A DNA stretch of 64,000 nt from Candidatus Pyrohabitans jungbluthii (GTDB lineage: Archaea; Hydrothermarchaeota; Hydrothermarchaeia; Hydrothermarchaeales; BMS3B), in NCBI GenBank assembly GCA_002010065.2, contig MTMD02000002.1, positions 480,001 to 544,000 on the forward strand, written 5' to 3'. The notes under the pieces were generated by a model, which worked only from the letters and a program-made list of their open reading frames with translations, was not told the origin of the DNA and ran no database searches. The translations under genes were made by a program, and so were the position numbers. This document shows positions 1 through 64,000 of this stretch, one piece after another. How positions within the stretch are numbered: position 1 is the first letter of the stretch; each line of letters starts with the position of its first letter.

Positions 1-13
1 CACCCCAAAGGTT

Positions 14-880
14 ATGAGGTGGGCTAAGCGAGCGGGCTTCACCGGCGTAGACCTTCACAAGGAGGCTATGCCTGAGATACCGGAGCAGGGGGGTATCGCT
101 GTTATTATGGGCTTTCTCACCTCCGCTCTGCTCTATGCCCTTCTCACAGACGCGAGCCCCCGCTTCTACGCCACGCTTGTTGCTGTGCTCCTAGTCGCCG
201 CCCTGGGCTACTACGACAGGATTAGACGCCTCTCAGCAAAGGAGAAGGTGGTCTACCTGAGTTTAATAGGTGTGATTCTCTTACCCTTCGTGGGGGATAC
301 GCGCCTCTTTGGCGTAGAGCTTGGTTTTCTCTACCTTCTGGCGGTGCCTCTCGCATTTATGTGCGCGTGCAACTTCACAAATATGCTCGCAGGCTTCAAC
401 GGCCTGGAAATAGGCACCGGGGCGATAGCATCGCTGGGCGTAGCTGTAGTGGCTCTGCTTCAGGGAAAAGAGGAAAGCTTCGTCATTGCTATGCTCCTGT
501 TTGCCTCTCTCATCGCCTTCCTCCACTACAACCGCTACCCGGCGAGGGTTTTCCCTGGCGACGTTGCAACTCTTGCGATTGGCGCTGCACTGCTTCCAGC
601 ATTAATATTCGGCAAACTTGAGGTGGAAGGCGCAGTAATCTTCCTCCCCTACGTTGCGGACGCGTTGTTAAAGTTTATAAGTGCCGGTGTTATGACAAGG
701 GAGGCGCAGAAGCCCACGCTGGTTAGGCAGGGGCTACTCTACGCGCCAGAAGGGGGAAACCTCTCACTGCCAAGGCTATTCCTGAAGCTCAAACCAATGC
801 GCGAGCCACAGGTGGTGGCTCTCGTATGGGCGGTTGAGCTAGCGTGCGTAGCTGTAGCCATCGTCCTAGCCCTGCGGTAG
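14..880 (+). CDS. Glycosyltransferase family 4 (UDP-GlcNAc:polyprenol-P GlcNAc-1-P transferase, AglH/MraY-like); may start upstream of the window
   Basis: Polytopic membrane protein with D-x-HK...IPEQGG, LGYYD, NMLAGFNGLE and FPGD motifs. Confidence 0.85.
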   Translation: MRWAKRAGFTGVDLHKEAMPEIPEQGGIAVIMGFLTSALLYALLTDASPRFYATLVAVLLVAALGYYDRIRRLSAKEKVVYLSLIGVILLPFVGDTRLFGVELGFLYLLAVPLAFMCACNFTNMLAGFNGLEIGTGAIASLGVAVVALLQGKEESFVIAMLLFASLIAFLHYNRYPARVFPGDVATLAIGAALLPALIFGKLEVEGAVIFLPYVADALLKFISAGVMTREAQKPTLVRQGLLYAPEGGNLSLPRLFLKLKPMREPQVVALVWAVELACVAVAIVLALR

Positions 881-910
881 GTTTATATCATCGCGAAGAG
901 AGCATGCTAC

Positions 911-1891
911 ATGCTCTGGGTTGACATAACCAACCTGCCCCACGTCCCCTTTTTCCAGAGGTTTATAGAGGAGAACCACTGCTTCGTCACCGCCAGGAGG
1001 CACGGCTTCCTTGAGGATATGCTCAAGGCACGCGGAATAAGCTTTGTTTCCGTAGGGGAGCACGCAGGTGATAGGAGAGAGAAGCTCATCGCCAGCGCCG
1101 AGCGGATAATAGGTTTGGCGAAAGCGCTCGAGGGCAGGCGCATCTCCGCGTGCATAGCCAAGCACAGCGTCGAAGCTGCGCGGGTTGCCTTCGGGTTGGG
1201 CATACCCTACTACCACTTCGTGGACAACGAGTATGCCGAGCATCAGAACCGCCTGACGCTGAGCCTGTGCACCCGCATCATTGCACCTGAGGCCACGGAT
1301 AAAAAACTCCTGCTCGACCAGGGAGCGCAACCACAGCGCCTGCTTACCTTTAAAGGCGTCTTAGAGGTGGTGCAGGTCAGAAACTTCATCCCCGACCCCT
1401 CCTTAATTAAGTCGCTTAAGCTTGAACGCTTTGTTCTGCTCCGCCCCCCTCCGTTGGGTGCTGCCTACTATCAGGGAAAAAAGAGAACCCAAGCCATAAT
1501 TGACAGTCTGCGCGCGCGAGGCTACAGCGTGGTGGTAATCCCACGGGGGGATGAAAGCTACCGGCGCTGCATCACACTGAAGAATGTGGACACCCTCACC
1601 CTGAGCTACTATGCAGAGGTGGTTATCAGCGAAGGCGGGACGATGAACCGGGAGGCTGCGCTCCTCGGCACGCCTGCGATTTCCCTATACCCGCAGGCTT
1701 TGCTGGGCGTTGACAGGTATCTGATAAAGCTCGGGCTTATGAAGCACGCTCGCAGCGTGGAGGAGCTTCTTGAGCTTCTGCCAGAGGATGGGGAGAAGGA
1801 AGAACTCAGGGAGCGCGCTCAGCAAAAAGTCGCAAGGATGCAGGACCCCTTTGTTGTGCTTGCCAAAGCTATGGGCGAAAGGGATATATGA
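911..1891 (+). CDS. DUF354 family GT-B-fold protein
   Basis: WVDITNLPHVPFF N-terminus; EGGTMNREAALLGTPAIS motif. Confidence 0.8.
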   Translation: MLWVDITNLPHVPFFQRFIEENHCFVTARRHGFLEDMLKARGISFVSVGEHAGDRREKLIASAERIIGLAKALEGRRISACIAKHSVEAARVAFGLGIPYYHFVDNEYAEHQNRLTLSLCTRIIAPEATDKKLLLDQGAQPQRLLTFKGVLEVVQVRNFIPDPSLIKSLKLERFVLLRPPPLGAAYYQGKKRTQAIIDSLRARGYSVVVIPRGDESYRRCITLKNVDTLTLSYYAEVVISEGGTMNREAALLGTPAISLYPQALLGVDRYLIKLGLMKHARSVEELLELLPEDGEKEELRERAQQKVARMQDPFVVLAKAMGERDI

Positions 1892-1916
1892 GCACCACCG
1901 ATATGGAAATTATCGG

Positions 1917-2408
1917 ATGCACTTCAGCAATTACATAAGCATGAGGCATGCGAAAGCGTGCGTTGAGCGGGGGGTAAGAAAGATAAGCCTCACTCCAACG
2001 GCGCTGAAGCAGACCCCAGAGAGAACCCTTGCTTTTCTTCGCGAGCGGGGCATTGAAGTGGAGGTTGTAGCCTCGCGAGGCAGACCGAGAAAGCTTCGCG
2101 AGGAAAAAGTCAAGAAGATTCTCGCCATGCGAAAAGCCGGGGTAAGCTTTTACCGCATTGCAAGCGTGCTGGGCATACCCAAGAGTACTGTCTTTGACTA
2201 CTTTCAGCGTTACTCGCATGTAGATGTGCCAGAGAGCGAGGTGGAGAGGCTGCAGATAAGCGAGGCGCGCAGAGTGCTGGAGAACATAGCAAAGGGGAAC
2301 TTCGACGCTGAGGTTAAGGAGATTGCAGAGCGTGGCTTAGCAGCCGAGAGCAGGGAGGAGCTGGAGTACTACCTCCGTGAGCTTCTGCTGTGTCTTAATG
2401 GGGAATAA
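1917..2408 (+). CDS. DUF1699-like protein with HTH (putative regulator); start uncertain
   Basis: RGRPRKL followed by HTH-like SFYRIASVLGIPKSTVFDY; the track's 1770 start overlaps the upstream gene. Confidence 0.55.
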   Translation: MHFSNYISMRHAKACVERGVRKISLTPTALKQTPERTLAFLRERGIEVEVVASRGRPRKLREEKVKKILAMRKAGVSFYRIASVLGIPKSTVFDYFQRYSHVDVPESEVERLQISEARRVLENIAKGNFDAEVKEIAERGLAAESREELEYYLRELLLCLNGE

Positions 2409-2450
2409 TTTTTTATTGTTAGGCTGAGTGAGAATTATAGGGTGAGACGC

Positions 2451-2618
2451 ATGGTGAAGAGAAAGAAGCAGCGCGTTGCGATGCCCGCCTCTGGCGCTGG
2501 TTTAGTGCGCTACATGGACGAGGAGGGGCGTGGCATAAAGTTCAAGCCAGAGCAAATACTCTACGCCGCTTTGGGATTGATCGCCATAGAGGTTCTGGTT
2601 AAGCTGGGGTTTGTATAG
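2451..2618 (+). CDS. secG: Preprotein translocase subunit Sec61beta (archaeal SecG); not in ORF track
   Basis: Manual translation MVKRKKQRVAMPASGAGLVRYMDEEGRGIKFKPEQILYAALGLIAIEVLVKLGFV: GAGLVRY motif and one C-terminal TM helix; GGTGA RBS upstream. Confidence 0.9.
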   Translation: MVKRKKQRVAMPASGAGLVRYMDEEGRGIKFKPEQILYAALGLIAIEVLVKLGFV

Positions 2619-2622
2619 AGGC

Positions 2623-3351
2623 ATGAAGATCGCGATTACACGTCCGAAGGGTAAGGAGGGCGCCACGAAGGAGCTGGCTTCTTCTTACGGTTTTGAAGCG
2701 CTGATTGTCAATGCGGTTGAACTCGTGCCTCGAAGCGAAGATGAGGTTAAGGCTGCGGTGGGCGACATAGCGAGCTACGACTGGGTGGTTATAACCAGCG
2801 CCTTTGGCGCAAGGCTCATGCACCGCTACTTTGGCGAGGCGCTGCGCAGGGCTAAAATAGCTGTCGTGGGGGAGAAAACTCGCCAAGCACTGGAAAAGCT
2901 TGGGATAAGCGTTGCGCTAACCCCGGGAGAGTTTCGGAGCGAGGGACTCGTTGCAGCGCTGCGTGAAGCCGGCGCTGAGGGAAAGCGCATCCTCGTTGCT
3001 CGTGCCTCTGCCGGGAGAGAGCTACTCGTCAGAGAACTTGAGAAGATCGCCGAGGTGGTGGAGGTGCCCCTCTACGATTCAGTGATTCCTGAAGATAAAA
3101 GCTCAATCTTTGCCCTGCGCGAAGGCTTAGAAAAAGGAGAGATTAAAGCTGCGGTATTCACCTCCGCCAAGACGGTGGAGAACATCTTCTCTGTGGTAGG
3201 CGACAACCTTGCGGCGTTGCTCAACCGCATCGCTGTCGTCGCTATAGCACCGGAGACGAAGAAGGCGCTGAAGAGCTACGGAGTTGAGCACGTGGCTATG
3301 CCGGAACGCTATACCCTGGAGGAGTGCCTCAGGTTATTGAAGGAGAGGTGA
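2623..3351 (+). CDS. hemD: Uroporphyrinogen-III synthase
   Basis: IAITRP, DWVVITSA, VVGEKT, FTSAKTV motifs. Confidence 0.9.
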   Translation: MKIAITRPKGKEGATKELASSYGFEALIVNAVELVPRSEDEVKAAVGDIASYDWVVITSAFGARLMHRYFGEALRRAKIAVVGEKTRQALEKLGISVALTPGEFRSEGLVAALREAGAEGKRILVARASAGRELLVRELEKIAEVVEVPLYDSVIPEDKSSIFALREGLEKGEIKAAVFTSAKTVENIFSVVGDNLAALLNRIAVVAIAPETKKALKSYGVEHVAMPERYTLEECLRLLKER

Positions 3352-3353
3352 TT

Positions 3354-3641
3354 ATGGAGAGGATTATGATATGGCCCCCTAACATCGACGCAAACAAGTC
3401 GCGAGCTGACGGAAGGAAGATTTCTGAGAAGCACGCCATAGCTTCGCCAACACTCAAGGAGATAGCTGAAGCGGCTGAACGCCTGGGTTTAAATCCGGAG
3501 GTGGAGCGGGAGAAGGCTTACCCGAAGGAGTGGTGGGAGGTTTCAGGGCGCGTTATAGTGGACAAGGTTAAGCCGAAGAGCATGATTCTTAAGGAGATTG
3601 CCGCTGAAATTAAAAAGATGCGCGCCTCAGCGAGCAAGTAA
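3354..3641 (+). CDS. srp19: Signal recognition particle 19 kDa protein
   Basis: IWPPNIDANKSRADGRKI and KAYPKEWWEVSGRVIV. Confidence 0.93.
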   Translation: MERIMIWPPNIDANKSRADGRKISEKHAIASPTLKEIAEAAERLGLNPEVEREKAYPKEWWEVSGRVIVDKVKPKSMILKEIAAEIKKMRASASK

Positions 3642-4442
3642 GCTTCGTATGAAGCTTACAGCCTCCCTCAGCGCTTCTTCGCCGCTGCTCCTGTATTCCA
3701 GGCAGACCTCAGCATTTAATTCCTGAGCGAAAACCTGCTCGAAGTTTATTCTCCCCTTCCCCGGGGGCAGGCTTTCGGTATCTTTGATGTGAAGCTCCGC
3801 TATCTCAGCGCCGTATTCGGCTATAACCTCTGCCACGTCTTCGCCAGCGTCGTAGAGATGCATGGTATCTGCCATCGCATAAACATTTTCTCTGTCTATA
3901 TCCCTTACCAGAGCGACAACCTCTCGCAGGCGTGGCAGGAAGGATGTTCGCTTAGGGCTAAGGGCTTCTATCGCAATACCTACGCCATAGTCAGAAGCGT
4001 AGTCTGCCAGCTCACGGAAGCTTTTCACGCAGATTTCCCTTGCGTTTGCCGCATGCGAATAGCCATAAGCGGGCACTGTAACCACGCGTTTCGCCCCTAT
4101 TCCGCTGGCAAGCTCTATCTTTTCCTTAATGTGCTCCATCGCAGCGACGCGCTCTTCTCTGCGCGAGCTCACAATGCTAAGCTCATGGAGCTTATACGCC
4201 TGCACAGAGCGCACCTCTACGCCATAGCTGCCAAGCGCTTCGAGGTTATCTTCAAACTTCGTCACCGCTTCTCGAGCGCCAGCGAGGGAAGCTGAAGCCG
4301 ATCTCGAAGAGATTGGCGAGCTATCGCTTCGCGAGACGGGTAACTTCGCCAGCTCCAGCCAGAGATCAAGCTCCTCAAAAATACTCAAAACCTCTTCGAG
4401 GGTTTCACAGTCAAGAACAAAATCCACAGCGCCGAGGGACAT
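3627..4442 (-). CDS. Sugar phosphate isomerase/epimerase (AP endonuclease 2 TIM barrel) carrying a 29-aa in-frame insertion
   Basis: IAIEAL, ADTMH, LHIKD, PPGKG, LEY metal-binding motifs. Confidence 0.8.
   Translation of the reverse strand: MSLGAVDFVLDCETLEEVLSIFEELDLWLELAKLPVSRSDSSPISSRSASASLAGAREAVTKFEDNLEALGSYGVEVRSVQAYKLHELSIVSSRREERVAAMEHIKEKIELASGIGAKRVVTVPAYGYSHAANAREICVKSFRELADYASDYGVGIAIEALSPKRTSFLPRLREVVALVRDIDRENVYAMADTMHLYDAGEDVAEVIAEYGAEIAELHIKDTESLPPGKGRINFEQVFAQELNAEVCLEYRSSGEEALREAVSFIRSLLAR
4261..4344 (-). repeat. 84-bp palindromic element inserted in frame in the TIM-barrel gene
   Basis: Nested hairpin GTTACCCG...GGTGAC; AACTTCG direct repeats at 4255-4261 and 4342-4348, 87 bp apart. 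Confidence 0.65.
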
Positions 4443-4448
4443 GGCTGT

Positions 4449-4703
4449 TCAAACTTCAGCTTTGTAGATGTATGTACATCCAATAGCCTCAAAATTCTTT
4501 GTAACTCCTTCCTTAAGCTCTCTTCTGATTCTCTGAATTTTTTCATGGGTCTCTTTTGAGTAGATCCTCTCCCCGCATTTTGAACATACCCCTGCCTTAA
4601 CCCTAATAATAGCGACGTTGTTCCCGCCCTTAACCATCTTCTCTACTTCTTTTACAACCACGTCTCCACCACATATCGGGCAAACCGAAACAATCTCACT
4701 CAT
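4449..4703 (-). CDS. YgiT/MqsA-type zinc-finger antitoxin-like protein
   Basis: CPICGG...CSKCGE; paired with a DUF4258 gene; lower GC than flanks. Confidence 0.8.
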   Translation of the reverse strand: MSEIVSVCPICGGDVVVKEVEKMVKGGNNVAIIRVKAGVCSKCGERIYSKETHEKIQRIRRELKEGVTKNFEAIGCTYIYKAEV

Positions 4704-4729
4704 TTCTTTTTTCTCCATCTGTAATCAAT

Positions 4730-5023
4730 TCAGCGATTAGCATCGGGAATATATGCTGTAATTAGTATAGCGATATTTGATTCACTTGCATACGCCCAGA
4801 CACTATGAATAGGTCTGCCTTGTTGATCTCTTCCAAATATCAAGCAACTGGGAAATGGTAAGTCATCCGGGTACTCTTCGATTATCTCACCATGTAAAAC
4901 AGAATAGTAAAGCGATTCATTTGATATCTCATCGTTGGCAAGTTCTTCATCTGCATGTTCTGTTATATTTATCCTTCCTGATTTAATCGCATCTTTTATT
5001 CGATTTATGTCCATCCGTTGCAT
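4730..5023 (-). CDS. DUF4258 putative toxin, C-terminally truncated by an in-frame TGA
   Basis: ITEHA, IIEEYPDD-x-PFPSCLIFG, PIHSVW, ITAYIPD; the frame continues IDYRWRKKK after the TGA. Confidence 0.75.
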   Translation of the reverse strand: MQRMDINRIKDAIKSGRINITEHADEELANDEISNESLYYSVLHGEIIEEYPDDLPFPSCLIFGRDQQGRPIHSVWAYASESNIAILITAYIPDANR

Positions 5024-5093
5024 GTTTAACTGCAGATGATATTAAGCTTTACCTATTTAACCCTTGAGAGATGTTAGCGCCAGAGCTTGAAAC

Positions 5094-5687
5094 ATGGGCA
5101 GAATAAGGATTGTGGGGGTGCACCACAGGCACCAGATGAGCATCGCCGACGTGGAGGATGCCATCGCCGAGCAGAAGCCAGACATAGTGTGCGTGGAGCT
5201 GCCCAGCGACGACTACCTGAAGTTTCTGGAGGTGCGCTCCTACCTGGAGACTGAGATGAAAATCGCCATGGTCACCGCCTGCGAAGTTGGAGCCAGGGTT
5301 TACCTGATAGACCTTAAAAAAGAGTACATCGAGAAGAGGCTGAGGGAGACACTGAGAATTTCCGATCCCCGCCTATGGGAGGAGTTTGAAAAGGGCGACA
5401 TCCCCGCGTTCTACCGCCGGCTGCTGGAGGTGACACCAGCAGCTATCAATAAGGCAAAGCAGGTGCTGCTTCTCGACAGAGAGGCAGCGATGGCGGCAAA
5501 GCTCTTATCCTTAGCTGAGAAATACCCCGAAAGTAGAATTCTTGCTGTGGTGGGCTACAGCCACAAACCCGCGATAGAGGAATTTCTGAAGGACAGGAAA
5601 AGGTTGAGTGAGACCGTCAAAAAGAGAGGAATCCTCGTAGATGAGCCCTATTTCCTCGACTGCGAGGAGATTATGATTTACAGCTAA
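5094..5687 (+). CDS. TraB/GumN-like family protein
   Basis: IVGVHH, PDIVCVELP, DREAAMA, AVVGYSH. Confidence 0.7.
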   Translation: MGRIRIVGVHHRHQMSIADVEDAIAEQKPDIVCVELPSDDYLKFLEVRSYLETEMKIAMVTACEVGARVYLIDLKKEYIEKRLRETLRISDPRLWEEFEKGDIPAFYRRLLEVTPAAINKAKQVLLLDREAAMAAKLLSLAEKYPESRILAVVGYSHKPAIEEFLKDRKRLSETVKKRGILVDEPYFLDCEEIMIYS

Positions 5688-5760
5688 AGAGAGCGAAAAG
5701 CTAAAATACCACCTGCAGCAACTTACCTGCATCTGAATGAAGATGGGAGGTTAGGGATAG

Positions 5761-6453
5761 ATGGATGTTGTGGAAATTTACCGCCGTGCCTTTGAGCTTT
5801 TTAAGGTGAATTATGTAATAGCAGTGCCGTTTATTGTAGCTTATATACTAATGGATGTAGTGGCCTATCTATTTGGTGGTTTTTGGTGGGGTGGAGTAGG
5901 ATTTGGAGGAAATATGTCTCCTAGCACCTTTAGATTAGGTGCAATGCTCGGTGCAGCTCTGATTATGATGCTCCTATCCCTTGTGCTCAGTACCCTTGCG
6001 CAGGGTATGGCTATTGGAATGTGCAGAGAAGCAATTGAAGAGGGACTGGCACATCTCGAGAGCGGTTTGAAGGTGATAAGTAGCAGAATCGTAGGTCTTT
6101 TAATAGCCGCCATACTTGTTAGCATTCTTGTTGTAATGGGTTTCATATTGTTCATAATACCTGGGCTAGTAATTGGATTTTTCCTGATGTTCACGATAAT
6201 AGCGCTTGTTTTAGAGGACCTCGACGCCATCTCAGCTATGGGTAGAAGTTACAGAGTAGTTAGAGCAAACATTGGAGATGCTTTTGTTTATGCCTTAATT
6301 CTTATTGCAATACAAATAATCACATGGATATTAGGAATAATTGTGGGATTCATCCCAATCATCGGTGCTCTTGTTTCTTCAGGAGTTAGTGGCTTGACTA
6401 CTGGTTATACTACTCTTGCTGGTGTGATATTTTTCAGGGAGGCAACTACTTAG
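5761..6453 (+). CDS. Integral membrane protein of unknown function
   Basis: About 5-6 TM helices; LFIIPGL and AMGRSYRVV pattern. Confidence 0.65.
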   Translation: MDVVEIYRRAFELFKVNYVIAVPFIVAYILMDVVAYLFGGFWWGGVGFGGNMSPSTFRLGAMLGAALIMMLLSLVLSTLAQGMAIGMCREAIEEGLAHLESGLKVISSRIVGLLIAAILVSILVVMGFILFIIPGLVIGFFLMFTIIALVLEDLDAISAMGRSYRVVRANIGDAFVYALILIAIQIITWILGIIVGFIPIIGALVSSGVSGLTTGYTTLAGVIFFREATT

Positions 6454-7372
6454 AAAGCTCCAGCATGCGCTCAAGGCTGAGCAATGCTCGCTCCGCAATC
6501 TTTGGCTCGACTCTCACCACATTTTTTCTTTCCCTGAGCTGAGTCAGGAACTTTTCCCAGGTGTTCATCTTCATTGTCCTGCATACCGCCTTCTCGTAAA
6601 GAGGGTAGAATTTTTTATCCGGAAACTCCTTCTGCAGGCGGTAGATGAGGCCAACCTCCGTGCCTATTATGAACTCAGTGGCGCTGCTCTCCCTTGCTCG
6701 CTTAACCATCTGCTCAGTGCTGCATATGTAGTCCGCTAAGAGCTGAACCTCGGGAGTGCACTCCGGGTGAATGAGTACCTCCGCATCGGGATGCTCTTCC
6801 CTCGCCTTTTCCACATGCTCAGGCTTGAAGAGGAGATGGGTTATGCAGTGCCCCTTCGCAGGCACAGGGATTATCTCCTTGTCCTTAACATGGCGCTGCA
6901 CATGCCATGCCAGGTTGGCGTCTGGCCCAAAGATTATCTTTTTCTCAGGCAGAGCCTTGACTATCTTCACCGCATTTGCAGAGGTGCATATCACGTCTGC
7001 CTCCGCCCTCGCCTCAAGGCGGGTGTTGATGTACAGCACCACAGCAGCGTCTGGATGCTCCTCCCGTGCCTCGCGCACAAGCTTTGCCGGTAACTGCGCT
7101 GCCATGGGGCAGTGCGCTTCGAGATCTGGCATGAGTACTGTCTTGTCAGGGTTGAGCATCGCTGCACTCTCTGCCATGAAGTCAACACCACAGAAGAGGA
7201 TGTATGGCTTATCAACGCGCTGTGCCGCCCTGCACAAGCCAAGCGAGTCGCCAATGAAGTCTGCCACATCCTGAATCTCAGGTATCTGATAGTTGTGCGC
7301 AAGAACTATACAGTCCTTCTTAAGCTCTTCAACCTCTTTCAGAGTAGCCTCATCAATAACCACGAGAACCAC
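6446..7372 (-). CDS. nadA: Quinolinate synthase
   Basis: LAHNYQ, GDSL, FCGVDFMAE, CPMA, HPEC, GTEVG. Confidence 0.96.
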   Translation of the reverse strand: MVLVVIDEATLKEVEELKKDCIVLAHNYQIPEIQDVADFIGDSLGLCRAAQRVDKPYILFCGVDFMAESAAMLNPDKTVLMPDLEAHCPMAAQLPAKLVREAREEHPDAAVVLYINTRLEARAEADVICTSANAVKIVKALPEKKIIFGPDANLAWHVQRHVKDKEIIPVPAKGHCITHLLFKPEHVEKAREEHPDAEVLIHPECTPEVQLLADYICSTEQMVKRARESSATEFIIGTEVGLIYRLQKEFPDKKFYPLYEKAVCRTMKMNTWEKFLTQLRERKNVVRVEPKIAERALLSLERMLELSK

Positions 7373-7461
7373 CGGGATTACAACCTGTGGAGAAGGTACT
7401 TTTTGAAAATATTGTTGAAATGCTCAACACTCTTAAAAGGCTGTAAATCAGATATAATCCC

Positions 7462-8100
7462 ATGAGGAGCATTCTGAGGAGTTTCATGATTTTTATTTAC
7501 GGCGCTCTCACAGGAGTGGCTCTTTTTCTGCTTATCAGTGTAGCTGCGCCTGAGCTCAAGTCTCTAATTCTACTCCTCCTAAAAACAAAAATTGAGGCTC
7601 AGGAAAAGCTGGTTAGGAACCCGAGCATGGCAATACTCCTCAACAATCTGATAGCCTCGCTTCTCTGCTCCTACGGAGGATTCTTAACTACGATGGCTTT
7701 TCTCAGACTGGGCGAAGTAAGCGACCCCAGTTTGAGAGTTTTAAGGAGGCTGGACAGAAGGCTTAGCCAGATTAGAGATGACAGGCTGAAGTTCTACCTC
7801 TCCCTCTTCATATTCCCTGTTTTCATCCTCTTTCTCAACGGCGCTGTTCTCGGCTTCCTATTCGGCTTCTTTCTCCACTCGCCCGCAGAGTACTTCGCGC
7901 GTCTGAACTCCCACGGGATTACTGAGCTACCGGCGATTATCCTCTCGGGAAGCATAGGATTAAAAATCGGCGAGGCTATGCTCCCTAGGTTAAACACTGA
8001 TTTCGAGGCAGAGCTAACAGAAGAGGTAAGACGGAGCCTTAAAGATTATATTCTCGTAGTCGCCCTTCTGGTGGTAAGCGCATATCTCGAAACCATGTAG
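7462..8100 (+). CDS. SpoIIM/DUF95 family membrane protein
   Basis: ILLNN, FLNG, HGITELPAI, SAYLE motifs. Confidence 0.75.
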   Translation: MRSILRSFMIFIYGALTGVALFLLISVAAPELKSLILLLLKTKIEAQEKLVRNPSMAILLNNLIASLLCSYGGFLTTMAFLRLGEVSDPSLRVLRRLDRRLSQIRDDRLKFYLSLFIFPVFILFLNGAVLGFLFGFFLHSPAEYFARLNSHGITELPAIILSGSIGLKIGEAMLPRLNTDFEAELTEEVRRSLKDYILVVALLVVSAYLETM

Positions 8101-8101
8101 C

Positions 8102-8350
8102 CTAAAGAACCACTTCCACGCTTGCCTTCTCCACGCCCTCCAGCTTCCTTATCTCCTTCTCTGCCAGCACCGCAAGCACAAAGGCATAGCCGCACACGCA
8201 GTCGCGGGGACGCTGCAGCTTTACCTTCACCTCTCCCCCAGCTATCTCCACCTGCTTCACCATGCCCGCATCTACCAGGTTGCTCCCCTGAGGAAGGCTG
8301 AAGACCTTCTTCAACGCTGAAATTACCTCATCCTCGCCTACAACGCTCAT
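8102..8350 (-). CDS. DUF59/SufT-like Fe-S assembly protein
   Basis: ALKKV...NLVDAGMV...CVCG...LEGV. Confidence 0.65.
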   Translation of the reverse strand: MSVVGEDEVISALKKVFSLPQGSNLVDAGMVKQVEIAGGEVKVKLQRPRDCVCGYAFVLAVLAEKEIRKLEGVEKASVEVVL

Positions 8351-8859
8351 ACTATCTCTGCACCCAGCACCTCGCGCATGTGTTTAAGCGCCCACTCCTG
8401 CGTGGCTTCGTCTACGGTGGCGACGCATTCTCTGCACACCACAACGCGAAAGCCACGCATTGCAGCATCCGCCGCGGTGTGGAGCACGCATATATTGGTG
8501 AGCACGCCCACTAAGACAACTTCGGTGACGCCACGCTTCCTCAGCTCCTCCTCTAAGGGAGTGCCGAAGAAGGCTGAGAAGCGTTTCTTCTTTATTACCA
8601 CGTCATCGCTGCGCTTGTCAAGCTCATCTATCACCTCCGCTCCAGGGGTGCCCTCTACTGCATGCCTCCCCCACACCCTGAACTCCTCGTCGTCCTCGTC
8701 ATGGGAGTCGCAGATGAAGAAAACTGGCTCGCCCCTGGCGCGGAACTCGGCGATCTTGGCATTTATTGGCTCTATAAGCTTTCTCGCCCCCGGCACGGGC
8801 AGGGCTCCGTCCTCGTACACGAAGTCCTTCAGCATGTCTATTACAAGCAGAGCGCGCAT
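8347..8859 (-). CDS. pncA: Nicotinamidase / isochorismatase family hydrolase
   Basis: LLVIDMLKDF, DSH, WGRHA, KKRFSAF, GVLTNICV. Confidence 0.85.
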   Translation of the reverse strand: MRALLVIDMLKDFVYEDGALPVPGARKLIEPINAKIAEFRARGEPVFFICDSHDEDDEEFRVWGRHAVEGTPGAEVIDELDKRSDDVVIKKKRFSAFFGTPLEEELRKRGVTEVVLVGVLTNICVLHTAADAAMRGFRVVVCRECVATVDEATQEWALKHMREVLGAEIV

Positions 8860-8896
8860 GATATCTTTTTAAACTCCGCGAGATATAAAAATTCCC

Positions 8897-9724
8897 ATGC
8901 ACCCTCGCCTGGCTGAACTCATGCGCTTTCTCGAAGAGGATCTCGGCTATGAGGATATAACCACCAGCAGCGTATTACCCGAGGATGTGAAGGCTCTCGC
9001 CGAGATTGTGGCGAAGGCTCAGGGCGTGGTCGCGGGCGTAGAGGAGGCGAAGGCACTTCTGGAGCACTTTAATTTAAGGTGCAGGGCTCTGAAGGAGGAT
9101 GGCGAAGATATTAACCCCGGAGATGTGATTCTTGAGATTGAAGGAAGCGCTAGGGCGATACTCATGCTGGAGCGCGTGGTGCTGAACCTGCTCATGCGCA
9201 TGAGCGGCATAGCAACTGCCACAAGGCGCATGGTGGCTATAGCTCAGCGCTACGGAGTTAAAATCGCAGGCACGAGAAAAACTACGCCGGGATTCAGGTA
9301 CTTTGAGAAGCGCGCCATAGCCATAGGCGGCGGAGATATGCACCGCTTTCGCTTGGACGATGCAGTGCTTATAAAGGACAACCACCTAGTGCTAGTGGAC
9401 ATTGGCGAAGCGATTAGGCGTGCGAAGCAGGTGAATTTCACAAAGAAGGTAGAGGTAGAGGTGGGCAGCGTCGAGGAGGCAAAGGTTGCGCTAGAGGCGG
9501 GCGCGGATATAGTGATGCTGGACAACCTCAGCGTTGAGGAGGTGGAGCATGTGCTTACGCTTGTGGAGCAACGCGGCTACCAAGCGATAATAGAGGTCTC
9601 CGGCGGGATAACCCCTGATAATCTGGAGAGCTACGCCAAGCTTCGACCGCATGTAATCTCCACCGGCTATATAACCACTCGCGCAGAATGGCTGGACATG
9701 AGCCTTCGCCTGCGAAAGCGCTAG
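8897..9724 (+). CDS. nadC: Quinolinate phosphoribosyltransferase
   Basis: GTRKTTPG, HRFRLDDAVLIKDNH, MLDN, SGGIT. Confidence 0.96.
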   Translation: MHPRLAELMRFLEEDLGYEDITTSSVLPEDVKALAEIVAKAQGVVAGVEEAKALLEHFNLRCRALKEDGEDINPGDVILEIEGSARAILMLERVVLNLLMRMSGIATATRRMVAIAQRYGVKIAGTRKTTPGFRYFEKRAIAIGGGDMHRFRLDDAVLIKDNHLVLVDIGEAIRRAKQVNFTKKVEVEVGSVEEAKVALEAGADIVMLDNLSVEEVEHVLTLVEQRGYQAIIEVSGGITPDNLESYAKLRPHVISTGYITTRAEWLDMSLRLRKR

Positions 9725-10536
9725 GTGCCCACCTGCAGTGACGAAGCGATCTTGCGCAGCGTGGCTATGGCTGAGAGCGCCGCGAGATAGCTTGTCTTCG
9801 GGTTCTCAGGTGAAGGCAGGTTCTCCACCCTGAAGTAGAGCTCGCCGAACTTCCCACGAGCATAAACTTCGTGCACATTCCTCTTTGCTTCGGGATCTGC
9901 GACTATCTCAACCCTCGTCCTGTCCACGCCTATGCCGGCTAAGCTCACAGCCACGGCGACGTTAATATTCGCCGGAAATCCTGCTATAGCTTCTCTCGCT
10001 GTGCCCGAGAAGACCACCTTCCTCTCCTTCAGCCCCTTGAGGGAGATGCCCCTCTCAGCCAAATAGGGTGCGCCCTCCAGAGCATGCGGCGGCTTTGTGG
10101 TGGTAATCCTCACCTCCTCCAGCCCTGCTTCCCTCGCTGACTTCAGTGCATCTAATGCTCCTACCGCGCCTGAGGGGAGGTAAACCCTTCTATGCTTCTG
10201 CGTGGCTGCCTTCTCCACTTCCTCAAGAAACCCTGCGTCTGCAAGCGCACCCACGCTTAAGAGGAGCACATCCTTTCCAGCTTTCAGCGCTGGTATGAGC
10301 AGTGCTTTAGCCGCAGCCACCGAGGCGGCTTCAATCACCAGCTCTGCCTCGCTTGAGAGCACTTCCTCGATGCTTGCCGCTACATCGGGCTTTTTCCTGA
10401 ATAGAGAGCTCAGCCGCACCGCCTTCTCCCTGTCTAGGTCAAAAATACAAACAAGCTCCGCCTCTACCCTGCCATCTGCAATAGCCTTAGCAAGGACTGT
10501 GCCTATTGCACCGCAACCTACCAGAGAAACCTTCAA
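9721..10536 (-). CDS. nadX: L-aspartate dehydrogenase
   Basis: GCGAIG, EAAS, PSGAVGALD, FPANINVA, NPKTSYLAALS; likely TTG start after AGGTGA. Confidence 0.92.
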   Translation of the reverse strand: MKVSLVGCGAIGTVLAKAIADGRVEAELVCIFDLDREKAVRLSSLFRKKPDVAASIEEVLSSEAELVIEAASVAAAKALLIPALKAGKDVLLLSVGALADAGFLEEVEKAATQKHRRVYLPSGAVGALDALKSAREAGLEEVRITTTKPPHALEGAPYLAERGISLKGLKERKVVFSGTAREAIAGFPANINVAVAVSLAGIGVDRTRVEIVADPEAKRNVHEVYARGKFGELYFRVENLPSPENPKTSYLAALSAIATLRKIASSLQVGT

Positions 10537-10585
10537 GCCATCACCTGCAAAAAGCTTTATACCTGCGTACTTAAACTTTGATACC

Positions 10586-11749
10586 ATGTTCCATGTTGCA
10601 AGCGAAGAGGACATAAAGGCGGGGAAGACTACCGACGTGTACTTTATCAACACCAAGCGTGTGCTGGAAGAAAAGGGGATAAGCAAGCGCGTCGTCGCTG
10701 AGGTAACCGCAAGTTCATTGCCAAAGGGCTACGCCTGGGGTGTACTCGCTGGAATAGAGGAGGCGGCACGCCTTCTCGAGGGTTACAACCTCGACGTTTA
10801 TGCCATGCCAGAGGGGAGTATCTTCTATCCCCTTGAGCCGGTGATGCGCATCGAAGGCGATTACAAAGAATTTGCGGTGCTTGAAACGCCTCTTCTCGGC
10901 TTGCTCTGCCAGGCTTCTGGCATAGCCACGAAGGCAGCGCGTTTCAGGAAGCTCGCCGGGGATAAGATTCTGCTCAGCTTTGGGATTCGCAGGATGCACC
11001 CTGCCATTGCGCCCATGATAGACCGCGCCGCATACATAGGCGGGTGCGATGGCTTCTCAGGCATCGCGGCAGAGAGGATTATAGGTGAGAAGGCTCGAGG
11101 AACGATGCCACATGCTCTTATAATTACGGTGGGCGACCAGGTTAAGGCGTGGCGCTACTTCGACGAGGTCGTGGAGAAGGACGTACCTCGCATTGCGCTG
11201 GTCGATACGTACTGCGACGAGAAGCAGGAAGCGGTGCTTGCAGCGGAAGCCATAGAGAACCTCTACGGCGTGCGCCTGGATACGCCCAGCTCGAGGCGGG
11301 GCAACATGAAGAGAATACTGGAGGAGGTGCGCTGGGAGCTGGACGTTCGCGGATATAAGCATGTGAAGATATTTATCTCTGGCGGCGTTAAGGAGGAGAA
11401 CATTCGCGAACTTAGCTTGGCGGACGGCTTCGGCGTGGGCACAAGCATAAGCGCTGCCGCAACCATAGACTTTGCTCTCGATATAGTGGAAGTAGAGGGG
11501 AAGCCCGCAGCAAAGCGGGGCAAGTTCAGCATCGCCAAGGCGGTACTCCGCTGTCCCCGCTGCCTGCATAGCAAGCGCGTGCCTGCGAGGGAAGTAAAAG
11601 AACACACATGCGAGAGGTGCGGCTCTACCATGGAGAACATGCTCCGCCCGCTGATAAGGCAGGGCAAGCTGGTGGCGGAGCTTCCCCCTGCGAAGGAGAT
11701 TCGCGATTATGTGCTGCAACAGCTAGAAAAGGTGGAGGGTATTGAATGA
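10586..11749 (+). CDS. pncB: Nicotinate phosphoribosyltransferase
   Basis: TDVYF, SFGIRR, GTMPH, GVRLDTP, FGVGT; true start ATG 10586. Confidence 0.93.
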
Positions 11750-13686
11750 GCAATGGCGAGAAAATCGAGTCTCTCATTAGATCTGTGAAAAAGTTTCCTC
11801 CCAAGAAAGAGTTCGCAGAAAAAGCTTGGGTAAATGATGAGAAGGTGTACGAAGACGCTGCGAAGGATTATGAAGCCTTCTGGGAACGTGCCGCTGAGGA
11901 GCTTCACTGGTTCAAGCGCTGGGAGCGCGTGCTGGACGAGAGCGAAGCGCCTTTCTACAAGTGGTTCGTTGGTGGAGAGATAAACATAACCTACAACTGC
12001 CTGGACAGGCACGTTGAGAGCTGGAGAAAGAACAAGGCGGCGATAATCTGGGAGGGGGAGCCAGGAGATAGGAGGGTGCTCACCTACTTTGAGCTTTTCC
12101 GTCGAGTTAACCGCTTTGCAAATGCGCTGAAAAAGCTCGGCGTTGGCAAAGGCGACAGGGTTACCATCTACATGGGCATGGTGCCCGAGCTTCCCATAGC
12201 GATGCTTGCGTGCGCTCGCATAGGCGCGGTGCACAGTGTTGTGTTTGGCGGCTTCTCCGCAAAGGCGCTCGCCGACAGGATAAACGACTGCAAGGCAAAA
12301 GTGGTTGTAACTCAGGACGGAGCGTACCGCCGGGGTAAGGTAATCCCCCTCAAGGATAATGTGGATGAAGCTCTGAAGGAAGCGCCCAGCGTTGAGAAGG
12401 TGGTGGTGCTCAAACGCGCGGGGAACGAGGTTAGCATGCGCAAGGGCAGAGACTTCTGGTGGCATGACCTTCAGTATCTGGTGGATGCAAAATGCGAGGC
12501 TGTGCCCGTTGAGAGCGAGCACCCCCTCTTCATCCTCTATACCTCCGGCACAACAGGCAAGCCCAAGGGCGTGCTTCATGTGCATGGGGGCTACAATGTG
12601 GGCACCCACTTAACAACCAAGTGGATTTTCGACCTGAAGGATGATGATATATTCTGGTGCACCGCAGACATAGGCTGGATAACAGGGCATAGCTATGTCG
12701 TCTATGGCCCGCTTTCCAACGGCGCGACGGTGGTGATGTACGAGGGCGCGCCGGACTACCCCAAGCCGGATCGCTTCTGGGAGATTATAGAGCGCTATGG
12801 CGTAACCATCTTCTACACAGCTCCGACTGCGATACGCTTCTTCATGAAGCTCGGCGAGGAGTGGGTGAAGAAGCACGATTTAAGCACACTACGCCTTCTG
12901 GGCACTGTGGGCGAGCCTATAAATCCAAGGGCGTGGCTGTGGTATTATGAGGTTATTGGTGGCAAGCGCTGCCCCATCGTCGATACCTGGTGGCAGACTG
13001 AGACGGGCATGATAATGATAACCCCACTCCCTGGAGTGAGTACGCTGAAACCGGGCTCAGCGTGCAAGCCCTTCCCGGGCGTTTTTGCTCAGGTGGTGGA
13101 CGAGAAGGGCGAAGAGGCTAAGCCCAACCAGGGAGGTTACCTGGTTATCACAAAGCCCTGGCCTGCGATGCTGCGCACCCTATGGGGCAATCCCGAGCGT
13201 TACGTGAACACTTACTTCGGAACCTACCCCAACATCTACCTCACCGGCGATGGCGCGCGCATTGACGAGGAGGGCGACTTCTGGATTATGGGCAGGATAG
13301 ACGACGTGATCAACGTCTCGGGGCACAGGCTGGGCACGGCTGAGCTTGAAAGCGCTTTGGTGAGCCACGAGAGCGTGGCAGAGGCAGCGGTAGTTGGCAA
13401 GCCCCATGAGATTAAAGGCCAGGCGATTGTGGCATTCGTGGTTCTTCGCGAAGGGATTAAGCCAACACCTGAGCTTAAGGAAGAGCTGAGAAGGCACGTG
13501 GCTACTGAAATAGGGCCAATAGCCAAGCCGGATGAAATCCACTTTGTGAGCATGCTGCCAAAGACGCGCTCTGGCAAAATAATGCGCCGCATTATGCGCG
13601 CTCTCGAAGAGGGCAAGGAGATAGGCGACATCACAACGCTGGAAGATGCGAAGGCGATAGAGGAGATTAAGAAGGCGGAGGAGTAG
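11746..13686 (+). CDS. acs: Acetyl-CoA synthetase (AMP-forming)
   Basis: [31 protein letters not shown]. Confidence 0.96.
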
Positions 13687-14253
13687 TCACCTCCCCATCC
13701 CCTTATAGTAAACTGTAGCAGGGCAGCCCAGGCACTTCCTCTCGTAAAGATAGCACTCAGGGCAGCGCTTACCGCAGGGTGCGATCTCCCTGCTTGGCGA
13801 TACCTTCACCTCCATAAAGGTGGGATACACAGGAGCCTCGCCTATTGAGACCTCCATGCTCAGTACATTCTTCAGCGGCCTTATGCTGTTCTCCACCGTC
13901 GACTCGAGCAGGGAGGTGTTCTCTGCTATTATTACCATGCTCAGGTTGTACTTGCCAGTTGTGACTGCAACAAAGGCAATTCTCGGGCAGGAGGCGAACA
14001 TGTCCGCGAGCTTCATCGCATGCTCCATGCTCTCAACTTGGAGGTTCACCACCGCTGACTTGAAGTTGAGCTCTTTTATGTTCAGCAGAGCCTTGACAGC
14101 AATCTCTCGCTTTCTGAGCAACTTGTCCAGCCTCTCCTTAACTGAGGGATGTGTTAAGCCAAGCTTACGAGCTATCTCGGTCAGCTTGGCTCTACCATTT
14201 TTTTGCAGAATCTGGTAAATCTGGAAGTCCTTCTCATCCATACTCTCCACCAC
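13687..14253 (-). CDS. Lrp/AsnC family regulator with C-terminal Cys cluster
   Basis: N-terminal HTH, RAM-like domain, PCGKRCPECYLYERKCLGCP tail. Confidence 0.85.
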   Translation of the reverse strand: MVESMDEKDFQIYQILQKNGRAKLTEIARKLGLTHPSVKERLDKLLRKREIAVKALLNIKELNFKSAVVNLQVESMEHAMKLADMFASCPRIAFVAVTTGKYNLSMVIIAENTSLLESTVENSIRPLKNVLSMEVSIGEAPVYPTFMEVKVSPSREIAPCGKRCPECYLYERKCLGCPATVYYKGMGR

Positions 14254-14277
14254 TTTTAAGAGTTATATTTTACTTTG

Positions 14278-14292
14278 CCTACAATTTGTAGG
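14278..14292. promoter_or_regulatory. Perfect inverted repeat CCTACAA-T-TTGTAGG, candidate operator
   Basis: Lies in the divergent intergenic region between the Lrp gene and the DUF2892 gene. Confidence 0.45.
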
Positions 14293-14373
14293 TGTTTTGC
14301 TTAATTTTCATGGGAAAATAATATAAAGTTATCGAATGATATACATAAAGTTGGCTAACAGGAGGTGGTTTGC

Positions 14374-14574
14374 ATGGAAAGGAACGAGGGAACTGTGGAC
14401 AGAGCTGTTAGGCTTCTGCTCGGCATAGCACTTCTTGCCCTAGGCGGACTTGAGAAGATACCCTACCCGAAGGTTGCACTTCTCGTAGGTCTTGTGTTAC
14501 TGGTAACCGGAATCGCCGGCATATGCCCTCTCTACTCAGTGCTAAAAATAAAGACCTGCGGCGAGAAGTGCTGA
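14374..14574 (+). CDS. DUF2892 (YgaP-like) membrane protein
   Basis: NEGTVDRAVR...TGIAGICPLY; GGAGGTG RBS. Confidence 0.85.
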   Translation: MERNEGTVDRAVRLLLGIALLALGGLEKIPYPKVALLVGLVLLVTGIAGICPLYSVLKIKTCGEKC

Positions 14575-14582
14575 CCTATCTT

Positions 14583-15287
14583 TTATTTTTTGCTTTTTAA
14601 CCTTCTCTGAACTGCCTCGCTGGTTAGCTCTCTTAATGCATCAGAGGCTATCCACCTGGCGCTGCGTGAGTCGATTTTTTGTATCTCTCTGGCAACTTCA
14701 ATCGCCTTGCTGTTTAGGCTTGGGCTTCGCTTTCCTATCTGCCTCAACGCCCAGTTGACAGCTTTCTTAACGTAATTTCTATTGTCTGTGGCTTCCCTCT
14801 GTATGATAGGGAAGAATCTCTCAAATTGCTCATCACCTGCCTCTTTATCGCTTACAGCAAGGCGAGCCATCAGCACAAAGCCAGCCCTCTTGACAAATTC
14901 CTCCTCCCTAGAACTCCACTCAACCGCCTTTTGATAGGCAAATCTGGTCTTTTCAAAGAGATTTGCACAGCACTGGTCGCAGATTTCCCAGTAGTCGAAC
15001 TCAGCTACCCAGCGCTCCATCTGCTCCTCAGTAACCACCTCCGGGTCGTCTATCATACTCGCAAGTATCATGGTTTCACGTATCCCCAGCGCCCAGAGTT
15101 GCTGAGCCAAGGAATGGTCTCGCCCTATCTCCTTGGCAAGCTTTCTCAGGTTCGGAATCGCCACTCCATAGGTTTTCTTAGGGGTAATCCCAAATCTTGC
15201 CATTCCTTCCGCTGCTTCAGGGTTGCTGAGACCTTCCAGCTTTTTAAGGACTGATTCAACGTCTGCTGCTCCCATCTTATCTCTCAC
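14583..15287 (-). CDS. DNA alkylation repair protein (AlkD-like)
   Basis: WEICD, DNRNYVKKAVNWALRQIGKR. Confidence 0.85.
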   Translation of the reverse strand: MRDKMGAADVESVLKKLEGLSNPEAAEGMARFGITPKKTYGVAIPNLRKLAKEIGRDHSLAQQLWALGIRETMILASMIDDPEVVTEEQMERWVAEFDYWEICDQCCANLFEKTRFAYQKAVEWSSREEEFVKRAGFVLMARLAVSDKEAGDEQFERFFPIIQREATDNRNYVKKAVNWALRQIGKRSPSLNSKAIEVAREIQKIDSRSARWIASDALRELTSEAVQRRLKSKK

Positions 15288-15337
15288 TATCGTCTTCCAC
15301 AGCGCCTGATATATTTATTCCGCCACCTACAATAAGG

Positions 15338-15345
15338 TTTAAGTA
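15338..15345 (+). promoter_or_regulatory. TATA box of tRNA-Met
   Basis: TTTAAGTA about 25 nt upstream of the tRNA 5' end. Confidence 0.55.
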
Positions 15346-15366
15346 GTTAAGGCATTGCTCTCTTTT

Positions 15367-15477
15367 GCCGGGGTAACTCAGCCTGGTTAGAGTGCCACGC
15401 TCATAGGGAGAGGCTCCGCCTCACGTGGGCACTCCTGGGATACGTGGAAGTCGCGGGTTCGAAGCCCGCCCCCGGCA
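15367..15477 (+). tRNA. tRNA-Met(CAT), elongator-type, with 36-nt intron (15406-15441)
   Basis: GCCGGGG acceptor stem, CCACG/CGTGG anticodon stem, CAT at 15402-15404, GTTCGAA T-loop. Confidence 0.9.
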
Positions 15478-15524
15478 TGCTTTATAACTTACATAATCGT
15501 TGTAACAAAGATGAGATATATTAC

Positions 15525-15833
15525 TTAATTATCAGATTTGTTTAATTTATCGAGCATTCTGGCGAGTTTTATGCATTTATCTTGTGTTTTACGTAATAGA
15601 ATTCCAAGAAGTATCGCTATAAAAAACAGAAGTATAGCAATTTCAGGATATTTTTCATTAACCCATCTTACACCCTCCTTAATTACGGTTGCTACAAAAG
15701 CTGTTAATATTACGAGATATGCCCACAATATTCTCGAAATATAAATTTTTTGGATTTCAATTATTGTTTTTATTTCTTCTTCCCCCATATCCTCGTGTCC
15801 TTTCTCCTTTTTCCCAAATATCCATAAACGCAT
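15525..15833 (-). CDS. AT-rich hypothetical 2-TM membrane protein
   Basis: 102-aa ORF with GGAGG RBS; much lower GC than the flanks. Confidence 0.55.
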   Translation of the reverse strand: MRLWIFGKKEKGHEDMGEEEIKTIIEIQKIYISRILWAYLVILTAFVATVIKEGVRWVNEKYPEIAILLFFIAILLGILLRKTQDKCIKLARMLDKLNKSDN

Positions 15834-16076
15834 TATTAACCCTCCTCCACAAATATTGGCAGGTTCCTTCCTTAAAAACCTTTTCTAGTCAGATTGGAGA
15901 AAACGCTAATCATGTTGGAATCTATAAGGGCTATAGAGCATATCTTAAGCATAGAGAGAACGGCTATTGTTATCTGACCGTCTTCCAAACCGAAAACCCT
16001 CACCTAGCTTATTTTACTTTCTGCAACAACAAAGTATATCTACCCATGTGCCAACATCTTTACGGGAGATGTAAAA

Positions 16077-16262
16077 ATGAACTGTTGTGGCACGCACGAG
16101 AAGAAGGAAGGAGAAGAGGAAAAGCACGAGCATGGCAAGGAAGAGCATTCCCACACCTCCCACGCTGGATGCGGCATGCACGGCGGAGGCTGGCTCTACT
16201 GGATTCTCGTAGGGACATTCATCTATCTGGTGGTTGCCTACATATTCACCTACGTAATATAG
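16077..16262 (+). CDS. Small His/Cys-rich single-TM protein
   Basis: MNCCGTHE...KHEHGKEEHSHTSHAGCGMHGG followed by a hydrophobic helix. Confidence 0.6.
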   Translation: MNCCGTHEKKEGEEEKHEHGKEEHSHTSHAGCGMHGGGWLYWILVGTFIYLVVAYIFTYVI

Positions 16263-16291
16263 ATGTTAGCGCTCACGCCTTTGCGTAAACA

Positions 16292-17272
16292 GTGGAAGAG
16301 AGGAGAATAGCAAAGATGTGGCTTCAAATTAGGATGTACCTCCTGCTTGCGGTGATGTTCGCAATTGTATACGCGGTGATAGTTGTAGCAGCGAGTAGCC
16401 TTGGAATTCAGAGCTTTGCAGTTTACGGTGGCATCGCCGCGGTGATGCTTCTCATCCAGTACATGATTTCACCAAAAATAGTTGAGATGAGCATGGGTGT
16501 GCGCTACGTAAGTGAGGCTGAAGCGCCGAAGCTGCACAGCATCGTCGCCGAGCTTGCGAGGCGCGCGGGCATACCCAAGCCGAAGGTGGGAATCTCCCGC
16601 CTGCCCATACCCAACGCCTTCGCCTTCGGGCGCTGGAAAAGCGATGGCAGAGTGTGCGTTACTGAGCAGCTTCTGCACCTTCTAAGCGAGGAGGAGCTGC
16701 GCGCGGTGCTCGGGCACGAGATTTCCCACCTGAAGAACAGGGATGTTACGGTGATTACTGCGCTAAGCGTCGTGCCCATGGTGCTCTGGTACCTCGCCTG
16801 GAGCTTCATGTGGGGCGGTGGCAGGAACCGGGGCAACACCGTGGTTCTGGGCATCGCCGCCTTTGTGCTCTACTTCATAACCAACCTGCTGGTGCTCTAC
16901 GGCTCAAGGATTCGCGAGTACTACGCCGACGAGGGCAGCGTGAAGCTGGGCAACCCACCGCACGCCTTAGCGAGTGCGCTGTACAAGCTGGTCTACGGCA
17001 GCGCCCGTGTGGATAGGGAAACCCTGAGGCAGATGCAGGGATACAAAGCCTTCTTTGCCAACGACCCCGCGAGAGCGTACCACGAGATTCGCGAGCTGAG
17101 GCAAGTGGATGTGGACATGAACGGGAGCATCGATGCAAATGAGCTTCTTGCGCTGAGCAGCAAGCAGGTGCGCCTGAACTCTGCAGACAGGCTGATGGAG
17201 ATGTTCAGCACCCACCCGAATATGGTGGCTCGCATAAAGCGTCTCAGCCAGCTCGCCGCTCGCAGGGCGTAG
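16292..17272 (+). CDS. htpX: Zinc metalloprotease HtpX (M48)
   Basis: PNAFAFG, HEISH, SRIREYYAD, FSTHP. Confidence 0.92.
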   Translation: MEERRIAKMWLQIRMYLLLAVMFAIVYAVIVVAASSLGIQSFAVYGGIAAVMLLIQYMISPKIVEMSMGVRYVSEAEAPKLHSIVAELARRAGIPKPKVGISRLPIPNAFAFGRWKSDGRVCVTEQLLHLLSEEELRAVLGHEISHLKNRDVTVITALSVVPMVLWYLAWSFMWGGGRNRGNTVVLGIAAFVLYFITNLLVLYGSRIREYYADEGSVKLGNPPHALASALYKLVYGSARVDRETLRQMQGYKAFFANDPARAYHEIRELRQVDVDMNGSIDANELLALSSKQVRLNSADRLMEMFSTHPNMVARIKRLSQLAARRA

Positions 17273-17274
17273 CC

Positions 17275-17973
17275 TCAAATTCTCCTCATAATCTCGGCGT
17301 ACCTCTCTATCAACCCGCTGCTTTCGTACTGCACCAGCCAGGCTAAGAAGCACAGCTCTATCGCCCTGCGCTGCGTTGTCTTCGCAATCTCATGAACCTT
17401 TGCTATAAAAGTGAGGTCCTCTTCCACTTTGGCTTCGCCAGCCTCGGCGAGTATGCGATTGATAACCCGCTTCACAATCTTGTCGGGCATAGTCGTGTCT
17501 ATTCCACCCATCATGCGCAGGTACTGGAAGGTGTTTATCCCCACGCCTTTAACCCTGCCTATGGCATCGTTGCGCCACTCTTCAAGCTTCGCCTGCCTCG
17601 CCCACCTTCTTAAAGCCTGGCGGTCGTCTATATGATGCTGTTTCTTAAGCTTTGCCAGGTGGGCTGCGATACCTTGCGCAGCTTTCCAGCTTCGCCTGTT
17701 TCCCCAAATCTCAAACAGCTTCTCAAGCTTAGCCGAAGCAAGGTCCTCCACGCTTACTATTTCGCCGGTGGAAACGAATCTGCGCCTGAACTCCTCAACC
17801 CGGGGCACCACCACAGTGAAGTAATTAACCCCGGTAGAGGTGATGGCAGCATCCACGAGCATGCAAACAACGCTCCCACCCCAGCGCTCCGTGGCAAGGC
17901 AGCGTGAAGCTAACTCGCTGAGGTAGGGCACTCTTGCGATGTGGTCATCTACAATCTCCTTTAGCGTGGGCAT
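17275..17973 (-). CDS. Hypothetical protein with HhH-GPD-like motif
   Basis: VKGVGINTFQYLRMMGG...MPDKIVKR. Confidence 0.55.
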   Translation of the reverse strand: MPTLKEIVDDHIARVPYLSELASRCLATERWGGSVVCMLVDAAITSTGVNYFTVVVPRVEEFRRRFVSTGEIVSVEDLASAKLEKLFEIWGNRRSWKAAQGIAAHLAKLKKQHHIDDRQALRRWARQAKLEEWRNDAIGRVKGVGINTFQYLRMMGGIDTTMPDKIVKRVINRILAEAGEAKVEEDLTFIAKVHEIAKTTQRRAIELCFLAWLVQYESSGLIERYAEIMRRI

Positions 17974-17985
17974 TGCACTCGACCT

Positions 17986-18924
17986 CTAAATCTTAACTCT
18001 AGCGCCGCAGTTGTGGCAGTAGTTAGCGAATCTACTGCGCTGTGCACCGCACTTCTCACAGGTTTCTACCAAGCGCTGCCCGCAGTTTATACAGTATGCA
18101 TCGCCGCTCTCAAAGGGGAAGCTGCAGTAGGGGCAGCGCCTCTGAGAGAGCCTCGTCTTAGCCTGGCGCTCAGGGCTGAGGTACTCCTTCTTCAGGTAGG
18201 CGAGGGCTACGCCAGTAGCCAGAGCGCCTATAGCGGAGACACCTATTACATGGAAGGAGCGCCAGGTGAACTCAATAAGCATGTAAAACAGAAGCAGAAT
18301 GGAGAATGCCATGAATGAGTTGGCGTGTATGGCATACCTGCTACGCCTCTGCCTCGCGCGCTGCGCTGCATATATGGAGGCGATAAATAGAGGTAGAGCA
18401 AAGCCAAGTCGGAGCACAAGCACCCTGAGTTCGTAGACACGCATTGCAGCTCTGTAATCCCTACTTGCCTCTTCCCTCCGCTGAAAAAGCTCCTTTTTCA
18501 GCGCCTCAAGGCTCTGCCTCGCTGCCTCAAGCTTCTCTTTGGCGACGTCGCGATTTCTGAGCGCTGTCTCATAGCTCTGCCTCGCCTGCTCGTACTCCTG
18601 TCTTAGCTTCTCGTCGAGAGAGCCTTCCTCCATGCGAGTGCGGTACTCTTCGCGTTTAAAGAGGTACTCCTCTTTTGCCCTGAGGTGCTCCTCCTGAGCG
18701 CGGCGATATGTCTCCTCTAAGCTTTGCACCTCAATGCTGAGTTCAGATAGGTTTCGCTCAAGCTCAGGTATCCCGTAGCGTGCCTCATAAGCCCCCATTA
18801 AAGGCTTTGCGGGGATCTCTCTCAGCTCCCCGAGCACGCGCACCCCGCCTATGAGCAGGAAGAGCACAAAGGCTGCGGCAAGAATCTTCTCAGCCCTCGT
18901 TACCTCAACTTCTTCCCCCTGCAA
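17986..18924 (-). CDS. Membrane protein with coiled coil and C-terminal double zinc ribbon
   Basis: TM, long coiled coil, 3 TMs, four CxxC pairs. Confidence 0.7.
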   Translation of the reverse strand: MQGEEVEVTRAEKILAAAFVLFLLIGGVRVLGELREIPAKPLMGAYEARYGIPELERNLSELSIEVQSLEETYRRAQEEHLRAKEEYLFKREEYRTRMEEGSLDEKLRQEYEQARQSYETALRNRDVAKEKLEAARQSLEALKKELFQRREEASRDYRAAMRVYELRVLVLRLGFALPLFIASIYAAQRARQRRSRYAIHANSFMAFSILLLFYMLIEFTWRSFHVIGVSAIGALATGVALAYLKKEYLSPERQAKTRLSQRRCPYCSFPFESGDAYCINCGQRLVETCEKCGAQRSRFANYCHNCGARVKI

Positions 18925-18993
18925 GGTATCTCCCTACTGTATTAGGGTGAGGTGCTTTATATATTTTCCATAAAAGAAGGAAAAATGGGTATG

Positions 18994-19284
18994 CTAACCC
19001 ATAAAATCGCAGCTCCTGCACTTGAAGACAGGAACATTCTTCTTACCCTGCTTCTCCCAGTGGTGTATCTCAATGCTGGAGGAGCCACAGCCAGGGCAGG
19101 TAACCAGGCGAGGGTTGAGCTTCACTAAGCGTTCAAGAACGCGCATATCCTCGAGAAGCTCCGTCTCCGCCTCGCGCTTAATCTCCAGAAACTTCTGGAA
19201 GCGGCGCATGTGCTTGGGGCACAGATTGAGCCTAAACTCGGTTATTAAGCCAGCAGCCTCATTGGAGCAGAAGGTGCACTTCAT
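18994..19284 (-). CDS. Small zinc-finger protein
   Basis: CTFC...CPKH and CPGC...CRSC. Confidence 0.6.
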   Translation of the reverse strand: MKCTFCSNEAAGLITEFRLNLCPKHMRRFQKFLEIKREAETELLEDMRVLERLVKLNPRLVTCPGCGSSSIEIHHWEKQGKKNVPVFKCRSCDFMG

Positions 19285-19369
19285 GTTTAAAATCGCCTAT
19301 CTTAACGTCTTGACAGATTCATAAAAGATTTAACAAAAGAGTTAAATTTCACGGGAGCTACTTAACCCC

Positions 19370-19657
19370 ATGGAGGTCGCTGAATTCCAGTCCCTCATAC
19401 GCAGGCTCTACCTCGAAAAGGATAGAAAGCGTGGTGAAGACGCGACGCTGCTCTGGCTGGTGGAGGAGGTGGGCGAGCTTCTCGAGGCACACCGCAGGCG
19501 GGACCGCGAGGGGATAGAGGAGGAGATCGCAGACGTCATTGCATGGGTGACCAGCTACGCCAACCTCGCGGGCATCGACGTGGAGGAAGCCCTGAGAAAG
19601 AAGTATCCCGGGAAGTGTCGCTACTGCAACTCTGTGCCGTGCGAATGTGAGAAGTAG
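19370..19657 (+). CDS. MazG-like nucleotide pyrophosphohydrolase
   Basis: WLVEEVGEL...EEEIADV; C-terminal CxxCxxxxCxC. Confidence 0.85.
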   Translation: MEVAEFQSLIRRLYLEKDRKRGEDATLLWLVEEVGELLEAHRRRDREGIEEEIADVIAWVTSYANLAGIDVEEALRKKYPGKCRYCNSVPCECEK

Positions 19658-19670
19658 GTTAAGGGTGAAG

Positions 19671-20501
19671 ATGACGATCTACGTAACCAAAGCTTCGGGG
19701 AAGAGGGAGAAGTTTGATCCCCGCAAGATAGAGCGCACCTTAAGACGCGCTGGGGCGAGCAGAGAGGTGAGGGAGAGAATCCTCACCGAGGTGGATGCTA
19801 AGCTCTACGACGGCATCTCTACGGGTGAGATTCTGAAGATAGTAAAAAGCCTGCTCAGAAAGGAGGAGCGCAAAGCGGGCATGCGCTACGATTTGAAGCA
19901 TGCGATAATGCGTCTCGGCCCAGCGGGTTTCGCCTTTGAGACATACTTCGCGGAGATATTGGAGCACTATGGCTATGCCACAGTGGTTGGGCGAAAACTG
20001 GCCGGGAAATGTGTCAAGCATGAGATTGACATAATTGCAGAGCCGAAAAGCGGGGAAAGGAGACGTGCGCTCATAGAGTGCAAGTATCACAACGCTCCGG
20101 GGATCTACACCAATCTCAAGGCTGCGCTCTACACCTACATGCGCTACATTGATTTAGCTGAGGTGAGCCACGCTTTTGACGAGGTATGGCTGGTTACCAA
20201 CACAAAGGTCTCAAATGACGCAAAAAGGTTCGCGAAGTGCAGAGGAATGAAGCTCATCACATGGCGCTCGCCTCGTGGTAAGAGCCTCTGTGAGCTCATA
20301 GAGAAAAAGAAGCTTTACCCGGTTACATCTCTGCCCTCTGTGGACTCGCATGTGCTTCAGAAGCTGGTGAAGGCGAAGCTAATACTCGCCAAAGACCTGC
20401 TTGCAGCGGATAGGGCATACACTAGACTCGTGACAGAACTGCCCAAAAAGAAGCTTGAGAAGATAAAGAAAGAGGCAGAAGAGCTTATTAACAGGCGATA
20501 A
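19671..20501 (+). CDS. ATP-cone domain fused to Mrr-like PD-(D/E)xK endonuclease
   Basis: VTKASGKREKFDPRKI (ATP cone); GFAFE...HEIDIIA...IECKYH. Confidence 0.8.
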   Translation: MTIYVTKASGKREKFDPRKIERTLRRAGASREVRERILTEVDAKLYDGISTGEILKIVKSLLRKEERKAGMRYDLKHAIMRLGPAGFAFETYFAEILEHYGYATVVGRKLAGKCVKHEIDIIAEPKSGERRRALIECKYHNAPGIYTNLKAALYTYMRYIDLAEVSHAFDEVWLVTNTKVSNDAKRFAKCRGMKLITWRSPRGKSLCELIEKKKLYPVTSLPSVDSHVLQKLVKAKLILAKDLLAADRAYTRLVTELPKKKLEKIKKEAEELINRR

Positions 20502-20532
20502 AAATTTATATCCCCTCATTTAATTTACCTGC

Positions 20533-20976
20533 ATGCTCTACCACCCGTACATCCTCGCAGTAGGAATGATCCTCTTCCTCGCAGGTGTTGTAGAGGGCTA
20601 CAGAAAGGCTAAGTCTCTGCCAAGCAGCGAGAAGTCGAGGCATTCCGTGATGGTGTATACCGCCTACTCCTTATTTTTGCTGGCTCTGGGTATCTACTAC
20701 GGGTATGAGAAAAATCTCGCCCTGGAGATCGCTGGCGGGAGAGAAGCATTCCGCGCAACAGGCCTCCTTGTGCCCCACATTATCTCAATAACCGCCTCAA
20801 CCATCCTCCTCACTCTGACGCTTGTGTATGGAATTGTTATGAGAGGGAGGATTTTCACGGAGAGGATAGGAAGGAACGAGATAGTCCACATGGTGCTGGG
20901 TAGCCTCGGCATCGCCTTCTACGTGCTCGCGGTTGTGACAGGCGCAGCGATGTACATGAAGGCGGGCGTGCTGTAG
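20533..20976 (+). CDS. 4-TM membrane protein
   Basis: Four hydrophobic helices, several with His residues. Confidence 0.6.
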   Translation: MLYHPYILAVGMILFLAGVVEGYRKAKSLPSSEKSRHSVMVYTAYSLFLLALGIYYGYEKNLALEIAGGREAFRATGLLVPHIISITASTILLTLTLVYGIVMRGRIFTERIGRNEIVHMVLGSLGIAFYVLAVVTGAAMYMKAGVL

Positions 20977-21522
20977 ATGCGTCTGTACTTCTACACCACC
21001 AATCGCTTTAAGTTCCGCATAGCTGAGAGGCTGCTGAGGCGCTACGGCATAGCTCTTGAGAGGGTTACGCCTGAGTTCAGGGAGGTGCAGGCAGAGAGCA
21101 GCGAAGCTGTGGTGGAGGACGCGCTGAAGCGAGCCAAGCTATTGCCTGCGATTGCTGAAGACTCGGGCTTAATTATTCCAGCGCTGCGCGGCTTCCCGGG
21201 CACAATCACGGGCTATGTGCAGCGCACCCTCAGCGCTGAGCATCTGCTCAGACTCCTTGAAGGCGAGGCGAGAAGAGAGGCGTGCTTCCGCTCCGTGGTG
21301 GGACTCCGCGAGGTGAGCGGGGAGATAAGGCTCTTCAAGGGTGAGGTGTGCGGGAGGATTGCAGAAAAGCAAAGGGGAAGCTCCGAGTACTGGTACGATA
21401 CCATTTTCATACCAGAAGGCGAAACGCGTACCTTTGCGGAGATGAGTTTTGAGGAAGTGCTGGCAATATCCGACTGGAAAAAGAGCTTTACGGCGCTGGG
21501 GGAATACCTCAGTAAGCAATGA
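20977..21522 (+). CDS. Ham1/ITPase family NTP pyrophosphatase (divergent)
   Basis: TTN..K, EVQ, EDSGL..PAL.GFPG, YDTIFIP..TFAEM; SHR motif replaced by SDW. Confidence 0.8.
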   Translation: MRLYFYTTNRFKFRIAERLLRRYGIALERVTPEFREVQAESSEAVVEDALKRAKLLPAIAEDSGLIIPALRGFPGTITGYVQRTLSAEHLLRLLEGEARREACFRSVVGLREVSGEIRLFKGEVCGRIAEKQRGSSEYWYDTIFIPEGETRTFAEMSFEEVLAISDWKKSFTALGEYLSKQ

Positions 21523-21524
21523 AG

Positions 21525-21660
21525 CGCCGGGGAGGGGATTTGAACCCCTGTGTTCCGCGAGGAACACGAGCTTTCCGTCGCGGGGTTTCCCATCTCGCCT
21601 TATGGCGAGGGAAACGAAGACTCCAGGCTCGCGCCGTAGTCCGGGCTTGGCTACCCCGGC
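21525..21660 (-). tRNA. tRNA-Ser(GGA) with ~48-nt intron (21573-21620)
   Basis: GCCGGGG stem, CGAGC-CTGGAG/intron/A-GCTCG, long variable arm, GTTCAAAT; located downstream of rps10. Confidence 0.88.
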
Positions 21661-21883
21661 ACGTTGAACTCACGGGTAAGAATAACCTTGGAGAAGTATT
21701 TTGAAACACATCACTTTTCCAGCGCTCTCGGAAAAGCCCAAAATATGCACTACCTCAAGCTAATTTGTGGTGATGGATATGATAGTGGTGTATAATGAGA
21801 ACACTGTTGTGTTCGAAGAAGAAAATTAAAACTCTCCTTTAATTTTTTAAGAAAAGAGGGGGCAAAAAAGCAGAAAATTAAAA

Positions 21884-22192
21884 CTATGTACGCAGCTCTA
21901 TCTCTATGTTGACGCCGTCCGGCACGCGCACGCGCATTATCTGTCGCATTGTGCGCTCGTCCGCCTCGATGTCAATGAGGCGCTTGTGGATGCGCATCTC
22001 CCACTTTTCCCAGGTCGCTGTGCCGTCGCCGGATGGAGACTTGCGCACTGGGACGCGGAGTCTTCGCGTTGGCAGCGGTATCGGCCCAGACATCTCTACC
22101 CCTGTCTTCAGGGCAATCTCCTTCACCTGCGCACAGACCTCCTCAAGCTTCTTGTGGTCTGTGCCACTGAGCTTTATCCTTGCACGCTGCAT
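21884..22192 (-). CDS. rps10: 30S ribosomal protein S10 (uS10)
   Basis: GPIPLPT...RKSPSGDG...HKRLIDI. Confidence 0.97.
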
Positions 22193-22230
22193 AACTGCGT
22201 CACCCTATAAAATTTTAGGGGGGAGAAGGT

Positions 22231-23514
22231 TTACTTCGCCTTCTCTATATCCACCACCATGCCGGCGGCGACTGTCATACCCATATCGCGGATCGCGAAC
22301 CTACCAAGCTGGGGTATCTCCTTGACCTTCTCCACCACAAGAGGCTTGGTGGGCTGCACGCGTATTACGCCTGCCTCACCAGTCTTGAGGAACTGCGGAT
22401 TCTTCTCAAGCACGTTACCTGTACGCGGGTCGAGCTTGCTTATGAGCTCAACTATCCTGCAAGCCACCTGCGCGGTGTGGGCGTGGAACACCGGCGTGTA
22501 GCCCACGGTAATGGCACTGGGATGCTGGAGCACAATTATCTGCGCTGTGAAGCTCTTTGCAACTGTGGGCGGATTGTCGACGTGTCCGCACACGTCGCCG
22601 CGCTTTATATCGTTCTTGCCAACACCGCGCACGTTGAAGCCGATGTTATCTCCGGGCTCTGCCTTCTCTATCGCCTCATGGTGCATCTCTATGCTTTTAA
22701 CCTCACCGCTTACACCTGGAGGCTCGAATATTACCTTGTCACCAGGTTTAAGCACACCTGTCTCTACCCTGCCTACGGGCACAGTACCTATACCGGTAAT
22801 AGAGTAGACGTCCTGCACTGGAATGCGAAGCGGCAGGTCGATGGGCTTCTCAGGCACCTTCAAGCTATTGAGCGCATCCACCAGGGTGGGACCATCCCAC
22901 CAGGGCATCTTGTCGCTCTTCTTTACTATGTTCTCACCCTGAAGCGCAGAGATGGGCACGTAGGTTATCTGCTCGGGCTTATAGCCGACGATCTTGAAGA
23001 GTTTGTCCAGCTGCGCCTTGGTCTCCTCGAACTTCTTCTGGTCCCAGTTCACCGCGTCCATCTTGTTTATGGCCACGATGAACTGCTGTATACCCAGCGT
23101 TCGCGCAAGGAACACGTGCTCCTTGGTCTGGGGCATCAGGCCGCCCTTCTCATCCTTCTGGGCCACGTCTACCACGAGCACCGCTGCATCTGCCTGAGAG
23201 GCACCGGTAATCATGTTCTTTATGAAGTCGCGGTGACCGGGTGCGTCTATGATGGTGAAGTAGTACTTGTCGGTCTCCATCTTCTGGTGAGAGATATCAA
23301 TGGTCAAGCCGCGCTCGCGCTCTTCTTTAAGCCTATCCATAACCCACGCGAACTCGAAGGTAGCCTTGCCTATCTTCTGCGCCTCTTCGCGGTACTGCCT
23401 TATGATGTGCTCTCCTATGGCGCCCATCTCGAAGAGCAGCCTTCCTACTGTCGTAGACTTACCGTGGTCTACGTGTCCAATAAACACCAGATTCAGATGC
23501 GGTTTCTCTGCCAT
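22231..23514 (-). CDS. tuf: Elongation factor aEF-1alpha
   Basis: [21 protein letters not shown]. Confidence 0.98.
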
Positions 23515-23552
23515 GTTTTTACCTCCTTTTTTCCTTGTGTTATCTCATTACC

Positions 23553-25712
23553 CTAATTTAAACCTTTTCGTTCGCGTATCTTCTTCACAACTTCCTCCTG
23601 AAGCTCAGCTGGCAGGCGCTCGAAGCCAGCAAACTCTGTGCTCCACAGCGCTCTTCCCTCGGTAGCGCTGCGTATATCGCCAGCGAAGCCGAACATCTCG
23701 CTCACAGGGCACTTAGCCTCGACCACTATGAGGTCACCCTCCTGACGCATGTCAAGGATCTGACCCCTGCGGCGCTGAATCTCATGTGTCACTGCACCCA
23801 TGTAATCCTGGGGTACGTGGATGAACACCTTCATCTTTGGCTCGAGCAGCACAGCCTTTGCCTGGAGCATAGCTTCGCGTATCGCGTCGCGCACCGCTGG
23901 AATAACCTGCGCAGGGCCGCGGTGAACCGCATCTTCATGAAGCTTAGCATCGACAAGCTTAACCTTCACGCCCAGCACCTGCTCCTTTGCAAGCGGTCCC
24001 TCATTCATTGCCTCATGGAAGCCCTCCTGAATTAAGGGCATTGTCTCATGGAGGTACTGGATACCCTTGGTAACGTCTGTGAATATGTTGTTCTCGTACA
24101 CCTCCACTATACCACGAGCCTCGTCCTTCTTCATTCCCACGTTCTCAAAAGCCTTGCCCAGCTCCTTGCCCTTGTAACGCGAAGGCTTAATCTCGCCCTC
24201 CAGCAGGGCGCGCATCACAGGCTCCTCAATGGGCTCAACCACAAAGTAGAAGCGGTTGTGCTTGTTTGGCGATTTGCCCTCAATCACAGGTGAGGTGTCG
24301 AGCACGCTCTCGCGGTACACAACTATGGGCGGGGAAACCTCGATGTCGACGCCGCGCTCCTTTATGCGGTATGTGACTACCTCAAGGTGGAGCTCCCCCA
24401 TACCGGAGAGGAGATGCTCACCCGTCTCCTCATTTATCTCAACGCGCAGCGTCGGATCCTCGCGCGCCATTATGTTGAGCACGTCAATGAGCTTGGGCAG
24501 GTCCTTGGTGTTCTTTGCCTCCACTGCGACGGTAACCACCGGCTCAGAGTAGTGCCGAAGCTCCTCAAACGGCTCTATCGGGTTATCTGCAGAGGTCACT
24601 GTCTCGCCAGCCTGGACATTCTTCAAACCAGTGATCATGACGATATTGCCAGCCACCACATGCTCAGTGGGCATGCGCTCAGGACCAAAGTAAACACCCA
24701 CCTGCTGGGTGCGCGTCTTTGTCTTGGCGTTGCAAAGGTAAACCTCCTGGCTTCGCTTCAGCGTACCCGAGAAAATTCTCCCTGTGGCAACCTCTCCCGC
24801 CTGAGGGTCTATCCTCAGGTCGGTGATCATAATAGCGAGCTTGCCATTGGGGTCACAGTTCAGCATGGCTTTGCCGTCCTCACTCTCCACATCTCCCGGC
24901 CATATCTGGGGTATCCTGTACTTCTGCGCAACTGTCGGCGAGGGCAGGTGCTTGACCACCATGTCCAGGATAACCATGTGCGCAGGTGCGCGCTTTGCAA
25001 GCTCCCTCTGCTCACCCTTGAGGTTGTAATCTATGACATCCTTGAAGGTTATCCCCGTCTCTTTCATCAGCGGGAAGTTTATGGCCCAGTTGTGGTAGGC
25101 TGAGCCGAAGGCTACGCTTCCATCTTCCACCTTAACCTGCCACTTATCGCGAAACTCTGGCGGTGCCATGCTTTTAACAATCTTATTGAAATCAGAGATT
25201 ATCTCAATGAATCGGCGCTGCATCTCCTCAGGCGTGAGGCGCAGCTCATTAATCAGGCGATCAACCTTGTTTATGAAGAGCACAGGCTTAACGCGCTCCT
25301 TCAAAGCCTGGCGAAGCACCGTCTCAGTCTGGGGCATCGTGCCCTCGACGGCGCACACCACAACAATAACCCCATCCACGGCACGCATCGCTCTGGTCAC
25401 GTTACCGCCGAAGTCCACGTGCCCAGGGGTGTCTATCATATTTATAAGGTAGCTATCGCCCTTGTACTCGTGCACCATACTCACGTTCGCAGCGTCTATG
25501 GTTATACCACGCTGCTGCTCAAGCACGTCGCTGTCCAGCACCAGCTGCTTGCCCGCGAGGTCGAAGCTCATCATACCAGCGCCGGCGAGAAGATTGTCGC
25601 TGAGTGTGGTCTTGCCGTGGTCTATGTGGGCGACTATACCCATGTTGCGTATATACTCGGGCTTATGCATGAGCTCCTGAATCTTCTTGACCATCTCTTC
25701 GCGTCTTCCCAT
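23553..25712 (-). CDS. fusA: Elongation factor aEF-2
   Basis: [17 protein letters not shown], diphthamide-site LHEDAVHRG. Confidence 0.98.
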
Positions 25713-25716
25713 GGTT

Positions 25717-26316
25717 CTACCTCGCAGCCTTTGCTATGCGCTCTATTTCTTCCTTCTTCGAAATCGCGTAGCACTTCATGTCGTAGTTCGCAGCGGCGAT
25801 TATCTCGTCAGCAAGAGCCTCGGCAATGCTCTTCTTCGACTTGAACGCCTGTCTTGCGGCGCCTATTGCAATAAAGCGGAGCGCCATGTCGAGACGGCGT
25901 TGCGGAGCTACATCAACGCTCTGATGGTAAGCTATACCACCATACTTTAGCCTCGTGGTCTCCTCTCTGGGACCGGCGTTTATCAGCGCATCCACGAGCA
26001 CCTGTATTGGGTTCTTCTTGGTGCGCTTCTCCACTATCTGCAGAGCTTCCTTAACTATCTTCGAGGCCAGTATCTTTTTGCCGGTGTTTCTGCCTGAGGT
26101 GCGCTTGTGCTTCTTGCCCTCGTGACCGGTGACCATCATCTTATTTATAAGGCGCTCCACTATGGGCACCTCTGCCTTACCGAACTGGCGAAAATGCCTG
26201 CCCATAGTGTGGGGCACCAGCACCGGGCGGAGGTTTATGTACGCCTTTAAGCTCGGGTCGCGCACCTCAACCTCGGTAGGGTCCCATAATCCGAAGATTT
26301 TAAACATGAGCATCAC
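25717..26316 (-). CDS. rps7: 30S ribosomal protein S7 (uS7)
   Basis: [29 protein letters not shown]. Confidence 0.97.
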
Positions 26317-26750
26317 CTTATTGGCTTCTCCTTGCGTCCACGCACAAGTTCGCGCAGTGATACGCCGTTTACGGCGATAACCTTGAAGCGCACGCCGGGG
26401 ATGTCACCCATACTTCCTCCCTGCCTGCCTCCTATACCCTCGATGAGCACCTCATCGTGCTCGTCTATGTAGTTGATCGCTCCATCGCCAGGGGCAAAGG
26501 CGGTGACCTGCCTCCCGCTCTTAATGAGCTGCACCTTAACGCACTTTCGTATCGCAGAATTCGGCTGCTTAGCCTCTATACCAACTTTCTCCAGCACTAT
26601 GCCTCTCGCCATCGGCGCCGCGCCAAGGGGGTTTGACTTCTCCTTAAGCTTGAGTACTCTACGCTTGTAGCTGGGATCGCTCCACCTGAACTGCTTCCTT
26701 CTCTGCCTCAGCTTGCGTGCAGTAAACTCGCCGGTCGGCTTCTTAGCCAT
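26313..26750 (-). CDS. rps12: 30S ribosomal protein S12 (uS12)
   Basis: [20 protein letters not shown]. Confidence 0.97.
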
Positions 26751-26761
26751 GCATTTTCACC

Positions 26762-27193
26762 TCAGATTATAATTACCTCATCTATGCCATGATGCCTTTT
26801 GAGGATGTTCTTGATACGCGCTAGGTTCTTACCTCCCCTGCCTATGGCTTGGGGCTTGTCCTGCATATCCACCTTTACTTTTGCTACCTTCTTGTCGTCT
26901 TTCACCCCTATATCAACGCTCTTGACCTTGATGGGGTGAAGCACATTCGCAACAAACTCGGCAGGGTCATCGCTGTACTCGATAATCTCTATCTTCTTTC
27001 CCAGCGCGCGGGAAACGCGTTGCACGTTTGCACCCTTTCTGCCAATCGCAAGGCCTATATCACCCTTCTTAACTATGAAGGTTATCTTCCTGCCATCTTC
27101 GTCGATTATGCAGTCCTTCGTCACTGCACCTGTCATGCTTTCAAAAAGGGCGATATAGCGGATTTCATTGGCAGAAAGCTTCAAAGCTTCCAT
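26762..27193 (-). CDS. nusA: Archaeal NusA
   Basis: Two KH domains (AIGRKGANV, AIGRGGKN). Confidence 0.95.
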   Translation of the reverse strand: MEALKLSANEIRYIALFESMTGAVTKDCIIDEDGRKITFIVKKGDIGLAIGRKGANVQRVSRALGKKIEIIEYSDDPAEFVANVLHPIKVKSVDIGVKDDKKVAKVKVDMQDKPQAIGRGGKNLARIKNILKRHHGIDEVIII

Positions 27194-27196
27194 TAG

Positions 27197-27498
27197 TTAT
27201 TTCCTCCTACCGAGCTCAAATATATCTGAATCTCCCGCCTCGACCACACCCAGCATGCTCACAACGTAGGGCTTGCCGCAAACCGCACCAAGCTCAAGAC
27301 TTGTGCCGGGGTACTCGTAGACGGGTATTCCGGCGAGCTCGGCATATCGAAGGAGGTCGCTCTTGGCGTCGGGCGGGCAGTTGCTCGCCACCACGACAAG
27401 CTTTACCTCCTTGTTTCTGACTGCGTTTAGAGTCTCCTCCTTGCCCAGGTAAACCTTACCTGTATCAACAGCCACGCGAATAGCTCTTTCCACGTCCA

Positions 27499-27499
<1 letters not shown>
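27197..27499 (-). CDS. rpl30e: 50S ribosomal protein L30e
   Basis: TGKVYLG, ASNCP, ELGAVCGKP. Confidence 0.96.
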
Positions 27500-28671
<1,172 letters not shown>

Positions 28672-31329
28672 CTACGCCGCCTCCTTTCTCGCGTAGCGCT
28701 GAACAATCTTCTTAACATTGACCATCTGTCCCCAGTCTGTTCTGCTTGGGTCTGCGCCGTCCTCGCCGTGGCGGAACTCTACTATTACCCCGCGGGTGTC
28801 TCTGACTGTGTTGTCGTACTCCACCTTCAAATCCTGCAGCGCATTAATCAGCCTGCGCTGCATATAACCGCTCTGCGAGGTTCTCACCGCAGTGTCCACC
28901 AAACCTTCGCGACCGCCCATATTGTGGAAGAAGAACTCAAGCGGAGAAAGTCCGCGCTTATAGCTGCTGCGTACAAAGCCTTTGGCGCTGGCGGAGATGT
29001 CGCCCACCTTAAAGTGGGGCAGCGTTCGTCCTGAATAACCACGCTTTATGCGCTCGCCGCGCACCGCCTGCTGACCCACGCAGGCTGCCATCTGCGTAAG
29101 GTTGAGCAGGCTGCCGCGCGCGCCAGAGATAGCCATTATGCGCGCGCTGTTCTCGTGCTTCCTGCGCTTCTCCTCCTTCTCAAGGTACTCATTGGCAATT
29201 GCGCCTGTCTTGTCTCTCGCTTCGCTGAGCACCTGCATTATGCGCATCTCCAGCGTCTCTTCGAGGGTTCTCCCAGGTAGCTGCTCAAGAATGTTCTCAT
29301 TGTACGCGCGAATAAGCTCCTGCACCTTCCTGTCCGCTTCTTCCAGAATCTCAGCTATCCTCTCCTTAGCCTCCTCTGGCAAATCTTCGTCGTCTATACC
29401 CGTGGAGAAGCCGCGCCAGGTTATGAAGTTTATCACCAGCTTGGTAACATTGTCTAGGAATTCGCGGGCTGCGTCGGTGCCATAGTCCTTGACTATGCGG
29501 TCAAGAAGCTCGCCGGCGAAGGCACCAAAGCTCTTCTCGTCCATTACGCCATGCTCAAGCTTGCCGTTGCGGATAACCACATAGGCATCGTACTCGCACT
29601 CTTCCTCCTTGCAAACCTCGCACTTCTTGCACACCTTGGCTTTATAGGTGAGGTTCAGGTCTTCTGGAAGAAGGAGGCTGAATATCTGCTTGCCGGTGTA
29701 GTACTCCTTGCCGTCCTCCACGAAGGCTGGCTCGGGTAAGGGTTTGTTTATTCCACTCGCGTACAGCAGGTGGAAAGCCTGCTCGCGCGTAAAGCGAACC
29801 TCAGGCTGGGTGAAGAGATAAGCCCCCGAGATGTGGTCGTGGATTCCACCTATTATGGGTCCGCCGAAGCGTGGCGATAGAATCTGCTCCTGCACCCGCA
29901 TAAGTACACGAGCCTCAGCGCGAGCTTCCTGCCCCTGAATCGCGTGCAGGTTCATCTCGTCACCGTCGAAGTCCGCGTTGTACGGCGGGCACACGCACAG
30001 GTTGAGGCGGAAGGTCTTGTATGGGAGCACGCGCACTTCATGCGCCATTATGCTCATCCTGTGCAGGCTAGGTTGGCGGTTGAAGAGCACTATGTCGCCG
30101 TCGATGAGATGGCGGTGAACCTTCCATCCCGGCTCAATCTTCTCAAGGAGTTCGTCAATGTTTTTAACTCTAGCCAGGCTGAGCCTTGCCCCGTCGGGGC
30201 GCTCCACGTAGTTAGCGCCAGGATACTTGTTTGGACCATTGCGTATGAACTTCTTGATGTGCTCTATGTTCATTGGCGTTACTATCACTGGTATGGTGAG
30301 CTCCCTCGCTATTAGCTCTGGCACGCCAACCTCATTGATGCTCAGGTTGGGGTCTGGTGAGATTACAGTGCGCGCCGAATAGTTGACGCGCTTGCCCGAG
30401 AGGTTGCTCCTGAACCTGCCTTCCTTGCCCTTGAGGCGCTGGGCGAGGGTTTTCAGGGGTCTGCCGGAGCGGTGTCTCGCAGGCGGGACGCCCGCCACCT
30501 CATTGTTGAAGTAGGTGGTGACGTGGTACTGCAGAAGCTCCCACAGGTCTTCGATTATGAGCTGCGGCGCCCCGGCCTCTATGTTCTCCTCCAGGCGCTG
30601 GTTTATCCTTATTATATCCACAAGCTTGTGGGTTAAATCATCCTCACTGCGCTCACCCGACTCGAGGGTAATCGAGGGACGCACCGTAACTGGCGGCACG
30701 GGTAAGACGGTGAGCACCATCCACTCCGGGCGAGCAACCTCCACGTCGAAGCCCATAACCTCGGCATCGCTGTCAGTGATCTTCTCCAAGCGCTCACGCA
30801 CGTCGATGGGCGAGAGCCTCTGCTTGTCCTCGATGAACGTGGTGGGCTTCTCAAACTTTATGTCAAGCTGCTCCTCACCGCAGTGGGGGCACTTCTTAAC
30901 AGCGCGCGCCGCCTTGAAAAGCTCTTCCACTATAGGCTCCTCGCTCTTACCTATGCGCTTCGCCTTGCGCAGCTCCTGGCGAAACGCTTCGATTTTGTCG
31001 TCAGGAAGCAGAATGCGACCGCACGCTCTGCATATGCTTCTCAGAATTTTATTTATCAGCTTGGCATAACCAACGTGAATAACCGGACGAGCAAGCTCTA
31101 TCCTGCCGAAGTGCCCAGGGCAGTCGCCCACACGGGAGCCGCATGTTTTGCACCTCAACCCAGGGTCGACCACACCCAGGCGGGGGTCCATGAGTCCGCC
31201 CTCTATGGGGTAGCCGTCCTCGTCATAGGTGTCGGCGGTGACTATCTTCACCTCCGACATCTTGCGTATCTGCTCCGGCGAGAGCAGCCCGAACTTTATT
31301 CCCTCAACCTTTTTTGGGATTATCCTCAT
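28672..31329 (-). CDS. rpoA1: RNA polymerase subunit A' (Rpo1N)
   Basis: NADFDGDEMN catalytic motif. Confidence 0.98.
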   Translation of the reverse strand: MRIIPKKVEGIKFGLLSPEQIRKMSEVKIVTADTYDEDGYPIEGGLMDPRLGVVDPGLRCKTCGSRVGDCPGHFGRIELARPVIHVGYAKLINKILRSICRACGRILLPDDKIEAFRQELRKAKRIGKSEEPIVEELFKAARAVKKCPHCGEEQLDIKFEKPTTFIEDKQRLSPIDVRERLEKITDSDAEVMGFDVEVARPEWMVLTVLPVPPVTVRPSITLESGERSEDDLTHKLVDIIRINQRLEENIEAGAPQLIIEDLWELLQYHVTTYFNNEVAGVPPARHRSGRPLKTLAQRLKGKEGRFRSNLSGKRVNYSARTVISPDPNLSINEVGVPELIARELTIPVIVTPMNIEHIKKFIRNGPNKYPGANYVERPDGARLSLARVKNIDELLEKIEPGWKVHRHLIDGDIVLFNRQPSLHRMSIMAHEVRVLPYKTFRLNLCVCPPYNADFDGDEMNLHAIQGQEARAEARVLMRVQEQILSPRFGGPIIGGIHDHISGAYLFTQPEVRFTREQAFHLLYASGINKPLPEPAFVEDGKEYYTGKQIFSLLLPEDLNLTYKAKVCKKCEVCKEEECEYDAYVVIRNGKLEHGVMDEKSFGAFAGELLDRIVKDYGTDAAREFLDNVTKLVINFITWRGFSTGIDDEDLPEEAKERIAEILEEADRKVQELIRAYNENILEQLPGRTLEETLEMRIMQVLSEARDKTGAIANEYLEKEEKRRKHENSARIMAISGARGSLLNLTQMAACVGQQAVRGERIKRGYSGRTLPHFKVGDISASAKGFVRSSYKRGLSPLEFFFHNMGGREGLVDTAVRTSQSGYMQRRLINALQDLKVEYDNTVRDTRGVIVEFRHGEDGADPSRTDWGQMVNVKKIVQRYARKEAA

Positions 31330-31337
31330 TCTATCAC

Positions 31338-33149
31338 CTACGCCTTGTCTCCTAGCACCAGCCTCGGGTTTATCCCGAGGGACCTTAGCTCATCCAATAG
31401 AAGCTTGAAGGCATAGCTCACCTCAACCTCAGCAGCTTCGCTCTCCCTGCCGCAGATAGCGCAGTATATGGTGTCGCGTATCTTGTCGTACACCGCTATC
31501 GTACCACAGCGCTCGCATACGAGCATTGTATGGCGGTCGCTCTCATCGAGCAGACGCTCCTTGAGCAGCAGCGCCGCGCCGTAGCCTATCAAACAATCGC
31601 GCTCCATTTCACCAAAGCGCAGGCCACCTTCGCGCGCTCTTCCTTCTGTGGGCTGCCTCGTTAAGACCTGCACAGGTCCTCGGGAGCGCGCATGTATCTT
31701 GCCTGCGACCATGTGGTGGAGCTTCTGGTAGTAAGCCACGCCTATGAATATCTCAGCCTCAAAAATCTCGCCCGTCATGCCGTTGTACATTATCTCCCTA
31801 CCTGTGCTCTTAAAGCCGTGCCTCTTGAGCGCCTCGCGCAGGTCCTCTTCGCGCTCTCCTGAGAAGGGTGTGCCATCAACGCGGCGTCCCTCAAGGCTGG
31901 CGACTTTACCACCGAGCATCTCCAGCACTTGACCGACAGTCATTCTCGAGGGTATCGCGTGGGGGTTGATTATTAAATCAGGGATAATGCCGTCTTCGGT
32001 AAATGGCATGTCCTCCTGGGGCAGAATTAGGCCCATGACACCCTTCTGCCCGTGCCTCGAAGCGAATTTATCGCCCAGCTCAGGTATTCGCTGGTCGCGC
32101 ACGCGTATCTTAACCAGGCGATTTCCATTGGTGTTCTCTGTGAGCATCACCATATCGACGACGCCATCCTCACCATGGCGCACTGTTATCGACGTCTCGC
32201 GTCGCTTTTCGCGGATTAAGCCGTACTCGCTCACCTCCTCAAGGAAGCGTGGGGGCGAGGTCTTGCCTATGAGCACATGCCCCGAGCGTACCTCGCTCTC
32301 GGGCTCGATTAAACCATCCTCACCCAGGTAGGCGTACGCCTCCTCGTCGCGGTAGCCGCGAATCTCGGGGTCTGGTATCTCAAACACATCCATCTGCCCG
32401 CCTGGATAGCGCCGCTCCTCCGCCTCGTAGCTCCTGAAGAAGGTACTCCTAGCTAAGCCTCGCTCTATCGAGGCTTTGTTCATTATGAGCGCATCTTCCA
32501 TGTTGTACCCGCAGTAAGAGAGCACAGCCACAACGAAATTCTGCCCTGCGGCACGGGCGTCGTAGCCAATTGCCTCCATTATATCCGTCTTAACCAGGGG
32601 CGTCTGAGGGTAATGCAGAAGATGAGCTCGCGTATCTGTGCGGTACCTGAAGTTGGAGGCGTAGAACCCAAGAGCCTGCTTGCTCATACCAGCGCCCATG
32701 GTATTTCTCGGAGAGGAGTTGTACTCTGGGAAAGGCAAAATCGAAGTGCAGACACCAAGCATGAGTAGCGGGTCGATTTCAAGGTGGGTGTGCTCCTCTG
32801 TAACCTCCTCTGGGGTCATGGCTATGTAAGCGTTCTCCTCCTCCTCTGAGTCGAGGTACTCTATCTTGCCCTGCGCCACGAGGTCGTCGAAGGTGAGTTC
32901 TCCCCTTCGAACAGCCTCTATATCCTCCTCTGTGACCAGGGGCTTGCCGTCTTCCACTACTATGAGAGGGCGCCTTGCTCTGCCCTCGTCGGTGTTTATG
33001 TATACCTCCTGAGTATCACTGTAAAAAGCTACATTTGTTTGAGGGGATATCTTACCTTCGCGCCTTGCGCGCTTTATCGCCTCAACCAGAGCAAGAGGGT
33101 CCTCGTGCTTGCCTATGAGGTTTCCATTAACGTAAACATTCGCTTCCAT
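31338..33149 (-). CDS. rpoB1: RNA polymerase subunit B' (Rpo2C)
   Basis: [22 protein letters not shown]. Confidence 0.97.
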
Positions 33150-34634
33150 CTACAGCCCCTCCTTCTGTATTGGCTTTACCCCTAAATCATAGAGGAAGGG
33201 TATGAGCTCCTTTTCGGGGTAGCCTGTGGAGAACTCGCAGGCAAGGGCTAAGTTCTTCACCAGACCGCAGTTTGGTCCTTCTGGCGTCTCACTTGGGCAT
33301 ATCCTGCCAAACTGCGTTGGGTGCAGGTCTCGCGCCTCGAAGTGAGGCTGCGACCGCGAGAGCGGCGAAACAACGCGGCGAAGATGGGAGACAACGCTTA
33401 GATAATTTGTCCTGTCCAGAAGTTGGCTCACGCCGGCTCTGCCTCCCACCCAGTTTCCTGTAGCCAGAGCGTGGCGTATCCTCTCTGTTAGCACGTCCGC
33501 TCGCACTGCGGTGTGCACACTGGGCTCCTTCCCGCGCACGACTGCACGCTCTAACTGGTATTTTATGTCTCTGGTGAGGTTGTAAAATGCCACGCGGAAC
33601 AGGTCCTCCATTAAATCTCCCGCCAAGCGCAGGCGCTTGTTAGCGTAGTGGTCTTTATCGTCGGGGTCGCGCTTCCCCTGCGCCAGCTCAAGCACGCGCA
33701 GCACCATTCTTCCCAAGTAGTGCGCCTTTCTCAGTCTGTCCTCGGGCTCAACACCTATGTGCGGGAGCAGGTAGCGGTCTATTACCTGCTCCGCCCGCTT
33801 AAGGCGGTACTCCCTTGTTTGCCCGGCGGCGACCTTCTTGCCTATGTACTCCATTGCCATCTCCTTTGTTTTTATCTGGATGTGCTCCTCCAGGTTGAGC
33901 AGTATATCGTGAGTATACGCGGGGTCGTCAGAGATGGTCTCCATTATCTCCTTATCGGTTTCCACTCCCAGGGCGCGCATCAGTATCACCAGGGGGATAC
34001 TCCCAGGCACAGAGGGGAAATTCACCCCAATTAAGCCATCTCTGTCCCTCTCCACTGTCACAAGCGCCCTGAAGCCGCCCCGCCTCGAGAACACCTTCGC
34101 CACTTCTGTTATCTTGGAGTACTCCTCCCCCTTTTCCAGCATTATCTTGTTCGGGGCGAGGTCCTCTATTGTTACAAGCACCCTCTCGGAGCCGTTGACT
34201 ATGAAGTACCCACCAGGGTCGAGGGGGTCTTCGCCAAGAGCGATGAGCTCCTCGTCGCTCTTGCCATAGAGGTTGCATATCTTGGATTTTATCATCGTTG
34301 GAAGCATACCTATCTTAACCCTCTCAAACTCGCCCTCACGCTCCTCCTTGCGCAGCTTCATTTCCAGGTAAACGGGTGAGAAGTAGCTCAGGTTGCGCAG
34401 CCTCGCTTCCATAGGCGTGATCTTATTCCTGGAACCGTCTGCCTCGATAACCTCAGCGGTGTCTACAAAGATGTTACCCAGCTCCACCTCAACGCCCACG
34501 TCCGTCTCAATAATCTTAGTCTCATCCACTATCTCCTGCAGGCGGTTCTCTATGAAGTCGTTAAAGGAGTCTACGTGCTGCCTCACGAGTTCGCGCTTCA
34601 TCAAAAATGACTTTAAAACAGGCTTCCTGTCCAT
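33150..34634 (-). CDS. rpoB2: RNA polymerase subunit B'' (Rpo2N)
   Basis: DPGGYFIVNGSE, ETPEGPNCGLVKN. Confidence 0.97.
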   Translation of the reverse strand: MDRKPVLKSFLMKRELVRQHVDSFNDFIENRLQEIVDETKIIETDVGVEVELGNIFVDTAEVIEADGSRNKITPMEARLRNLSYFSPVYLEMKLRKEEREGEFERVKIGMLPTMIKSKICNLYGKSDEELIALGEDPLDPGGYFIVNGSERVLVTIEDLAPNKIMLEKGEEYSKITEVAKVFSRRGGFRALVTVERDRDGLIGVNFPSVPGSIPLVILMRALGVETDKEIMETISDDPAYTHDILLNLEEHIQIKTKEMAMEYIGKKVAAGQTREYRLKRAEQVIDRYLLPHIGVEPEDRLRKAHYLGRMVLRVLELAQGKRDPDDKDHYANKRLRLAGDLMEDLFRVAFYNLTRDIKYQLERAVVRGKEPSVHTAVRADVLTERIRHALATGNWVGGRAGVSQLLDRTNYLSVVSHLRRVVSPLSRSQPHFEARDLHPTQFGRICPSETPEGPNCGLVKNLALACEFSTGYPEKELIPFLYDLGVKPIQKEGL

Positions 34635-34646
34635 AACCTACGCCTC

Positions 34647-34886
34647 CTATTCATTAACAACCACGCGGTAGTAAACGCTTTCCCCGGCGGTCTTGCTCTT
34701 CCTGGTAATCTTAATTATGTCCCCTACCTTGGCTTTAATCTTCTGCACCATTGGATCATTCTTCAATATCTTCGGAAGCTGTCCCCTGCTTATGTTCAGC
34801 TCTTCCAAGAGCTTTTTCGCCTCCTCCTCACTCAACACCTCATGCTTTGGCACCAACTCATGCTTGGAAATATCTACCCTTCTCAC
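34647..34886 (-). CDS. rpoH: RNA polymerase subunit H (Rpo5)
   Basis: HELVPKHEVL, LPKI..NDP, RKSKTAG. Confidence 0.96.
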   Translation of the reverse strand: MRRVDISKHELVPKHEVLSEEEAKKLLEELNISRGQLPKILKNDPMVQKIKAKVGDIIKITRKSKTAGESVYYRVVVNE

Positions 34887-34926
34887 ACCACATCACCTTT
34901 TTTAGCAGTACCCCTCGACACCAGCC

Positions 34927-34953
34927 GTCACCCGCAGCAAAGCTGCGGACAAC
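34927..34953. repeat. Short palindromic element (REP-like)
   Basis: GTCACCCGCAGCAAAGCTGCGGACAAC; shares ACCCGCAGCAAAGCT with 35241-35267. Confidence 0.6.
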
Positions 34954-35125
34954 CATAGGTATACGGGCCCGACATGATTCAGAACGCAACCACAGTTGGT
35001 TGCATCCACATACTGCGGTATTTCCCTCCAGTCAATACCGCGATTATTCCCCTCGTGTTTACCCTCATATCCCCGTCGGGGGGGGGTATACCTAAGGGGA
35101 GGGGTATTCCCCTCTCCTGGATATG

Positions 35126-35200
35126 CGGGCCCGACGGGATTTGAACCCGCGACTCTCGGCTTAAAAGGCCGATGCTCTAACCAGACTGAGCTACGGGCCC
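35126..35200 (-). tRNA. tRNA-Lys(TTT)
   Basis: GGGCCCG stem, TCGGC-CTTTTAA-GCCGA, GTTCAAAT. Confidence 0.95.
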
Positions 35201-35207
35201 TCTCAGC

Positions 35208-35267
35208 GTTACCCGGAAGCGGAGCTTCCAGTGTGACGTAGTTACCCGCAGCAAAGCTACGGGTGAC
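35208..35267. repeat. Two tandem short palindromic elements with GTTACCCG...GTGAC ends
   Basis: 35208-35237 GTTACCCGGAAGCGGAGCTTCCAGTGTGAC and 35241-35267 GTTACCCGCAGCAAAGCTACGGGTGAC. Confidence 0.6.
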
Positions 35268-35361
35268 TAAATTACCCGAAACATTACCAATAGAAAAATC
35301 GCTGTTCCGTGCAAATCTTCCCTCGCTCATTTCGTGCTACCTCATTTATGGAAAGGAAAAA

Positions 35362-35436
35362 CGCCCTGGTCGGGATTTGAACCCGAGTCACAGGAGTGAC
35401 AGTCCTGTATGATAGGCCGAGCTACACCACCAGGGC
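35362..35436 (-). tRNA. tRNA-Asp(GTC)
   Basis: GCCCTGG stem, CAGGA-CTGTCAC-TCCTG, GTTCAAAT. Confidence 0.95.
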
Positions 35437-35493
35437 GTGGTGAGATTACATTCACTTTCACTCCTGCTGCTCTGTCAAAAGGGTGAGGATGAG

Positions 35494-35620
35494 TGGGCTG
35501 GCGGCGTCCCCGGCTTCCCGAGGGCTCTCGCACCTCAGTACCACCGGGATCGCTGGAGGACTTTACTTCCGTGTTCGGATGGGAACGGGTGTGGCCCCTC
35601 CGCTGTGGCCGCCATACCCT
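35494..35620 (-). rRNA. rrf: 5S rRNA (ends approximate)
   Basis: GGCGGCCACAGCG...CCCGTTCCCATCCGAACACGGAAGTAAAG...CCGCCA. Confidence 0.93.
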
Positions 35621-35649
35621 GTGCGATTGCTGTGCAATCGCCTCCGTGG

Positions 35650-35657
35650 TATTTAAA
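35650..35657 (-). promoter_or_regulatory. TATA box for the 5S-tRNA-Asp-tRNA-Lys transcript
   Basis: TTTAAATA with an A-rich BRE-like run, about 30 nt upstream of the 5S. Confidence 0.55.
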
Positions 35658-35735
35658 TTTTGCGCTGACAAAATTTCCGATTATCCTTTACACGAGATAA
35701 CCTATGTAAATATTATGGTAATGCATTCGTGTGCA

Positions 35736-36284
35736 TCACAATATGAATACCGCTGCTGCTACCACGGTGGTCCACTTTCCGTCCTGAGCCACCACAGCGC
35801 TCTGGGTGACATTGAAGGTCTTGACAATCTTCCCGCTCATCATAAAGATATCCTTGCGTTCGTCGTAGTCCCTATCGGGGTCGAAGTCGATGCCCAGCGT
35901 CGTAGCCAGCATAGTCGCCGCCAAATCTTCGGCGTATTCGCCAGCCTCTTTCTCACTCTGCCCGAAGCTGTGGTGCTCGCTCAGGTAGCCGTACACGTTC
36001 CTGTCCTTTGGCACTGCGCATCCCACGGAGGCAGAGATCAAGCGGTGGGGTTCGTTGCTTGCATTCTCGCTCAGGACGCAGAAGACTATCTCACCTGGGC
36101 TCAACTCCTTTAACCCTTCTTCTCTGGGTACAATCTCGCAGTGAGGCGGGAGTATACTGGAGACGCGAACCAAATTGAACTTCTCTATGCCCGCGTCGCG
36201 AAGAGCCATCTCAAATGAAGAGAGCCTCTCCCTGTGTCTGCCCACGCCACTGGTGAAAAACACTTTACGAGGAATCATTCTCAT
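35736..36284 (-). CDS. pdaD: Pyruvoyl-dependent arginine decarboxylase
   Basis: [25 protein letters not shown] cleavage motif. Confidence 0.92.
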
Positions 36285-36353
36285 GCAGAGTCGCTTAGTT
36301 TTCTAACATGTGCAGAAATTTAAAATTGAAAAGTTTTTAAAATTGAAAAAGCG

Positions 36354-36782
36354 TTAAGGCACAGGATAGCCTGCGCGCTGCCAAGCTACTATTCCGCCTT
36401 TAAGGTAGTAAACGTTGGTGTAGCCGAGCTCATACAATGCTTTAATCGCCGGAAAGCTCATGGGGCCTGTTTTGCAGTACACCACTATCTTGGTTGACTT
36501 GTCCTTTGGCAGCCTATCTGCATAGCGCTTTATCTGGTTGTAGGGTATGAAGGCGTCTGTGCCCCGTATGTGGGTCTGCTCCGGTATGTGGACATCCAGC
36601 AGAAAGATATCCTCGCCGCTGTCCAGCATCGCCTTTAACTCCTGCGGGGTTATTCCCCGGTACTCTACCTTCACCACCTGGGGTGCCTGCGTCACCTGAA
36701 CTTGCGTGCTCGCCTCTTTCTGAGCGCAGCCCGCGAAGAGCAAAAGAGCCGCCAGCAGAATAATACCCACTATTCTGTTCAT
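36354..36782 (-). CDS. Rhodanese-domain lipoprotein
   Basis: LLFAGC lipobox; LLDV, HIRG, VYCKTG, LKGGIVAW. Confidence 0.85.
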   Translation of the reverse strand: MNRIVGIILLAALLLFAGCAQKEASTQVQVTQAPQVVKVEYRGITPQELKAMLDSGEDIFLLDVHIPEQTHIRGTDAFIPYNQIKRYADRLPKDKSTKIVVYCKTGPMSFPAIKALYELGYTNVYYLKGGIVAWQRAGYPVP

Positions 36783-36816
36783 ACCTGTGTATCACCTTTT
36801 AACATCATATGAATAT

Positions 36817-37488
36817 TTAGAAACCCCGCCTGTATATCTCCCTGCTCAGGTACATGAATGGCGTGTCGAGGGCGGCTATAGCTAGCTTGACCACATACTG
36901 CCCCAGAATCATACCAGAGATGGGAAAAACTCCGTAGAAGGCGATGGTTATGAAAAGCGAGGTGTCTATAAACTGCGACACCATTGTGGAGGCATTATTC
37001 CTGAGCCACAGGTACTTGCCACCTGTCTTCTGCTTCCAGAAGTGAAACGCAATGACGTCGAAGTGCTGCGAGACTAAATAGGCGAGCATTGAAGCTAAGA
37101 CTATCCGCGGCACAAGGGAGAAGAGCGTCTCGAAGGCTTCCTGATGCTGCCAGAAGGGCGCAGGAGGTAAGTGCACCGCAACAGCGATTACCGCCACTAG
37201 GATAACATTCGCATAGAAGCCTGCCCACACAGCGCGGTGCGCCTCGCGCTTTGAGTAGAACTCTGAGAGCATATCCGTCAGGAGGAAAGTTACGGAGTAG
37301 GCTACAACCGCCGCTGGTACAGCGAAGCCAGCGATGGTGGTTATCTTCACCGCAGTTATATTTGCGATAACCACAAGTGCCGCGAACGTCGCAACGAGAA
37401 AGTCGCTGCTCCTGGTGCGCTTGGCTATGTAGCTTGCCGCCACACAGAAAGAGAGGATGAGCAGAGCCCAGGCTGCGAAGACGAGCAT
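36817..37488 (-). CDS. YhhQ/Vut_1 (DUF165) 7-deazaguanine precursor transporter
   Basis: FLLTDMLSE, SQHFDV, LWLRNNASTMVSQFIDT, ALDTPF. Confidence 0.88.
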   Translation of the reverse strand: MLVFAAWALLILSFCVAASYIAKRTRSSDFLVATFAALVVIANITAVKITTIAGFAVPAAVVAYSVTFLLTDMLSEFYSKREAHRAVWAGFYANVILVAVIAVAVHLPPAPFWQHQEAFETLFSLVPRIVLASMLAYLVSQHFDVIAFHFWKQKTGGKYLWLRNNASTMVSQFIDTSLFITIAFYGVFPISGMILGQYVVKLAIAALDTPFMYLSREIYRRGF

Positions 37489-37532
37489 GTGGAATATTCA
37501 ACGCTTGGAGGTTATATCTTTTACTGACGCTC

Positions 37533-37743
37533 CTGAGAAACAGGCTATGCACTATACAACGGCATAAATGCATCGCCTTCGAAAGAATCGTCAGCTTAAT
37601 TTCAGGGTTGTATGAAACTGCAGGAAAGCTGGAAAAATGGATAAAGAAGACATTAAAAGCTCCGAGAGGAGCTGAGCTCTCTCTGAGATAAAACGCTAGG
37701 CGTACTACTCTACGGCTCGGTGGCGAGGGGTGAATACTACTGA
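37533..37743 (+). pseudogene. Decayed HEPN (DUF86) and minimal nucleotidyltransferase fragments
   Basis: LRNRL.../YNGIN/IAFERIVSLISGLYETAGKLEKWIKK across frameshifts, then LREELSSL*DKTLGVLLYGSVARGEYY*. Confidence 0.55.
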
Positions 37744-37745
37744 CT

Positions 37746-38612
37746 TTATAGGGAGGAGAAGAGGAGGTAAGCTAAAAACACGCATGCCAAGTGGGCATTG
37801 CTGAGCCTGAACAGGCTAAGCTGTAGCGCGGGGGAATAGCTGCGATACGCTCGAAGGCACAGCCTGAGCAGTGGATAGGAGAGTAGCCCAAATATTGTAA
37901 GCGCAACAAGAGTTGCCTCGCTTGTGAGGAAGAGTAAAAGTGCATCGAAGAGGTAGAGGAGAGCGAAGAGAATTATGAGCTTGTGCACCCTCTGGCTCCT
38001 CTCCACCACCGGGAGCATGGGAACGCCAGCCCTGCGGTAGTCATTGCTGTAGAAAATCGCAAGACTCCATATGTGCACAGGAGTCCAGAAAATTATCAGC
38101 AGAGCAAGAAGTAAAGACTCAAGGGAGAGAAACTCACCTGTCATAGCTGAGTATGCCCCAAGCACCGGGGCAGCGCCTCCAGGCGAGGCGATGAGCACAT
38201 TCCATGGCGTCGCCCTCTTGAGCTTCCAGTTGTAGCTCAGTACCATTGCAGAGCCGAGCACGCCCCAGAAGGTGACGTATGGGTTTAGAAGGAAGGTTAT
38301 ACCCAAGCCAGAGAGAAGCAGCATAGCGCCAAAGTATAGAGCCTGCCTTTCACTCACCGTTCCGCGAGGTAAAGGTCTCTGCCTGGTACGCTTCATCACC
38401 CCGTCTATATCCCTGTCCAGATAGCAGGTTAGAGTGTTTGTTCCCGCGACAGTGAGGAGCACGCTGAGCAGGAGAATTAATAACGTTGAGAGCGAGGGCT
38501 GCTTGAGATGAAGGGCCAAGCCTTCAACAAGGGCTGTAAAAAAAAGCAAAAAGAGAAGCCTGGGCTTTGTTAGTTCAATGTAGCCCAGGAGCTTATTCGA
38601 GGTGGTGCCCAT
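37746..38612 (-). CDS. ctaB: Protoheme IX farnesyltransferase (heme O synthase, CtaB/CyoE)
   Basis: LTKPR, DRDIDGVMKRTRQRPLP, FWTPVHIWSLA, DYRRAGVPMLP. Confidence 0.92.
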   Translation of the reverse strand: MGTTSNKLLGYIELTKPRLLFLLFFTALVEGLALHLKQPSLSTLLILLLSVLLTVAGTNTLTCYLDRDIDGVMKRTRQRPLPRGTVSERQALYFGAMLLLSGLGITFLLNPYVTFWGVLGSAMVLSYNWKLKRATPWNVLIASPGGAAPVLGAYSAMTGEFLSLESLLLALLIIFWTPVHIWSLAIFYSNDYRRAGVPMLPVVERSQRVHKLIILFALLYLFDALLLFLTSEATLVALTIFGLLSYPLLRLCLRAYRSYSPALQLSLFRLSNAHLACVFLAYLLFSSL

Positions 38613-40227
38613 ACTCTATGCCTCTTGCCAGCTTTCCTGCCATGAGCGTCGCTGTTATGGCTAAGCCTATGTATGCCACTGCAACCAGAGTGTAGGGTAT
38701 CCACAGCTTCTTGAACGTCAACACGCTCTCTGAGGAGAAGCTCCACAGCCCTGTGGTGCCAATGAGAGAGAGAAGCACTGATACAACGACGAGCGTCGAG
38801 AAGCCTTTGAAGGTGTTGAAGTAGCTCTTCTCTATCTTCGGCGGTGTGTATGGGTCCTCCGGTACTGGGAAGAGCAGGTGCCTGAACACGCTGGCTGCGA
38901 AGTATAGGTAGCCCACGAAGACTATCGCGCCGCCTATGATTATGCCCGGAACGAAGGGGAATCTTGCGGCAAGCACTGATTGCCAGGGTTCACCCAGTAT
39001 CCAATAGTGGTATATCTGCACAGTTCCTGCTAAGCCAAAGCTCGTAGCGAGGATCACCTGACCCACGAACATGAACCAGAAGGCTTTCTTGCCCCAGTCC
39101 ACGAAGGTCCTGTCTATGGGCTTGCCCACTAAGTCGGGAAGGGCGAAGTACAGCAGCGCTATGGCACCCATGGCGAATGCCATCATACACTCATGTCCGT
39201 GCGAAGGCGTAACCCAGGTGCCGTGCTCCCACCAGTTTGTCCACGGCCAGGTCTGCATCAAGCCAAGCAATGAGACGCCCACGAAGCCGAAGATGAGTAT
39301 GCCCACCATGAAGTACAGGCTTGGGATGTTGACAAAGGGTTGCTTGAGCTCCCTTGCTATCTTCAGCGACTCTATCGCCATTAACGCAAGAGGCACTATC
39401 TCCAGGACGCTGATTACACCGCCCAGCATTATCCAGAAAGTGGGCGTACCAATCCAGAAGTAGTGGTGTCCCTGACCTATTATGCCTGAGGTTGCAGCCA
39501 AGACAACGTCGTAGAAGATATACTTGTCCACTATCTTGCGCACCCTGGGATCTGGGATAATCAGCATCAGCACCAGGCCAATTGCTCCAGCGTAGGCTAT
39601 CTCCAGGCTTCCCTCAACCCAGTAGTGGACTGTCCACCACCTGAAGTACTCGCTGGTCGGGATGCTCTTGAAGAAGATATTCCCTGGAATGTACAGGAAG
39701 AAGGTTCCAGCGGCGCCTATCACCAGAGCCCACAGTGCCAAAGGCCACTTGCGCGGCGAGGGCAGCGTTTTCAGCACCACTAAAGCTACGATGAGGAAGC
39801 CCACGAAGACGAGCACGTCCCACAGTCTGCCCGCCTCAACGTACTCTTTACCCTCGTAGAGCAGCGGCTGATTAAAAGCCCAGATGTTGCTGCCGTTCTG
39901 CATTAAAGGCAGCGTGACGAATATGCCGATTACCACCAGCACCAGTACCGCGGCAAGGAACTTAACCAGGCCCTGACCCCAGAGTTCACGCTCACCCAGA
40001 ATTGGCGTTACATAGAACACCGCCGCGAAGGTGGCTGCGAAGAGCCAGAATATCAGCGCGTTGAGGTGGTAGGCTCTGATAAGGTTGAAGTTTGCTATGC
40101 CCGAGAGCACGTCCGGCGATATGTAGTACAGCGCCAGCAATCCGCCTGCGATGAGCTGCACCAGAAAGAGCACAAGCGCTACCGCCGCAAAGGGGAGGGC
40201 AAGCTTCTGACTCTGATATTTAACCAT
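38593..40227 (-). CDS. norB: Nitric oxide reductase large subunit NorB (heme-copper oxidase superfamily)
   Basis: HLN, GKEYVE, WWTVHYWVEGSLE, GHHYFWIG, SVLEIVP, HGH. Confidence 0.85.
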   Translation of the reverse strand: MVKYQSQKLALPFAAVALVLFLVQLIAGGLLALYYISPDVLSGIANFNLIRAYHLNALIFWLFAATFAAVFYVTPILGERELWGQGLVKFLAAVLVLVVIGIFVTLPLMQNGSNIWAFNQPLLYEGKEYVEAGRLWDVLVFVGFLIVALVVLKTLPSPRKWPLALWALVIGAAGTFFLYIPGNIFFKSIPTSEYFRWWTVHYWVEGSLEIAYAGAIGLVLMLIIPDPRVRKIVDKYIFYDVVLAATSGIIGQGHHYFWIGTPTFWIMLGGVISVLEIVPLALMAIESLKIARELKQPFVNIPSLYFMVGILIFGFVGVSLLGLMQTWPWTNWWEHGTWVTPSHGHECMMAFAMGAIALLYFALPDLVGKPIDRTFVDWGKKAFWFMFVGQVILATSFGLAGTVQIYHYWILGEPWQSVLAARFPFVPGIIIGGAIVFVGYLYFAASVFRHLLFPVPEDPYTPPKIEKSYFNTFKGFSTLVVVSVLLSLIGTTGLWSFSSESVLTFKKLWIPYTLVAVAYIGLAITATLMAGKLARGIEYGHHLE

Positions 40228-40232
40228 TCACA

Positions 40233-40910
40233 TCACCCCCTTGCATACCAGTACAGGAAGCTGTATACCAGGAAAACCGTGAAAACCATCGTAAGCACCC
40301 AGTACACTGCCCAGGCATCGAAGCTCTCGTACCAGCGCACAGTGTTCTTGTCGAAGCTGCTGGCAAAGCTGAAGTCGTTTGCCTTCATCGGGGGCCAGTT
40401 GTTGGTGTTGAGGTCGCGCAGGTACAGCATCCACGCTGTTAGCGCATCCTTCTGCCTGTCGCTGAGCTGGAATGGCATGAACTTCGTGCCCGTGTAGGCG
40501 TCTATGACACTCCTGATCTTATCTGCATCACCCGCCTTTCTGGCGCTGTAGACCAGCTCAGGGGCATAGTACGCTCCATTCCCTACGATAGTATGGCATC
40601 CCATGCAGTTGTAGTCTATGGCAACTCGCCACCCTTCGACGGCGTCAACGCCATTGTAGGTCACCTGCTCCGGCGAGGGATTGCGCTTGGCCTCTGTCAT
40701 GTCTATCGATAGTGGTGTTAAAATCACCACTATCGCTATGGAAAAAAGAACCATGAACTTCCCTAGCCGGGCGTAGGGTATCTCTTCCGCCTCTGCGCGC
40801 TTGGCTTTCCTTGCATAGTATGCATAGAGCGCAAGCGCCACTAAAATTCCTCCTATAAAGGAGGAGAAAAACAGTTTCTCATACATGAGGGCTGACATTT
40901 TACCACCCAA
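40233..40910 (-). CDS. norC: Monoheme cytochrome c subunit, NorC-like
   Basis: NCMGCHTIVGNGAYYAPEL, distal MPF, TNNWPP. Confidence 0.8.
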   Translation of the reverse strand: MGGKMSALMYEKLFFSSFIGGILVALALYAYYARKAKRAEAEEIPYARLGKFMVLFSIAIVVILTPLSIDMTEAKRNPSPEQVTYNGVDAVEGWRVAIDYNCMGCHTIVGNGAYYAPELVYSARKAGDADKIRSVIDAYTGTKFMPFQLSDRQKDALTAWMLYLRDLNTNNWPPMKANDFSFASSFDKNTVRWYESFDAWAVYWVLTMVFTVFLVYSFLYWYARG

Positions 40911-41310
40911 GTCTTCATATAGAAGATAAACTTAAGTCTTTTATTGCGAACATGTTCAAAAATTAAATTTATTTATACAATATTATAAAATTAAATTGAA
41001 AAGTTAGAAATATACCTAACATTTTTCTATAATAATTTGCTAAGATATATAATACTGCCTTTTTCAAAAGTGTTGTAAATGTAAACGTGTGTCAGGCCAC
41101 ATCTTCTTTATCAAGGTGTCTAGCTGCGTCTCTTTCAGGCTATTAAATAAAATTAAATTATAAATAAATTCAACCACTTTTTATAACACTGAGATATAAG
41201 GCTTCTCACTTTGTTTGCGTGCGAAACCATTTTCTGCCTCTCAGGCTATATACTGTCTGGCAGTAGGAGATGCTATGCGCATCTAAGCAACAATCAACCC
41301 TTTACTAGGA

Positions 41311-42600
41311 ATGGAGAGCATGCAGGGGCTTAGGAGAGAGGTAAGCCTGGGAGAGGCTGTGGTGTATGGCGTCGGCATAATTATAGGCGCCGGGATATAC
41401 TCCCTCATAGGCGAAGCTGCGGCAACCACAGGAAATGCGTTGTGGCTTGCATTTCTCATAGCTGCTTTTATAAGCGCCTTCACTGCACTGAGCTACGCCG
41501 AGCTAAGCACCATGTTCCCCAGAAGTGGGGCGGAGTACTTCTATGTTAAAAACGCCTTCAGAAGCGAGGCTCTGGCTTTTATAACCGGCTGGCTCATAAT
41601 ACTCGTGGAGATAATCGCGGGTGCGACGGTGGCTCTGGGCTTTGGGGGTTACCTCCACGAGCTTACCGGCGTGGGGAGGGTGACCTCGGCTTTAATCCTC
41701 CTGGCGGCGCTTGCAGTGGTGAACTACGCCGGCATAAAGCAGAGCGTGCGCCTTAATGTGCTCATGACGTTGGCGGCGGTGCTGGGCTTGCTGATGGTTG
41801 TCTTTATAGGGCTGCCAAGGTTGGGAAGCGTCGATTACCTGGAAGCGAGCTTCGGGGGATGGGGCATACTCACCGCAGTAACTGTTATTTTCTTTGCCTA
41901 CCTGGGCTTTGAGGACCTGGCAAACCTCGCAGAAGAGGTTAAGCAACCCCAGCGTAACCTGCCCAGAGCGATTCTCCTTGCCCTTGCCATAACCACTGTG
42001 CTCTACGTGCTAGTTTCCCTCGTCGTCGTCTCCCTGGCGCCGTGGCAGGAGTTTGCAGCCAGCGAGGCTCCCCTCGCAGTGGTGGCGGCACACGCGGGCT
42101 TGCCCCAGGAGATAATAATCCTCATCGCCCTTTCTGCGACTGCGAGCACAGTGCTCATATTTCAGATAGCCAGCTCCAGAATGCTCTACGGCGTCGCCAG
42201 GGATGGGGCACTTCCCGGCGTTCTCGCGAGGGTGCATCCCAGGAGGTACACCCCCTATGTAGCTATAGCCTTTGCTACTCTCCTCAGCATAGCCTTTGTG
42301 CTACCTGGCGAGATTCGCTTGGTGGCGCTGCTCACCGACTTCTGCGCTTTTGTGATTTTTGCGCTGGTGAACCTCTCGGCGATTGCACTCAGGCTGCGTC
42401 ACCCCGAGCTTGAAAGACCCTTCAGAGCTCCTCTGAATGTGCGTAACATCCCTCTGGTTAGCGTGCTTGGCCTGCTCTCCTGCATGGCGATGCTTCTCAC
42501 CTTCGAGGCGGAGATAATCGCTACCTTTGTAGGCCTCACCTTAGCTGGCTTCGCGGCACATGCACTGCGCAGGCGAAGGGATTATAAGCTCCAAAGCTGA
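41311..42600 (+). CDS. APC family amino acid permease
   Basis: IIGAGIY, YAELSTMFPRSGAEY, FAYLGFE..AEE. Confidence 0.9.
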   Translation: MESMQGLRREVSLGEAVVYGVGIIIGAGIYSLIGEAAATTGNALWLAFLIAAFISAFTALSYAELSTMFPRSGAEYFYVKNAFRSEALAFITGWLIILVEIIAGATVALGFGGYLHELTGVGRVTSALILLAALAVVNYAGIKQSVRLNVLMTLAAVLGLLMVVFIGLPRLGSVDYLEASFGGWGILTAVTVIFFAYLGFEDLANLAEEVKQPQRNLPRAILLALAITTVLYVLVSLVVVSLAPWQEFAASEAPLAVVAAHAGLPQEIIILIALSATASTVLIFQIASSRMLYGVARDGALPGVLARVHPRRYTPYVAIAFATLLSIAFVLPGEIRLVALLTDFCAFVIFALVNLSAIALRLRHPELERPFRAPLNVRNIPLVSVLGLLSCMAMLLTFEAEIIATFVGLTLAGFAAHALRRRRDYKLQS

Positions 42601-42618
42601 GTTTTACCTGGTGATGCC

Positions 42619-42945
42619 ATGTTAATCTCAACCACATGTGAAATCCCGGGGAAGAGGGTTGTAAAAACGCTGGGCGTGGCGATGGGGAATACGGTAAGGG
42701 CGAGGTTCATAGGCAGAGATATAATCGCAGGGATAAGGAACATTATCGGGGGCGAGCTGAAGGAGTACACAAAGATGATGGAAGATGCAAGGGAAGAGGC
42801 GATTAAGAGGATGCTGGAAAATGCGGAGCAGCTTGGTGCAAACGCCGTGGTGAATGTGCGCTTTGTTACGTCGCAGATTGCTCAGGGGGCAGCAGAACTC
42901 CTCGCCTACGGAACCGCTGTAGTGGTGGAAGACGTGGAGGAGTAG
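42619..42945 (+). CDS. YbjQ/UPF0145 family protein
   Basis: IIGGELKEY, LGANAVVNVRF, AYGTAV. Confidence 0.9.
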   Translation: MLISTTCEIPGKRVVKTLGVAMGNTVRARFIGRDIIAGIRNIIGGELKEYTKMMEDAREEAIKRMLENAEQLGANAVVNVRFVTSQIAQGAAELLAYGTAVVVEDVEE

Positions 42946-42976
42946 CTTTTCCATTGTTATTCTAACCAGAGAAGGC

Positions 42977-44233
42977 ATGCGCTTGCTTCTGGTGCACCCG
43001 CACTTCCCCTACCTGGGCAAGGACCTTTTTCCTCTGGGGCTTGGTTACCTCGCGGCGAGCGTTGAAGACATCACCGAGGTAAGGGTTATAGATGAAAGTG
43101 TGGAGAGGGTAACCCCTGAAAAGCTCAGGGAATTTAATCCGGAGTTTGTCGGTATAACCGCAACCACGCCGTCCTTTGCCAGAGCGAAGGAGATAATCTC
43201 GCTGGTCAGGCAGACTTTACCTAAGGCGACGGTTATTATGGGCGGCACCCATGCCACTTTCCGTCCGGAGGAGGCACTCGCAGCGGGGGCAAGCGTTGTG
43301 GTGCGAGGCGAAGGTGAGGAGACGCTTAAGGAAATTCTTCTGGGCAGAGACTGGGGAAAAATAAAGGGTATATCCTACCTCGAAGAGGGTAAGGTAGTTC
43401 ACAATCCGGAGCGGGAGCTGATTCGCGACCTTGATGCTTTGCCCTTCCCCGCGTGGCATTATTTTCCTCTGCACGCATACAGGATAATGAGCCTGGTCTC
43501 CGCGCGAGGTTGCGTCTATCGCTGCGCCTACTGCAGCGCCGCGCAGTTCTGGCACCGCCGGGTACGCTTCCGCTCTCCACGAAATGTCGTTGAAGAGGTG
43601 GAGAAGCTCTATTCGCTGGGCTTTAGAAGGCTGCGCTTTATGGACTCCACCTTCACCCTGGATAAAAAGCGCGCCCTGGAGATTTGCTCCCTCATAGAGG
43701 AGCTTGGTTACAGCGATTTAAGCTGGAGCTGCGAGACTAGGGCAGACCACTTAGACGAGGAGCTCTTAGAGGCGCTGAAGAGTGCGGGCTGCAACTTAAT
43801 CTGCCTGGGCGTGGACTCGGGCTCGCAGGAGGTGCTGGACGCGTGCAGGCGGAGCATAACTGTGGAGCAGGTTAAGCAGGCGATTATGGCTGCAAAGGAG
43901 AAGGGAATTAAAGTTAGAGCCTACGTCACCTTTGGCTTCCCGGGCGAAACCGCGCAGAGTGTGCACGCTACGGTTAAACTGCTGGAGGAGACGAAGCCGG
44001 AGCAGATCCTCCTAAGCCTTGCCACCGCTTACCCGGGCACTGAACTGGAAAAGGGACGGAGCATACAGGTGCATGAGAACTGGGTTAAAAAATTTCACGG
44101 GCATGGGCTGGGGGCAAAGCTGTACTTCCCGGAAACGCTTTCGCGAAAAGAGTACACAAAGCTTGGAGATTATATTTACCGTGAGATTCGCAGGATAAAC
44201 CGCGAGGTGAGGCGGAGCGCTGCGGTTTCGTGA
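42977..44233 (+). CDS. B12-binding radical SAM protein
   Basis: PLGLGYLAA, GGTHAT, RGEGE, RGCVYRCAYC. Confidence 0.9.
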   Translation: MRLLLVHPHFPYLGKDLFPLGLGYLAASVEDITEVRVIDESVERVTPEKLREFNPEFVGITATTPSFARAKEIISLVRQTLPKATVIMGGTHATFRPEEALAAGASVVVRGEGEETLKEILLGRDWGKIKGISYLEEGKVVHNPERELIRDLDALPFPAWHYFPLHAYRIMSLVSARGCVYRCAYCSAAQFWHRRVRFRSPRNVVEEVEKLYSLGFRRLRFMDSTFTLDKKRALEICSLIEELGYSDLSWSCETRADHLDEELLEALKSAGCNLICLGVDSGSQEVLDACRRSITVEQVKQAIMAAKEKGIKVRAYVTFGFPGETAQSVHATVKLLEETKPEQILLSLATAYPGTELEKGRSIQVHENWVKKFHGHGLGAKLYFPETLSRKEYTKLGDYIYREIRRINREVRRSAAVS

Positions 44234-44276
44234 GTTTAAAATCCCCCCTGTGTCGTTAATCTGCCAGCTTAATTAT

Positions 44277-44474
44277 ATGCGAAGGCGGGACAAAGAGGTG
44301 CGCTGCCCTGCCTGTGGACACCCTCGCGAAGAGGCAAGCGTGGTGGGAAAGACCTCCACGATTAAGCGAGGGGTGAAGACGGTGTATGAGGTGCTCCGCT
44401 GCAGGTGTGGCAAGATATACCGCGGTGAGATAATTGAAAAGAGGGAGCTTCCAAAGCGGGTTACAGGCGGGTAA
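44277..44474 (+). CDS. Small basic zinc-finger protein
   Basis: CPACGH...CRCGK. Confidence 0.5.
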   Translation: MRRRDKEVRCPACGHPREEASVVGKTSTIKRGVKTVYEVLRCRCGKIYRGEIIEKRELPKRVTGG

Positions 44475-44524
44475 GTGCACTATGCTAACCCTGCAGAAAG
44501 GCAGGAGGAGAAAGATACCAAGGG

Positions 44525-45970
44525 TTAGTTTGGGCTCTTTTTGGTTATAAACTCCACTACCCGCTTCGCAGCCTCTTTCGCTTGACGCACGCAGTCGTTT
44601 ATTCCAACGCCGCGATAGGCGTTGCCCGTGAGCACCACACCAGGAAAATCGCGCAGCCTTGCCTCAATGCGCTCAAGGCGAGCTGCGTGTCCTACCAGGT
44701 ACTGAGGAATTGCCCGCTGATGGCGGTATATCCGCACCATCTCAGGCTCGGCGTCTATGCCCATGGTATCGCGAAGGTCTCGCCTGCACGCCTCGATGAG
44801 TTCCTCGTCGCTGAGCAGCGCCTTCTCCTCGGCGCGAGCGCCGCCCACCATCATGCGCAACAGCGCCTTGCCCTCAGGCGCACGGTGGTCGAACATGCTG
44901 GAATCCCACAGACAACCGAGTATGGTCTTGCCCTCCTCGTGGGGCACAAGGAATCCAAAGCCATTGAGGTCGTGCTTAATCTCGCTGCGCTCGTAGCCAA
45001 AGGCCACGACGGCGAGCTTTGTGTATGGAATACCACGTAGCTCCTCCGCAACTTTTGCGTCCAGGCTCTCAAGCATGGATGCGGCGGCATAGGCTGGAGC
45101 TGCCACAACCACGGCATCGCATGCTACACTTCCCCTCTTAGCGAGGTGCACTACGTAGCCGTCTTCTGAGCGCTCTATGCTCGCTGCCTCCTTACCCAGG
45201 AGGAGCTTATCCTCCAAGCGAGAGGCGAGGGTCTGGGTCAAGTACTCTATGCCCTCAGGGAATGAGGTGAGCACACCTCCGGGACCAGCGGCGCTTCCTG
45301 GCTTGTAGACCCGCTTTCCCTGCTTCTCGAGCTCAGCCAGCTTCTTCTTCATCTCCTTTGCCTTCTTCATGCGCTTGAGTGCAGCGCGCATCAGGCTTCC
45401 GTTGCCCTCCTTCTCAAGCGCAGCCATCACAGGGAAGGCGCTCTTCAGGCTCATTTTATATGGGTCGCCAGCGAAGACGCCGCTCACCATCGGCGCAACC
45501 AGCTTGCGCAGCGCTTCCTCGCCCAGGTGGCGCCTGACAAAGCTTGCAATGGTCTCATCCTCCTCCTTCGCTGGCTTTGTAAAGGGCTCAAGCGCCATGC
45601 GGAGCTTCCCCTTCCAGGAAAGTATGTCGGAGAAGAGGAAGCCCACAGCGCTCGCTGGTAGCTCACGCAGCCTGCCATCAAGGTATATGAAGCGTCTGCG
45701 CGCAATATCCTTGCTGGGCATTAAGCGAGAGCTTATCCCCAGGTCATCGCACAGCTCCAGAGTCCAGGGCTTGTTGTCCAGAAAGCCGTTGCTCCCGGCT
45801 TCTATCACATACCCCTTATAATGCTCACTCCTTATCTTCCCACCAGTGCGATTGGAAGCCTCCAGAAGGGTTACATCAACCTCTTCCCCAGCCTCTTGAG
45901 CGAACTTCCTAACATAAAAGGCGGCAGTTAAGCCTGATATTCCTGCGCCTATTACTGCAACGCTTTTCAT
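44525..45970 (-). CDS. hemY: Proto/coproporphyrinogen oxidase (HemY-type)
   Basis: GAGISGL, GFGFLVP, AIPQYLVGH, GNAYRGVGINDC. Confidence 0.92.
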   Translation of the reverse strand: MKSVAVIGAGISGLTAAFYVRKFAQEAGEEVDVTLLEASNRTGGKIRSEHYKGYVIEAGSNGFLDNKPWTLELCDDLGISSRLMPSKDIARRRFIYLDGRLRELPASAVGFLFSDILSWKGKLRMALEPFTKPAKEEDETIASFVRRHLGEEALRKLVAPMVSGVFAGDPYKMSLKSAFPVMAALEKEGNGSLMRAALKRMKKAKEMKKKLAELEKQGKRVYKPGSAAGPGGVLTSFPEGIEYLTQTLASRLEDKLLLGKEAASIERSEDGYVVHLAKRGSVACDAVVVAAPAYAAASMLESLDAKVAEELRGIPYTKLAVVAFGYERSEIKHDLNGFGFLVPHEEGKTILGCLWDSSMFDHRAPEGKALLRMMVGGARAEEKALLSDEELIEACRRDLRDTMGIDAEPEMVRIYRHQRAIPQYLVGHAARLERIEARLRDFPGVVLTGNAYRGVGINDCVRQAKEAAKRVVEFITKKSPN

Positions 45971-46099
45971 AAACTCACCTACTTTATTTTTCTTTAACTA
46001 TTTAAAAAGTCTTACCATAAAGGTTGTTCGGCTTGGGGGTGAACAAAATCATAAATTTTTTCAAATCTTTATATTCAGATATGACAGCAGGGAGGTGAC

Positions 46100-46225
46100 A
46101 TGAAGAAGGCGGAGGAAACTCCTCAAGCCACAGGCGCACAGCCCAAGGAAGCATGCGGCCCAACTGCTCTGCTCCTGCTTGTGCTACTTCCCCTAATTCC
46201 CAGGCTCAGGAGGGTGGTAGGATGA
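46100..46225 (+). CDS. 41-aa peptide consisting essentially of a CGP-CTERM-like sorting signal; not in ORF track
   Basis: GGAGGTGA RBS; MKKAEETPQATGAQPKEACGPTALLLLVLLPLIPRLRRVVG. Confidence 0.55.
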   Translation: MKKAEETPQATGAQPKEACGPTALLLLVLLPLIPRLRRVVG

Positions 46226-46265
46226 AGTATGAAATAGGCCCGTAACCCCCAGCTGAGCTAGGGGA

Positions 46266-47204
46266 TTAATGTCTGGTCACCAGCTCAGCCAGCGCTTCTA
46301 TGAACTTTGGCGATGTGTTAAGGGACTCACTCCTTCTGAAGTGCTCTATCCCCAGCTTCCTCGCAAGGGCAGAGTACTGGAAGTCTATCTCATAAAGCGT
46401 CTCTATGTGGTCTGAGACGAAGCTCACGGGCACAATCAAAACGCTTTTTTTGCCCTCTTTTGCCAGCTGACGAAGTACCTCCTCTACGCTTGGGGAGAGC
46501 CACTTTCCGAAGCGAAGACCGCTCTGATACGCTAAGCGATAGCTCTCCAGCTTGGCTCGCTCAGCAACGCCCTCGCAGGTGGCCAGCACCTGCTCCTCAT
46601 ACGCATCTCGCTTGGCCATGCTCTCTGGCAGAGAGTGAGCCGAGAATATAACCTCCACCTCCTCGCCCCGCGGAAACCTTTCAATGGCTGCAGTCACCTT
46701 CTCCGCCAAGGCGTCGAGGTAGGGCGGAAAATCTCCCCATCTCTCAATATAGCTCACCTCAAGCTCTGCATTTAGCTCGGCGATGGCGCGCTCCATCTCT
46801 TTTATGCACGTGCCCGTCGTTGCGCCAGCGTAGTGGGGGTATAAGCTCAGCCCTACCACATCCCGTATCCCGGCTTTAAGCACATTCTCAATAGCTTCGC
46901 TGATGAAAGGCTTGGTATAGCGCATGCCCAGAAAAACCTCATAGCTTGAGCCAAGCCTTTTCTTGAGCGCTGAAGCCTGGGCTTGAGTAATCGCTGGCAG
47001 AGGTGAGCACCCGCCTATTAAAGCGTAGCGCTTTTTCACCTTCGGCGCGCGCAGGGTGGAGATTAACCAAGCAAGGGGCTTCTGGAGGGGCTTTGGGAAG
47101 GGCACAACCTCCGGGTCTGAGAAAAGGTTGTAGAGGAATGGCTTAACCGCCTCCAGCGAGTCGGGTCCACCCATGTAGAGAAGCACCACTGCCTTCTTGT
47201 ACAT
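46266..47204 (-). CDS. hemH: Ferrochelatase
   Basis: MGGP, YPHY, FSAHSLP, FVSDHIETLYEID. Confidence 0.93.
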   Translation of the reverse strand: MYKKAVVLLYMGGPDSLEAVKPFLYNLFSDPEVVPFPKPLQKPLAWLISTLRAPKVKKRYALIGGCSPLPAITQAQASALKKRLGSSYEVFLGMRYTKPFISEAIENVLKAGIRDVVGLSLYPHYAGATTGTCIKEMERAIAELNAELEVSYIERWGDFPPYLDALAEKVTAAIERFPRGEEVEVIFSAHSLPESMAKRDAYEEQVLATCEGVAERAKLESYRLAYQSGLRFGKWLSPSVEEVLRQLAKEGKKSVLIVPVSFVSDHIETLYEIDFQYSALARKLGIEHFRRSESLNTSPKFIEALAELVTRH

Positions 47205-47234
47205 GGGTAAAACTCGCTCTACGGTAATAAAAAG

Positions 47235-47963
47235 TTACGGCAGGGGCGTAAGTATATACCCCTCGGCTACGCTACCAATTACAGCGCAGCTTCCGTGATG
47301 CCAGCAGTAACTCGCCACGTATGCGCAGGTTACGGCGTCGAGGAGATCCTCGTAGCGCTTAAGCGCTTTACCGCGCAACTTATCCACCTTTACCCCGAGA
47401 ATCTCCTCAGGTATATGCAGCGGCGGCTTGGCTTTGGCTAAAGAGCTGAGAAGCTCCTGATATCGCCTGAACTCGCGATAGCGCTGCTCGTAGCTTCTCC
47501 CTGGGCGAGCCTTGTACTTCAGGGTCTTATCCAAGCCAAAGATTGCCACCATCGCAGAGTGGGGAAAAACCTCGGCAAAAGCTCTCCCCACCAACGGCGC
47601 GGCAAGCTTGGGATTGTTCACGAAGCCAGCGTTTTCCAGAAGCTTTGCAAGCCTCTCACCACGAATCTCGCCGTAGCGCTCAAGCAGTCGACGATTGACA
47701 GGATAAACCCCTGCTTCGTAGCGCCTGAATAGCTTGGCTATGCGGCGATCGCATTCTCTGCTCCCGCTGGGGTTGGGCACCACCAGCGGAGCATCTATGG
47801 CGACAAAAACCGGAGCCTCGCCTACCGCAGAGAGGATGTAGGAGGTGATTTCCTCGACGCTGCGAAGCTCCTGCTCCCACCTCACAAGTTCACCGCCGCA
47901 GGCTATGGCCACCGCCGTAGTATTGCGGGGCGACCAAGCTAAATCAACGCCCACGAAGAACAT
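47235..47963 (-). CDS. DUF429 family predicted nuclease (RNase H fold)
   Basis: GVDLAW, AIDAPL, EVFPH, EDLLDAVTCA. Confidence 0.82.
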   Translation of the reverse strand: MFFVGVDLAWSPRNTTAVAIACGGELVRWEQELRSVEEITSYILSAVGEAPVFVAIDAPLVVPNPSGSRECDRRIAKLFRRYEAGVYPVNRRLLERYGEIRGERLAKLLENAGFVNNPKLAAPLVGRAFAEVFPHSAMVAIFGLDKTLKYKARPGRSYEQRYREFRRYQELLSSLAKAKPPLHIPEEILGVKVDKLRGKALKRYEDLLDAVTCAYVASYCWHHGSCAVIGSVAEGYILTPLP

Positions 47964-47993
47964 GGGTATAAATAGCAGGGGAGCAAATATAAA

Positions 47994-48695
47994 GTGATGC
48001 GCACCGCTGAGGTTGAGGCGAAGCTTGCAACACTTGAGAAAACACTCAATGAAGCTGAGTTCTGGAGGCTGGTCTCCAGGGTAAAGCGCAGCAGACCTCT
48101 CGCAGAGAAATATGCAGAGCGCATCGCACGCATAGATGCTGATATATTCATGCGACGCGCCAAGCTCAGGGTAGGCATAGCTACAGGAAGCGCTGCAATG
48201 CTCCTCTTAGCTGCGATTGCTGCGCTTCTCCTACTTTTCGCCCCTTCTCTAGGAGCTAACCTCCATGGCTTAATCATACTCCTCGCCACATTCCTGCTTA
48301 TGACTGCACTTCACCCCCTTGCCCACCTCGCCGCTGGAAGAGCGCTGGGGATTCGCTTCCTATTCTACTTCCCTAACGGACCAGCGAAGATAGAGCCCAC
48401 GCTTAAGGTAGACTACGCAAGCTACCTCAGAGCATCGCCTCAAGCGAGGGCAGCCATGCACCTCGCCGGCATAGGTGCAAGCATCCTTGCTACGCTCGTG
48501 GGTTTCCTCGCCGCGTATAGCACGCAGGCGCCAAGCTTCGCTACCATCACCTTAGCGGCGCTGCTCCTCCTCAACACCCTCTTTGAATTTTCGCCATCGT
48601 TGCTCGTGAAGCTGGGCTTCAAGATATTCAGGAAATCCGACGCCTACCGCGCCTTTCGAGAGCTCAGGCTGAGAAAGGAGCAGAGCCGCGCATGA
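47994..48695 (+). CDS. Membrane protein of unknown function
   Basis: HPLAH, multiple TM helices, SDA near the C-terminus. Confidence 0.6.
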   Translation: MMRTAEVEAKLATLEKTLNEAEFWRLVSRVKRSRPLAEKYAERIARIDADIFMRRAKLRVGIATGSAAMLLLAAIAALLLLFAPSLGANLHGLIILLATFLLMTALHPLAHLAAGRALGIRFLFYFPNGPAKIEPTLKVDYASYLRASPQARAAMHLAGIGASILATLVGFLAAYSTQAPSFATITLAALLLLNTLFEFSPSLLVKLGFKIFRKSDAYRAFRELRLRKEQSRA

Positions 48696-48883
48696 TGCAC
48701 CCGATACCTGTAGCTACCCAGGCGATGAGAGGTTTTGGATTGGATGAAAATTTAAATAAATAAAAATATTTTCAAATAACATAATACAGTTAACATAGAT
48801 ATACACTAATACGCTATAACGAATTGAATAGAAGCACCTTTGCAAAAGGGCCGAGAAGATAGATATTGAAGAGGGATGAAATT

Positions 48884-50833
48884 ATGGATATAGGAGAGTC
48901 AAAAATTGCAGTTTGTGCAGCAATATTGCTCCTGCTCATGCCTCAAGTCTTTGCTGTGAGCTTTGATGAGATACGCAGCGCAGGCGAGAAGTACTCTAAG
49001 GGCGAGGCTATTATGGTGGACGGCCCCTTCTACGTTGAGGGCAAGCCCTACTACGTTGTTGAGTACATGTTTCAGCGGGAGAGGCGAGCGGCACTAGTTT
49101 ATGACCCCTCGACGGGGGACTTTGTAAAAGACCGCGAAACCATGCGGCGCGTCTTCGCCACCAAGGATTTAAAGTTATTAACGCTCATGGACCCGCTTTT
49201 TTACGCTATTGGAAACAGCTCAAAGATTCCACTTGCTGCCAAGTACGAAACCCAGAACGTGAGAAATTTTGCCTCCTTTTCAAGCATAACTCCCGAGGAG
49301 AGGGTGCTCCTTGAGAGGTTTCTCAGCGCCTATGAGCGTGTGATGGAGGACGTTAAGGAGGTCACAGAGCTTACAAATCAGATGCTTTACCCGGGCGATG
49401 CCTATCACTTCGAGTTCTCCCGCAGGGAGCCCAACATCGTGATTGAGGTTTACAACACCTCAGCGGAAGGCAACTACTCCTATGAGGGTTTCCAGAGGCT
49501 CATAGAAGCCTACGAAAGACTTTATGAAGACTACCTTGCCATGGCAGTGGCACTTAACCATTTTGCAGGCGGACTGGAAGACTACCCTCCAGGGGCGACG
49601 ATACGCGAAAAGTGGGGGGTAATTATTACAAGGGAGGATATAATTGAGGAAATCAGACTGATTAAGAAGAATGCGGATCACATACAGGCTGAAATTGAGC
49701 TGAGAAGGGGCATCCTTGAGTACGACTATGCAGACCTGATCTCCAAAGCATACGAGAGACTGGGCGTTGGCGAGAAAGAGGCTCCCAGAAAAGCTGTGTG
49801 TGGCCCCACTTTCATCTCCCTTTTACCTCTCCTTGCCCTAGCTCTTCGAAAGAGTAATGCAAGGCGCACTGCATTGGTTCTCCTCATTCTTCTGACGCTT
49901 ATCTCGGGCTATGCAGGTGCCTTTGAAGTTCCCTCTGCAGAGGAGCTCATATCCCAGAAGATTTCGCTGGAAGAAGTGAAGAATGTTTCGATCAAGATTG
50001 AGGCGCGCGGCATAACAGAAGCCGAAGCACGGGAGATTCTAGCAGGCTATCCGCTACTTCTCCGCGGGGAGAGCGTTGTGGTTAAAGGTCCCTTCTATGA
50101 AGGCGGCGTGCCCAACTATCTCTTCGAAATTTACCGCGGCGATGCTCCTACTGGCTACGCATTTATGGTTAACTGGGAAACAAAGCTTCTGGTAAGCAGC
50201 CAGCGCGACGCTTACCGTTTGCAGAAGGCGCATTTCCTTGCAGACCTGGTTAGGAGGCACCCTCTCTATGCGCAGGCAAACGCAGAAGCGATAGAAAGCG
50301 CTGCGCACAACGCAACTCTACCGCCTCTTGAGATTTTCCTCATGAATCTCTCTGAGAACATCAAGCTCGGAAAGAAGCTGGAAGAGGAGCTAATAAGGGA
50401 GCCGAGTTTTGACAAGGTGGTCAACCTTACTCAGGTCTACCTCCAGGGCTTCATTCTCATACACAACATAGAAGCCTTAACTTCGCCAGAAGAGGCATTA
50501 AACCTCACCTCAGGCTTCTCAGCAAATAAGCTTTACCTTGAAGCTTATGCGAGGGCTATGCGCGGTTTAAGCGCTGACGAGTACTTTGAGGCAAGGAGGG
50601 CGATGTACAGAGGGAGAACTCTAAACAGGATACCGCTGATGTATAAGCTTAGCGCCCTCGGCTTAAGGCCGTCGAAGGCGCAGGTGGTGCACGACCTTAC
50701 CAGCGACCTCATTTATGACAACATCTTTTTGTGGCGTCTTGGCAAAAAGGTAGACCCACGGCTATTTGCCAGACTTGCCTATAAAGAAGGCACTGCTTCA
50801 CTCCCCTCGGTGCTGGAGGAGGAGAGGGGGTGA
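48884..50833 (+). CDS. Secreted two-domain protein with internal CGP-CTERM-like signal and second signal peptide
   Basis: N-terminal signal (..PQVFA); two related GPFY domains; CGP-TM-basic-TM-AGA at 49799-49921. Confidence 0.65.
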   Translation: MDIGESKIAVCAAILLLLMPQVFAVSFDEIRSAGEKYSKGEAIMVDGPFYVEGKPYYVVEYMFQRERRAALVYDPSTGDFVKDRETMRRVFATKDLKLLTLMDPLFYAIGNSSKIPLAAKYETQNVRNFASFSSITPEERVLLERFLSAYERVMEDVKEVTELTNQMLYPGDAYHFEFSRREPNIVIEVYNTSAEGNYSYEGFQRLIEAYERLYEDYLAMAVALNHFAGGLEDYPPGATIREKWGVIITREDIIEEIRLIKKNADHIQAEIELRRGILEYDYADLISKAYERLGVGEKEAPRKAVCGPTFISLLPLLALALRKSNARRTALVLLILLTLISGYAGAFEVPSAEELISQKISLEEVKNVSIKIEARGITEAEAREILAGYPLLLRGESVVVKGPFYEGGVPNYLFEIYRGDAPTGYAFMVNWETKLLVSSQRDAYRLQKAHFLADLVRRHPLYAQANAEAIESAAHNATLPPLEIFLMNLSENIKLGKKLEEELIREPSFDKVVNLTQVYLQGFILIHNIEALTSPEEALNLTSGFSANKLYLEAYARAMRGLSADEYFEARRAMYRGRTLNRIPLMYKLSALGLRPSKAQVVHDLTSDLIYDNIFLWRLGKKVDPRLFARLAYKEGTASLPSVLEEERG

Positions 50834-50837
50834 AACC

Positions 50838-53417
50838 TTGAATAAGCCCTATCTTTTCTCCCTGAGCTTTGCAGCGGGTGCATTGCTAATAGCCTCGGCA
50901 AGGAAGCTCTCCTTTGTATTGCCCTATGAGGATCTCTCTTTGGCTCTGCTTTTGTTCCTCACCGCCCTTGGCTTTTTGTGTGGCTACTACCCAGGCGGGA
51001 CGATTTCAAAAAGAGGCTTGGCGTTCCTTTTTTTTGCAGCCTCTGCAGCACCTCTGGCTCTTGCAAGTCTTCCCAGCTTTATCGCGGACGGTTACTTAGG
51101 CTTGCTTACGGTGCTCTTCTTCTCAGCCATAGTGGGAAAACTCTTCCGCTTGCATATCTTCTCTGGCTCAGATGCAGAGGCTGTGCTCTGGGGCATAGCC
51201 TTAGCCTTTCTTGCATCGCTCTTTCTTCTGCCAAAGCCGGGTTTGGATACTCTTCTCATATTCGCCTCCATCGCCCTTGCATCCTCAGGTGCGTACCTGC
51301 TGTACTCCGGCAGGTATGAGGATGTGAAATTTGAAAGAGCCAGTTTTTCAGCAGAGGCGATGTCTGCCTTCCTCGTTGCGATGCTTTTCTCAACCTTTGC
51401 ATTCTCTTATTCAAGGGCTGCGGCATGGCTCATCGGCTACACCGGCATTACCTTCTTAAGTGCAGGTGTGGCATTTTTTATTGCAATAGCCGCCGGATAT
51501 TTCCTCGCCGCAAGGAGGCTGGGTTCCCTATCCATAACTGTAGCCCTCTCCGTCCTTCCTGCGGCACTCTTCGTGAGCCTTTTAGCCTTGCCGTACTTAT
51601 CGTCTGCCTTCTCTGGAGGCTCGGTGCTTCGTCTTCTTCCCCTTTTCCTGCTATCCTCCCTCCCAGCCGGAGTGGCTTTCGGGATTCTGACGTGCTCAAT
51701 TCCGGAGAGAATCCCAGACTCGCGTTTTGTGGTTATCTCCCTTGCCCTTCCATTTGGTTTGCTTCTGGACCTGCTCTTAGCTTCGTTTTTGGGTACTAAA
51801 ACAGAATTCTTCTTTATTCCCCTTGCTGCTCTTTCTCTAGCCTTTTTCACCGCCTTTAAGCGAGCGGCGCTCGGCTCACGCAGCGTGGTCACCTTCCTTG
51901 CCCTGAGCCTCCTTGCCGGAGGGGGCGCAGGTATTGTAGCCAGCGACGCTTTTGCCCAGCCGCCCCAGTTAGCCTACCAGCACGAAAGCATGGGTGAGCT
52001 GCTCCAGGTTTTCAGGGAAGACGGAGTAACCAGCCTTAAGATAAATGGATATGAGGCTGCGAGTGATAGGGAGGCTCAGCGGGAAGCAGAAGCTTTCGCG
52101 GGATACGCTGCGATGTTTCTCCATGGTGGCGAGGCTGAGAAGGTGCTTATGCTTGGTATAGGCGGCGGCTTTGCTTTGCGGGCGGTGGAGTATTTTGATG
52201 TTGAAGAGATACATGCGGTAACCAGCGCCGCGCAGGCTGAGGCGGTGGCAGCTTTCTTCTCAGCAAAGAATGAGCTAGCCCTTGAGGATGAAAGGCTTTC
52301 CTTCAGAAAGGGAAGCGCCCTGAGATACCTCCTGCGCACTCCCGAAAGCTATGACGTAATCATCTCCCTGCCTCCCCCTCCTTGGAATTCTAACAACCCT
52401 GCCTACACCAGAGAGTTCTATCTCCTTGCAGCGCAGCATCTCAAGCAAGAGGGAGTCTTTGTCACGAGGCTTCGAAACCTTGAGTATGGGGAGGAGGAGT
52501 TCAAGGTTGCGATAAGAACCTTTATGGATATCTTTCCCCACTCCAGCATGTGGTATGCCGATGGTGATGTAATTCTCGTTGGAAGCGAGGCACCAATGAA
52601 TATAAACTACACGCACATTCGGAAGGTTATTGTTAACAGCCCAGCGAAGCCCGGTTACAGGACCCTATTTAAGGGTGCAACTTATACAGATTCAAACCTT
52701 GTGGATGAGTTCCTGAGCAATCTTTTAATGAGTGCCTCGGAGCTTTATGATTACTCCTATGAGGCGGAGGTAAATACCATATCATCGCCGGTACTTGAAT
52801 TTTCAACCGTGCGCAACCTTTATGTCAAGCCAAATAAAACGCTGGTGGGCAACGTACTCCTCTACAAACTTTCGAGGCAGGGAAATCCCCTTATCTACCC
52901 TGCCCTTGAGGGGCTCTACTCGCGGGATGGCTATAATATAAGGCTCCACTTCCTTAGCCTTGAGGCGAGCTTTGACGAGGACTGGAGTGAAGATTTTGTT
53001 GGCTACGTTTTCCGCTACCGGCCTTTAGCCACCCCTAAGGGTGTAAAGTACCTAAAGTCCTACACGAAGCGAGCCACTTTTGTGAGAGGCAATGAAAGCC
53101 TCAGATTCTACGCCTTCGAGTCCCGTGCATATTCCCTCAGCCGCGGTATGGCAACTCGGGAGGAGATACAGCAGGAGGTTAGGCAAATCCTTGAGGACAG
53201 ACTTTCCTTTCTGAACCAGAGGAAGACAAAGGAAAGTGTGGTTCTGGTTGGCGAGGAGGAGGGCATACTCATGCACGGCGCGCGGGAGGCTTCGCAGGAG
53301 AAGAGCATTCTTCTGGGGTGGTTCTGCAGAGAAAACAAGGAGATATACGTGGTGAGCTACGAGTATTCTGGGAAGGAAAAGCAGGTGATACCTGCAAGCA
53401 TTGCCTGCGTGCATTAA
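50838..53417 (+). CDS. Membrane-fused spermidine-synthase-like protein with C-terminal extension
   Basis: Multi-TM N-terminal half, VLMLGIGGG, YDVIIS, YTREFY; TTG start after GGGGTGA. Confidence 0.7.
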   Translation: MNKPYLFSLSFAAGALLIASARKLSFVLPYEDLSLALLLFLTALGFLCGYYPGGTISKRGLAFLFFAASAAPLALASLPSFIADGYLGLLTVLFFSAIVGKLFRLHIFSGSDAEAVLWGIALAFLASLFLLPKPGLDTLLIFASIALASSGAYLLYSGRYEDVKFERASFSAEAMSAFLVAMLFSTFAFSYSRAAAWLIGYTGITFLSAGVAFFIAIAAGYFLAARRLGSLSITVALSVLPAALFVSLLALPYLSSAFSGGSVLRLLPLFLLSSLPAGVAFGILTCSIPERIPDSRFVVISLALPFGLLLDLLLASFLGTKTEFFFIPLAALSLAFFTAFKRAALGSRSVVTFLALSLLAGGGAGIVASDAFAQPPQLAYQHESMGELLQVFREDGVTSLKINGYEAASDREAQREAEAFAGYAAMFLHGGEAEKVLMLGIGGGFALRAVEYFDVEEIHAVTSAAQAEAVAAFFSAKNELALEDERLSFRKGSALRYLLRTPESYDVIISLPPPPWNSNNPAYTREFYLLAAQHLKQEGVFVTRLRNLEYGEEEFKVAIRTFMDIFPHSSMWYADGDVILVGSEAPMNINYTHIRKVIVNSPAKPGYRTLFKGATYTDSNLVDEFLSNLLMSASELYDYSYEAEVNTISSPVLEFSTVRNLYVKPNKTLVGNVLLYKLSRQGNPLIYPALEGLYSRDGYNIRLHFLSLEASFDEDWSEDFVGYVFRYRPLATPKGVKYLKSYTKRATFVRGNESLRFYAFESRAYSLSRGMATREEIQQEVRQILEDRLSFLNQRKTKESVVLVGEEEGILMHGAREASQEKSILLGWFCRENKEIYVVSYEYSGKEKQVIPASIACVH

Positions 53418-54806
53418 TTATTCTGCGAGGAGCTTGTCACCGAATAGTTTGCGGCTCTCCTCTCTTAGAAGCTTCCGGTGGCTTAGGTAAAGGAACTCTG
53501 CAGTATCGTCAGTTATAATCGGTGTGTCCTCCTCAACCTCAATGGGATAATGGGGTATGTAGAAGGGCTCGGGTGAGGCGTAAAGTATTGAGATGTCTTT
53601 TTGAGCAGGAAGCTGGGCATATACGTAGGGAAACACCTGCTTCAGAGTTTTGTAAACAGCCTTCGCCAGCTTTGCCCTGCGAGGATCTCCAGGAGTCACC
53701 ACCACAACCACGCCCTTTTCGCTTAGCTTGCCTTTCACATCCTCAAGGGCCTCTCTGCTTAAAAGATTAAAGGCGGGAGCAGAGAAGGTATCTATTACGA
53801 TAAGGTCGTACTTTTTCTGTGTACCCCTGATATAGCGTCTTCCGCTGTCTATGGTTACACTACCTGAGTAGCTGAAGTATTTTTTAGCGACCTCAGCTAA
53901 GCCTGCGTCAGCCTCAATCACATCAAGGGCTAAGCCTGCGTCTTGCAGGTTTCTCGCCAGGGTGCCACCCCCCAGGCCTATTAAAAGCCCTCGTTCCACA
54001 TCTGGAATCACATCCGTATATATTCTATTAGTATATTCAAAGCAGGAACCTCGGCTGGAGAGGTCCATGCAGGAGCGCACCTCCCCGTTGACCAGGAGGT
54101 AACGCTTTGCCTCCTGCTCAATCACCTTTATCTGTCCCACCGCACTTTCCTCCTCGTGGACTATCCGCGGGTCCTTCGCTGGCATTAAGTTGAAGGTGTA
54201 GTAGTTGTGGGCAACCAGAATAAAAAACAGGGCTACAGCAAGCTCAGCTTTTTTCATGGTAACATAACCAATAGCTGCAAGCACCATTAGCAAAATGGCA
54301 GAGAGTGTGAGTATGTGTGAAATATTTAGGGCAGGGAGGTAACCAATTACAATTGCAGCAGAGAGTGAGCCCACGCCAGCGATGCCCAAGAACCTTCCTG
54401 CAGCCTCACCCGCCTCTCCTTTGCTGAGCCTTATGCAGTAGGGCAAAACCATGGTGAGGAGGGTTATGGGCAGAGCGAAGAGGAGCAGAGAAGACATTAA
54501 AGCGCCTGCTCTAACTCCCAAAGGCGACGTCAGGAGAAGAACCTTTACCTTCACCAGAGGTATGAGCAGCACAAGTACGCCCGCCAGGAATACTATGAGG
54601 TAAAGCGCTCCCTCCCCGGGCAGGCGGCGGGCAAGCTTCCCTCCCACAAAGTAGCCTAGGGAGATTGAGGCCAGGGCTGCGTATAAAAAGGATGACCATA
54701 CATAAAGCGTAGCTCCATAGAAGGGTGCAAGTATGCGCATCCCCGCTATAGTGAGGGTTATTAGAACGGCGCCGGTGAAGAAGGCGGTAATGTAGAGTTT
54801 TTTCAT
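53418..54806 (-). CDS. Membrane-fused spermidine-synthase-like protein
   Basis: RILAPFYGATLYVW, LIGLGGG, KYDLIVIDTF, IITDD. Confidence 0.75.
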   Translation of the reverse strand: MKKLYITAFFTGAVLITLTIAGMRILAPFYGATLYVWSSFLYAALASISLGYFVGGKLARRLPGEGALYLIVFLAGVLVLLIPLVKVKVLLLTSPLGVRAGALMSSLLLFALPITLLTMVLPYCIRLSKGEAGEAAGRFLGIAGVGSLSAAIVIGYLPALNISHILTLSAILLMVLAAIGYVTMKKAELAVALFFILVAHNYYTFNLMPAKDPRIVHEEESAVGQIKVIEQEAKRYLLVNGEVRSCMDLSSRGSCFEYTNRIYTDVIPDVERGLLIGLGGGTLARNLQDAGLALDVIEADAGLAEVAKKYFSYSGSVTIDSGRRYIRGTQKKYDLIVIDTFSAPAFNLLSREALEDVKGKLSEKGVVVVVTPGDPRRAKLAKAVYKTLKQVFPYVYAQLPAQKDISILYASPEPFYIPHYPIEVEEDTPIITDDTAEFLYLSHRKLLREESRKLFGDKLLAE

Positions 54807-54910
54807 GACTTGGTTATTGCTATCGGAGTATTTAAAATTTCAAGTAAGCCACACGTTTTAACCGAATCTGAAGTTATAATGAGAGTCAACTCTGGGTCTT
54901 AGAGCAATGC

Positions 54911-55218
54911 TTAATGTTGCCTTTTGACACTACTAAGACTGTCGATGCTAAAGTACCTAATGGTGGCACGTACCTCCTACCAGCCGCCGCTCCTGAGCCA
55001 ATACTCGGGGTCCTGCATATACATTTCCGCTCTCCCACCCGTAATTGGTCCCATTATTATAGGGGGTGTAGTATTCAGAGAAACTCCAAGATTCGTTAAT
55101 ACCGGTCAGAAAGTCGTCTTGTAGCACCACAGTCTGCGCTTCGGCACTCACACACCCACCCAAAAACTGATAAAAACACAAGACATGCCAATGGAACTGG
55201 AATCAATGTGTTCCTCAT
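54911..55218 (-). pseudogene. Frameshifted remnant of a secreted protein gene
   Basis: AGGAGG RBS plus MRNTLIPVPLACLVFLSV, continuing in another frame as LGGCVSAEAQTVVLQDDF..., then stops. Confidence 0.4.
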
Positions 55219-55612
55219 ACTCAACCTCCTCCTTTTTCAATTTTTGTCATGACTAAAACCCAAGATTTTCCCTGAATCCCCATCTTTACCAACTCCAATT
55301 GTTAGTTAAAGTTTCTTTATATTAAAGCTCGTTTAAAGCTCGTAAGGTGTATAAAAAGTTTACTACAGTTTGACAAAAATTTACATGGTAGAGAGGCGGT
55401 GCTACCTTAAAATAATTAGTAAATTTCTGGATCTTATAACGAGTCTTGAATATTCGTAAATTTTACTCGTCCAAGAAATCTATGGCTATGCCCTTAGAAA
55501 ATACCACTTAGCACCCAGTTAAATAATGGGGGGCTACACCGAGAGAAAAACATTTAAAGGAGTTGGTACACACATACCACCACCCGGAGGTCGAGAAAAA
55601 TTTTAAGGCCGT

Positions 55613-55630
55613 GATAGAAAAGTTTATAAA
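55613..55630 (+). promoter_or_regulatory. BRE/TATA promoter candidate for the cytochrome operon
   Basis: GAAAAG-TTTATAAA; two more BRE/TATA-like motifs at about 55543-55560 and 55593-55608. Confidence 0.45.
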
Positions 55631-55691
55631 AAAAAAGTTTAATAATATTTAATCATATTAGCAAAGTGTGTATAGGATAGGTGTGGGCCAC

Positions 55692-56693
55692 ATGTCGTTG
55701 TCATGGAATAAAGGCATTGTACTGATAGTGTTGCTTCTAAGCATCTCAGTGGTTTATGCAGCTGACCAGTTCTATTCGATTAAAGGTGGCCCCACTTACA
55801 ACGGCTCAAGCGATGGCTGGGTTATGGTTTGGGATGCAGGAGCAACTCAGGACAGCTACCTTAGAGTTGCCTTCTCTGTTAACCGCCCAGCCTACAAGCT
55901 TGGAAAGACTGTTTCGGTAATGATACGTACCGACGGCTATTACTCCAGAGACTCTGGCTGGTGGTATACAGAGGGTGGCGCAAGTGTTGATTATGTAAAG
56001 TTTTACTATCCGAACGGCACACTTATAAAGCAGCTCAGCGGTACCACTGGCAGCGACGGCGTGTGGAAGGACGACACCGCCTTAATGCTCACAAAAGACA
56101 TGCCCATGGGCACCTACAAGGTGGAGGCGAGCGTAACTAAAGGCACGACAACTGTGGGGGATGATGCTGGAGGCTACATGACCATCTACTTCGACGTCGG
56201 AGGAGAGCTTCACCTCACGGTTAATACAAATGCAAGCACAGATAGCAGAGGAAGGTTTGTAGCAGCAAACGGCTCGGTGGTTAGAATTTATGGGCAAATC
56301 CTTCAGCCCAATGGCGACGTGTTCAGCAGCACCACAGTACCTTCGGGAAGTGCTGTTACTGTAAGGCTTGGAATAGTTAAGCCCGACGAGAGCTATACAT
56401 ACATGACCCAAACAACAACCACTGGCGACTATTCCTTTGATGTTCTCCTTGACCAAGTGGGACATTACTTCTTTGTTGTTACCGCCAACTGCACAGTAGG
56501 CGGTCCGATTACTGGCATCAAGTACGTTGTATGTGAGGGAAGAAATCAGACAAATATTATTTCAACGGGAGAGTGGCCAGCGGCGGGGGGCTCCTTCGCA
56601 TCCTCTCCTCTCGCAATTAGCGTGGCGGTGATTCTTGCAATAATATCAGCTTACTACCCAGGGGGTATGCTGTATAGGCGGCTCAGGAAGTAA
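55692..56693 (+). CDS. Secreted beta-rich (Ig-like) surface protein with C-terminal membrane anchor
   Basis: Signal peptide ..SVVYA; Thr/Gly/Tyr-rich beta strands; C-terminal TM and RRLRK. Confidence 0.7.
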   Translation: MSLSWNKGIVLIVLLLSISVVYAADQFYSIKGGPTYNGSSDGWVMVWDAGATQDSYLRVAFSVNRPAYKLGKTVSVMIRTDGYYSRDSGWWYTEGGASVDYVKFYYPNGTLIKQLSGTTGSDGVWKDDTALMLTKDMPMGTYKVEASVTKGTTTVGDDAGGYMTIYFDVGGELHLTVNTNASTDSRGRFVAANGSVVRIYGQILQPNGDVFSSTTVPSGSAVTVRLGIVKPDESYTYMTQTTTTGDYSFDVLLDQVGHYFFVVTANCTVGGPITGIKYVVCEGRNQTNIISTGEWPAAGGSFASSPLAISVAVILAIISAYYPGGMLYRRLRK

Positions 56694-56715
56694 TCACGGT
56701 AAGTGCAGAGGCAGC

Positions 56716-59700
56716 ATGAGAAGAGGGCTGGTGTTAGTCTTTACTTTAGCTGTGCTTTTCTCAGTTTCGCCTGTGCATGCCAAGGTTACAAACTGGAACG
56801 TCAACATAGAGTTCAGAGATACCGCCAACAATATAATAACAAGCATACAGCCCGGGCAGACCTTCTATGTGAACATAAGCGTCACCGCCTCCAGCGACAC
56901 CGGCGAAACCTATCCCATGGCGAAGCTGAGCATCCCCCCGGGCTTTACCATAATACCCAAAAAGATAAACGACGGCACCTACGACATTGAAGAACACAGC
57001 GTTCATTTTTACAGTCTTGAAGCAGATGGAGACTGGTATGTTACCGGCTCCAGCCTGGCAGATGGCACAAACTGGAACACAGGCTGGGTTGTTAAGGCTG
57101 ACGACTACTTAATTCCCGGGAAAAACTACACCTTCTTTATTGCGATGTATGACGAGGACACCACAGGCGGTACCAAAACGAGTTACTATGAAAACTTCCC
57201 TGCCTACTACCAAGGCTGGGGTAATAAGTTTTACAAGGATATTTACGTCCAGCCCACTATTTCCACCCTAACGGTAAGTGTGAACTCGACCACCTACGAC
57301 ATAGGTGGAGGCGTAACCGTAGAGGGCTTCAAGATAGGCGACACCGTGCTCATAAGCGGCACCACTGAACCTAACGCTAATGTAAACATTACTATTTGGA
57401 AGCCCCAGTACACCATTGGCGCAAAAATCACAACCACAGCGGATGGTAGTGGGAACTTCCAGGCAACCTACACCCTGACGGAAAACTGGGACAGGCGCGG
57501 TATATATACCGTTGAAGTGATAGCCTACAAGGCTCCCAACCTCATAGCAAGAACCAAAATAAACTTCTACGTTGGCGACAACATAGCTCAGAACGATAAA
57601 GCTTTCAGAAGCAAAAGGGTTTCCCCTCCTGACATAAGCTACTCCTGCGGCGATTGTCATACCGCCGTATTCTTCAACTACAGCGTTATGAGCCAGGCAG
57701 ACCAGATTAATCCTGGCAGTGAAGGGACACCTGATCCACATAAGGAGCATCCTTACCGCTCACCCCCAACAGAGAATTGCGACTGGATTCATTGGATTCA
57801 CGACCCTCTGCCGGAATTTAATGAAAGCAGACTGGCTTCCGGTGTGTTGTTAAAGCAGGATCGCGTTACTGCTGGAAGAAGCTACACACAGCCTGGAGAG
57901 ATTACCCACCTTGCCGAGTGGGAGAGGGATGATGACATACCTCCACCCTATGCGATTACCGAGTTTTATGCAGAGCCATTAAATTATCCTGACTCCGCTG
58001 GTGAGTGGACTGCTTGCAGTATGTGCCACCTGAATGTTCGTGGCTACTCTTACGTGAGGACTGACAACACTCTCACTTGCACACCAAAGGGCAACAACCG
58101 TCCGGGATGTCACGTTGTTGAGAGGGAGGGAACCCATAAATACACACCTTCCTGCCAGAACTGCCACGTTCCTTCGGGAAAGAGCTTGAAGGATGTTGAG
58201 CTTCCCAACTGCCTCAAGTGCCATGCTATTAAAAACTATTGGGAATATGGCGTAGGCACTTCCCACGCCACTGACAGTAGTGGCAGTGATATTACAGATG
58301 CTGTAATGGCAGATGATGAGAATGTTTTTAGATTGGATACTTCGGGGCAGTATGTTGAGGCAAATATCTCCGCTCCCTTCAGAGAGAAAGCCCTTCAGGT
58401 TATAAAAATCGGAGTGAACTGGAACGGCACAACCAGCGGAGGTGCGGGCAATCAGCAGATAGAGCTTCAGTACCTCGACGTAAATGGTATATGGCAGTCC
58501 GCAGGGTTATCTCCTGCTCGGACTACGCCTTTTGAAGCGACAGATTACTTCATTATTAAGAACACCTCAGACCCGAGCTTAACAAATCCCGCCGGGCTGA
58601 ATGAGCACGGTGAGATTGTGGTAAGGGTTGTATATCCAACCGATGGCAATTCTAAAGAATTTGCTGATATTGATTATATCTTCATGGACATTCTAGCGGA
58701 TGATTCAATTGCCCTCGAAGGTGCCCACGAGGGTGTGGAGTGCCTCAACTGCCACGGGCACAGCCACAACGCAACCAGGCAAATCTACTGTACCTCCTGC
58801 AAGGGTCAGAAGCTTGCCCCCGAGGGTGAGCACGTGTGGCAGAAGAAGAACGCCACCGGCGGGGATATAATAGAGGGGGTGAACACCTCCCTGTGGTGTA
58901 CAGAGTGCCACGGTGGATATGGGCACACCTCAATAACAAATACGCCTTCCTGCGCCAAGTGCCACAATCCGAGCGTTGCCAACAAGTCTTGGAAGCGGTA
59001 TTCTTATACCGAAATTCCGCCGTGGGGTCTGGACAACATCCATGGCAGAGCTAACCTCTTCTGCGAGGATTGTCACATTGATAATCACAACGTCACATTG
59101 CCCAGCTGCAACGCAGAGGGCTGCCATATCGCCAATATTTCTGATACTGTACCCAGCTCGGGCTACTACGCCACCTGGGACGACTCCACAAAGACTCACG
59201 ACCCGAGCCACAGCAGCGGTACAAACTATACCATAGAGATGCACGCATACAATGCCAGTGGTTGGTATGGCAAGAGTGACAAGAAATGGGGTGCCACCTG
59301 CGATGAGTGTCACAACAACCATACAAGTGAGGTTTACCTCAAGCTTGAGAACAAGTGGATAAATGCGAGCACCGATTCTATGGTACACTCCACCAACAGA
59401 AGTATAGCCGAGATGGTGCCCTACAATGAGAGTTATGCTTCCTACGATGCAAAGTGGTGTGTTGACTGCCATCAGGATAGAGGAAGCCACTATGGGTGGA
59501 GTTGTCTTGACTGCCACTATCGTGATGACGGCGACGACACGTTTAAGGAGCCTGCCTTCCACAGCGCTAAAATCGCAAAGTCTGGTGGGGGCGGCCCCAA
59601 CTGTATAGGTTGCCACGACATTGGAGGCAGCGCCACCCACATTATAAACGTCACCGCCTTAAATCTGAGCGTTCATGGCGGAATAGTTACCAATTCAAGT

Positions 59701-62700
59701 ACTTATTCCACGTATGGCTTGAATCAGAGCTGCTACGCGTGCCACACCAGTGATGGTCAGGCACCTGATGACATGGGCGACCGTTACAACAACCCGTGGA
59801 CATGTGTTGACTGCCATACCAGCGGAGGTGCAAAGGCTGGTGCCTATGGTGCGCCCATAGTTAGTGAGCACTATCGCAGTGGAGATAATATAACTGCTGT
59901 TGGTTATGCCAGCACCGACGTACTCAGCTGCCTTGCATGCCACCAGAATGCCACTGATGCCAGCCTGAGGGACTTCATGCTCATCCCTGCCAACGATCCA
60001 AATGAGGGTAGCTCCGTCTCAGATGTTGATGGAGATGGGATTAAGGGTGGCAACATAAGCTTCTACCACTATGGTAAGGATAACAGCTGGTTGAGAACAG
60101 GGCCTGGTGGCAGCACTTCCTGTCAGTTCTGCCATCAGAACAACAGCATCTTCACTGCAGTAATGAGCGATTCCACTCACAACAGCATGCAGAACCACAC
60201 TGACAATGCTGTTGTAGACTGTACTGACTGTCATGGTACTGGCTGGATACACAATGCATCGCTCACCAAGCCTGTGCTTACTGCGAGTGATGACAGCGTA
60301 TGTACAAGCTGTCATACAACCAAGAGCCGGCACAACAGCGCTGGCAACCGCGCCAATGCTGAGGAGGTAAAGTGTATTGCCTGCCACACTGGTGATGTAA
60401 ACACCTACCAGCCTAGAGACATCCACGGCATAAAGATTATTAACTCCTCGGGTGGTTATGAACAGTGGGGCACCTCTTCTCCAGCGACCTGTGTCACCTG
60501 CCACCAGAGCAACCTTGGTGGCAAATTTGCGAACGCTTCGCAGGTACCTTCACCGCTCAATCACAGCCAGGATCCCATTGCTGGGCAGAAGTGGAACAAG
60601 ACTTCGCAGGCTTACTGGACTCCTGGCGATGATCAGGAGGCGTGCAACTACTGCCATGGCGATTCCAGGCACGAGGCTAATGCACTGGGCAATGCCTCAG
60701 CTATAGAGGATTCGCTGAGCAGGAACGCCACTGACCTCAGCACCACCAGCTGGTGTGCTGGTTGCCACTACTCGGAGGCGAGCAACTACAACGGCACTGC
60801 CTTCTCGCCTCAGCCGCCCGAGATAATCACCTGGGGTGGCACAGCCAATGATGGCACAAGCTTCCAGAACCACAGCGGCTACCTCTCCAGTGGATACGAC
60901 GATAGTGTGTGCACCTCCTGCCACAGTGGTAGCACCTCTTCGACTGCGCTGTATCCGCACAACGTTTACGAGGGCGTCGCAGGCGGTCCCAACTGCATAA
61001 GCTGCCACGACATAGGTCAGAGTGGTGCTCCCAAGCACATCAACTTCACCGCTGTAAATTCAAGCGAGAATATTCACTTTAATCTGAACAATGCCACTCC
61101 TGTGAGTTATGATCCTGTTAACAGGATTTGCCTTGGCTGTCACAGCAGCGATGGAAGCGAGCCTGCGAGTGGACATCCCACAGGCTACAAGTCGCCTTAT
61201 ACCTGCGTAGACTGCCACGTTAACTCGCCACCTGCCCATGCAAGCAATGCTCCGCAGGTAAGGGAGCACTACCGCAATGGCAGCGAGGTGAAGGCGGTTA
61301 CGGACGCAGCCAGCGACGTGCTCAGCTGCATTGCGTGCCACCAGAACTCTACCACAGCAAATACAATGCTAATACCAGCCAACGATCCTGACTATGGCAG
61401 CTTTGATGCCGATGGAGACGGAGTTAGTGGCGGCAACATAAGCGCCTCTCACTATGGCAAGAAGCGCACTGATATTGTCAGTGGAGGCGTAACAAGCTGC
61501 GCCTACTGCCACCAGAACGCTGGAAGCGAGTTCGCTGGTGTGTTCAACAAGAGCGGTAATGCAGACATGCTTAACCATACTGACAACACCGTGGTAGACT
61601 GCACAGACAGTAACTGCCACTCCTCTGGCAGAATTCACGACTCTGCCTTAACCAAGCCGCCTACGATGTACAACAACACCTACTGTACCACATGCCACAC
61701 TGGCAAGGAGCTTCACGGCAGTAATACCATAACAGGAATAAGTCCACAGGGCAGCGGAGTCAACTGCTATGATTGCCATGCCGATGAAAACAAAGAGGTT
61801 GCTCCCATTCACGGCATAAGCTACATAAACACCACAGGCGGCTTCACAGTTTGGGATAACTCCAGTGCAGCCACCTGCAAGACCTGCCACCAGAGCAGCG
61901 TTGCTGATGCTGCTATAGGAGCAACTGCGCCCAAGATACGCTCACCGCTTCACCACAGCGATGATCCCATAGCCGGATGGAAGTGGAACGCCTCTGGGTA
62001 CTGGAATGACACCAACAGTGTTGAGTACGATGACTCCTGCTACTTCTGCCATGGCAGCGTGAAGCACAGCGCCAACGCCATGGGCTTAATAGTTACCAAC
62101 AACGTGACTGGGAGCAACTCCTACAACACCTCCAGCTTCGACACAAGCTACTGGTGCGCCAACTGCCACTACAGCAACAGCGCTGACAACTATGCAGGCG
62201 ACCTCTTCACGCCTAAAGTGGTTGAGATAACCTCCTGGCCAGTGAACTCAAGCGATGGGCAGCAGGAGTTTGTGAACCATACCAGTTACATCTCATCAGG
62301 TCATACTGATAGCGTTTGTAAGGGCTGCCACGGTGGCTTTGCACCTGAAACCACGGGCGACTTTGCCCACGACGTGGCTATAGGTGCAGCCGGCGGCCCC
62401 AACTGCATAAGCTGCCACGATATTGGCGCCAACCCAAGTGTAACCCACGTGATTAATGTCTCGGCCCTGCAGCAGGGTGTGCACGGCAATATTGATACCC
62501 CAGCGGATGACGCTACATATGGCTTGAATCAGAGCTGCTACGCGTGTCACACCAGTAATGGTCAGGCACCTCCAGAAGGAGATATGGGCGACCGGGCCTT
62601 TAACCCGTGGACATGTGTTGACTGCCATACCAGCGGAGGTGCAAAGGCTGGTGCCTATGGTGCGCCCATAGTTAGTGAGCACTATCGCAGTGGAGATAAT

Positions 62701-64000
62701 ATAACTGCTGTTGGTTATGCCAGCACCGACGTACTCAGCTGCCTTGCATGCCACCAGAATGCCACTGATGCCAGCCTGAGGGACTTCATGCTCATCCCTG
62801 CCAACGATCCAAATGAGGGTAGCTCCGTCTCAGATGTTGATGGAGATGGGATTAAGGGTGGCAACATAAGCTTCTACCACTATGGTAAGGATAACAGCTG
62901 GTTGAGAACAGGGCCTGGTGGCAGCACTTCCTGTCAGTTCTGCCATCAGAACAACAGCATCTTCACTGCAGTAATGAGCGATTCCACTCACAACAGCATG
63001 CAGAACCACACTGACAATGCTGTTGTAGACTGTACTGACTGTCATGGTACTGGCTGGATACACAATGCATCGCTCACCAAGCCTGTGCTTACTGCGAGTG
63101 ATGACAGCGTATGTACAAGCTGTCATACAACCAAGAGCCGGCACAACAGCGCTGGCAACCGCGCCAATGCTGAGGAGGTAAAGTGTATTGCCTGCCACAC
63201 TGGTGATGTAAACACCTACCAGCCTAGAGACATCCACGGCATAAAGATTATTAACTCCTCGGGTGGTTATGAACAGTGGGGCACCTCTTCTCCAGCGACC
63301 TGTGTCACCTGCCACCAGAGCAACCTTGGTGGCAAATTTGCGAACGCTTCGCAGGTACCTTCACCGCTCAATCACAGCCAGGATCCCATTGCTGGGCAGA
63401 AGTGGAACAAGACTTCGCAGGCTTACTGGACTCCTGGCGATGATCAGGAGGCGTGCAACTACTGCCATGGCGATTCCAGGCACGAGGCTAATGCACTGGG
63501 CAATGCCTCAGCTATAGAGGATTCGCTGAGCAGGAACGCCACTGACCTCAGCACCACCAGCTGGTGTGCTGGTTGCCACTACTCGGAGGCGAGCAACTAC
63601 AACGGCACTGCCTTCTCGCCTCAGCCGCCCGAGATAATCACCTGGGGTGGCACAGCCAATGATGGTACCACCTTCAAGAATCACAGTGAATTTGGCATTT
63701 CGCCGTCATCATATACTGACGATAAGTGCACCTCTTGCCACAGTGGTAGCACTTCTTCGACTGCGCTGTATCCGCACAACGTTTACGAGGGCGTCGCAGG
63801 CGGTCCCGAATGTACCACCTGTCACTATATAGGCAGCGCCAATCCCAACATCAACGTCACCGCCTTCTCTCTGGGTGTGCACGGCAAGATAGTTACCAAC
63901 TCCAGCACCTTCTCCACCTATGGCTACAACCAGAGCTGCTGGGCGTGCCATGCCACAGATGGTAGTGTAACTCCCAGTGGTCATCCTGATAGGCAGAAGA
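56716..64000 (+). CDS. Giant secreted multiheme cytochrome c (partial, >2,428 aa, continues past the window end); not in ORF track
   Basis: Uninterrupted frame from ATG 56716; signal peptide MRRGLVLVFTLAVLFSVSPVHA; 48 CxxCH plus CX4CH x2, CX9CH and CxxCK by manual translation. Confidence 0.93.
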   Translation, partial: MRRGLVLVFTLAVLFSVSPVHAKVTNWNVNIEFRDTANNIITSIQPGQTFYVNISVTASSDTGETYPMAKLSIPPGFTIIPKKINDGTYDIEEHSVHFYSLEADGDWYVTGSSLADGTNWNTGWVVKADDYLIPGKNYTFFIAMYDEDTTGGTKTSYYENFPAYYQGWGNKFYKDIYVQPTISTLTVSVNSTTYDIGGGVTVEGFKIGDTVLISGTTEPNANVNITIWKPQYTIGAKITTTADGSGNFQATYTLTENWDRRGIYTVEVIAYKAPNLIARTKINFYVGDNIAQNDKAFRSKRVSPPDISYSCGDCHTAVFFNYSVMSQADQINPGSEGTPDPHKEHPYRSPPTENCDWIHWIHDPLPEFNESRLASGVLLKQDRVTAGRSYTQPGEITHLAEWERDDDIPPPYAITEFYAEPLNYPDSAGEWTACSMCHLNVRGYSYVRTDNTLTCTPKGNNRPGCHVVEREGTHKYTPSCQNCHVPSGKSLKDVELPNCLKCHAIKNYWEYGVGTSHATDSSGSDITDAVMADDENVFRLDTSGQYVEANISAPFREKALQVIKIGVNWNGTTSGGAGNQQIELQYLDVNGIWQSAGLSPARTTPFEATDYFIIKNTSDPSLTNPAGLNEHGEIVVRVVYPTDGNSKEFADIDYIFMDILADDSIALEGAHEGVECLNCHGHSHNATRQIYCTSCKGQKLAPEGEHVWQKKNATGGDIIEGVNTSLWCTECHGGYGHTSITNTPSCAKCHNPSVANKSWKRYSYTEIPPWGLDNIHGRANLFCEDCHIDNHNVTLPSCNAEGCHIANISDTVPSSGYYATWDDSTKTHDPSHSSGTNYTIEMHAYNASGWYGKSDKKWGATCDECHNNHTSEVYLKLENKWINASTDSMVHSTNRSIAEMVPYNESYASYDAKWCVDCHQDRGSHYGWSCLDCHYRDDGDDTFKEPAFHSAKIAKSGGGGPNCIGCHDIGGSATHIINVTALNLSVHGGIVTNSSTYSTYGLNQSCYACHTSDGQAPDDMGDRYNNPWTCVDCHTSGGAKAGAYGAPIVSEHYRSGDNITAVGYASTDVLSCLACHQNATDASLRDFMLIPANDPNEGSSVSDVDGDGIKGGNISFYHYGKDNSWLRTGPGGSTSCQFCHQNNSIFTAVMSDSTHNSMQNHTDNAVVDCTDCHGTGWIHNASLTKPVLTASDDSVCTSCHTTKSRHNSAGNRANAEEVKCIACHTGDVNTYQPRDIHGIKIINSSGGYEQWGTSSPATCVTCHQSNLGGKFANASQVPSPLNHSQDPIAGQKWNKTSQAYWTPGDDQEACNYCHGDSRHEANALGNASAIEDSLSRNATDLSTTSWCAGCHYSEASNYNGTAFSPQPPEIITWGGTANDGTSFQNHSGYLSSGYDDSVCTSCHSGSTSSTALYPHNVYEGVAGGPNCISCHDIGQSGAPKHINFTAVNSSENIHFNLNNATPVSYDPVNRICLGCHSSDGSEPASGHPTGYKSPYTCVDCHVNSPPAHASNAPQVREHYRNGSEVKAVTDAASDVLSCIACHQNSTTANTMLIPANDPDYGSFDADGDGVSGGNISASHYGKKRTDIVSGGVTSCAYCHQNAGSEFAGVFNKSGNADMLNHTDNTVVDCTDSNCHSSGRIHDSALTKPPTMYNNTYCTTCHTGKELHGSNTITGISPQGSGVNCYDCHADENKEVAPIHGISYINTTGGFTVWDNSSAATCKTCHQSSVADAAIGATAPKIRSPLHHSDDPIAGWKWNASGYWNDTNSVEYDDSCYFCHGSVKHSANAMGLIVTNNVTGSNSYNTSSFDTSYWCANCHYSNSADNYAGDLFTPKVVEITSWPVNSSDGQQEFVNHTSYISSGHTDSVCKGCHGGFAPETTGDFAHDVAIGAAGGPNCISCHDIGANPSVTHVINVSALQQGVHGNIDTPADDATYGLNQSCYACHTSNGQAPPEGDMGDRAFNPWTCVDCHTSGGAKAGAYGAPIVSEHYRSGDNITAVGYASTDVLSCLACHQNATDASLRDFMLIPANDPNEGSSVSDVDGDGIKGGNISFYHYGKDNSWLRTGPGGSTSCQFCHQNNSIFTAVMSDSTHNSMQNHTDNAVVDCTDCHGTGWIHNASLTKPVLTASDDSVCTSCHTTKSRHNSAGNRANAEEVKCIACHTGDVNTYQPRDIHGIKIINSSGGYEQWGTSSPATCVTCHQSNLGGKFANASQVPSPLNHSQDPIAGQKWNKTSQAYWTPGDDQEACNYCHGDSRHEANALGNASAIEDSLSRNATDLSTTSWCAGCHYSEASNYNGTAFSPQPPEIITWGGTANDGTTFKNHSEFGISPSSYTDDKCTSCHSGSTSSTALYPHNVYEGVAGGPECTTCHYIGSANPNINVTAFSLGVHGKIVTNSSTFSTYGYNQSCWACHATDGSVTPSGHPDRQK
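59590..64000 (+). repeat. Tandem 12-heme modules starting at 59590, 60982, 62392 and 63799 (last one partial)
   Basis: Each starts GGP-x-CxxCH; lengths 464, 470 and 469 aa; 59791-60854 and 62602-63665 appear identical (offset 2811). Confidence 0.9.

Follow-up and report, generated by a model that had tools for sequence, protein, structure and literature searches.

The window analysed here, a stretch of 64,000 nucleotides from an archaeon of the Hydrothermarchaeota, holds part of a real gene for a giant protein which, judged from its sequence, is secreted, carries about 72 hemes, and is built largely from repeated blocks. The reading that we favor, with reasonable confidence, is that the product is a Sec-exported c-type cytochrome of some 72-73 hemes; together with the cytochromes encoded downstream of it, the protein most likely serves as an electron conduit outside the cell or in the cell envelope, with a length tuned by module copy number.

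The open reading frame (56716..63999, forward strand) starts with ATG, is open at its 3' end, and encodes 2,428 aa in the window, as the initial annotation had it; in the contig the frame ends at window-equivalent position 66600 (C2:546600), giving a full protein of 3,294 aa. Extending the contig had been proposed as a way to both the full length and a C-terminal anchor, and only the former was obtained—the C-terminus (...FMHNITN), inspected by eye, is a polar module end with no hydrophobic stretch or transmembrane helix. There is also no recognizable sorting signal, and the S-layer domain PF07752, carried by several relatives, has no Pfam match anywhere in the protein. The 48 CxxCH motifs first reported up to residue 2428 were counted again; the full protein has 69, plus three CX3-4CH motifs, which sit at aligned heme positions, and one CxxCK. 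The number of CxxCH motifs is not due to chance, since in 1,000 shuffles of the protein's residues the mean was 0.34 and no shuffle had more than 3. Pfam matches of the whole protein lie far above the curated cut-offs for Cytochrome_C7 (208.8 bits; cut-off 24.8), Cytochrom_c3_2 (107.6 bits; cut-off 25), and MtrC-MtrF_II-IV (184.2 bits; cut-off 30). The genome encodes the cytochrome c maturation proteins CcmC, CcmE (two copies), and CcmF (two full-length copies), a set that the initial annotation had asked after. Taken together, the motif excess, Pfam scores, export signal, and maturation genes characterize the product as an electron-transfer multiheme c-type cytochrome; with the modules and the archaeal host, they bear out the earlier description of a secreted, giant, modular archaeal multiheme cytochrome. 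The protein also contains 106 N-X-S/T sequons, where 500 shuffles had 46.5 +/- 6.2 and never more than 63, an excess that fits a putative archaeal surface glycoprotein. We estimate that the mature chain of 3,271 residues, with about 72 hemes and its glycans, would exceed 350 kDa. A protein cluster at 99% identity to it is already present in a public protein collection. The coordinates of all features are given in Table 1.

Table 1. Features of the giant cytochrome gene and its upstream neighbor, in window coordinates.
Feature	Coordinates	Strand	Residues	Basis or remark
up341, 341-aa protein, candidate surface-anchored partner	55668..56693	+		ends 22 nt before giant gene
Giant multiheme cytochrome gene, in-window part	56716..64000	+	1-2428	
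Predicted signal peptide	56716..56784	+	1-23	by eye from translation (MRRG..., hydrophobic core, VHA before K)
Heme-free N-terminal region	56785..57645	+	24-310	motif scan; probable beta-sandwich
Head, 11 CxxCH + 1 CX4CH + 1 CxxCK	57646..59562	+	311-949	motif scan
Motif-free head insertion	58225..58740	+	504-675	177-residue gap, motifs 499 to 676
CTSCK, candidate lysine-ligated heme site	58789..58803	+	692-696	motif scan
Module M1, 12 heme motifs	59563..60975	+	950-1420	
Exact 1,064-bp repeat, copy 1	59791..60854	+		core of M1
Module M2, 12 heme motifs (1 = CX4CH)	60976..62379	+	1421-1888	
Module M3, 12 heme motifs	62380..63792	+	1889-2359	
Exact 1,064-bp repeat, copy 2	62602..63665	+		core of M3; 2,811 bp downstream of copy 1
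Module M4	starts 63793, in-window to 64000	+	2360-2830	rest beyond window
Module M5	beyond window	+	2831-3294	M4+M5 = window-equivalent 63793-66597

From residue 950 on, the protein consists of five tandem modules of about 465-471 aa with 12 motifs each, which we delimited by piecewise self-BLAST; three complete modules and a partial fourth had been seen in the window, exactly as found here, and the contig adds the fifth. M3 is 93% identical to M1 at the protein level. In an alignment of 66 module copies from many lineages (A2), all 12 heme-motif positions are invariant, and 10 histidines outside the motifs are conserved (eight at 100%, two at 95% or more), two short of one distal histidine for each of the 12 hemes. 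The profile of this alignment scores 553-812 bits against the protein's own five modules. Most hemes would be bis-histidine ligated, from which it follows that the protein would move or hold electrons rather than catalyze a reaction; the modules resemble electron-transfer families (Pfam c7, c3, and MtrC/MtrF domain II/IV) and not a catalytic multiheme family, the outcome that would have counted against the first interpretation. Between adjacent modules, 28-34 residues separate the last motif of one from the first of the other, within the range found inside modules (24-64, median 37), hence the modules are joined with no heme-free linker. The best match of the whole protein to the MtrC/MtrF pentaheme domain, at residues 2335-2487, straddles the M3/M4 junction.

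An AlphaFold2 model of M1 alone reached a pLDDT of 80.3 and a pTM of 0.71; a two-module model, built from an alignment of 26 rows, reached 46.2 and 0.30, too low to bear on the junctions. With the single-module model, Foldseek returned no PDB match at E <= 0.001 (the best, at 1.9, were nitrite reductases with a TM of about 0.1), and VIA-align returned none with Z >= 2 among 48,161 chains. This is not evidence for a new fold, because heme-free models of cytochromes are mostly coil. No description of the module was found in earlier literature at the level of titles and abstracts. The module is not confined to this gene—it is the building block of the known giant cytochromes of Methanoperedens and ANME-2, which are the closest long relatives (40-113 CxxCH), and is also found in some Archaeoglobi and other MAGs. 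Across these relatives it is iterated from once to five or more times. A genome of the same order encodes a frame of 3,924 aa with 67 CxxCH and modules like those described here.

The part of the protein that precedes the modules is far less widespread. The first heme motif is at residue 311, leaving about 290 heme-free residues after the signal peptide, as had been noted; the Ig-like character once ascribed to them is suggested by sub-threshold Pfam matches (Big_6 and Fn3) and by a language-model lead in the Atlas to archaeal MG2/Ig 'biofilm-associated' surface proteins (score 0.86-0.87). The region is probably a beta-sandwich, Ig/MG2-like by prediction. The 11 CxxCH of the head and their heme-free interruption were recognized from the outset and fall within residues 311-930, to which we add the CX4CH and the CxxCK. 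The motif-free insertion is kept in two of the aligned relatives (P0138 and P0139) and is missing from the third (P0140). The same three differ at the CTSCK column, with CxxCK in P0138 and P0139 and CxxCH in P0140; the position is taken as a heme site because of the ordinary motif in the latter, and the conserved CxxCK leaves room for a putative catalytic or ligand-binding heme. A sequence search with head residues 660-949 found no PDB relative. Searches by phmmer with pieces spanning residues 24-300, 300-520, 520-665, and 665-950, run against 15 giant relatives and the ORFs of 73 loci, returned nothing at E <= 1e-3, and the N-terminal 926 residues had just 10 relatives among 1.84 billion representatives; the N-terminal region and head are, by these searches, lineage-restricted.

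The genes around the giant cytochrome form a conserved cluster. Upstream, up341 has a signal-like segment at its N-terminus, a beta-rich part, and a hydrophobic anchor at its C-terminus (hydrophobic segments at 9-27 and 305-323); it matches no Pfam family at threshold, and weak homologues occupy the equivalent position in two other genomes, G001 (E 5.7e-8) and G013 (E 9.5e-10). Downstream are two AvECN-type tetrahemes (182 and 180 aa), an S26 signal peptidase, 7-heme and 5-heme cytochromes, and membrane proteins, one of which—polytopic, 297 aa—has no Pfam family and no usable Atlas match. The 180-aa tetraheme aligns with chain A of PDB 8E5G over residues 4-174 with all four motifs in register (E 5.6e-14), an entry named as AvECN in a figure legend of PMC12954529; the N-terminal half of the 7-heme cytochrome is in turn similar to this tetraheme (E 9.1e-13). 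The order of up341, giant gene, two AvECN-like genes, S26 peptidase, and membrane protein is conserved in G001 and G003; both also hold a homologue of p569, and G001 has in addition the 5-heme cytochrome and the p165 protein. In 10 of the 73 loci, including those of Methanoperedens, Archaeoglobi JdFR-42, and MAGs labelled Methanocellales, AvECN-like genes neighbor module-bearing ones.

The host, a non-methanogenic archaeon placed near Ca. Pyrohabitans, has a genome that is 99.95% complete, and no McrA was found in it; a methanotrophic host is rejected on this ground. Bacterial contamination or misbinning is likewise rejected, as the same 620-kb contig holds archaeal RNA polymerase, EF-2, and a ribosomal protein operon. 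The genome has 17 ORFs with two or more CxxCH, an NrfD-like gene about 1.2 kb from the gene for a 5-heme cytochrome, and a cytochrome b gene adjoining that for a 3-heme cytochrome. The lineage is not new to extracellular electron transfer, as the initial annotation had supposed it might be: both this process and giant cytochromes of up to 67 motifs have already been proposed in print for Hydrothermarchaeota. Passages of Kato et al. 2019 (PMC6759336) describe cytochromes whose CXXCH count reaches 67, with iron reduction or syntrophy as the proposed activity, and the same hypothesis is made for the phylum in passages of Carr et al. 2019 (PMC6775978).

The mechanism that we propose brings these elements together. 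The protein would be exported by Sec and heavily glycosylated, with its hemes covalently bound; a lineage-specific N-terminal part—a putative heme-free beta domain and a head of 12-13 hemes—would be followed by the five dodecaheme modules. Its likely partners are the two AvECN/MmcX-type tetrahemes and the 7-heme and 5-heme cytochromes encoded directly downstream. Electrons would be exchanged between quinol:cytochrome c oxidoreductases of the membrane, whose genes lie elsewhere in the genome, and a partner or acceptor outside, which may be another cell or minerals of Fe(III)/Mn(IV). We infer the heme attachment, the extracellular location, the continuity of the heme chain, the direction of flow, and the acceptor. 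How far such a conduit reaches would be set by its number of modules, which may change through intragenic duplication or gene conversion.

Copy number is also where the gene model itself can be questioned. The 1,064-bp repeat shared by M1 and M3 is 100% identical in 100-nt windows, with flanks that are 67-87% identical, and shows an apparent recent expansion or gene conversion. Two loci of the same genus with shared gene order have two full modules each (34 and 40 CxxCH) compared to five here, in line with the early suggestion of a length set by module copy number; the proteins are 37-41% identical to the giant in their modules and may be replaced paralogues rather than strict orthologues by that measure, and near-identical repeats could also have collapsed in the fragmented MAGs that they come from. 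It is decidedly unlikely, in our judgment, that the gene is real and its five-module length partly an artefact, with the exact repeat threaded or polished into two places and a true protein that is shorter or otherwise different in length. The repeat's perfect identity between divergent flanks and the two-module loci would suit such an error, as would the lack of a bridge—none of the public contigs examined spans the repeat zone, so the five-module count rests on a single assembly. However, public short-read contigs end precisely at the edges of the repeat, where their depth is 1.6-2.5 times that of the flanks (1046.6 vs 666.5/609.8 in X3, 779.1 vs 313.7 in X4, and 519.1 vs 208.9-286 in X1); such raised depth, seen in three independent runs from different studies, is what two repeat copies per genome would give. 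Additionally, public contigs cover each of the unique junction parts of M1/M2/M3/M4 at no less than 99% identity, and the frame is open throughout the array.

The remaining rivals accept the protein and give it another role. Multiheme chains with bis-histidine ligation conduct reversibly, and sequence sets no direction; a partner cell, a mineral, or a cathode-like surface could instead be the source of electrons, which would then supply Wood-Ljungdahl or carboxydotrophic metabolism. The neighboring tetrahemes belong to the AvECN/MmcX family, and a non-methanogenic Methanocellales archaeon has an MmcX that is described as highly expressed in situ and for which a role in electron import has been proposed (passages of PMC11176372). 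We nevertheless consider this reverse flow unlikely: the hypotheses published for the phylum prefer iron reduction or syntrophy (in passages of PMC6759336 and PMC6775978), and Pfam found no hydrogenase or uptake-specific partner in the cluster. Very unlikely, in our view, is a giant that acts mainly as an envelope redox capacitor, buffering an intermittent supply of acceptor rather than acting as a directed wire. About 72 hemes per chain are a large charge capacity, there is no anchor or S-layer domain to fix an orientation, and the predicted single module is compact enough for its pTM of 0.71; the presence of a dedicated signal peptidase and of filament-type cytochromes in its gene cluster speaks against a store, however, and linear tandem iteration free of linkers suits a conduit better. 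The two roles are mutually compatible. Last, the head could be a terminal reductase, in which the CxxCK heme reduces a soluble substrate (e.g., a nitrogen or sulfur oxyanion) and the modules feed it. The CxxCK motif is the active-site heme mark of NrfA-type nitrite reductases, it is kept in two of the three aligned relatives, and the second full-length CcmF paralogue and second CcmE could serve such an unusual motif, as NrfE of E. coli does. Yet neither NrfA nor any other solved enzyme resembles the head in sequence—no NrfA structure was matched by it and no Pfam NrfA family was found—the Pfam families are all electron-transfer families, one relative has an ordinary CxxCH at the site, and sixty feeder hemes per catalytic site would be unprecedented; we regard this role as highly improbable.

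Returning to the conduit, a broader version of it can be put forward tentatively, and we hold it to be doubtful: the giant and the AvECN-type subunits may form one archaeal apparatus conserved in Hydrothermarchaeota, Archaeoglobi, Methanoperedens, and relatives. Its stalk would be the covalent array, spanning the envelope from membrane oxidoreductases to a polymerized cytochrome nanowire or directly to a mineral; duplication and gene conversion of the 465-aa modules would alter the length of this stalk within short evolutionary times, and the lineage-specific head with its lysine-ligated heme would be the business end.

Giant archaeal cytochromes are the proposed electron exit route in methane-oxidizing and metal-reducing archaea; to our knowledge none has a solved structure, and their size hampers study. 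The conserved dodecaheme unit of 465 aa, common to three or more archaeal lineages, is a tractable target for expression, structure determination, and measurement. The five-module copy is intact on one long contig, its genome is nearly complete, and the same genus offers a two-module counterpart, which makes for a natural test of module number versus reach. The repeated adjacency to AvECN-type nanowire genes joins two themes that have been separate—single-chain giants and polymerized filaments—and for subseafloor Hydrothermarchaeota the published idea of mineral respiration or electron exchange with a partner is strengthened, not proven.

The closest known systems are the giants of Methanoperedenaceae and ANME-2/-3 (MHC types A, B, and C, with up to 86 and 113 motifs), for which, as described in passages of PMC7327174 and PMC9012536, a part in extracellular electron transfer has been proposed. 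They share homologous dodecaheme modules in tandem (up to five full modules per frame), with 30-43% identity to the module over its full length in 68 loci and a best long match that covers 73% of the query at 33% identity; for MHC-B, too, passages of PMC9012536 describe clusters that include a signal peptidase and an integral membrane protein. In contrast to these giants, the protein described here has neither PF07752 nor a pectin-lyase/beta-helix domain, its N-terminal 926 residues match none of the Methanoperedens and ANME giants tested, and its host lacks mcrA and belongs to a different phylum. Types A and B have the S-layer domain (PF07752/DUF1608) with a linker heme motif and a C-terminal helix (Chadwick et al. 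2022), both of which are absent here. Type C is nearest in overall plan—a heme-free N-terminal domain, no S-layer domain, and no C-terminal helix—but its N-terminal domain is of the pectin-lyase type, for which there is no match here, the lead being to MG2/Ig instead. Within the phylum, cytochromes of Hydrothermarchaeota MAGs from the Juan de Fuca Ridge are of the same kind, with the same proposed role and a predicted cell wall or extracellular location (PMC6759336); the passages of that paper on its Table S2 give motif counts and a localization prediction, and in them modules, copy-number change, a head, CxxCK, and a link to AvECN are not mentioned.

AvECN (8E5G) and MmcX are homologous to the 182-aa and 180-aa genes and to the N-terminal half of the 7-heme gene, and not detectably similar to the giant; AvECN consists of small separate proteins that form a non-covalent polymer in A. 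veneficus, whereas the giant is one covalent chain. The MtrC/MtrF/OmcA cytochromes of Shewanella are related through the MtrC-MtrF domain II/IV profile, which matches the giant in 10 stretches (184 bits), and the module profile has weak PDB matches to MtrA (6R2Q chain A, E 1.7e-7), OcwA of Thermincola (6QVM, 1.7e-6), and MtrF (3PMQ, 0.019), with other weak matches to reaction-centre cytochromes and NrfB. MtrC/MtrF/OmcA, MtrA, and OcwA carry electrons through the envelope or past it, broadly the role proposed for the giant. Compared to MtrC/MtrF/OmcA, the giant has no beta-barrel partner, lipoprotein signal, or domain I/III, and has seven times more hemes; nor does it follow the four-domain plan of MtrC/OmcA, in which two domains are beta-barrels, two are pentaheme domains, and the ten hemes form a staggered cross; only short pentaheme-type stretches match. 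A last point of comparison is GSU1996 of Geobacter sulfurreducens, a dodecaheme 'nanowire' cytochrome with four c7-type domains in roughly 320 aa. It is absent from the PDB matches of the module profile at E <= 0.1, and the module is longer at about 465 aa; the two are nonetheless alike in having 12 hemes per unit, in the c7-type Pfam matches found in each module, and in the idea of a heme wire made from a single chain.

The frame that opens with an ATG at window position 56716 is stop-free through 2,428 codons to the window end (ORF listing and translation), and followed into the contig it encodes a giant cytochrome of 3,294 aa with 69 CxxCH motifs and three CX3-4CH motifs; in 1,000 shuffles of its residues, CxxCH averaged 0.34 per sequence and never exceeded 3. 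Residues 1–23 (MRRG, a hydrophobic core, and VHA/K, as read from the translation) have the appearance of a Sec signal peptide. Heme motifs begin at residue 311; residues 311–930 hold 11 CxxCH and one CX4CH with a motif-free gap of 177 residues (499–676), and from residue 950 there are five tandem units (M1–M5) of 463–471 aa with 12 motifs apiece. The initial annotation was correct about the frame, the heme-free N-terminal part, and the tandem 12-motif units, and its count of 48 CxxCH in the window part was reproduced exactly; its three complete modules and a fourth running off the window are here amended to five, and the array ends without an additional domain. The C-terminal anchor that it expected further along the contig is absent—there is no C-terminal helix or sorting signal over the 3,294 aa, nor an S-layer domain (Pfam scan and C-terminal sequence)—and attachment may be via anchored proteins of the surrounding gene cluster.

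The module itself is strongly conserved. Our five copies align with their 12 CxxCH in register, and all 12 motif positions are invariant in an alignment of 66 rows, made up of 62 non-redundant copies (from 80 full-length copies in loci fetched elsewhere) and four of our own, M3 being omitted as a near-duplicate of M1. Beyond the motifs, ten histidines are kept as well (eight in 100% of rows, the other two in >=95%), which fits bis-His electron-transfer hemes at ten or more of the twelve sites per module. Each module contains stretches of c7, c3, and MtrC/MtrF pentaheme domain in Pfam, and a PDB profile search returned weak, partial matches only, every one an electron-transfer cytochrome: MtrA in 6R2Q (1.7e-7), OcwA in 6QVM (1.7e-6), reaction-centre cytochromes, NrfB, and MtrF. 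The structure prediction suggested at the outset gave an AlphaFold2 model of M1 with pLDDT 80.3 and pTM 0.71; it matched no solved fold (Foldseek, VIA-align), a result that is uninformative because the model is of a heme-free cytochrome.

Two features of the sequence favour reading the five modules as one putative continuous heme wire: the last motif of one module lies 28–34 residues from the first of the next, with no heme-free linker (spacing within modules is 24–64, median 37), and the best MtrC/MtrF pentaheme-domain match in the whole protein, at residues 2335–2487, spans the last M3 motif and the first four M4 motifs. A two-module AlphaFold2 model (pLDDT 46, pTM 0.30) scored too low to use for the junction. 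The head (residues 311–949) carries CTSCK at residues 692–696, in a column that reads CxxCK in 2/3 of aligned relatives and CxxCH in 1/3; this alternation argues that CTSCK is a heme site with lysine replacing histidine, which would bring the candidate sites to 73. There is a small chance that the CxxCK heme binds a ligand or is catalytic; the PDB search found no similarity of the head to NrfA or any solved protein.

Could the gene or its repeats be artefacts? A binning error is ruled out, since the same window holds an archaeal RNA polymerase operon (split B and A subunits), EF-2, EF-1alpha, and ribosomal proteins S7 and S12. The 16S rRNA of the host genome (1.99 Mb, 15 contigs, 99.95% complete, with no McrA found) is archaeal, scoring 1,527.7 bits against the archaeal model and 1,139.3 against the bacterial one; among named organisms, the host EF-2 comes closest to those of Ca. 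Pyrohabitans sp. (92%), followed by archaeon BMS3Bbin15 (81%) and then Hydrothermarchaeaceae/-ales MAGs (72–77%), and NCBI taxonomy places Ca. Pyrohabitans in Hydrothermarchaeota. Within the gene, a direct repeat of 1,064 bp is identical in M1 and M3, whose ends outside it are only 67–87% identical—a pattern indicative of duplication or gene conversion between modules in the recent past; M2 and M4 are 57% identical overall. In three public runs, each from a separate study, contigs break at the borders of the repeat, and depth over it is 1.6–2.5x that of the flanks, as expected for two copies; the total of five modules rests on the present assembly because no public contig bridges the array.

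Features of the giant cytochrome locus and host genome (window numbering, extended past the window end; C, host contigs; L, fetched loci)
Feature	Position	Strand	Remarks
HemD	2611-3348	+
tRNA match, 111 nt	15367-15477	+	probably with an intron
5S rRNA gene and two tRNAs	35126-35616	-	adjoin RNA polymerase operon
COX1-like and UbiA-family genes	37749-40227	-	COX1 family, 160.9 bits
Heme synthesis genes other than HemD	42977-47204
B12-binding radical SAM enzyme	42977-44230	+
HemY-like flavin amine oxidase	44528-45970	-
Ferrochelatase	46269-47204	-
Polytopic membrane protein, 883 aa	50766-53417	+	spermidine/spermine-synthase-like domain
Polytopic membrane protein, 462 aa	53418-54806	-	spermidine/spermine-synthase-like domain
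Cluster, eleven co-directional genes	55668-74470
Gene 1, 341-aa protein			signal segment, C-terminal anchor
Gene 2, giant cytochrome	56716-66600	+	ends at C2:546600
CTSCK	58789-58803
Exact repeat in M1	59791-60854
Exact repeat in M3	62602-63665
Gene 3, 182-aa cytochrome	66667-67215 (L007:12668-13216)	+
Gene 4, 180-aa cytochrome	67285-67827 (L007:13286-13828)	+
Gene 5, S26-type signal peptidase			27.9 bits, cut-off 22.9
Gene 6, 7-heme cytochrome
Gene 7, polytopic membrane protein			without family
Gene 8, second membrane protein			paralogue of gene 7, without family
Gene 9, 5-heme cytochrome
Gene 10, small lipobox-like protein
Gene 11, 569-aa Ig-like surface protein			C-terminal helices
Surface protein, 1,644 aa	74964-79898 (L008:1965-6899)	-	convergent with cluster end
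Second CcmE	C8:187135-187563
Second CcmF	C10:61293-63674

The search of other genomes proposed in the initial annotation found the module in 68 loci of a species-representative genome collection, the majority from Methanoperedens, Methanoperedenaceae, or ANME-2; the remainder are from Archaeoglobus sp. JdFR-37, Archaeoglobi JdFR-42, Methanocellales-labelled MAGs, and one Chloroflexota-labelled MAG. This last (L040, contig JBBITV010000154.1, 39% identity) reflects either misbinning or a transfer of the gene to bacteria. A long-protein search gave 16 relatives, the best being a Methanoperedens protein of 5,599 aa with 113 CxxCH (33% identity, 73% coverage) and the others having 40–77; single Methanoperedens frames hold as many as five full modules in tandem. 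Closer to home, 10/60 host relatives have a match, including 2/4 same-genus genomes.

Module copy number in the host and its relatives
Genome	Relation	Length	CxxCH	Modules
This genome		3,294 aa	69	5 full
G003	same genus	1,737 codons	40	2 full, 1 partial
G001	same genus	1,590 codons	34	2 full
G036	same class	1,179 codons	26	1 full, partial matches
G013	same order	3,924 codons	67	2 full, several partial

The giant genes of G003 and G001 lie well within contigs, with genes flanking both sides, and gene order matches that of the host; the giant proteins are only 37–41% identical to the host protein in the modules, and its residues 1–670 have no counterpart at either locus. A search of 1.84 billion representatives with the first 926 residues of the mature host protein gave just 10 relatives at E <= 0.001. 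Kept gene order, a diverged protein, and few N-terminal relatives together argue that the giant gene is the fast-changing member of a conserved locus.

The 180-aa cytochrome matches 8E5G (E 5.6e-14, 4/4 motifs aligned), which a figure legend identifies as the Archaeoglobus veneficus nanowire subunit AvECN (PMC12954529); the 182-aa protein is a paralogue of it, as is the 7-heme protein in its N-terminal half. AvECN-like genes adjoin module-bearing genes in 10/73 fetched loci (Methanoperedens, Archaeoglobi JdFR-42, Methanocellales-labelled, and other MAGs), one Methanosarcinales locus having the peptidase and membrane protein too, and they occur in 15/60 host relatives, including 4/4 same-genus genomes. 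The two spermidine/spermine-synthase-like membrane proteins lie just upstream of the cluster. Beyond its end, the 1,644-aa surface protein combines NosD/beta-helix and PKD domains with several of bacterial Ig-like type and bears a C-terminal helix; in ANME type C giant cytochromes a similar beta-helix domain is fused to hemes.

The cytochrome c maturation genes looked for are present (ccmC, two ccmE, and two full-length ccmF); the second CcmF and CcmE, paralogues, might handle unusual motifs or very large apoproteins. Seventeen host frames have two or more CxxCH, the runner-up having 10. Candidate quinol:cytochrome c oxidoreductases lie in other parts of the genome: an NrfD-like gene ~1.2 kb from a 5-heme gene and a cytochrome b gene adjoining a 3-heme gene. 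The heme-synthesis genes in the window, HemD among them, are of the protoporphyrin/coproporphyrin type, which may be worth attention in an archaeon, given that the siroheme-dependent route is usually ascribed to archaea. The UbiA-family prenyltransferase is possibly a heme O synthase, and in this presumed anaerobe the adjoining COX1-like product, which resembles subunit I of heme-copper oxidases, could be a nitric oxide reductase or an oxygen-scavenging oxidase.

We infer that the apoprotein would be exported via Sec, loaded with ~72 hemes by the Ccm system, glycosylated—the computed element being an excess of N-X-S/T sequons, 106 vs 46.5 +/- 6.2 in shuffles—and located outside the membrane, where its bis-His hemes would line up, closely packed, in a long chain. 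Electrons would enter from small cytochromes and membrane oxidoreductases and pass to a mineral, a partner cell, or an AvECN-type filament; the sequence is neutral as to the direction of flow. Known linear multiheme proteins have roughly 1 nm per heme; at that spacing, and assuming linear geometry, the array would span several tens of nanometres.

In the available portions of the literature surveyed, we found nothing that defines the conserved dodecaheme module or reports its iteration, and no description of a within-genus copy-number difference with an exact internal repeat, of a lineage-restricted head with CxxCK, or of recurrent linkage between module and AvECN-type genes. The AvECN/MmcX family, MmcX being a tetraheme, is reported from several archaeal orders, Hydrothermarchaeota not being among those named in the text available (Suzuki et al. 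2024; PMC11176372), and next to ANME MHC-B lie genes for a signal peptidase and for an integral membrane protein (Chadwick et al. 2022; PMC9012536). Giant archaeal cytochromes with 20–113 hemes are established in the genomics of ANME and Methanoperedens (PMC7327174; PMC9012536). The initial annotation supposed that this lineage may not be known for extracellular electron transfer; Kato et al. (2019) list Hydrothermarchaeota cytochromes with 25, 27, 34, and 67 CXXCH (Table S2) and propose iron reduction or syntrophy (PMC6759336), as do Carr et al. (2019; PMC6775978), and therefore neither a giant cytochrome in Hydrothermarchaeota nor its proposed role is new.

What the first reader, a model, noticed from the sequence alone, without database searches (positions are those of the whole stretch)
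59773..63984. One putative distal heme ligand alternates Met/His between consecutive modules
Seen: aligning the modules by eye gives 12 conserved non-motif ligand-like positions for 12 hemes. Eleven are His. The twelfth, following the second CxxCH, is Met in modules 1 and 3 (APDDMGD at 59773; PEGDMGD at 62584) and His in modules 2 and 4 (PASGHPT at 61174; PSGHPD at 63982). Known: His/Met c-hemes generally have higher midpoint potentials than bis-His hemes. Inferred: a periodic redox pattern along the chain, which could act as electron traps or steps every second module.
Basis: partly seen in the sequence, partly recalled or inferred. Interest (0 to 1): 0.72.

Follow-up and report, generated by a model that had tools for sequence, protein, structure and literature searches.

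The report
Met/His ligand swap in giant cytochrome
In a giant archaeal cytochrome built of repeated 12-heme modules, one probable iron-binding residue is methionine in some modules and histidine in others, which likely sets the voltage of single hemes, but the neat alternation seen here looks like a by-product of duplicating a two-module unit.

Summary
The Met/His residues are exactly at the stated codons: Met1020, His1487, Met1957 and His2423. They are equivalent positions, each 9 residues before the first Cys of the module's third CxxCH.

The gene runs past the window: 3294 aa, 72 heme motifs, five 12-heme modules. Module 5 has His, so the order is M-H-M-H-H and the alternation does not persist.

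Across 514 homologous loops from 204 related archaeal giant cytochromes:
- 432 carry His.
- 51 carry a conserved Met-Gly-Asp type motif without His.
- Only 3 carry neither His nor Met.

This loop is the only inter-motif segment that often lacks His, so an axial-ligand role is well supported indirectly. No heme-containing model or coordinates could be obtained, so it is not shown.

Alternation is not a family rule. M-M neighbours occur as often as chance predicts. In this gene, modules 1 and 3 are sister copies sharing 1,064 identical nucleotides, and modules 2 and 4 are also sisters. That fits duplication of a Met-module plus His-module pair, followed by gene conversion.

A periodic redox function is possible but unsupported. 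Natural (GSU1996) and engineered (MtrC) His/Met hemes in heme wires are known. The scan already noted the five-module architecture on this same stretch, and nothing similar on other DNA.

The parts
56716..64000 (+). Giant multiheme c-type cytochrome gene. It is 3'-open in the window and continues to G000:C2:546600. The full protein has 3294 aa and 72 heme motifs.
59566..60957 (+). Module 1 (aa 951-1414), 12 hemes, Met type
59773..59775 (+). Met1020 codon (ATG), putative distal ligand, in DDMGDR, 9 residues before the Cys of heme 3
60958..62367 (+). Module 2 (aa 1415-1884), 12 hemes, His type; heme 6 motif is CX4CH
61174..61176 (+). His1487 codon (CAT), same column, in SGHPTG
62368..63774 (+). 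Module 3 (aa 1885-2353), 12 hemes, Met type, 92% identical to module 1
62584..62586 (+). Met1957 codon (ATG), same column, in GDMGDR
63775..64000 (+). Start of module 4 (aa 2354-2828, mostly beyond the window), His type
63982..63984 (+). His2423 codon (CAT), same column, in SGHPDR
59791..60854 (+). First copy of a 1,064-nt perfectly identical tract shared by modules 1 and 3. It starts 16 nt after the Met codon.
62602..63665 (+). Second copy of the identical tract

Best explanation
The gene encodes a secreted giant multiheme c-type cytochrome of an archaeon that lacks McrA. It has 3294 aa and 72 heme motifs. It belongs to the family of giant cytochromes known from Methanoperedens, ANME-2 and Geoglobus.

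Its last 60 hemes form five tandem 12-heme modules. Each module supplies one distal ligand from each segment between heme motifs. The ligand in the heme 2 to heme 3 loop comes in two forms, both 9 residues before the next CxxCH:
- a His form, ..G-H-P..Y-K-x-P-Y;
- a Met form, ..M-G-D-R-[YF]-x-x-P-[YW].

Inferred: in modules 1 and 3, Met1020 and Met1957 are the sixth ligand of one heme. That makes two His/Met hemes of higher potential (local electron sinks) among about 70 bis-His hemes. Which heme they ligate is not determined.

The order M-H-M-H-H is a historical by-product, not a selected period. An ancestral Met-module plus His-module pair was duplicated in tandem. Modules 1 and 3 have since been kept nearly identical by gene conversion.

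Across the family the Met form is a recurrent minority variant, about 10-17% of modules. It sits mostly in the first or second module of an array. It probably spreads between module backbones by recombination.
For: Architecture and family:
- searches give the gene length, motif count and five modules.
- one search gives 80 homologues, those with names mostly Ca. Methanoperedens or ANME-2, the best 36-43% identical.
- one search finds 295 proteins with E <= 0.001 among 1.84 billion representatives.
- one search finds no MCR_alpha in a genome rated 99.95% complete.

Ligand-like behaviour:
- Of 116 near-full modules, 113 to 116 have at least one His in every inter-motif segment except heme 2-heme 3, where only 93 do.
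- At HMM column 72, the 111 non-self modules show H 84, M 18, N 3, S 2 and other 4.
- Of 514 loops in 204 proteins, 432 have His, 51 have MGx[RIK] without His, 28 have another Met without His, and 3 have neither.
- The register is the same for both forms: 288 of 432 His and 48 of 51 Met lie 9 residues before the Cys. His is followed by Pro in 279 of 432 loops. Met is followed by Gly-Asp in 46 of 51.
- 7 of 20 Met-type modules have only one His in the heme 1-heme 2 segment and none in the next. They therefore have 11 His-bearing segments for 12 hemes.
- AF2 models the loop confidently, with pLDDT about 88-93 for residues 61-80.

Duplication and conversion:
- M1 and M3 are sisters (100*); M2 and M4 are sisters (90).
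- A 1,064-nt tract is identical between M1 and M3. There are also M2/M4 tracts of 95-98% nucleotide identity.
- In a second assembly's version (P0002), two substitutions in M1 are mirrored in M3.
- Contigs of four public runs carry the four codons unchanged. They bridge module 2 into the Met loop of module 3.

No period in the family.

Precedent for the redox effect:
- Replacing the distal His of MtrC heme 8 by Met gave a +199 mV centre and an electron sink (PMC8488605, passages).
- Each triheme domain of GSU1996 has one His-Met heme (PMC10138318, passages).
Against: - No structure with hemes and no coordinates were available. Fe-S ligation is therefore inferred from conservation only.
- Modules 1 and 3 each hold 13 non-motif His, so a substitute His is numerically possible.
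- An extra His in the heme 1-heme 2 segment is commoner in Met-type modules (13 of 20) than in His-type modules (32 of 102).
- M2 and M4 are only about 50% identical and their sister grouping has support 90, unstarred. The pair-duplication history is therefore likely but not proven.
- M-H-M-H also occurs in P0006 and P0051, and M-H-M in P0020.
- M/H junctions are slightly more frequent than in shuffles: 44 against 38.8, P 0.05, uncorrected for relatedness. Weak selection for alternation is not excluded.
Confidence: 0.6

Rival explanations
1. First reader's reading. The alternation is a selected, periodic redox landscape. A His/Met heme every second module acts as a regularly spaced trap or step along the wire.
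For: - The order is M-H-M-H in modules 1-4.
- The same order occurs in P0006 and P0051, and M-H-M in P0020.
- M/H junctions number 44 against 38.8 in shuffles, P 0.05.
- A His/Met heme does act as a sink in engineered MtrC (PMC8488605).
Against: - Module 5 is His.
- P0007 is M-M-H-H, P0011 is M-M-M-H, P0067 is M-M, and several proteins are H-M-H-H-H.
- M-M neighbours number 5 against 5.5 expected.
- The two Met modules of this gene are sister copies, so the pattern counts as one duplication event.
- The homologue alternations also involve sister Met modules (P0006).
Confidence: 0.12
2. The residue is not an axial ligand. It is a structural or heme-packing residue, and all 12 hemes are ligated by other residues.
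For: - No structural test was possible.
- Modules 1 and 3 have 13 non-motif His.
- Another conserved Met (HMM position 137, 78% Met) shows that conserved Met residues exist here without a need for ligation.
Against: - The column is almost only His or Met, the two usual iron ligands.
- His and Met keep a fixed register.
- Every other segment holds one conserved His.
- 7 of 20 Met-type modules would be one ligand short.
Confidence: 0.12
3. In Met-type modules the heme is ligated by a substitute His (for example the His at HMM position 26) or is five-coordinate. The Met only fills the pocket.
For: - An extra His in the heme 1-heme 2 segment occurs in 13 of 20 Met-type modules against 32 of 102 His-type modules.
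- Position 26 is among the columns that covary with the state.
Against: - Position 26 in Met-type modules is H 12, K 5, R 2. It behaves as a basic position rather than a strict His.
- 7 of 20 Met-type modules lack the extra His, while all 20 keep Met-Gly.
Confidence: 0.1

Closest known systems
Giant multiheme cytochromes of ANME-2 / Ca. Methanoperedens / Geoglobus (ANME MHC types A-C; Chadwick et al. 2022, PMC9012536, passages read)
   Same: - Homologous over the whole module array: E 0, 36-43% identity.
- Tens of CxxCH motifs in one polypeptide.
- The same 12-heme module recurs in tandem in these proteins.
- Presumed role in extracellular electron transfer.
   Different: - No S-layer domain (PF07752) in its Pfam list and no C-terminal membrane helix.
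- The host genome has no McrA.
- The passages read from that paper say nothing about distal ligands or about Met and His module types.
GSU1996, the dodecaheme 'nanowire' cytochrome of Geobacter sulfurreducens (PDB 3ov0; PMC10138318, passages read)
   Same: - A modular single-chain heme wire in which a His-Met heme recurs among bis-His hemes.
- Pfam Cytochrome_C7 matches parts of the module.
   Different: - GSU1996 has one His-Met heme in every triheme domain.
- Here the Met form occurs at most once per 12-heme module and only in some modules.
- No sequence match between the module's heme 1-4 part and 3ov0. The 3ov0 hit lay in parts of homologues outside the module.
MtrC with an engineered His/Met heme 8 (van Wonderen et al. 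2021, PMC8488605, abstract and passages read)
   Same: - A His-to-Met swap at one distal ligand of a bis-His heme wire.
- It gave a +199 mV centre that acts as an electron sink.
- Pfam PF22113 (MtrC/MtrF domains II/IV) matches module positions about 243-405.
   Different: - The MtrC swap is engineered, not natural.
- It lies in a decaheme bacterial protein.
- The natural swap here lies in the N-terminal part of the module, outside the MtrC-like part.
Archaeal extracellular cytochrome filament of Archaeoglobus veneficus (PDB 8e5g)
   Same: It is the only structural match of the modelled heme 1-4 domain.
   Different: The match is weak (Z 3.2, rmsd 4.2 Å over 108 residues) and may be chance. 8e5g is a polymer of small subunits, not a giant single chain.

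Membership tests
Giant archaeal multiheme c-type cytochromes (Methanoperedens/ANME-2 type) | Tens of CxxCH heme-binding motifs in one polypeptide | tested here: met
   69 CxxCH plus 3 CXnCH in 3294 aa
Giant archaeal multiheme c-type cytochromes (Methanoperedens/ANME-2 type) | Sequence homology to named family members | tested here: met
   80 hits with E <= 0.001. Those with names are mostly Ca. Methanoperedens or ANME-2. Identity is 36-43% over 98-100% of the query region. 17 loci in named genomes.
ANME MHC type A/B (S-layer conduit) | S-layer domain (PF07752/DUF1608) and a C-terminal transmembrane helix | tested here: not met
   No PF07752 among the Pfam hits of aa 1-950, M1 or M2, nor in the precomputed list of P0002. 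The C-terminus ends ...TPFMHNITN without a hydrophobic stretch (by eye).
His/Met-ligated c-type heme | Met at a position otherwise held by a conserved distal His, in the same register | tested here: met
His/Met-ligated c-type heme | Met sulfur bound to heme iron (structure, 695 nm band, NMR or EPR) | not testable with these tools
   AF2 models carry no hemes and no coordinates are returned
c7-type triheme domain wires (GSU1996 type) | Tandem c7-type triheme domains, each with one His-Met heme | tested here: not met
   Cytochrome_C7 matches only parts of the module. The repeat unit is 12 hemes. The Met form occurs in 2 of 5 modules.
MtrC/OmcA pentaheme domain (PF22113) | Pfam match above the curated cut-off | tested here: met
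   47.9 and 46.2 bits against a cut-off of 30, on module positions about 181-405. This covers the C-terminal part of the module only, not the Met/His loop.

The most novel reading that the evidence does not exclude
Met-type and His-type heme 2-heme 3 loops are interchangeable redox cassettes. Archaea move them between 12-heme modules by gene conversion. This places high-potential His/Met wells at chosen points of wires with more than 50 hemes, preferentially in the first modules of an array. The wells could serve charge storage, rectification or docking of partner cytochromes.
Probability: 0.2. Interest if true: 0.7.

Novelty: new variant of a known kind. Interest (0 to 1): 0.4.

Why it matters
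Nobody knows how cytochromes with 50 to 80 hemes shape the energy landscape along their chain. This family offers a natural, recurrent one-residue switch at a fixed place in a repeated module. The switch is His-Pro against Met-Gly-Asp. The two forms sit side by side in one protein.

Modules 1 and 2 could be expressed separately and compared by spectroscopy and redox titration. That would be a clean test of how axial ligation tunes long heme wires in archaeal extracellular electron transfer. It could also guide the design of bioelectronic heme wires.

The result also warns that regular patterns in repeat proteins can simply reflect duplication of larger units.

Tried and rejected
Searches that gave nothing usable:
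- Tandem Repeats Finder found nothing, because the period exceeds its 500-nt limit.
- PDB sequence search with module 1 gave no relevant hit.
- A profile of the heme 1-4 domain gave only NrfB 2ozy at E 0.24.
- A profile of A2 hit MtrC, MtrF and GSU1996, but through parts of the homologues outside the module. It was not used for the ligand question.
- Foldseek against PDB with the whole-module model gave 0 matches.
- Foldseek with the 140-aa domain gave 6 matches with E between 4.5 and 8.7, and none at 0.001.
- VIA-align wide with the whole module gave none with Z >= 2. With the domain it gave only 8e5g_A at Z 3.2.
- No structural analogue therefore tells which heme the residue serves.

Analyses that stayed inconclusive:
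- I tried to pair the ligand with a heme through co-loss in degenerate modules. Two related modules lack hemes 1, 2 and 5 (one of them heme 3 as well), together with the His of the first two segments. That is one event only.
- Mutual information of the Met/His state with other columns gave mostly neighbouring positions. It is confounded by shared ancestry of the N-terminal part.

Other points:
- No RNA holder was listed among the public runs.
- The organism's name was not obtained. The genome-contig scan leaves out the window's own genome.
- Complex prediction was not used. It scores protein partners, not heme ligation.
- Assembly artefact as the source of the M1/M3 identity was rejected. Unique flanks fix the order. 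Independent contigs bridge the junctions. A second assembly shows mirrored substitutions.
- Two literature searches found no paper joining ANME or Methanoperedens cytochromes with His-Met ligation. Supplements of PMC9012536 (alignments, S13 Fig) were not opened and could hold relevant alignments.

Full report
**What is there**

The finding lies in one ORF, window 56716 to beyond 64000 on the + strand. In the genome it runs on to G000:C2:546600. It encodes 3294 residues with 69 CxxCH and three CXnCH motifs, 72 heme sites in all.

The protein has these parts:
- a signal-like N-terminus and about 300 heme-free residues;
- 12 irregularly spaced heme motifs between aa 311 and 934;
- five tandem modules of 12 hemes each.

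The modules are M1 aa 951-1414, M2 1415-1884, M3 1885-2353, M4 2354-2828 and M5 2829-3294. Only M1-M3 and the first 75 residues of M4 lie in the window.

Pfam sees cytochrome c7/c3-type, doubled-CXXCH and MtrC/MtrF domain II/IV signatures in the modules. It sees no S-layer domain.

The genome is 1.99 Mb in 15 contigs and is rated 99.95% complete. It has an archaeal SSU rRNA and no McrA. Four small ORFs with 3 to 7 CxxCH motifs follow the giant gene directly.

**The observation**

- Met1020 at 59773-59775
- His1487 at 61174-61176
- Met1957 at 62584-62586
- His2423 at 63982-63984

All four fall in one alignment column, position 72 of a 464-position HMM built from the five modules. All four lie 9 residues before the first Cys of the third heme motif.

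In each own module, every segment preceding a heme motif carries at least one His. The exception is the heme 2-heme 3 segment of M1 and M3, which has no His and exactly one Met. So the count of 11 His plus one Met/His position for 12 hemes is right.

Three qualifications apply:
- M1 and M3 also hold two non-conserved extra His each.
- A Met at HMM position 137 is conserved in all five modules and in 78% of homologous modules.
- M5 has His2909. The HMM places it three columns off, but it sits in the same register, 9 residues before the Cys.

The order along the protein is therefore M-H-M-H-H. The alternation does not continue.

**Is the position a ligand?**

No tool gave coordinates or a heme-bearing model, so the direct test could not be run. 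The indirect evidence is strong.

The 12-heme module recurs in tandem in a family of giant archaeal cytochromes:
- 80 hits with E <= 0.001. Those with names are mostly Ca. Methanoperedens and ANME-2, plus Hydrothermarchaeales, Geoglobus acetivorans, Methanosarcinales and one Dehalococcoidales. The best are 36-43% identical.
- 20 shorter proteins.
- 295 proteins with E <= 0.001 among 1.84 billion representatives.

In 116 near-full modules, 113 to 116 have at least one His in every inter-motif segment, and most have exactly one. The exception is heme 2-heme 3, where only 93 do. At column 72 the 111 non-self modules show His 84, Met 18, Asn 3, Ser 2 and other 4.

In the enlarged set, 204 of 222 proteins held 514 loops flanked by both heme motifs:
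- 432 have His.
- 51 have a Met-Gly-x-[Arg/Ile/Lys] motif and no His.
- 28 have some other Met and no His.
- 3 have neither.

Among near-full modules the figures are 151, 31, 3 and 1.

The register is shared. 288 of 432 His and 48 of 51 Met lie exactly 9 residues before the Cys. His is followed by Pro in 279 of 432 loops. Met is followed by Gly-Asp in 46 of 51.

Seven of 20 Met-type modules have only one His in the preceding segment. They would be one ligand short without the Met.

A column held almost only by the two usual iron ligands, in a fixed register, with its own flanking signature for each, is what a distal ligand position looks like.

AF2 models the loop with high confidence. The pLDDT is about 88-93 for residues 61-80, and the mean is 80.9 for the 140-residue heme 1-4 domain. 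This says nothing about ligation.

**Why it alternates here**

A tree of 126 modules, built without the loop columns, gives these groupings:
- M1 and M3 are sisters (100*).
- They sit inside a starred clade with four His-type modules of other proteins.
- M2 and M4 are sisters (support 90, unstarred).

That is the pattern expected from tandem duplication of a Met-module plus His-module pair.

M1 and M3 share 1,064 perfectly identical nucleotides, 59791-60854 and 62602-63665. The tract begins 16 nt after the Met codon. Upstream, identity falls to 81-91% around the loop and to 53-76% before it. M2 and M4 share a short tract of 95-98% identity. M4 also shares a block with M1 and M3.

A second assembly's version of the protein (P0002) differs at 23 residues. 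Its two substitutions in M1 are mirrored at the matching places of M3. The copies therefore evolve in concert.

Contigs of four public metagenome runs from four studies carry all four codons without listed differences. One run may be the source sample. The contigs break at the edges of the identical tract and bridge M2 into the Met loop of M3. The architecture is therefore real.

The two Met residues count as one evolutionary event, not two.

**The family view**

Module orders in homologues include:
- M-H-M-H-H (P0006), M-H-M-H (P0051) and M-H-M (P0020);
- M-M-H-H (P0007), M-M-M-H (P0011) and M-M (P0067);
- M-M-H-H-H (P0102);
- H-M-H-H-H-H (P0028, P0149).

I took the 29 proteins with at least one Met-type loop and two or more classed loops, and shuffled the order within each protein:
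- M-M neighbours: 5.5 in shuffles against 5 observed, P 0.50.
- M/H junctions: 38.8 in shuffles against 44 observed, P 0.05, uncorrected for relatedness.
- A Met-type loop comes first in 17 of 29 proteins, against 11.7 expected.

There is no rule of alternation. There may be a preference for the start of the array.

On the tree the Met state needs at least 8 changes, 7 of them forced by starred branches. Shuffled labels need 18.8 on average. With 189 modules, a FastTree of the N-terminal part needs 7 changes and one of the C-terminal part needs 16. The state therefore travels with the N-terminal sub-domain, and modules are mosaics.

The own Met modules are closest in that part to the own His-type M4 (66-70%) and to His-type modules of P0107 and P0022. 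They are not closest to other Met-type modules.

His (CAT) and Met (ATG) differ at all three codon positions. Pro to Gly needs two more changes. Repeated point-mutational origin therefore seems unlikely to me. Exchange of loop cassettes by the gene conversion seen in this very gene seems more likely. This is inference.

**How it most likely works**

- Shown: the sequence facts above.
- Established knowledge: His/Met c-hemes usually have higher potentials than bis-His hemes.
- Experimental precedent (PMC8488605, abstract and passages): changing the distal His of MtrC heme 8 to Met created a +199 mV centre. It showed a 695 nm band and acted as a thermodynamic sink in the heme wire.
- Natural precedent (PMC10138318, passages): each triheme domain of GSU1996 has one His-Met heme.
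- Inferred: M1 and M3 each hold one His/Met heme that forms a local well among bis-His hemes. The wells may store charge or mark docking or exit points.

The regular spacing is a consequence of the duplication history. I put this at 0.6. The rivals are a selected period (0.12), a non-ligand residue (0.12), and a substitute His or a five-coordinate heme (0.10).

**Comparison and novelty**

The protein is a new member of the known giant archaeal cytochromes (PMC9012536, passages). It has no S-layer domain or C-terminal anchor, and it sits in a genome without McrA.

Variation of distal ligands within cytochrome families is a known theme. One example is His/Cys in MtrA homologues (bioRxiv 10.1101/2025.05.29.656830, passages). 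The two-form ligand position of the 12-heme module, with its conserved Met-Gly-Asp variant, did not turn up in print in two full-text searches. Supplements were not read.

A word search found nothing similar on other DNA.

**Verdict**

Interest is moderate.

Noticed in passing
window 59566-63774 (all modules); HMM position 137, e.g. the DFMLIPANDP stretch of module 1: A second Met is conserved in all five own modules and in 78% of 111 homologous modules. It lies between hemes 4 and 5. It is a 13th ligand-like position for 12 hemes, and its role (packing or ligand) is unknown.
   Followed up: partly
window 58789-58803 (aa 692-696): A CxxCK motif (CTSCK) lies in the irregular N-terminal heme region. 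The same motif binds the lysine-ligated catalytic heme in NrfA-type nitrite reductases (recalled). It may be chance.
   Followed up: no
window 59107-59127 (aa 798), window 61600-61620 (aa 1629) and G000:C2 near the gene's end (aa 3269): Three heme motifs have longer spacers: CX3CH, and CX4CH twice. Heme 6 of module 2 is CTDSNCH where modules 1 and 3 have CTDCH.
   Followed up: no
window 59791-60854 and 62602-63665: A 1,064-nt perfect repeat lies inside one gene. In a second assembly's version of the protein, substitutions in one copy are mirrored in the other. This indicates ongoing gene conversion between non-adjacent modules.
   Followed up: yes
G000:C2:546661-552319, just beyond the window's end: Four small ORFs with 3, 4, 7 and 5 CxxCH motifs follow the giant gene on the same strand. 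They are a likely electron-transfer gene cluster.
   Followed up: no
window 55668-56693 (+): A 341-aa ORF lies directly upstream. It has a signal-like N-terminus and a C-terminal hydrophobic anchor ending in basic residues, and it has no Pfam match. It may be a surface partner of the cytochrome.
   Followed up: no
window 50766-53417 (+) and 53418-54806 (-): Two large neighbouring ORFs, 883 and 462 aa, both carry a spermine/spermidine synthase-like domain.
   Followed up: no
homologue P0040 (3651 aa): This protein has ten near-identical tandem copies of only the first half of the module (HMM positions 3-233, six hemes). The 12-heme module can therefore be split into a six-heme repeat unit.
   Followed up: no
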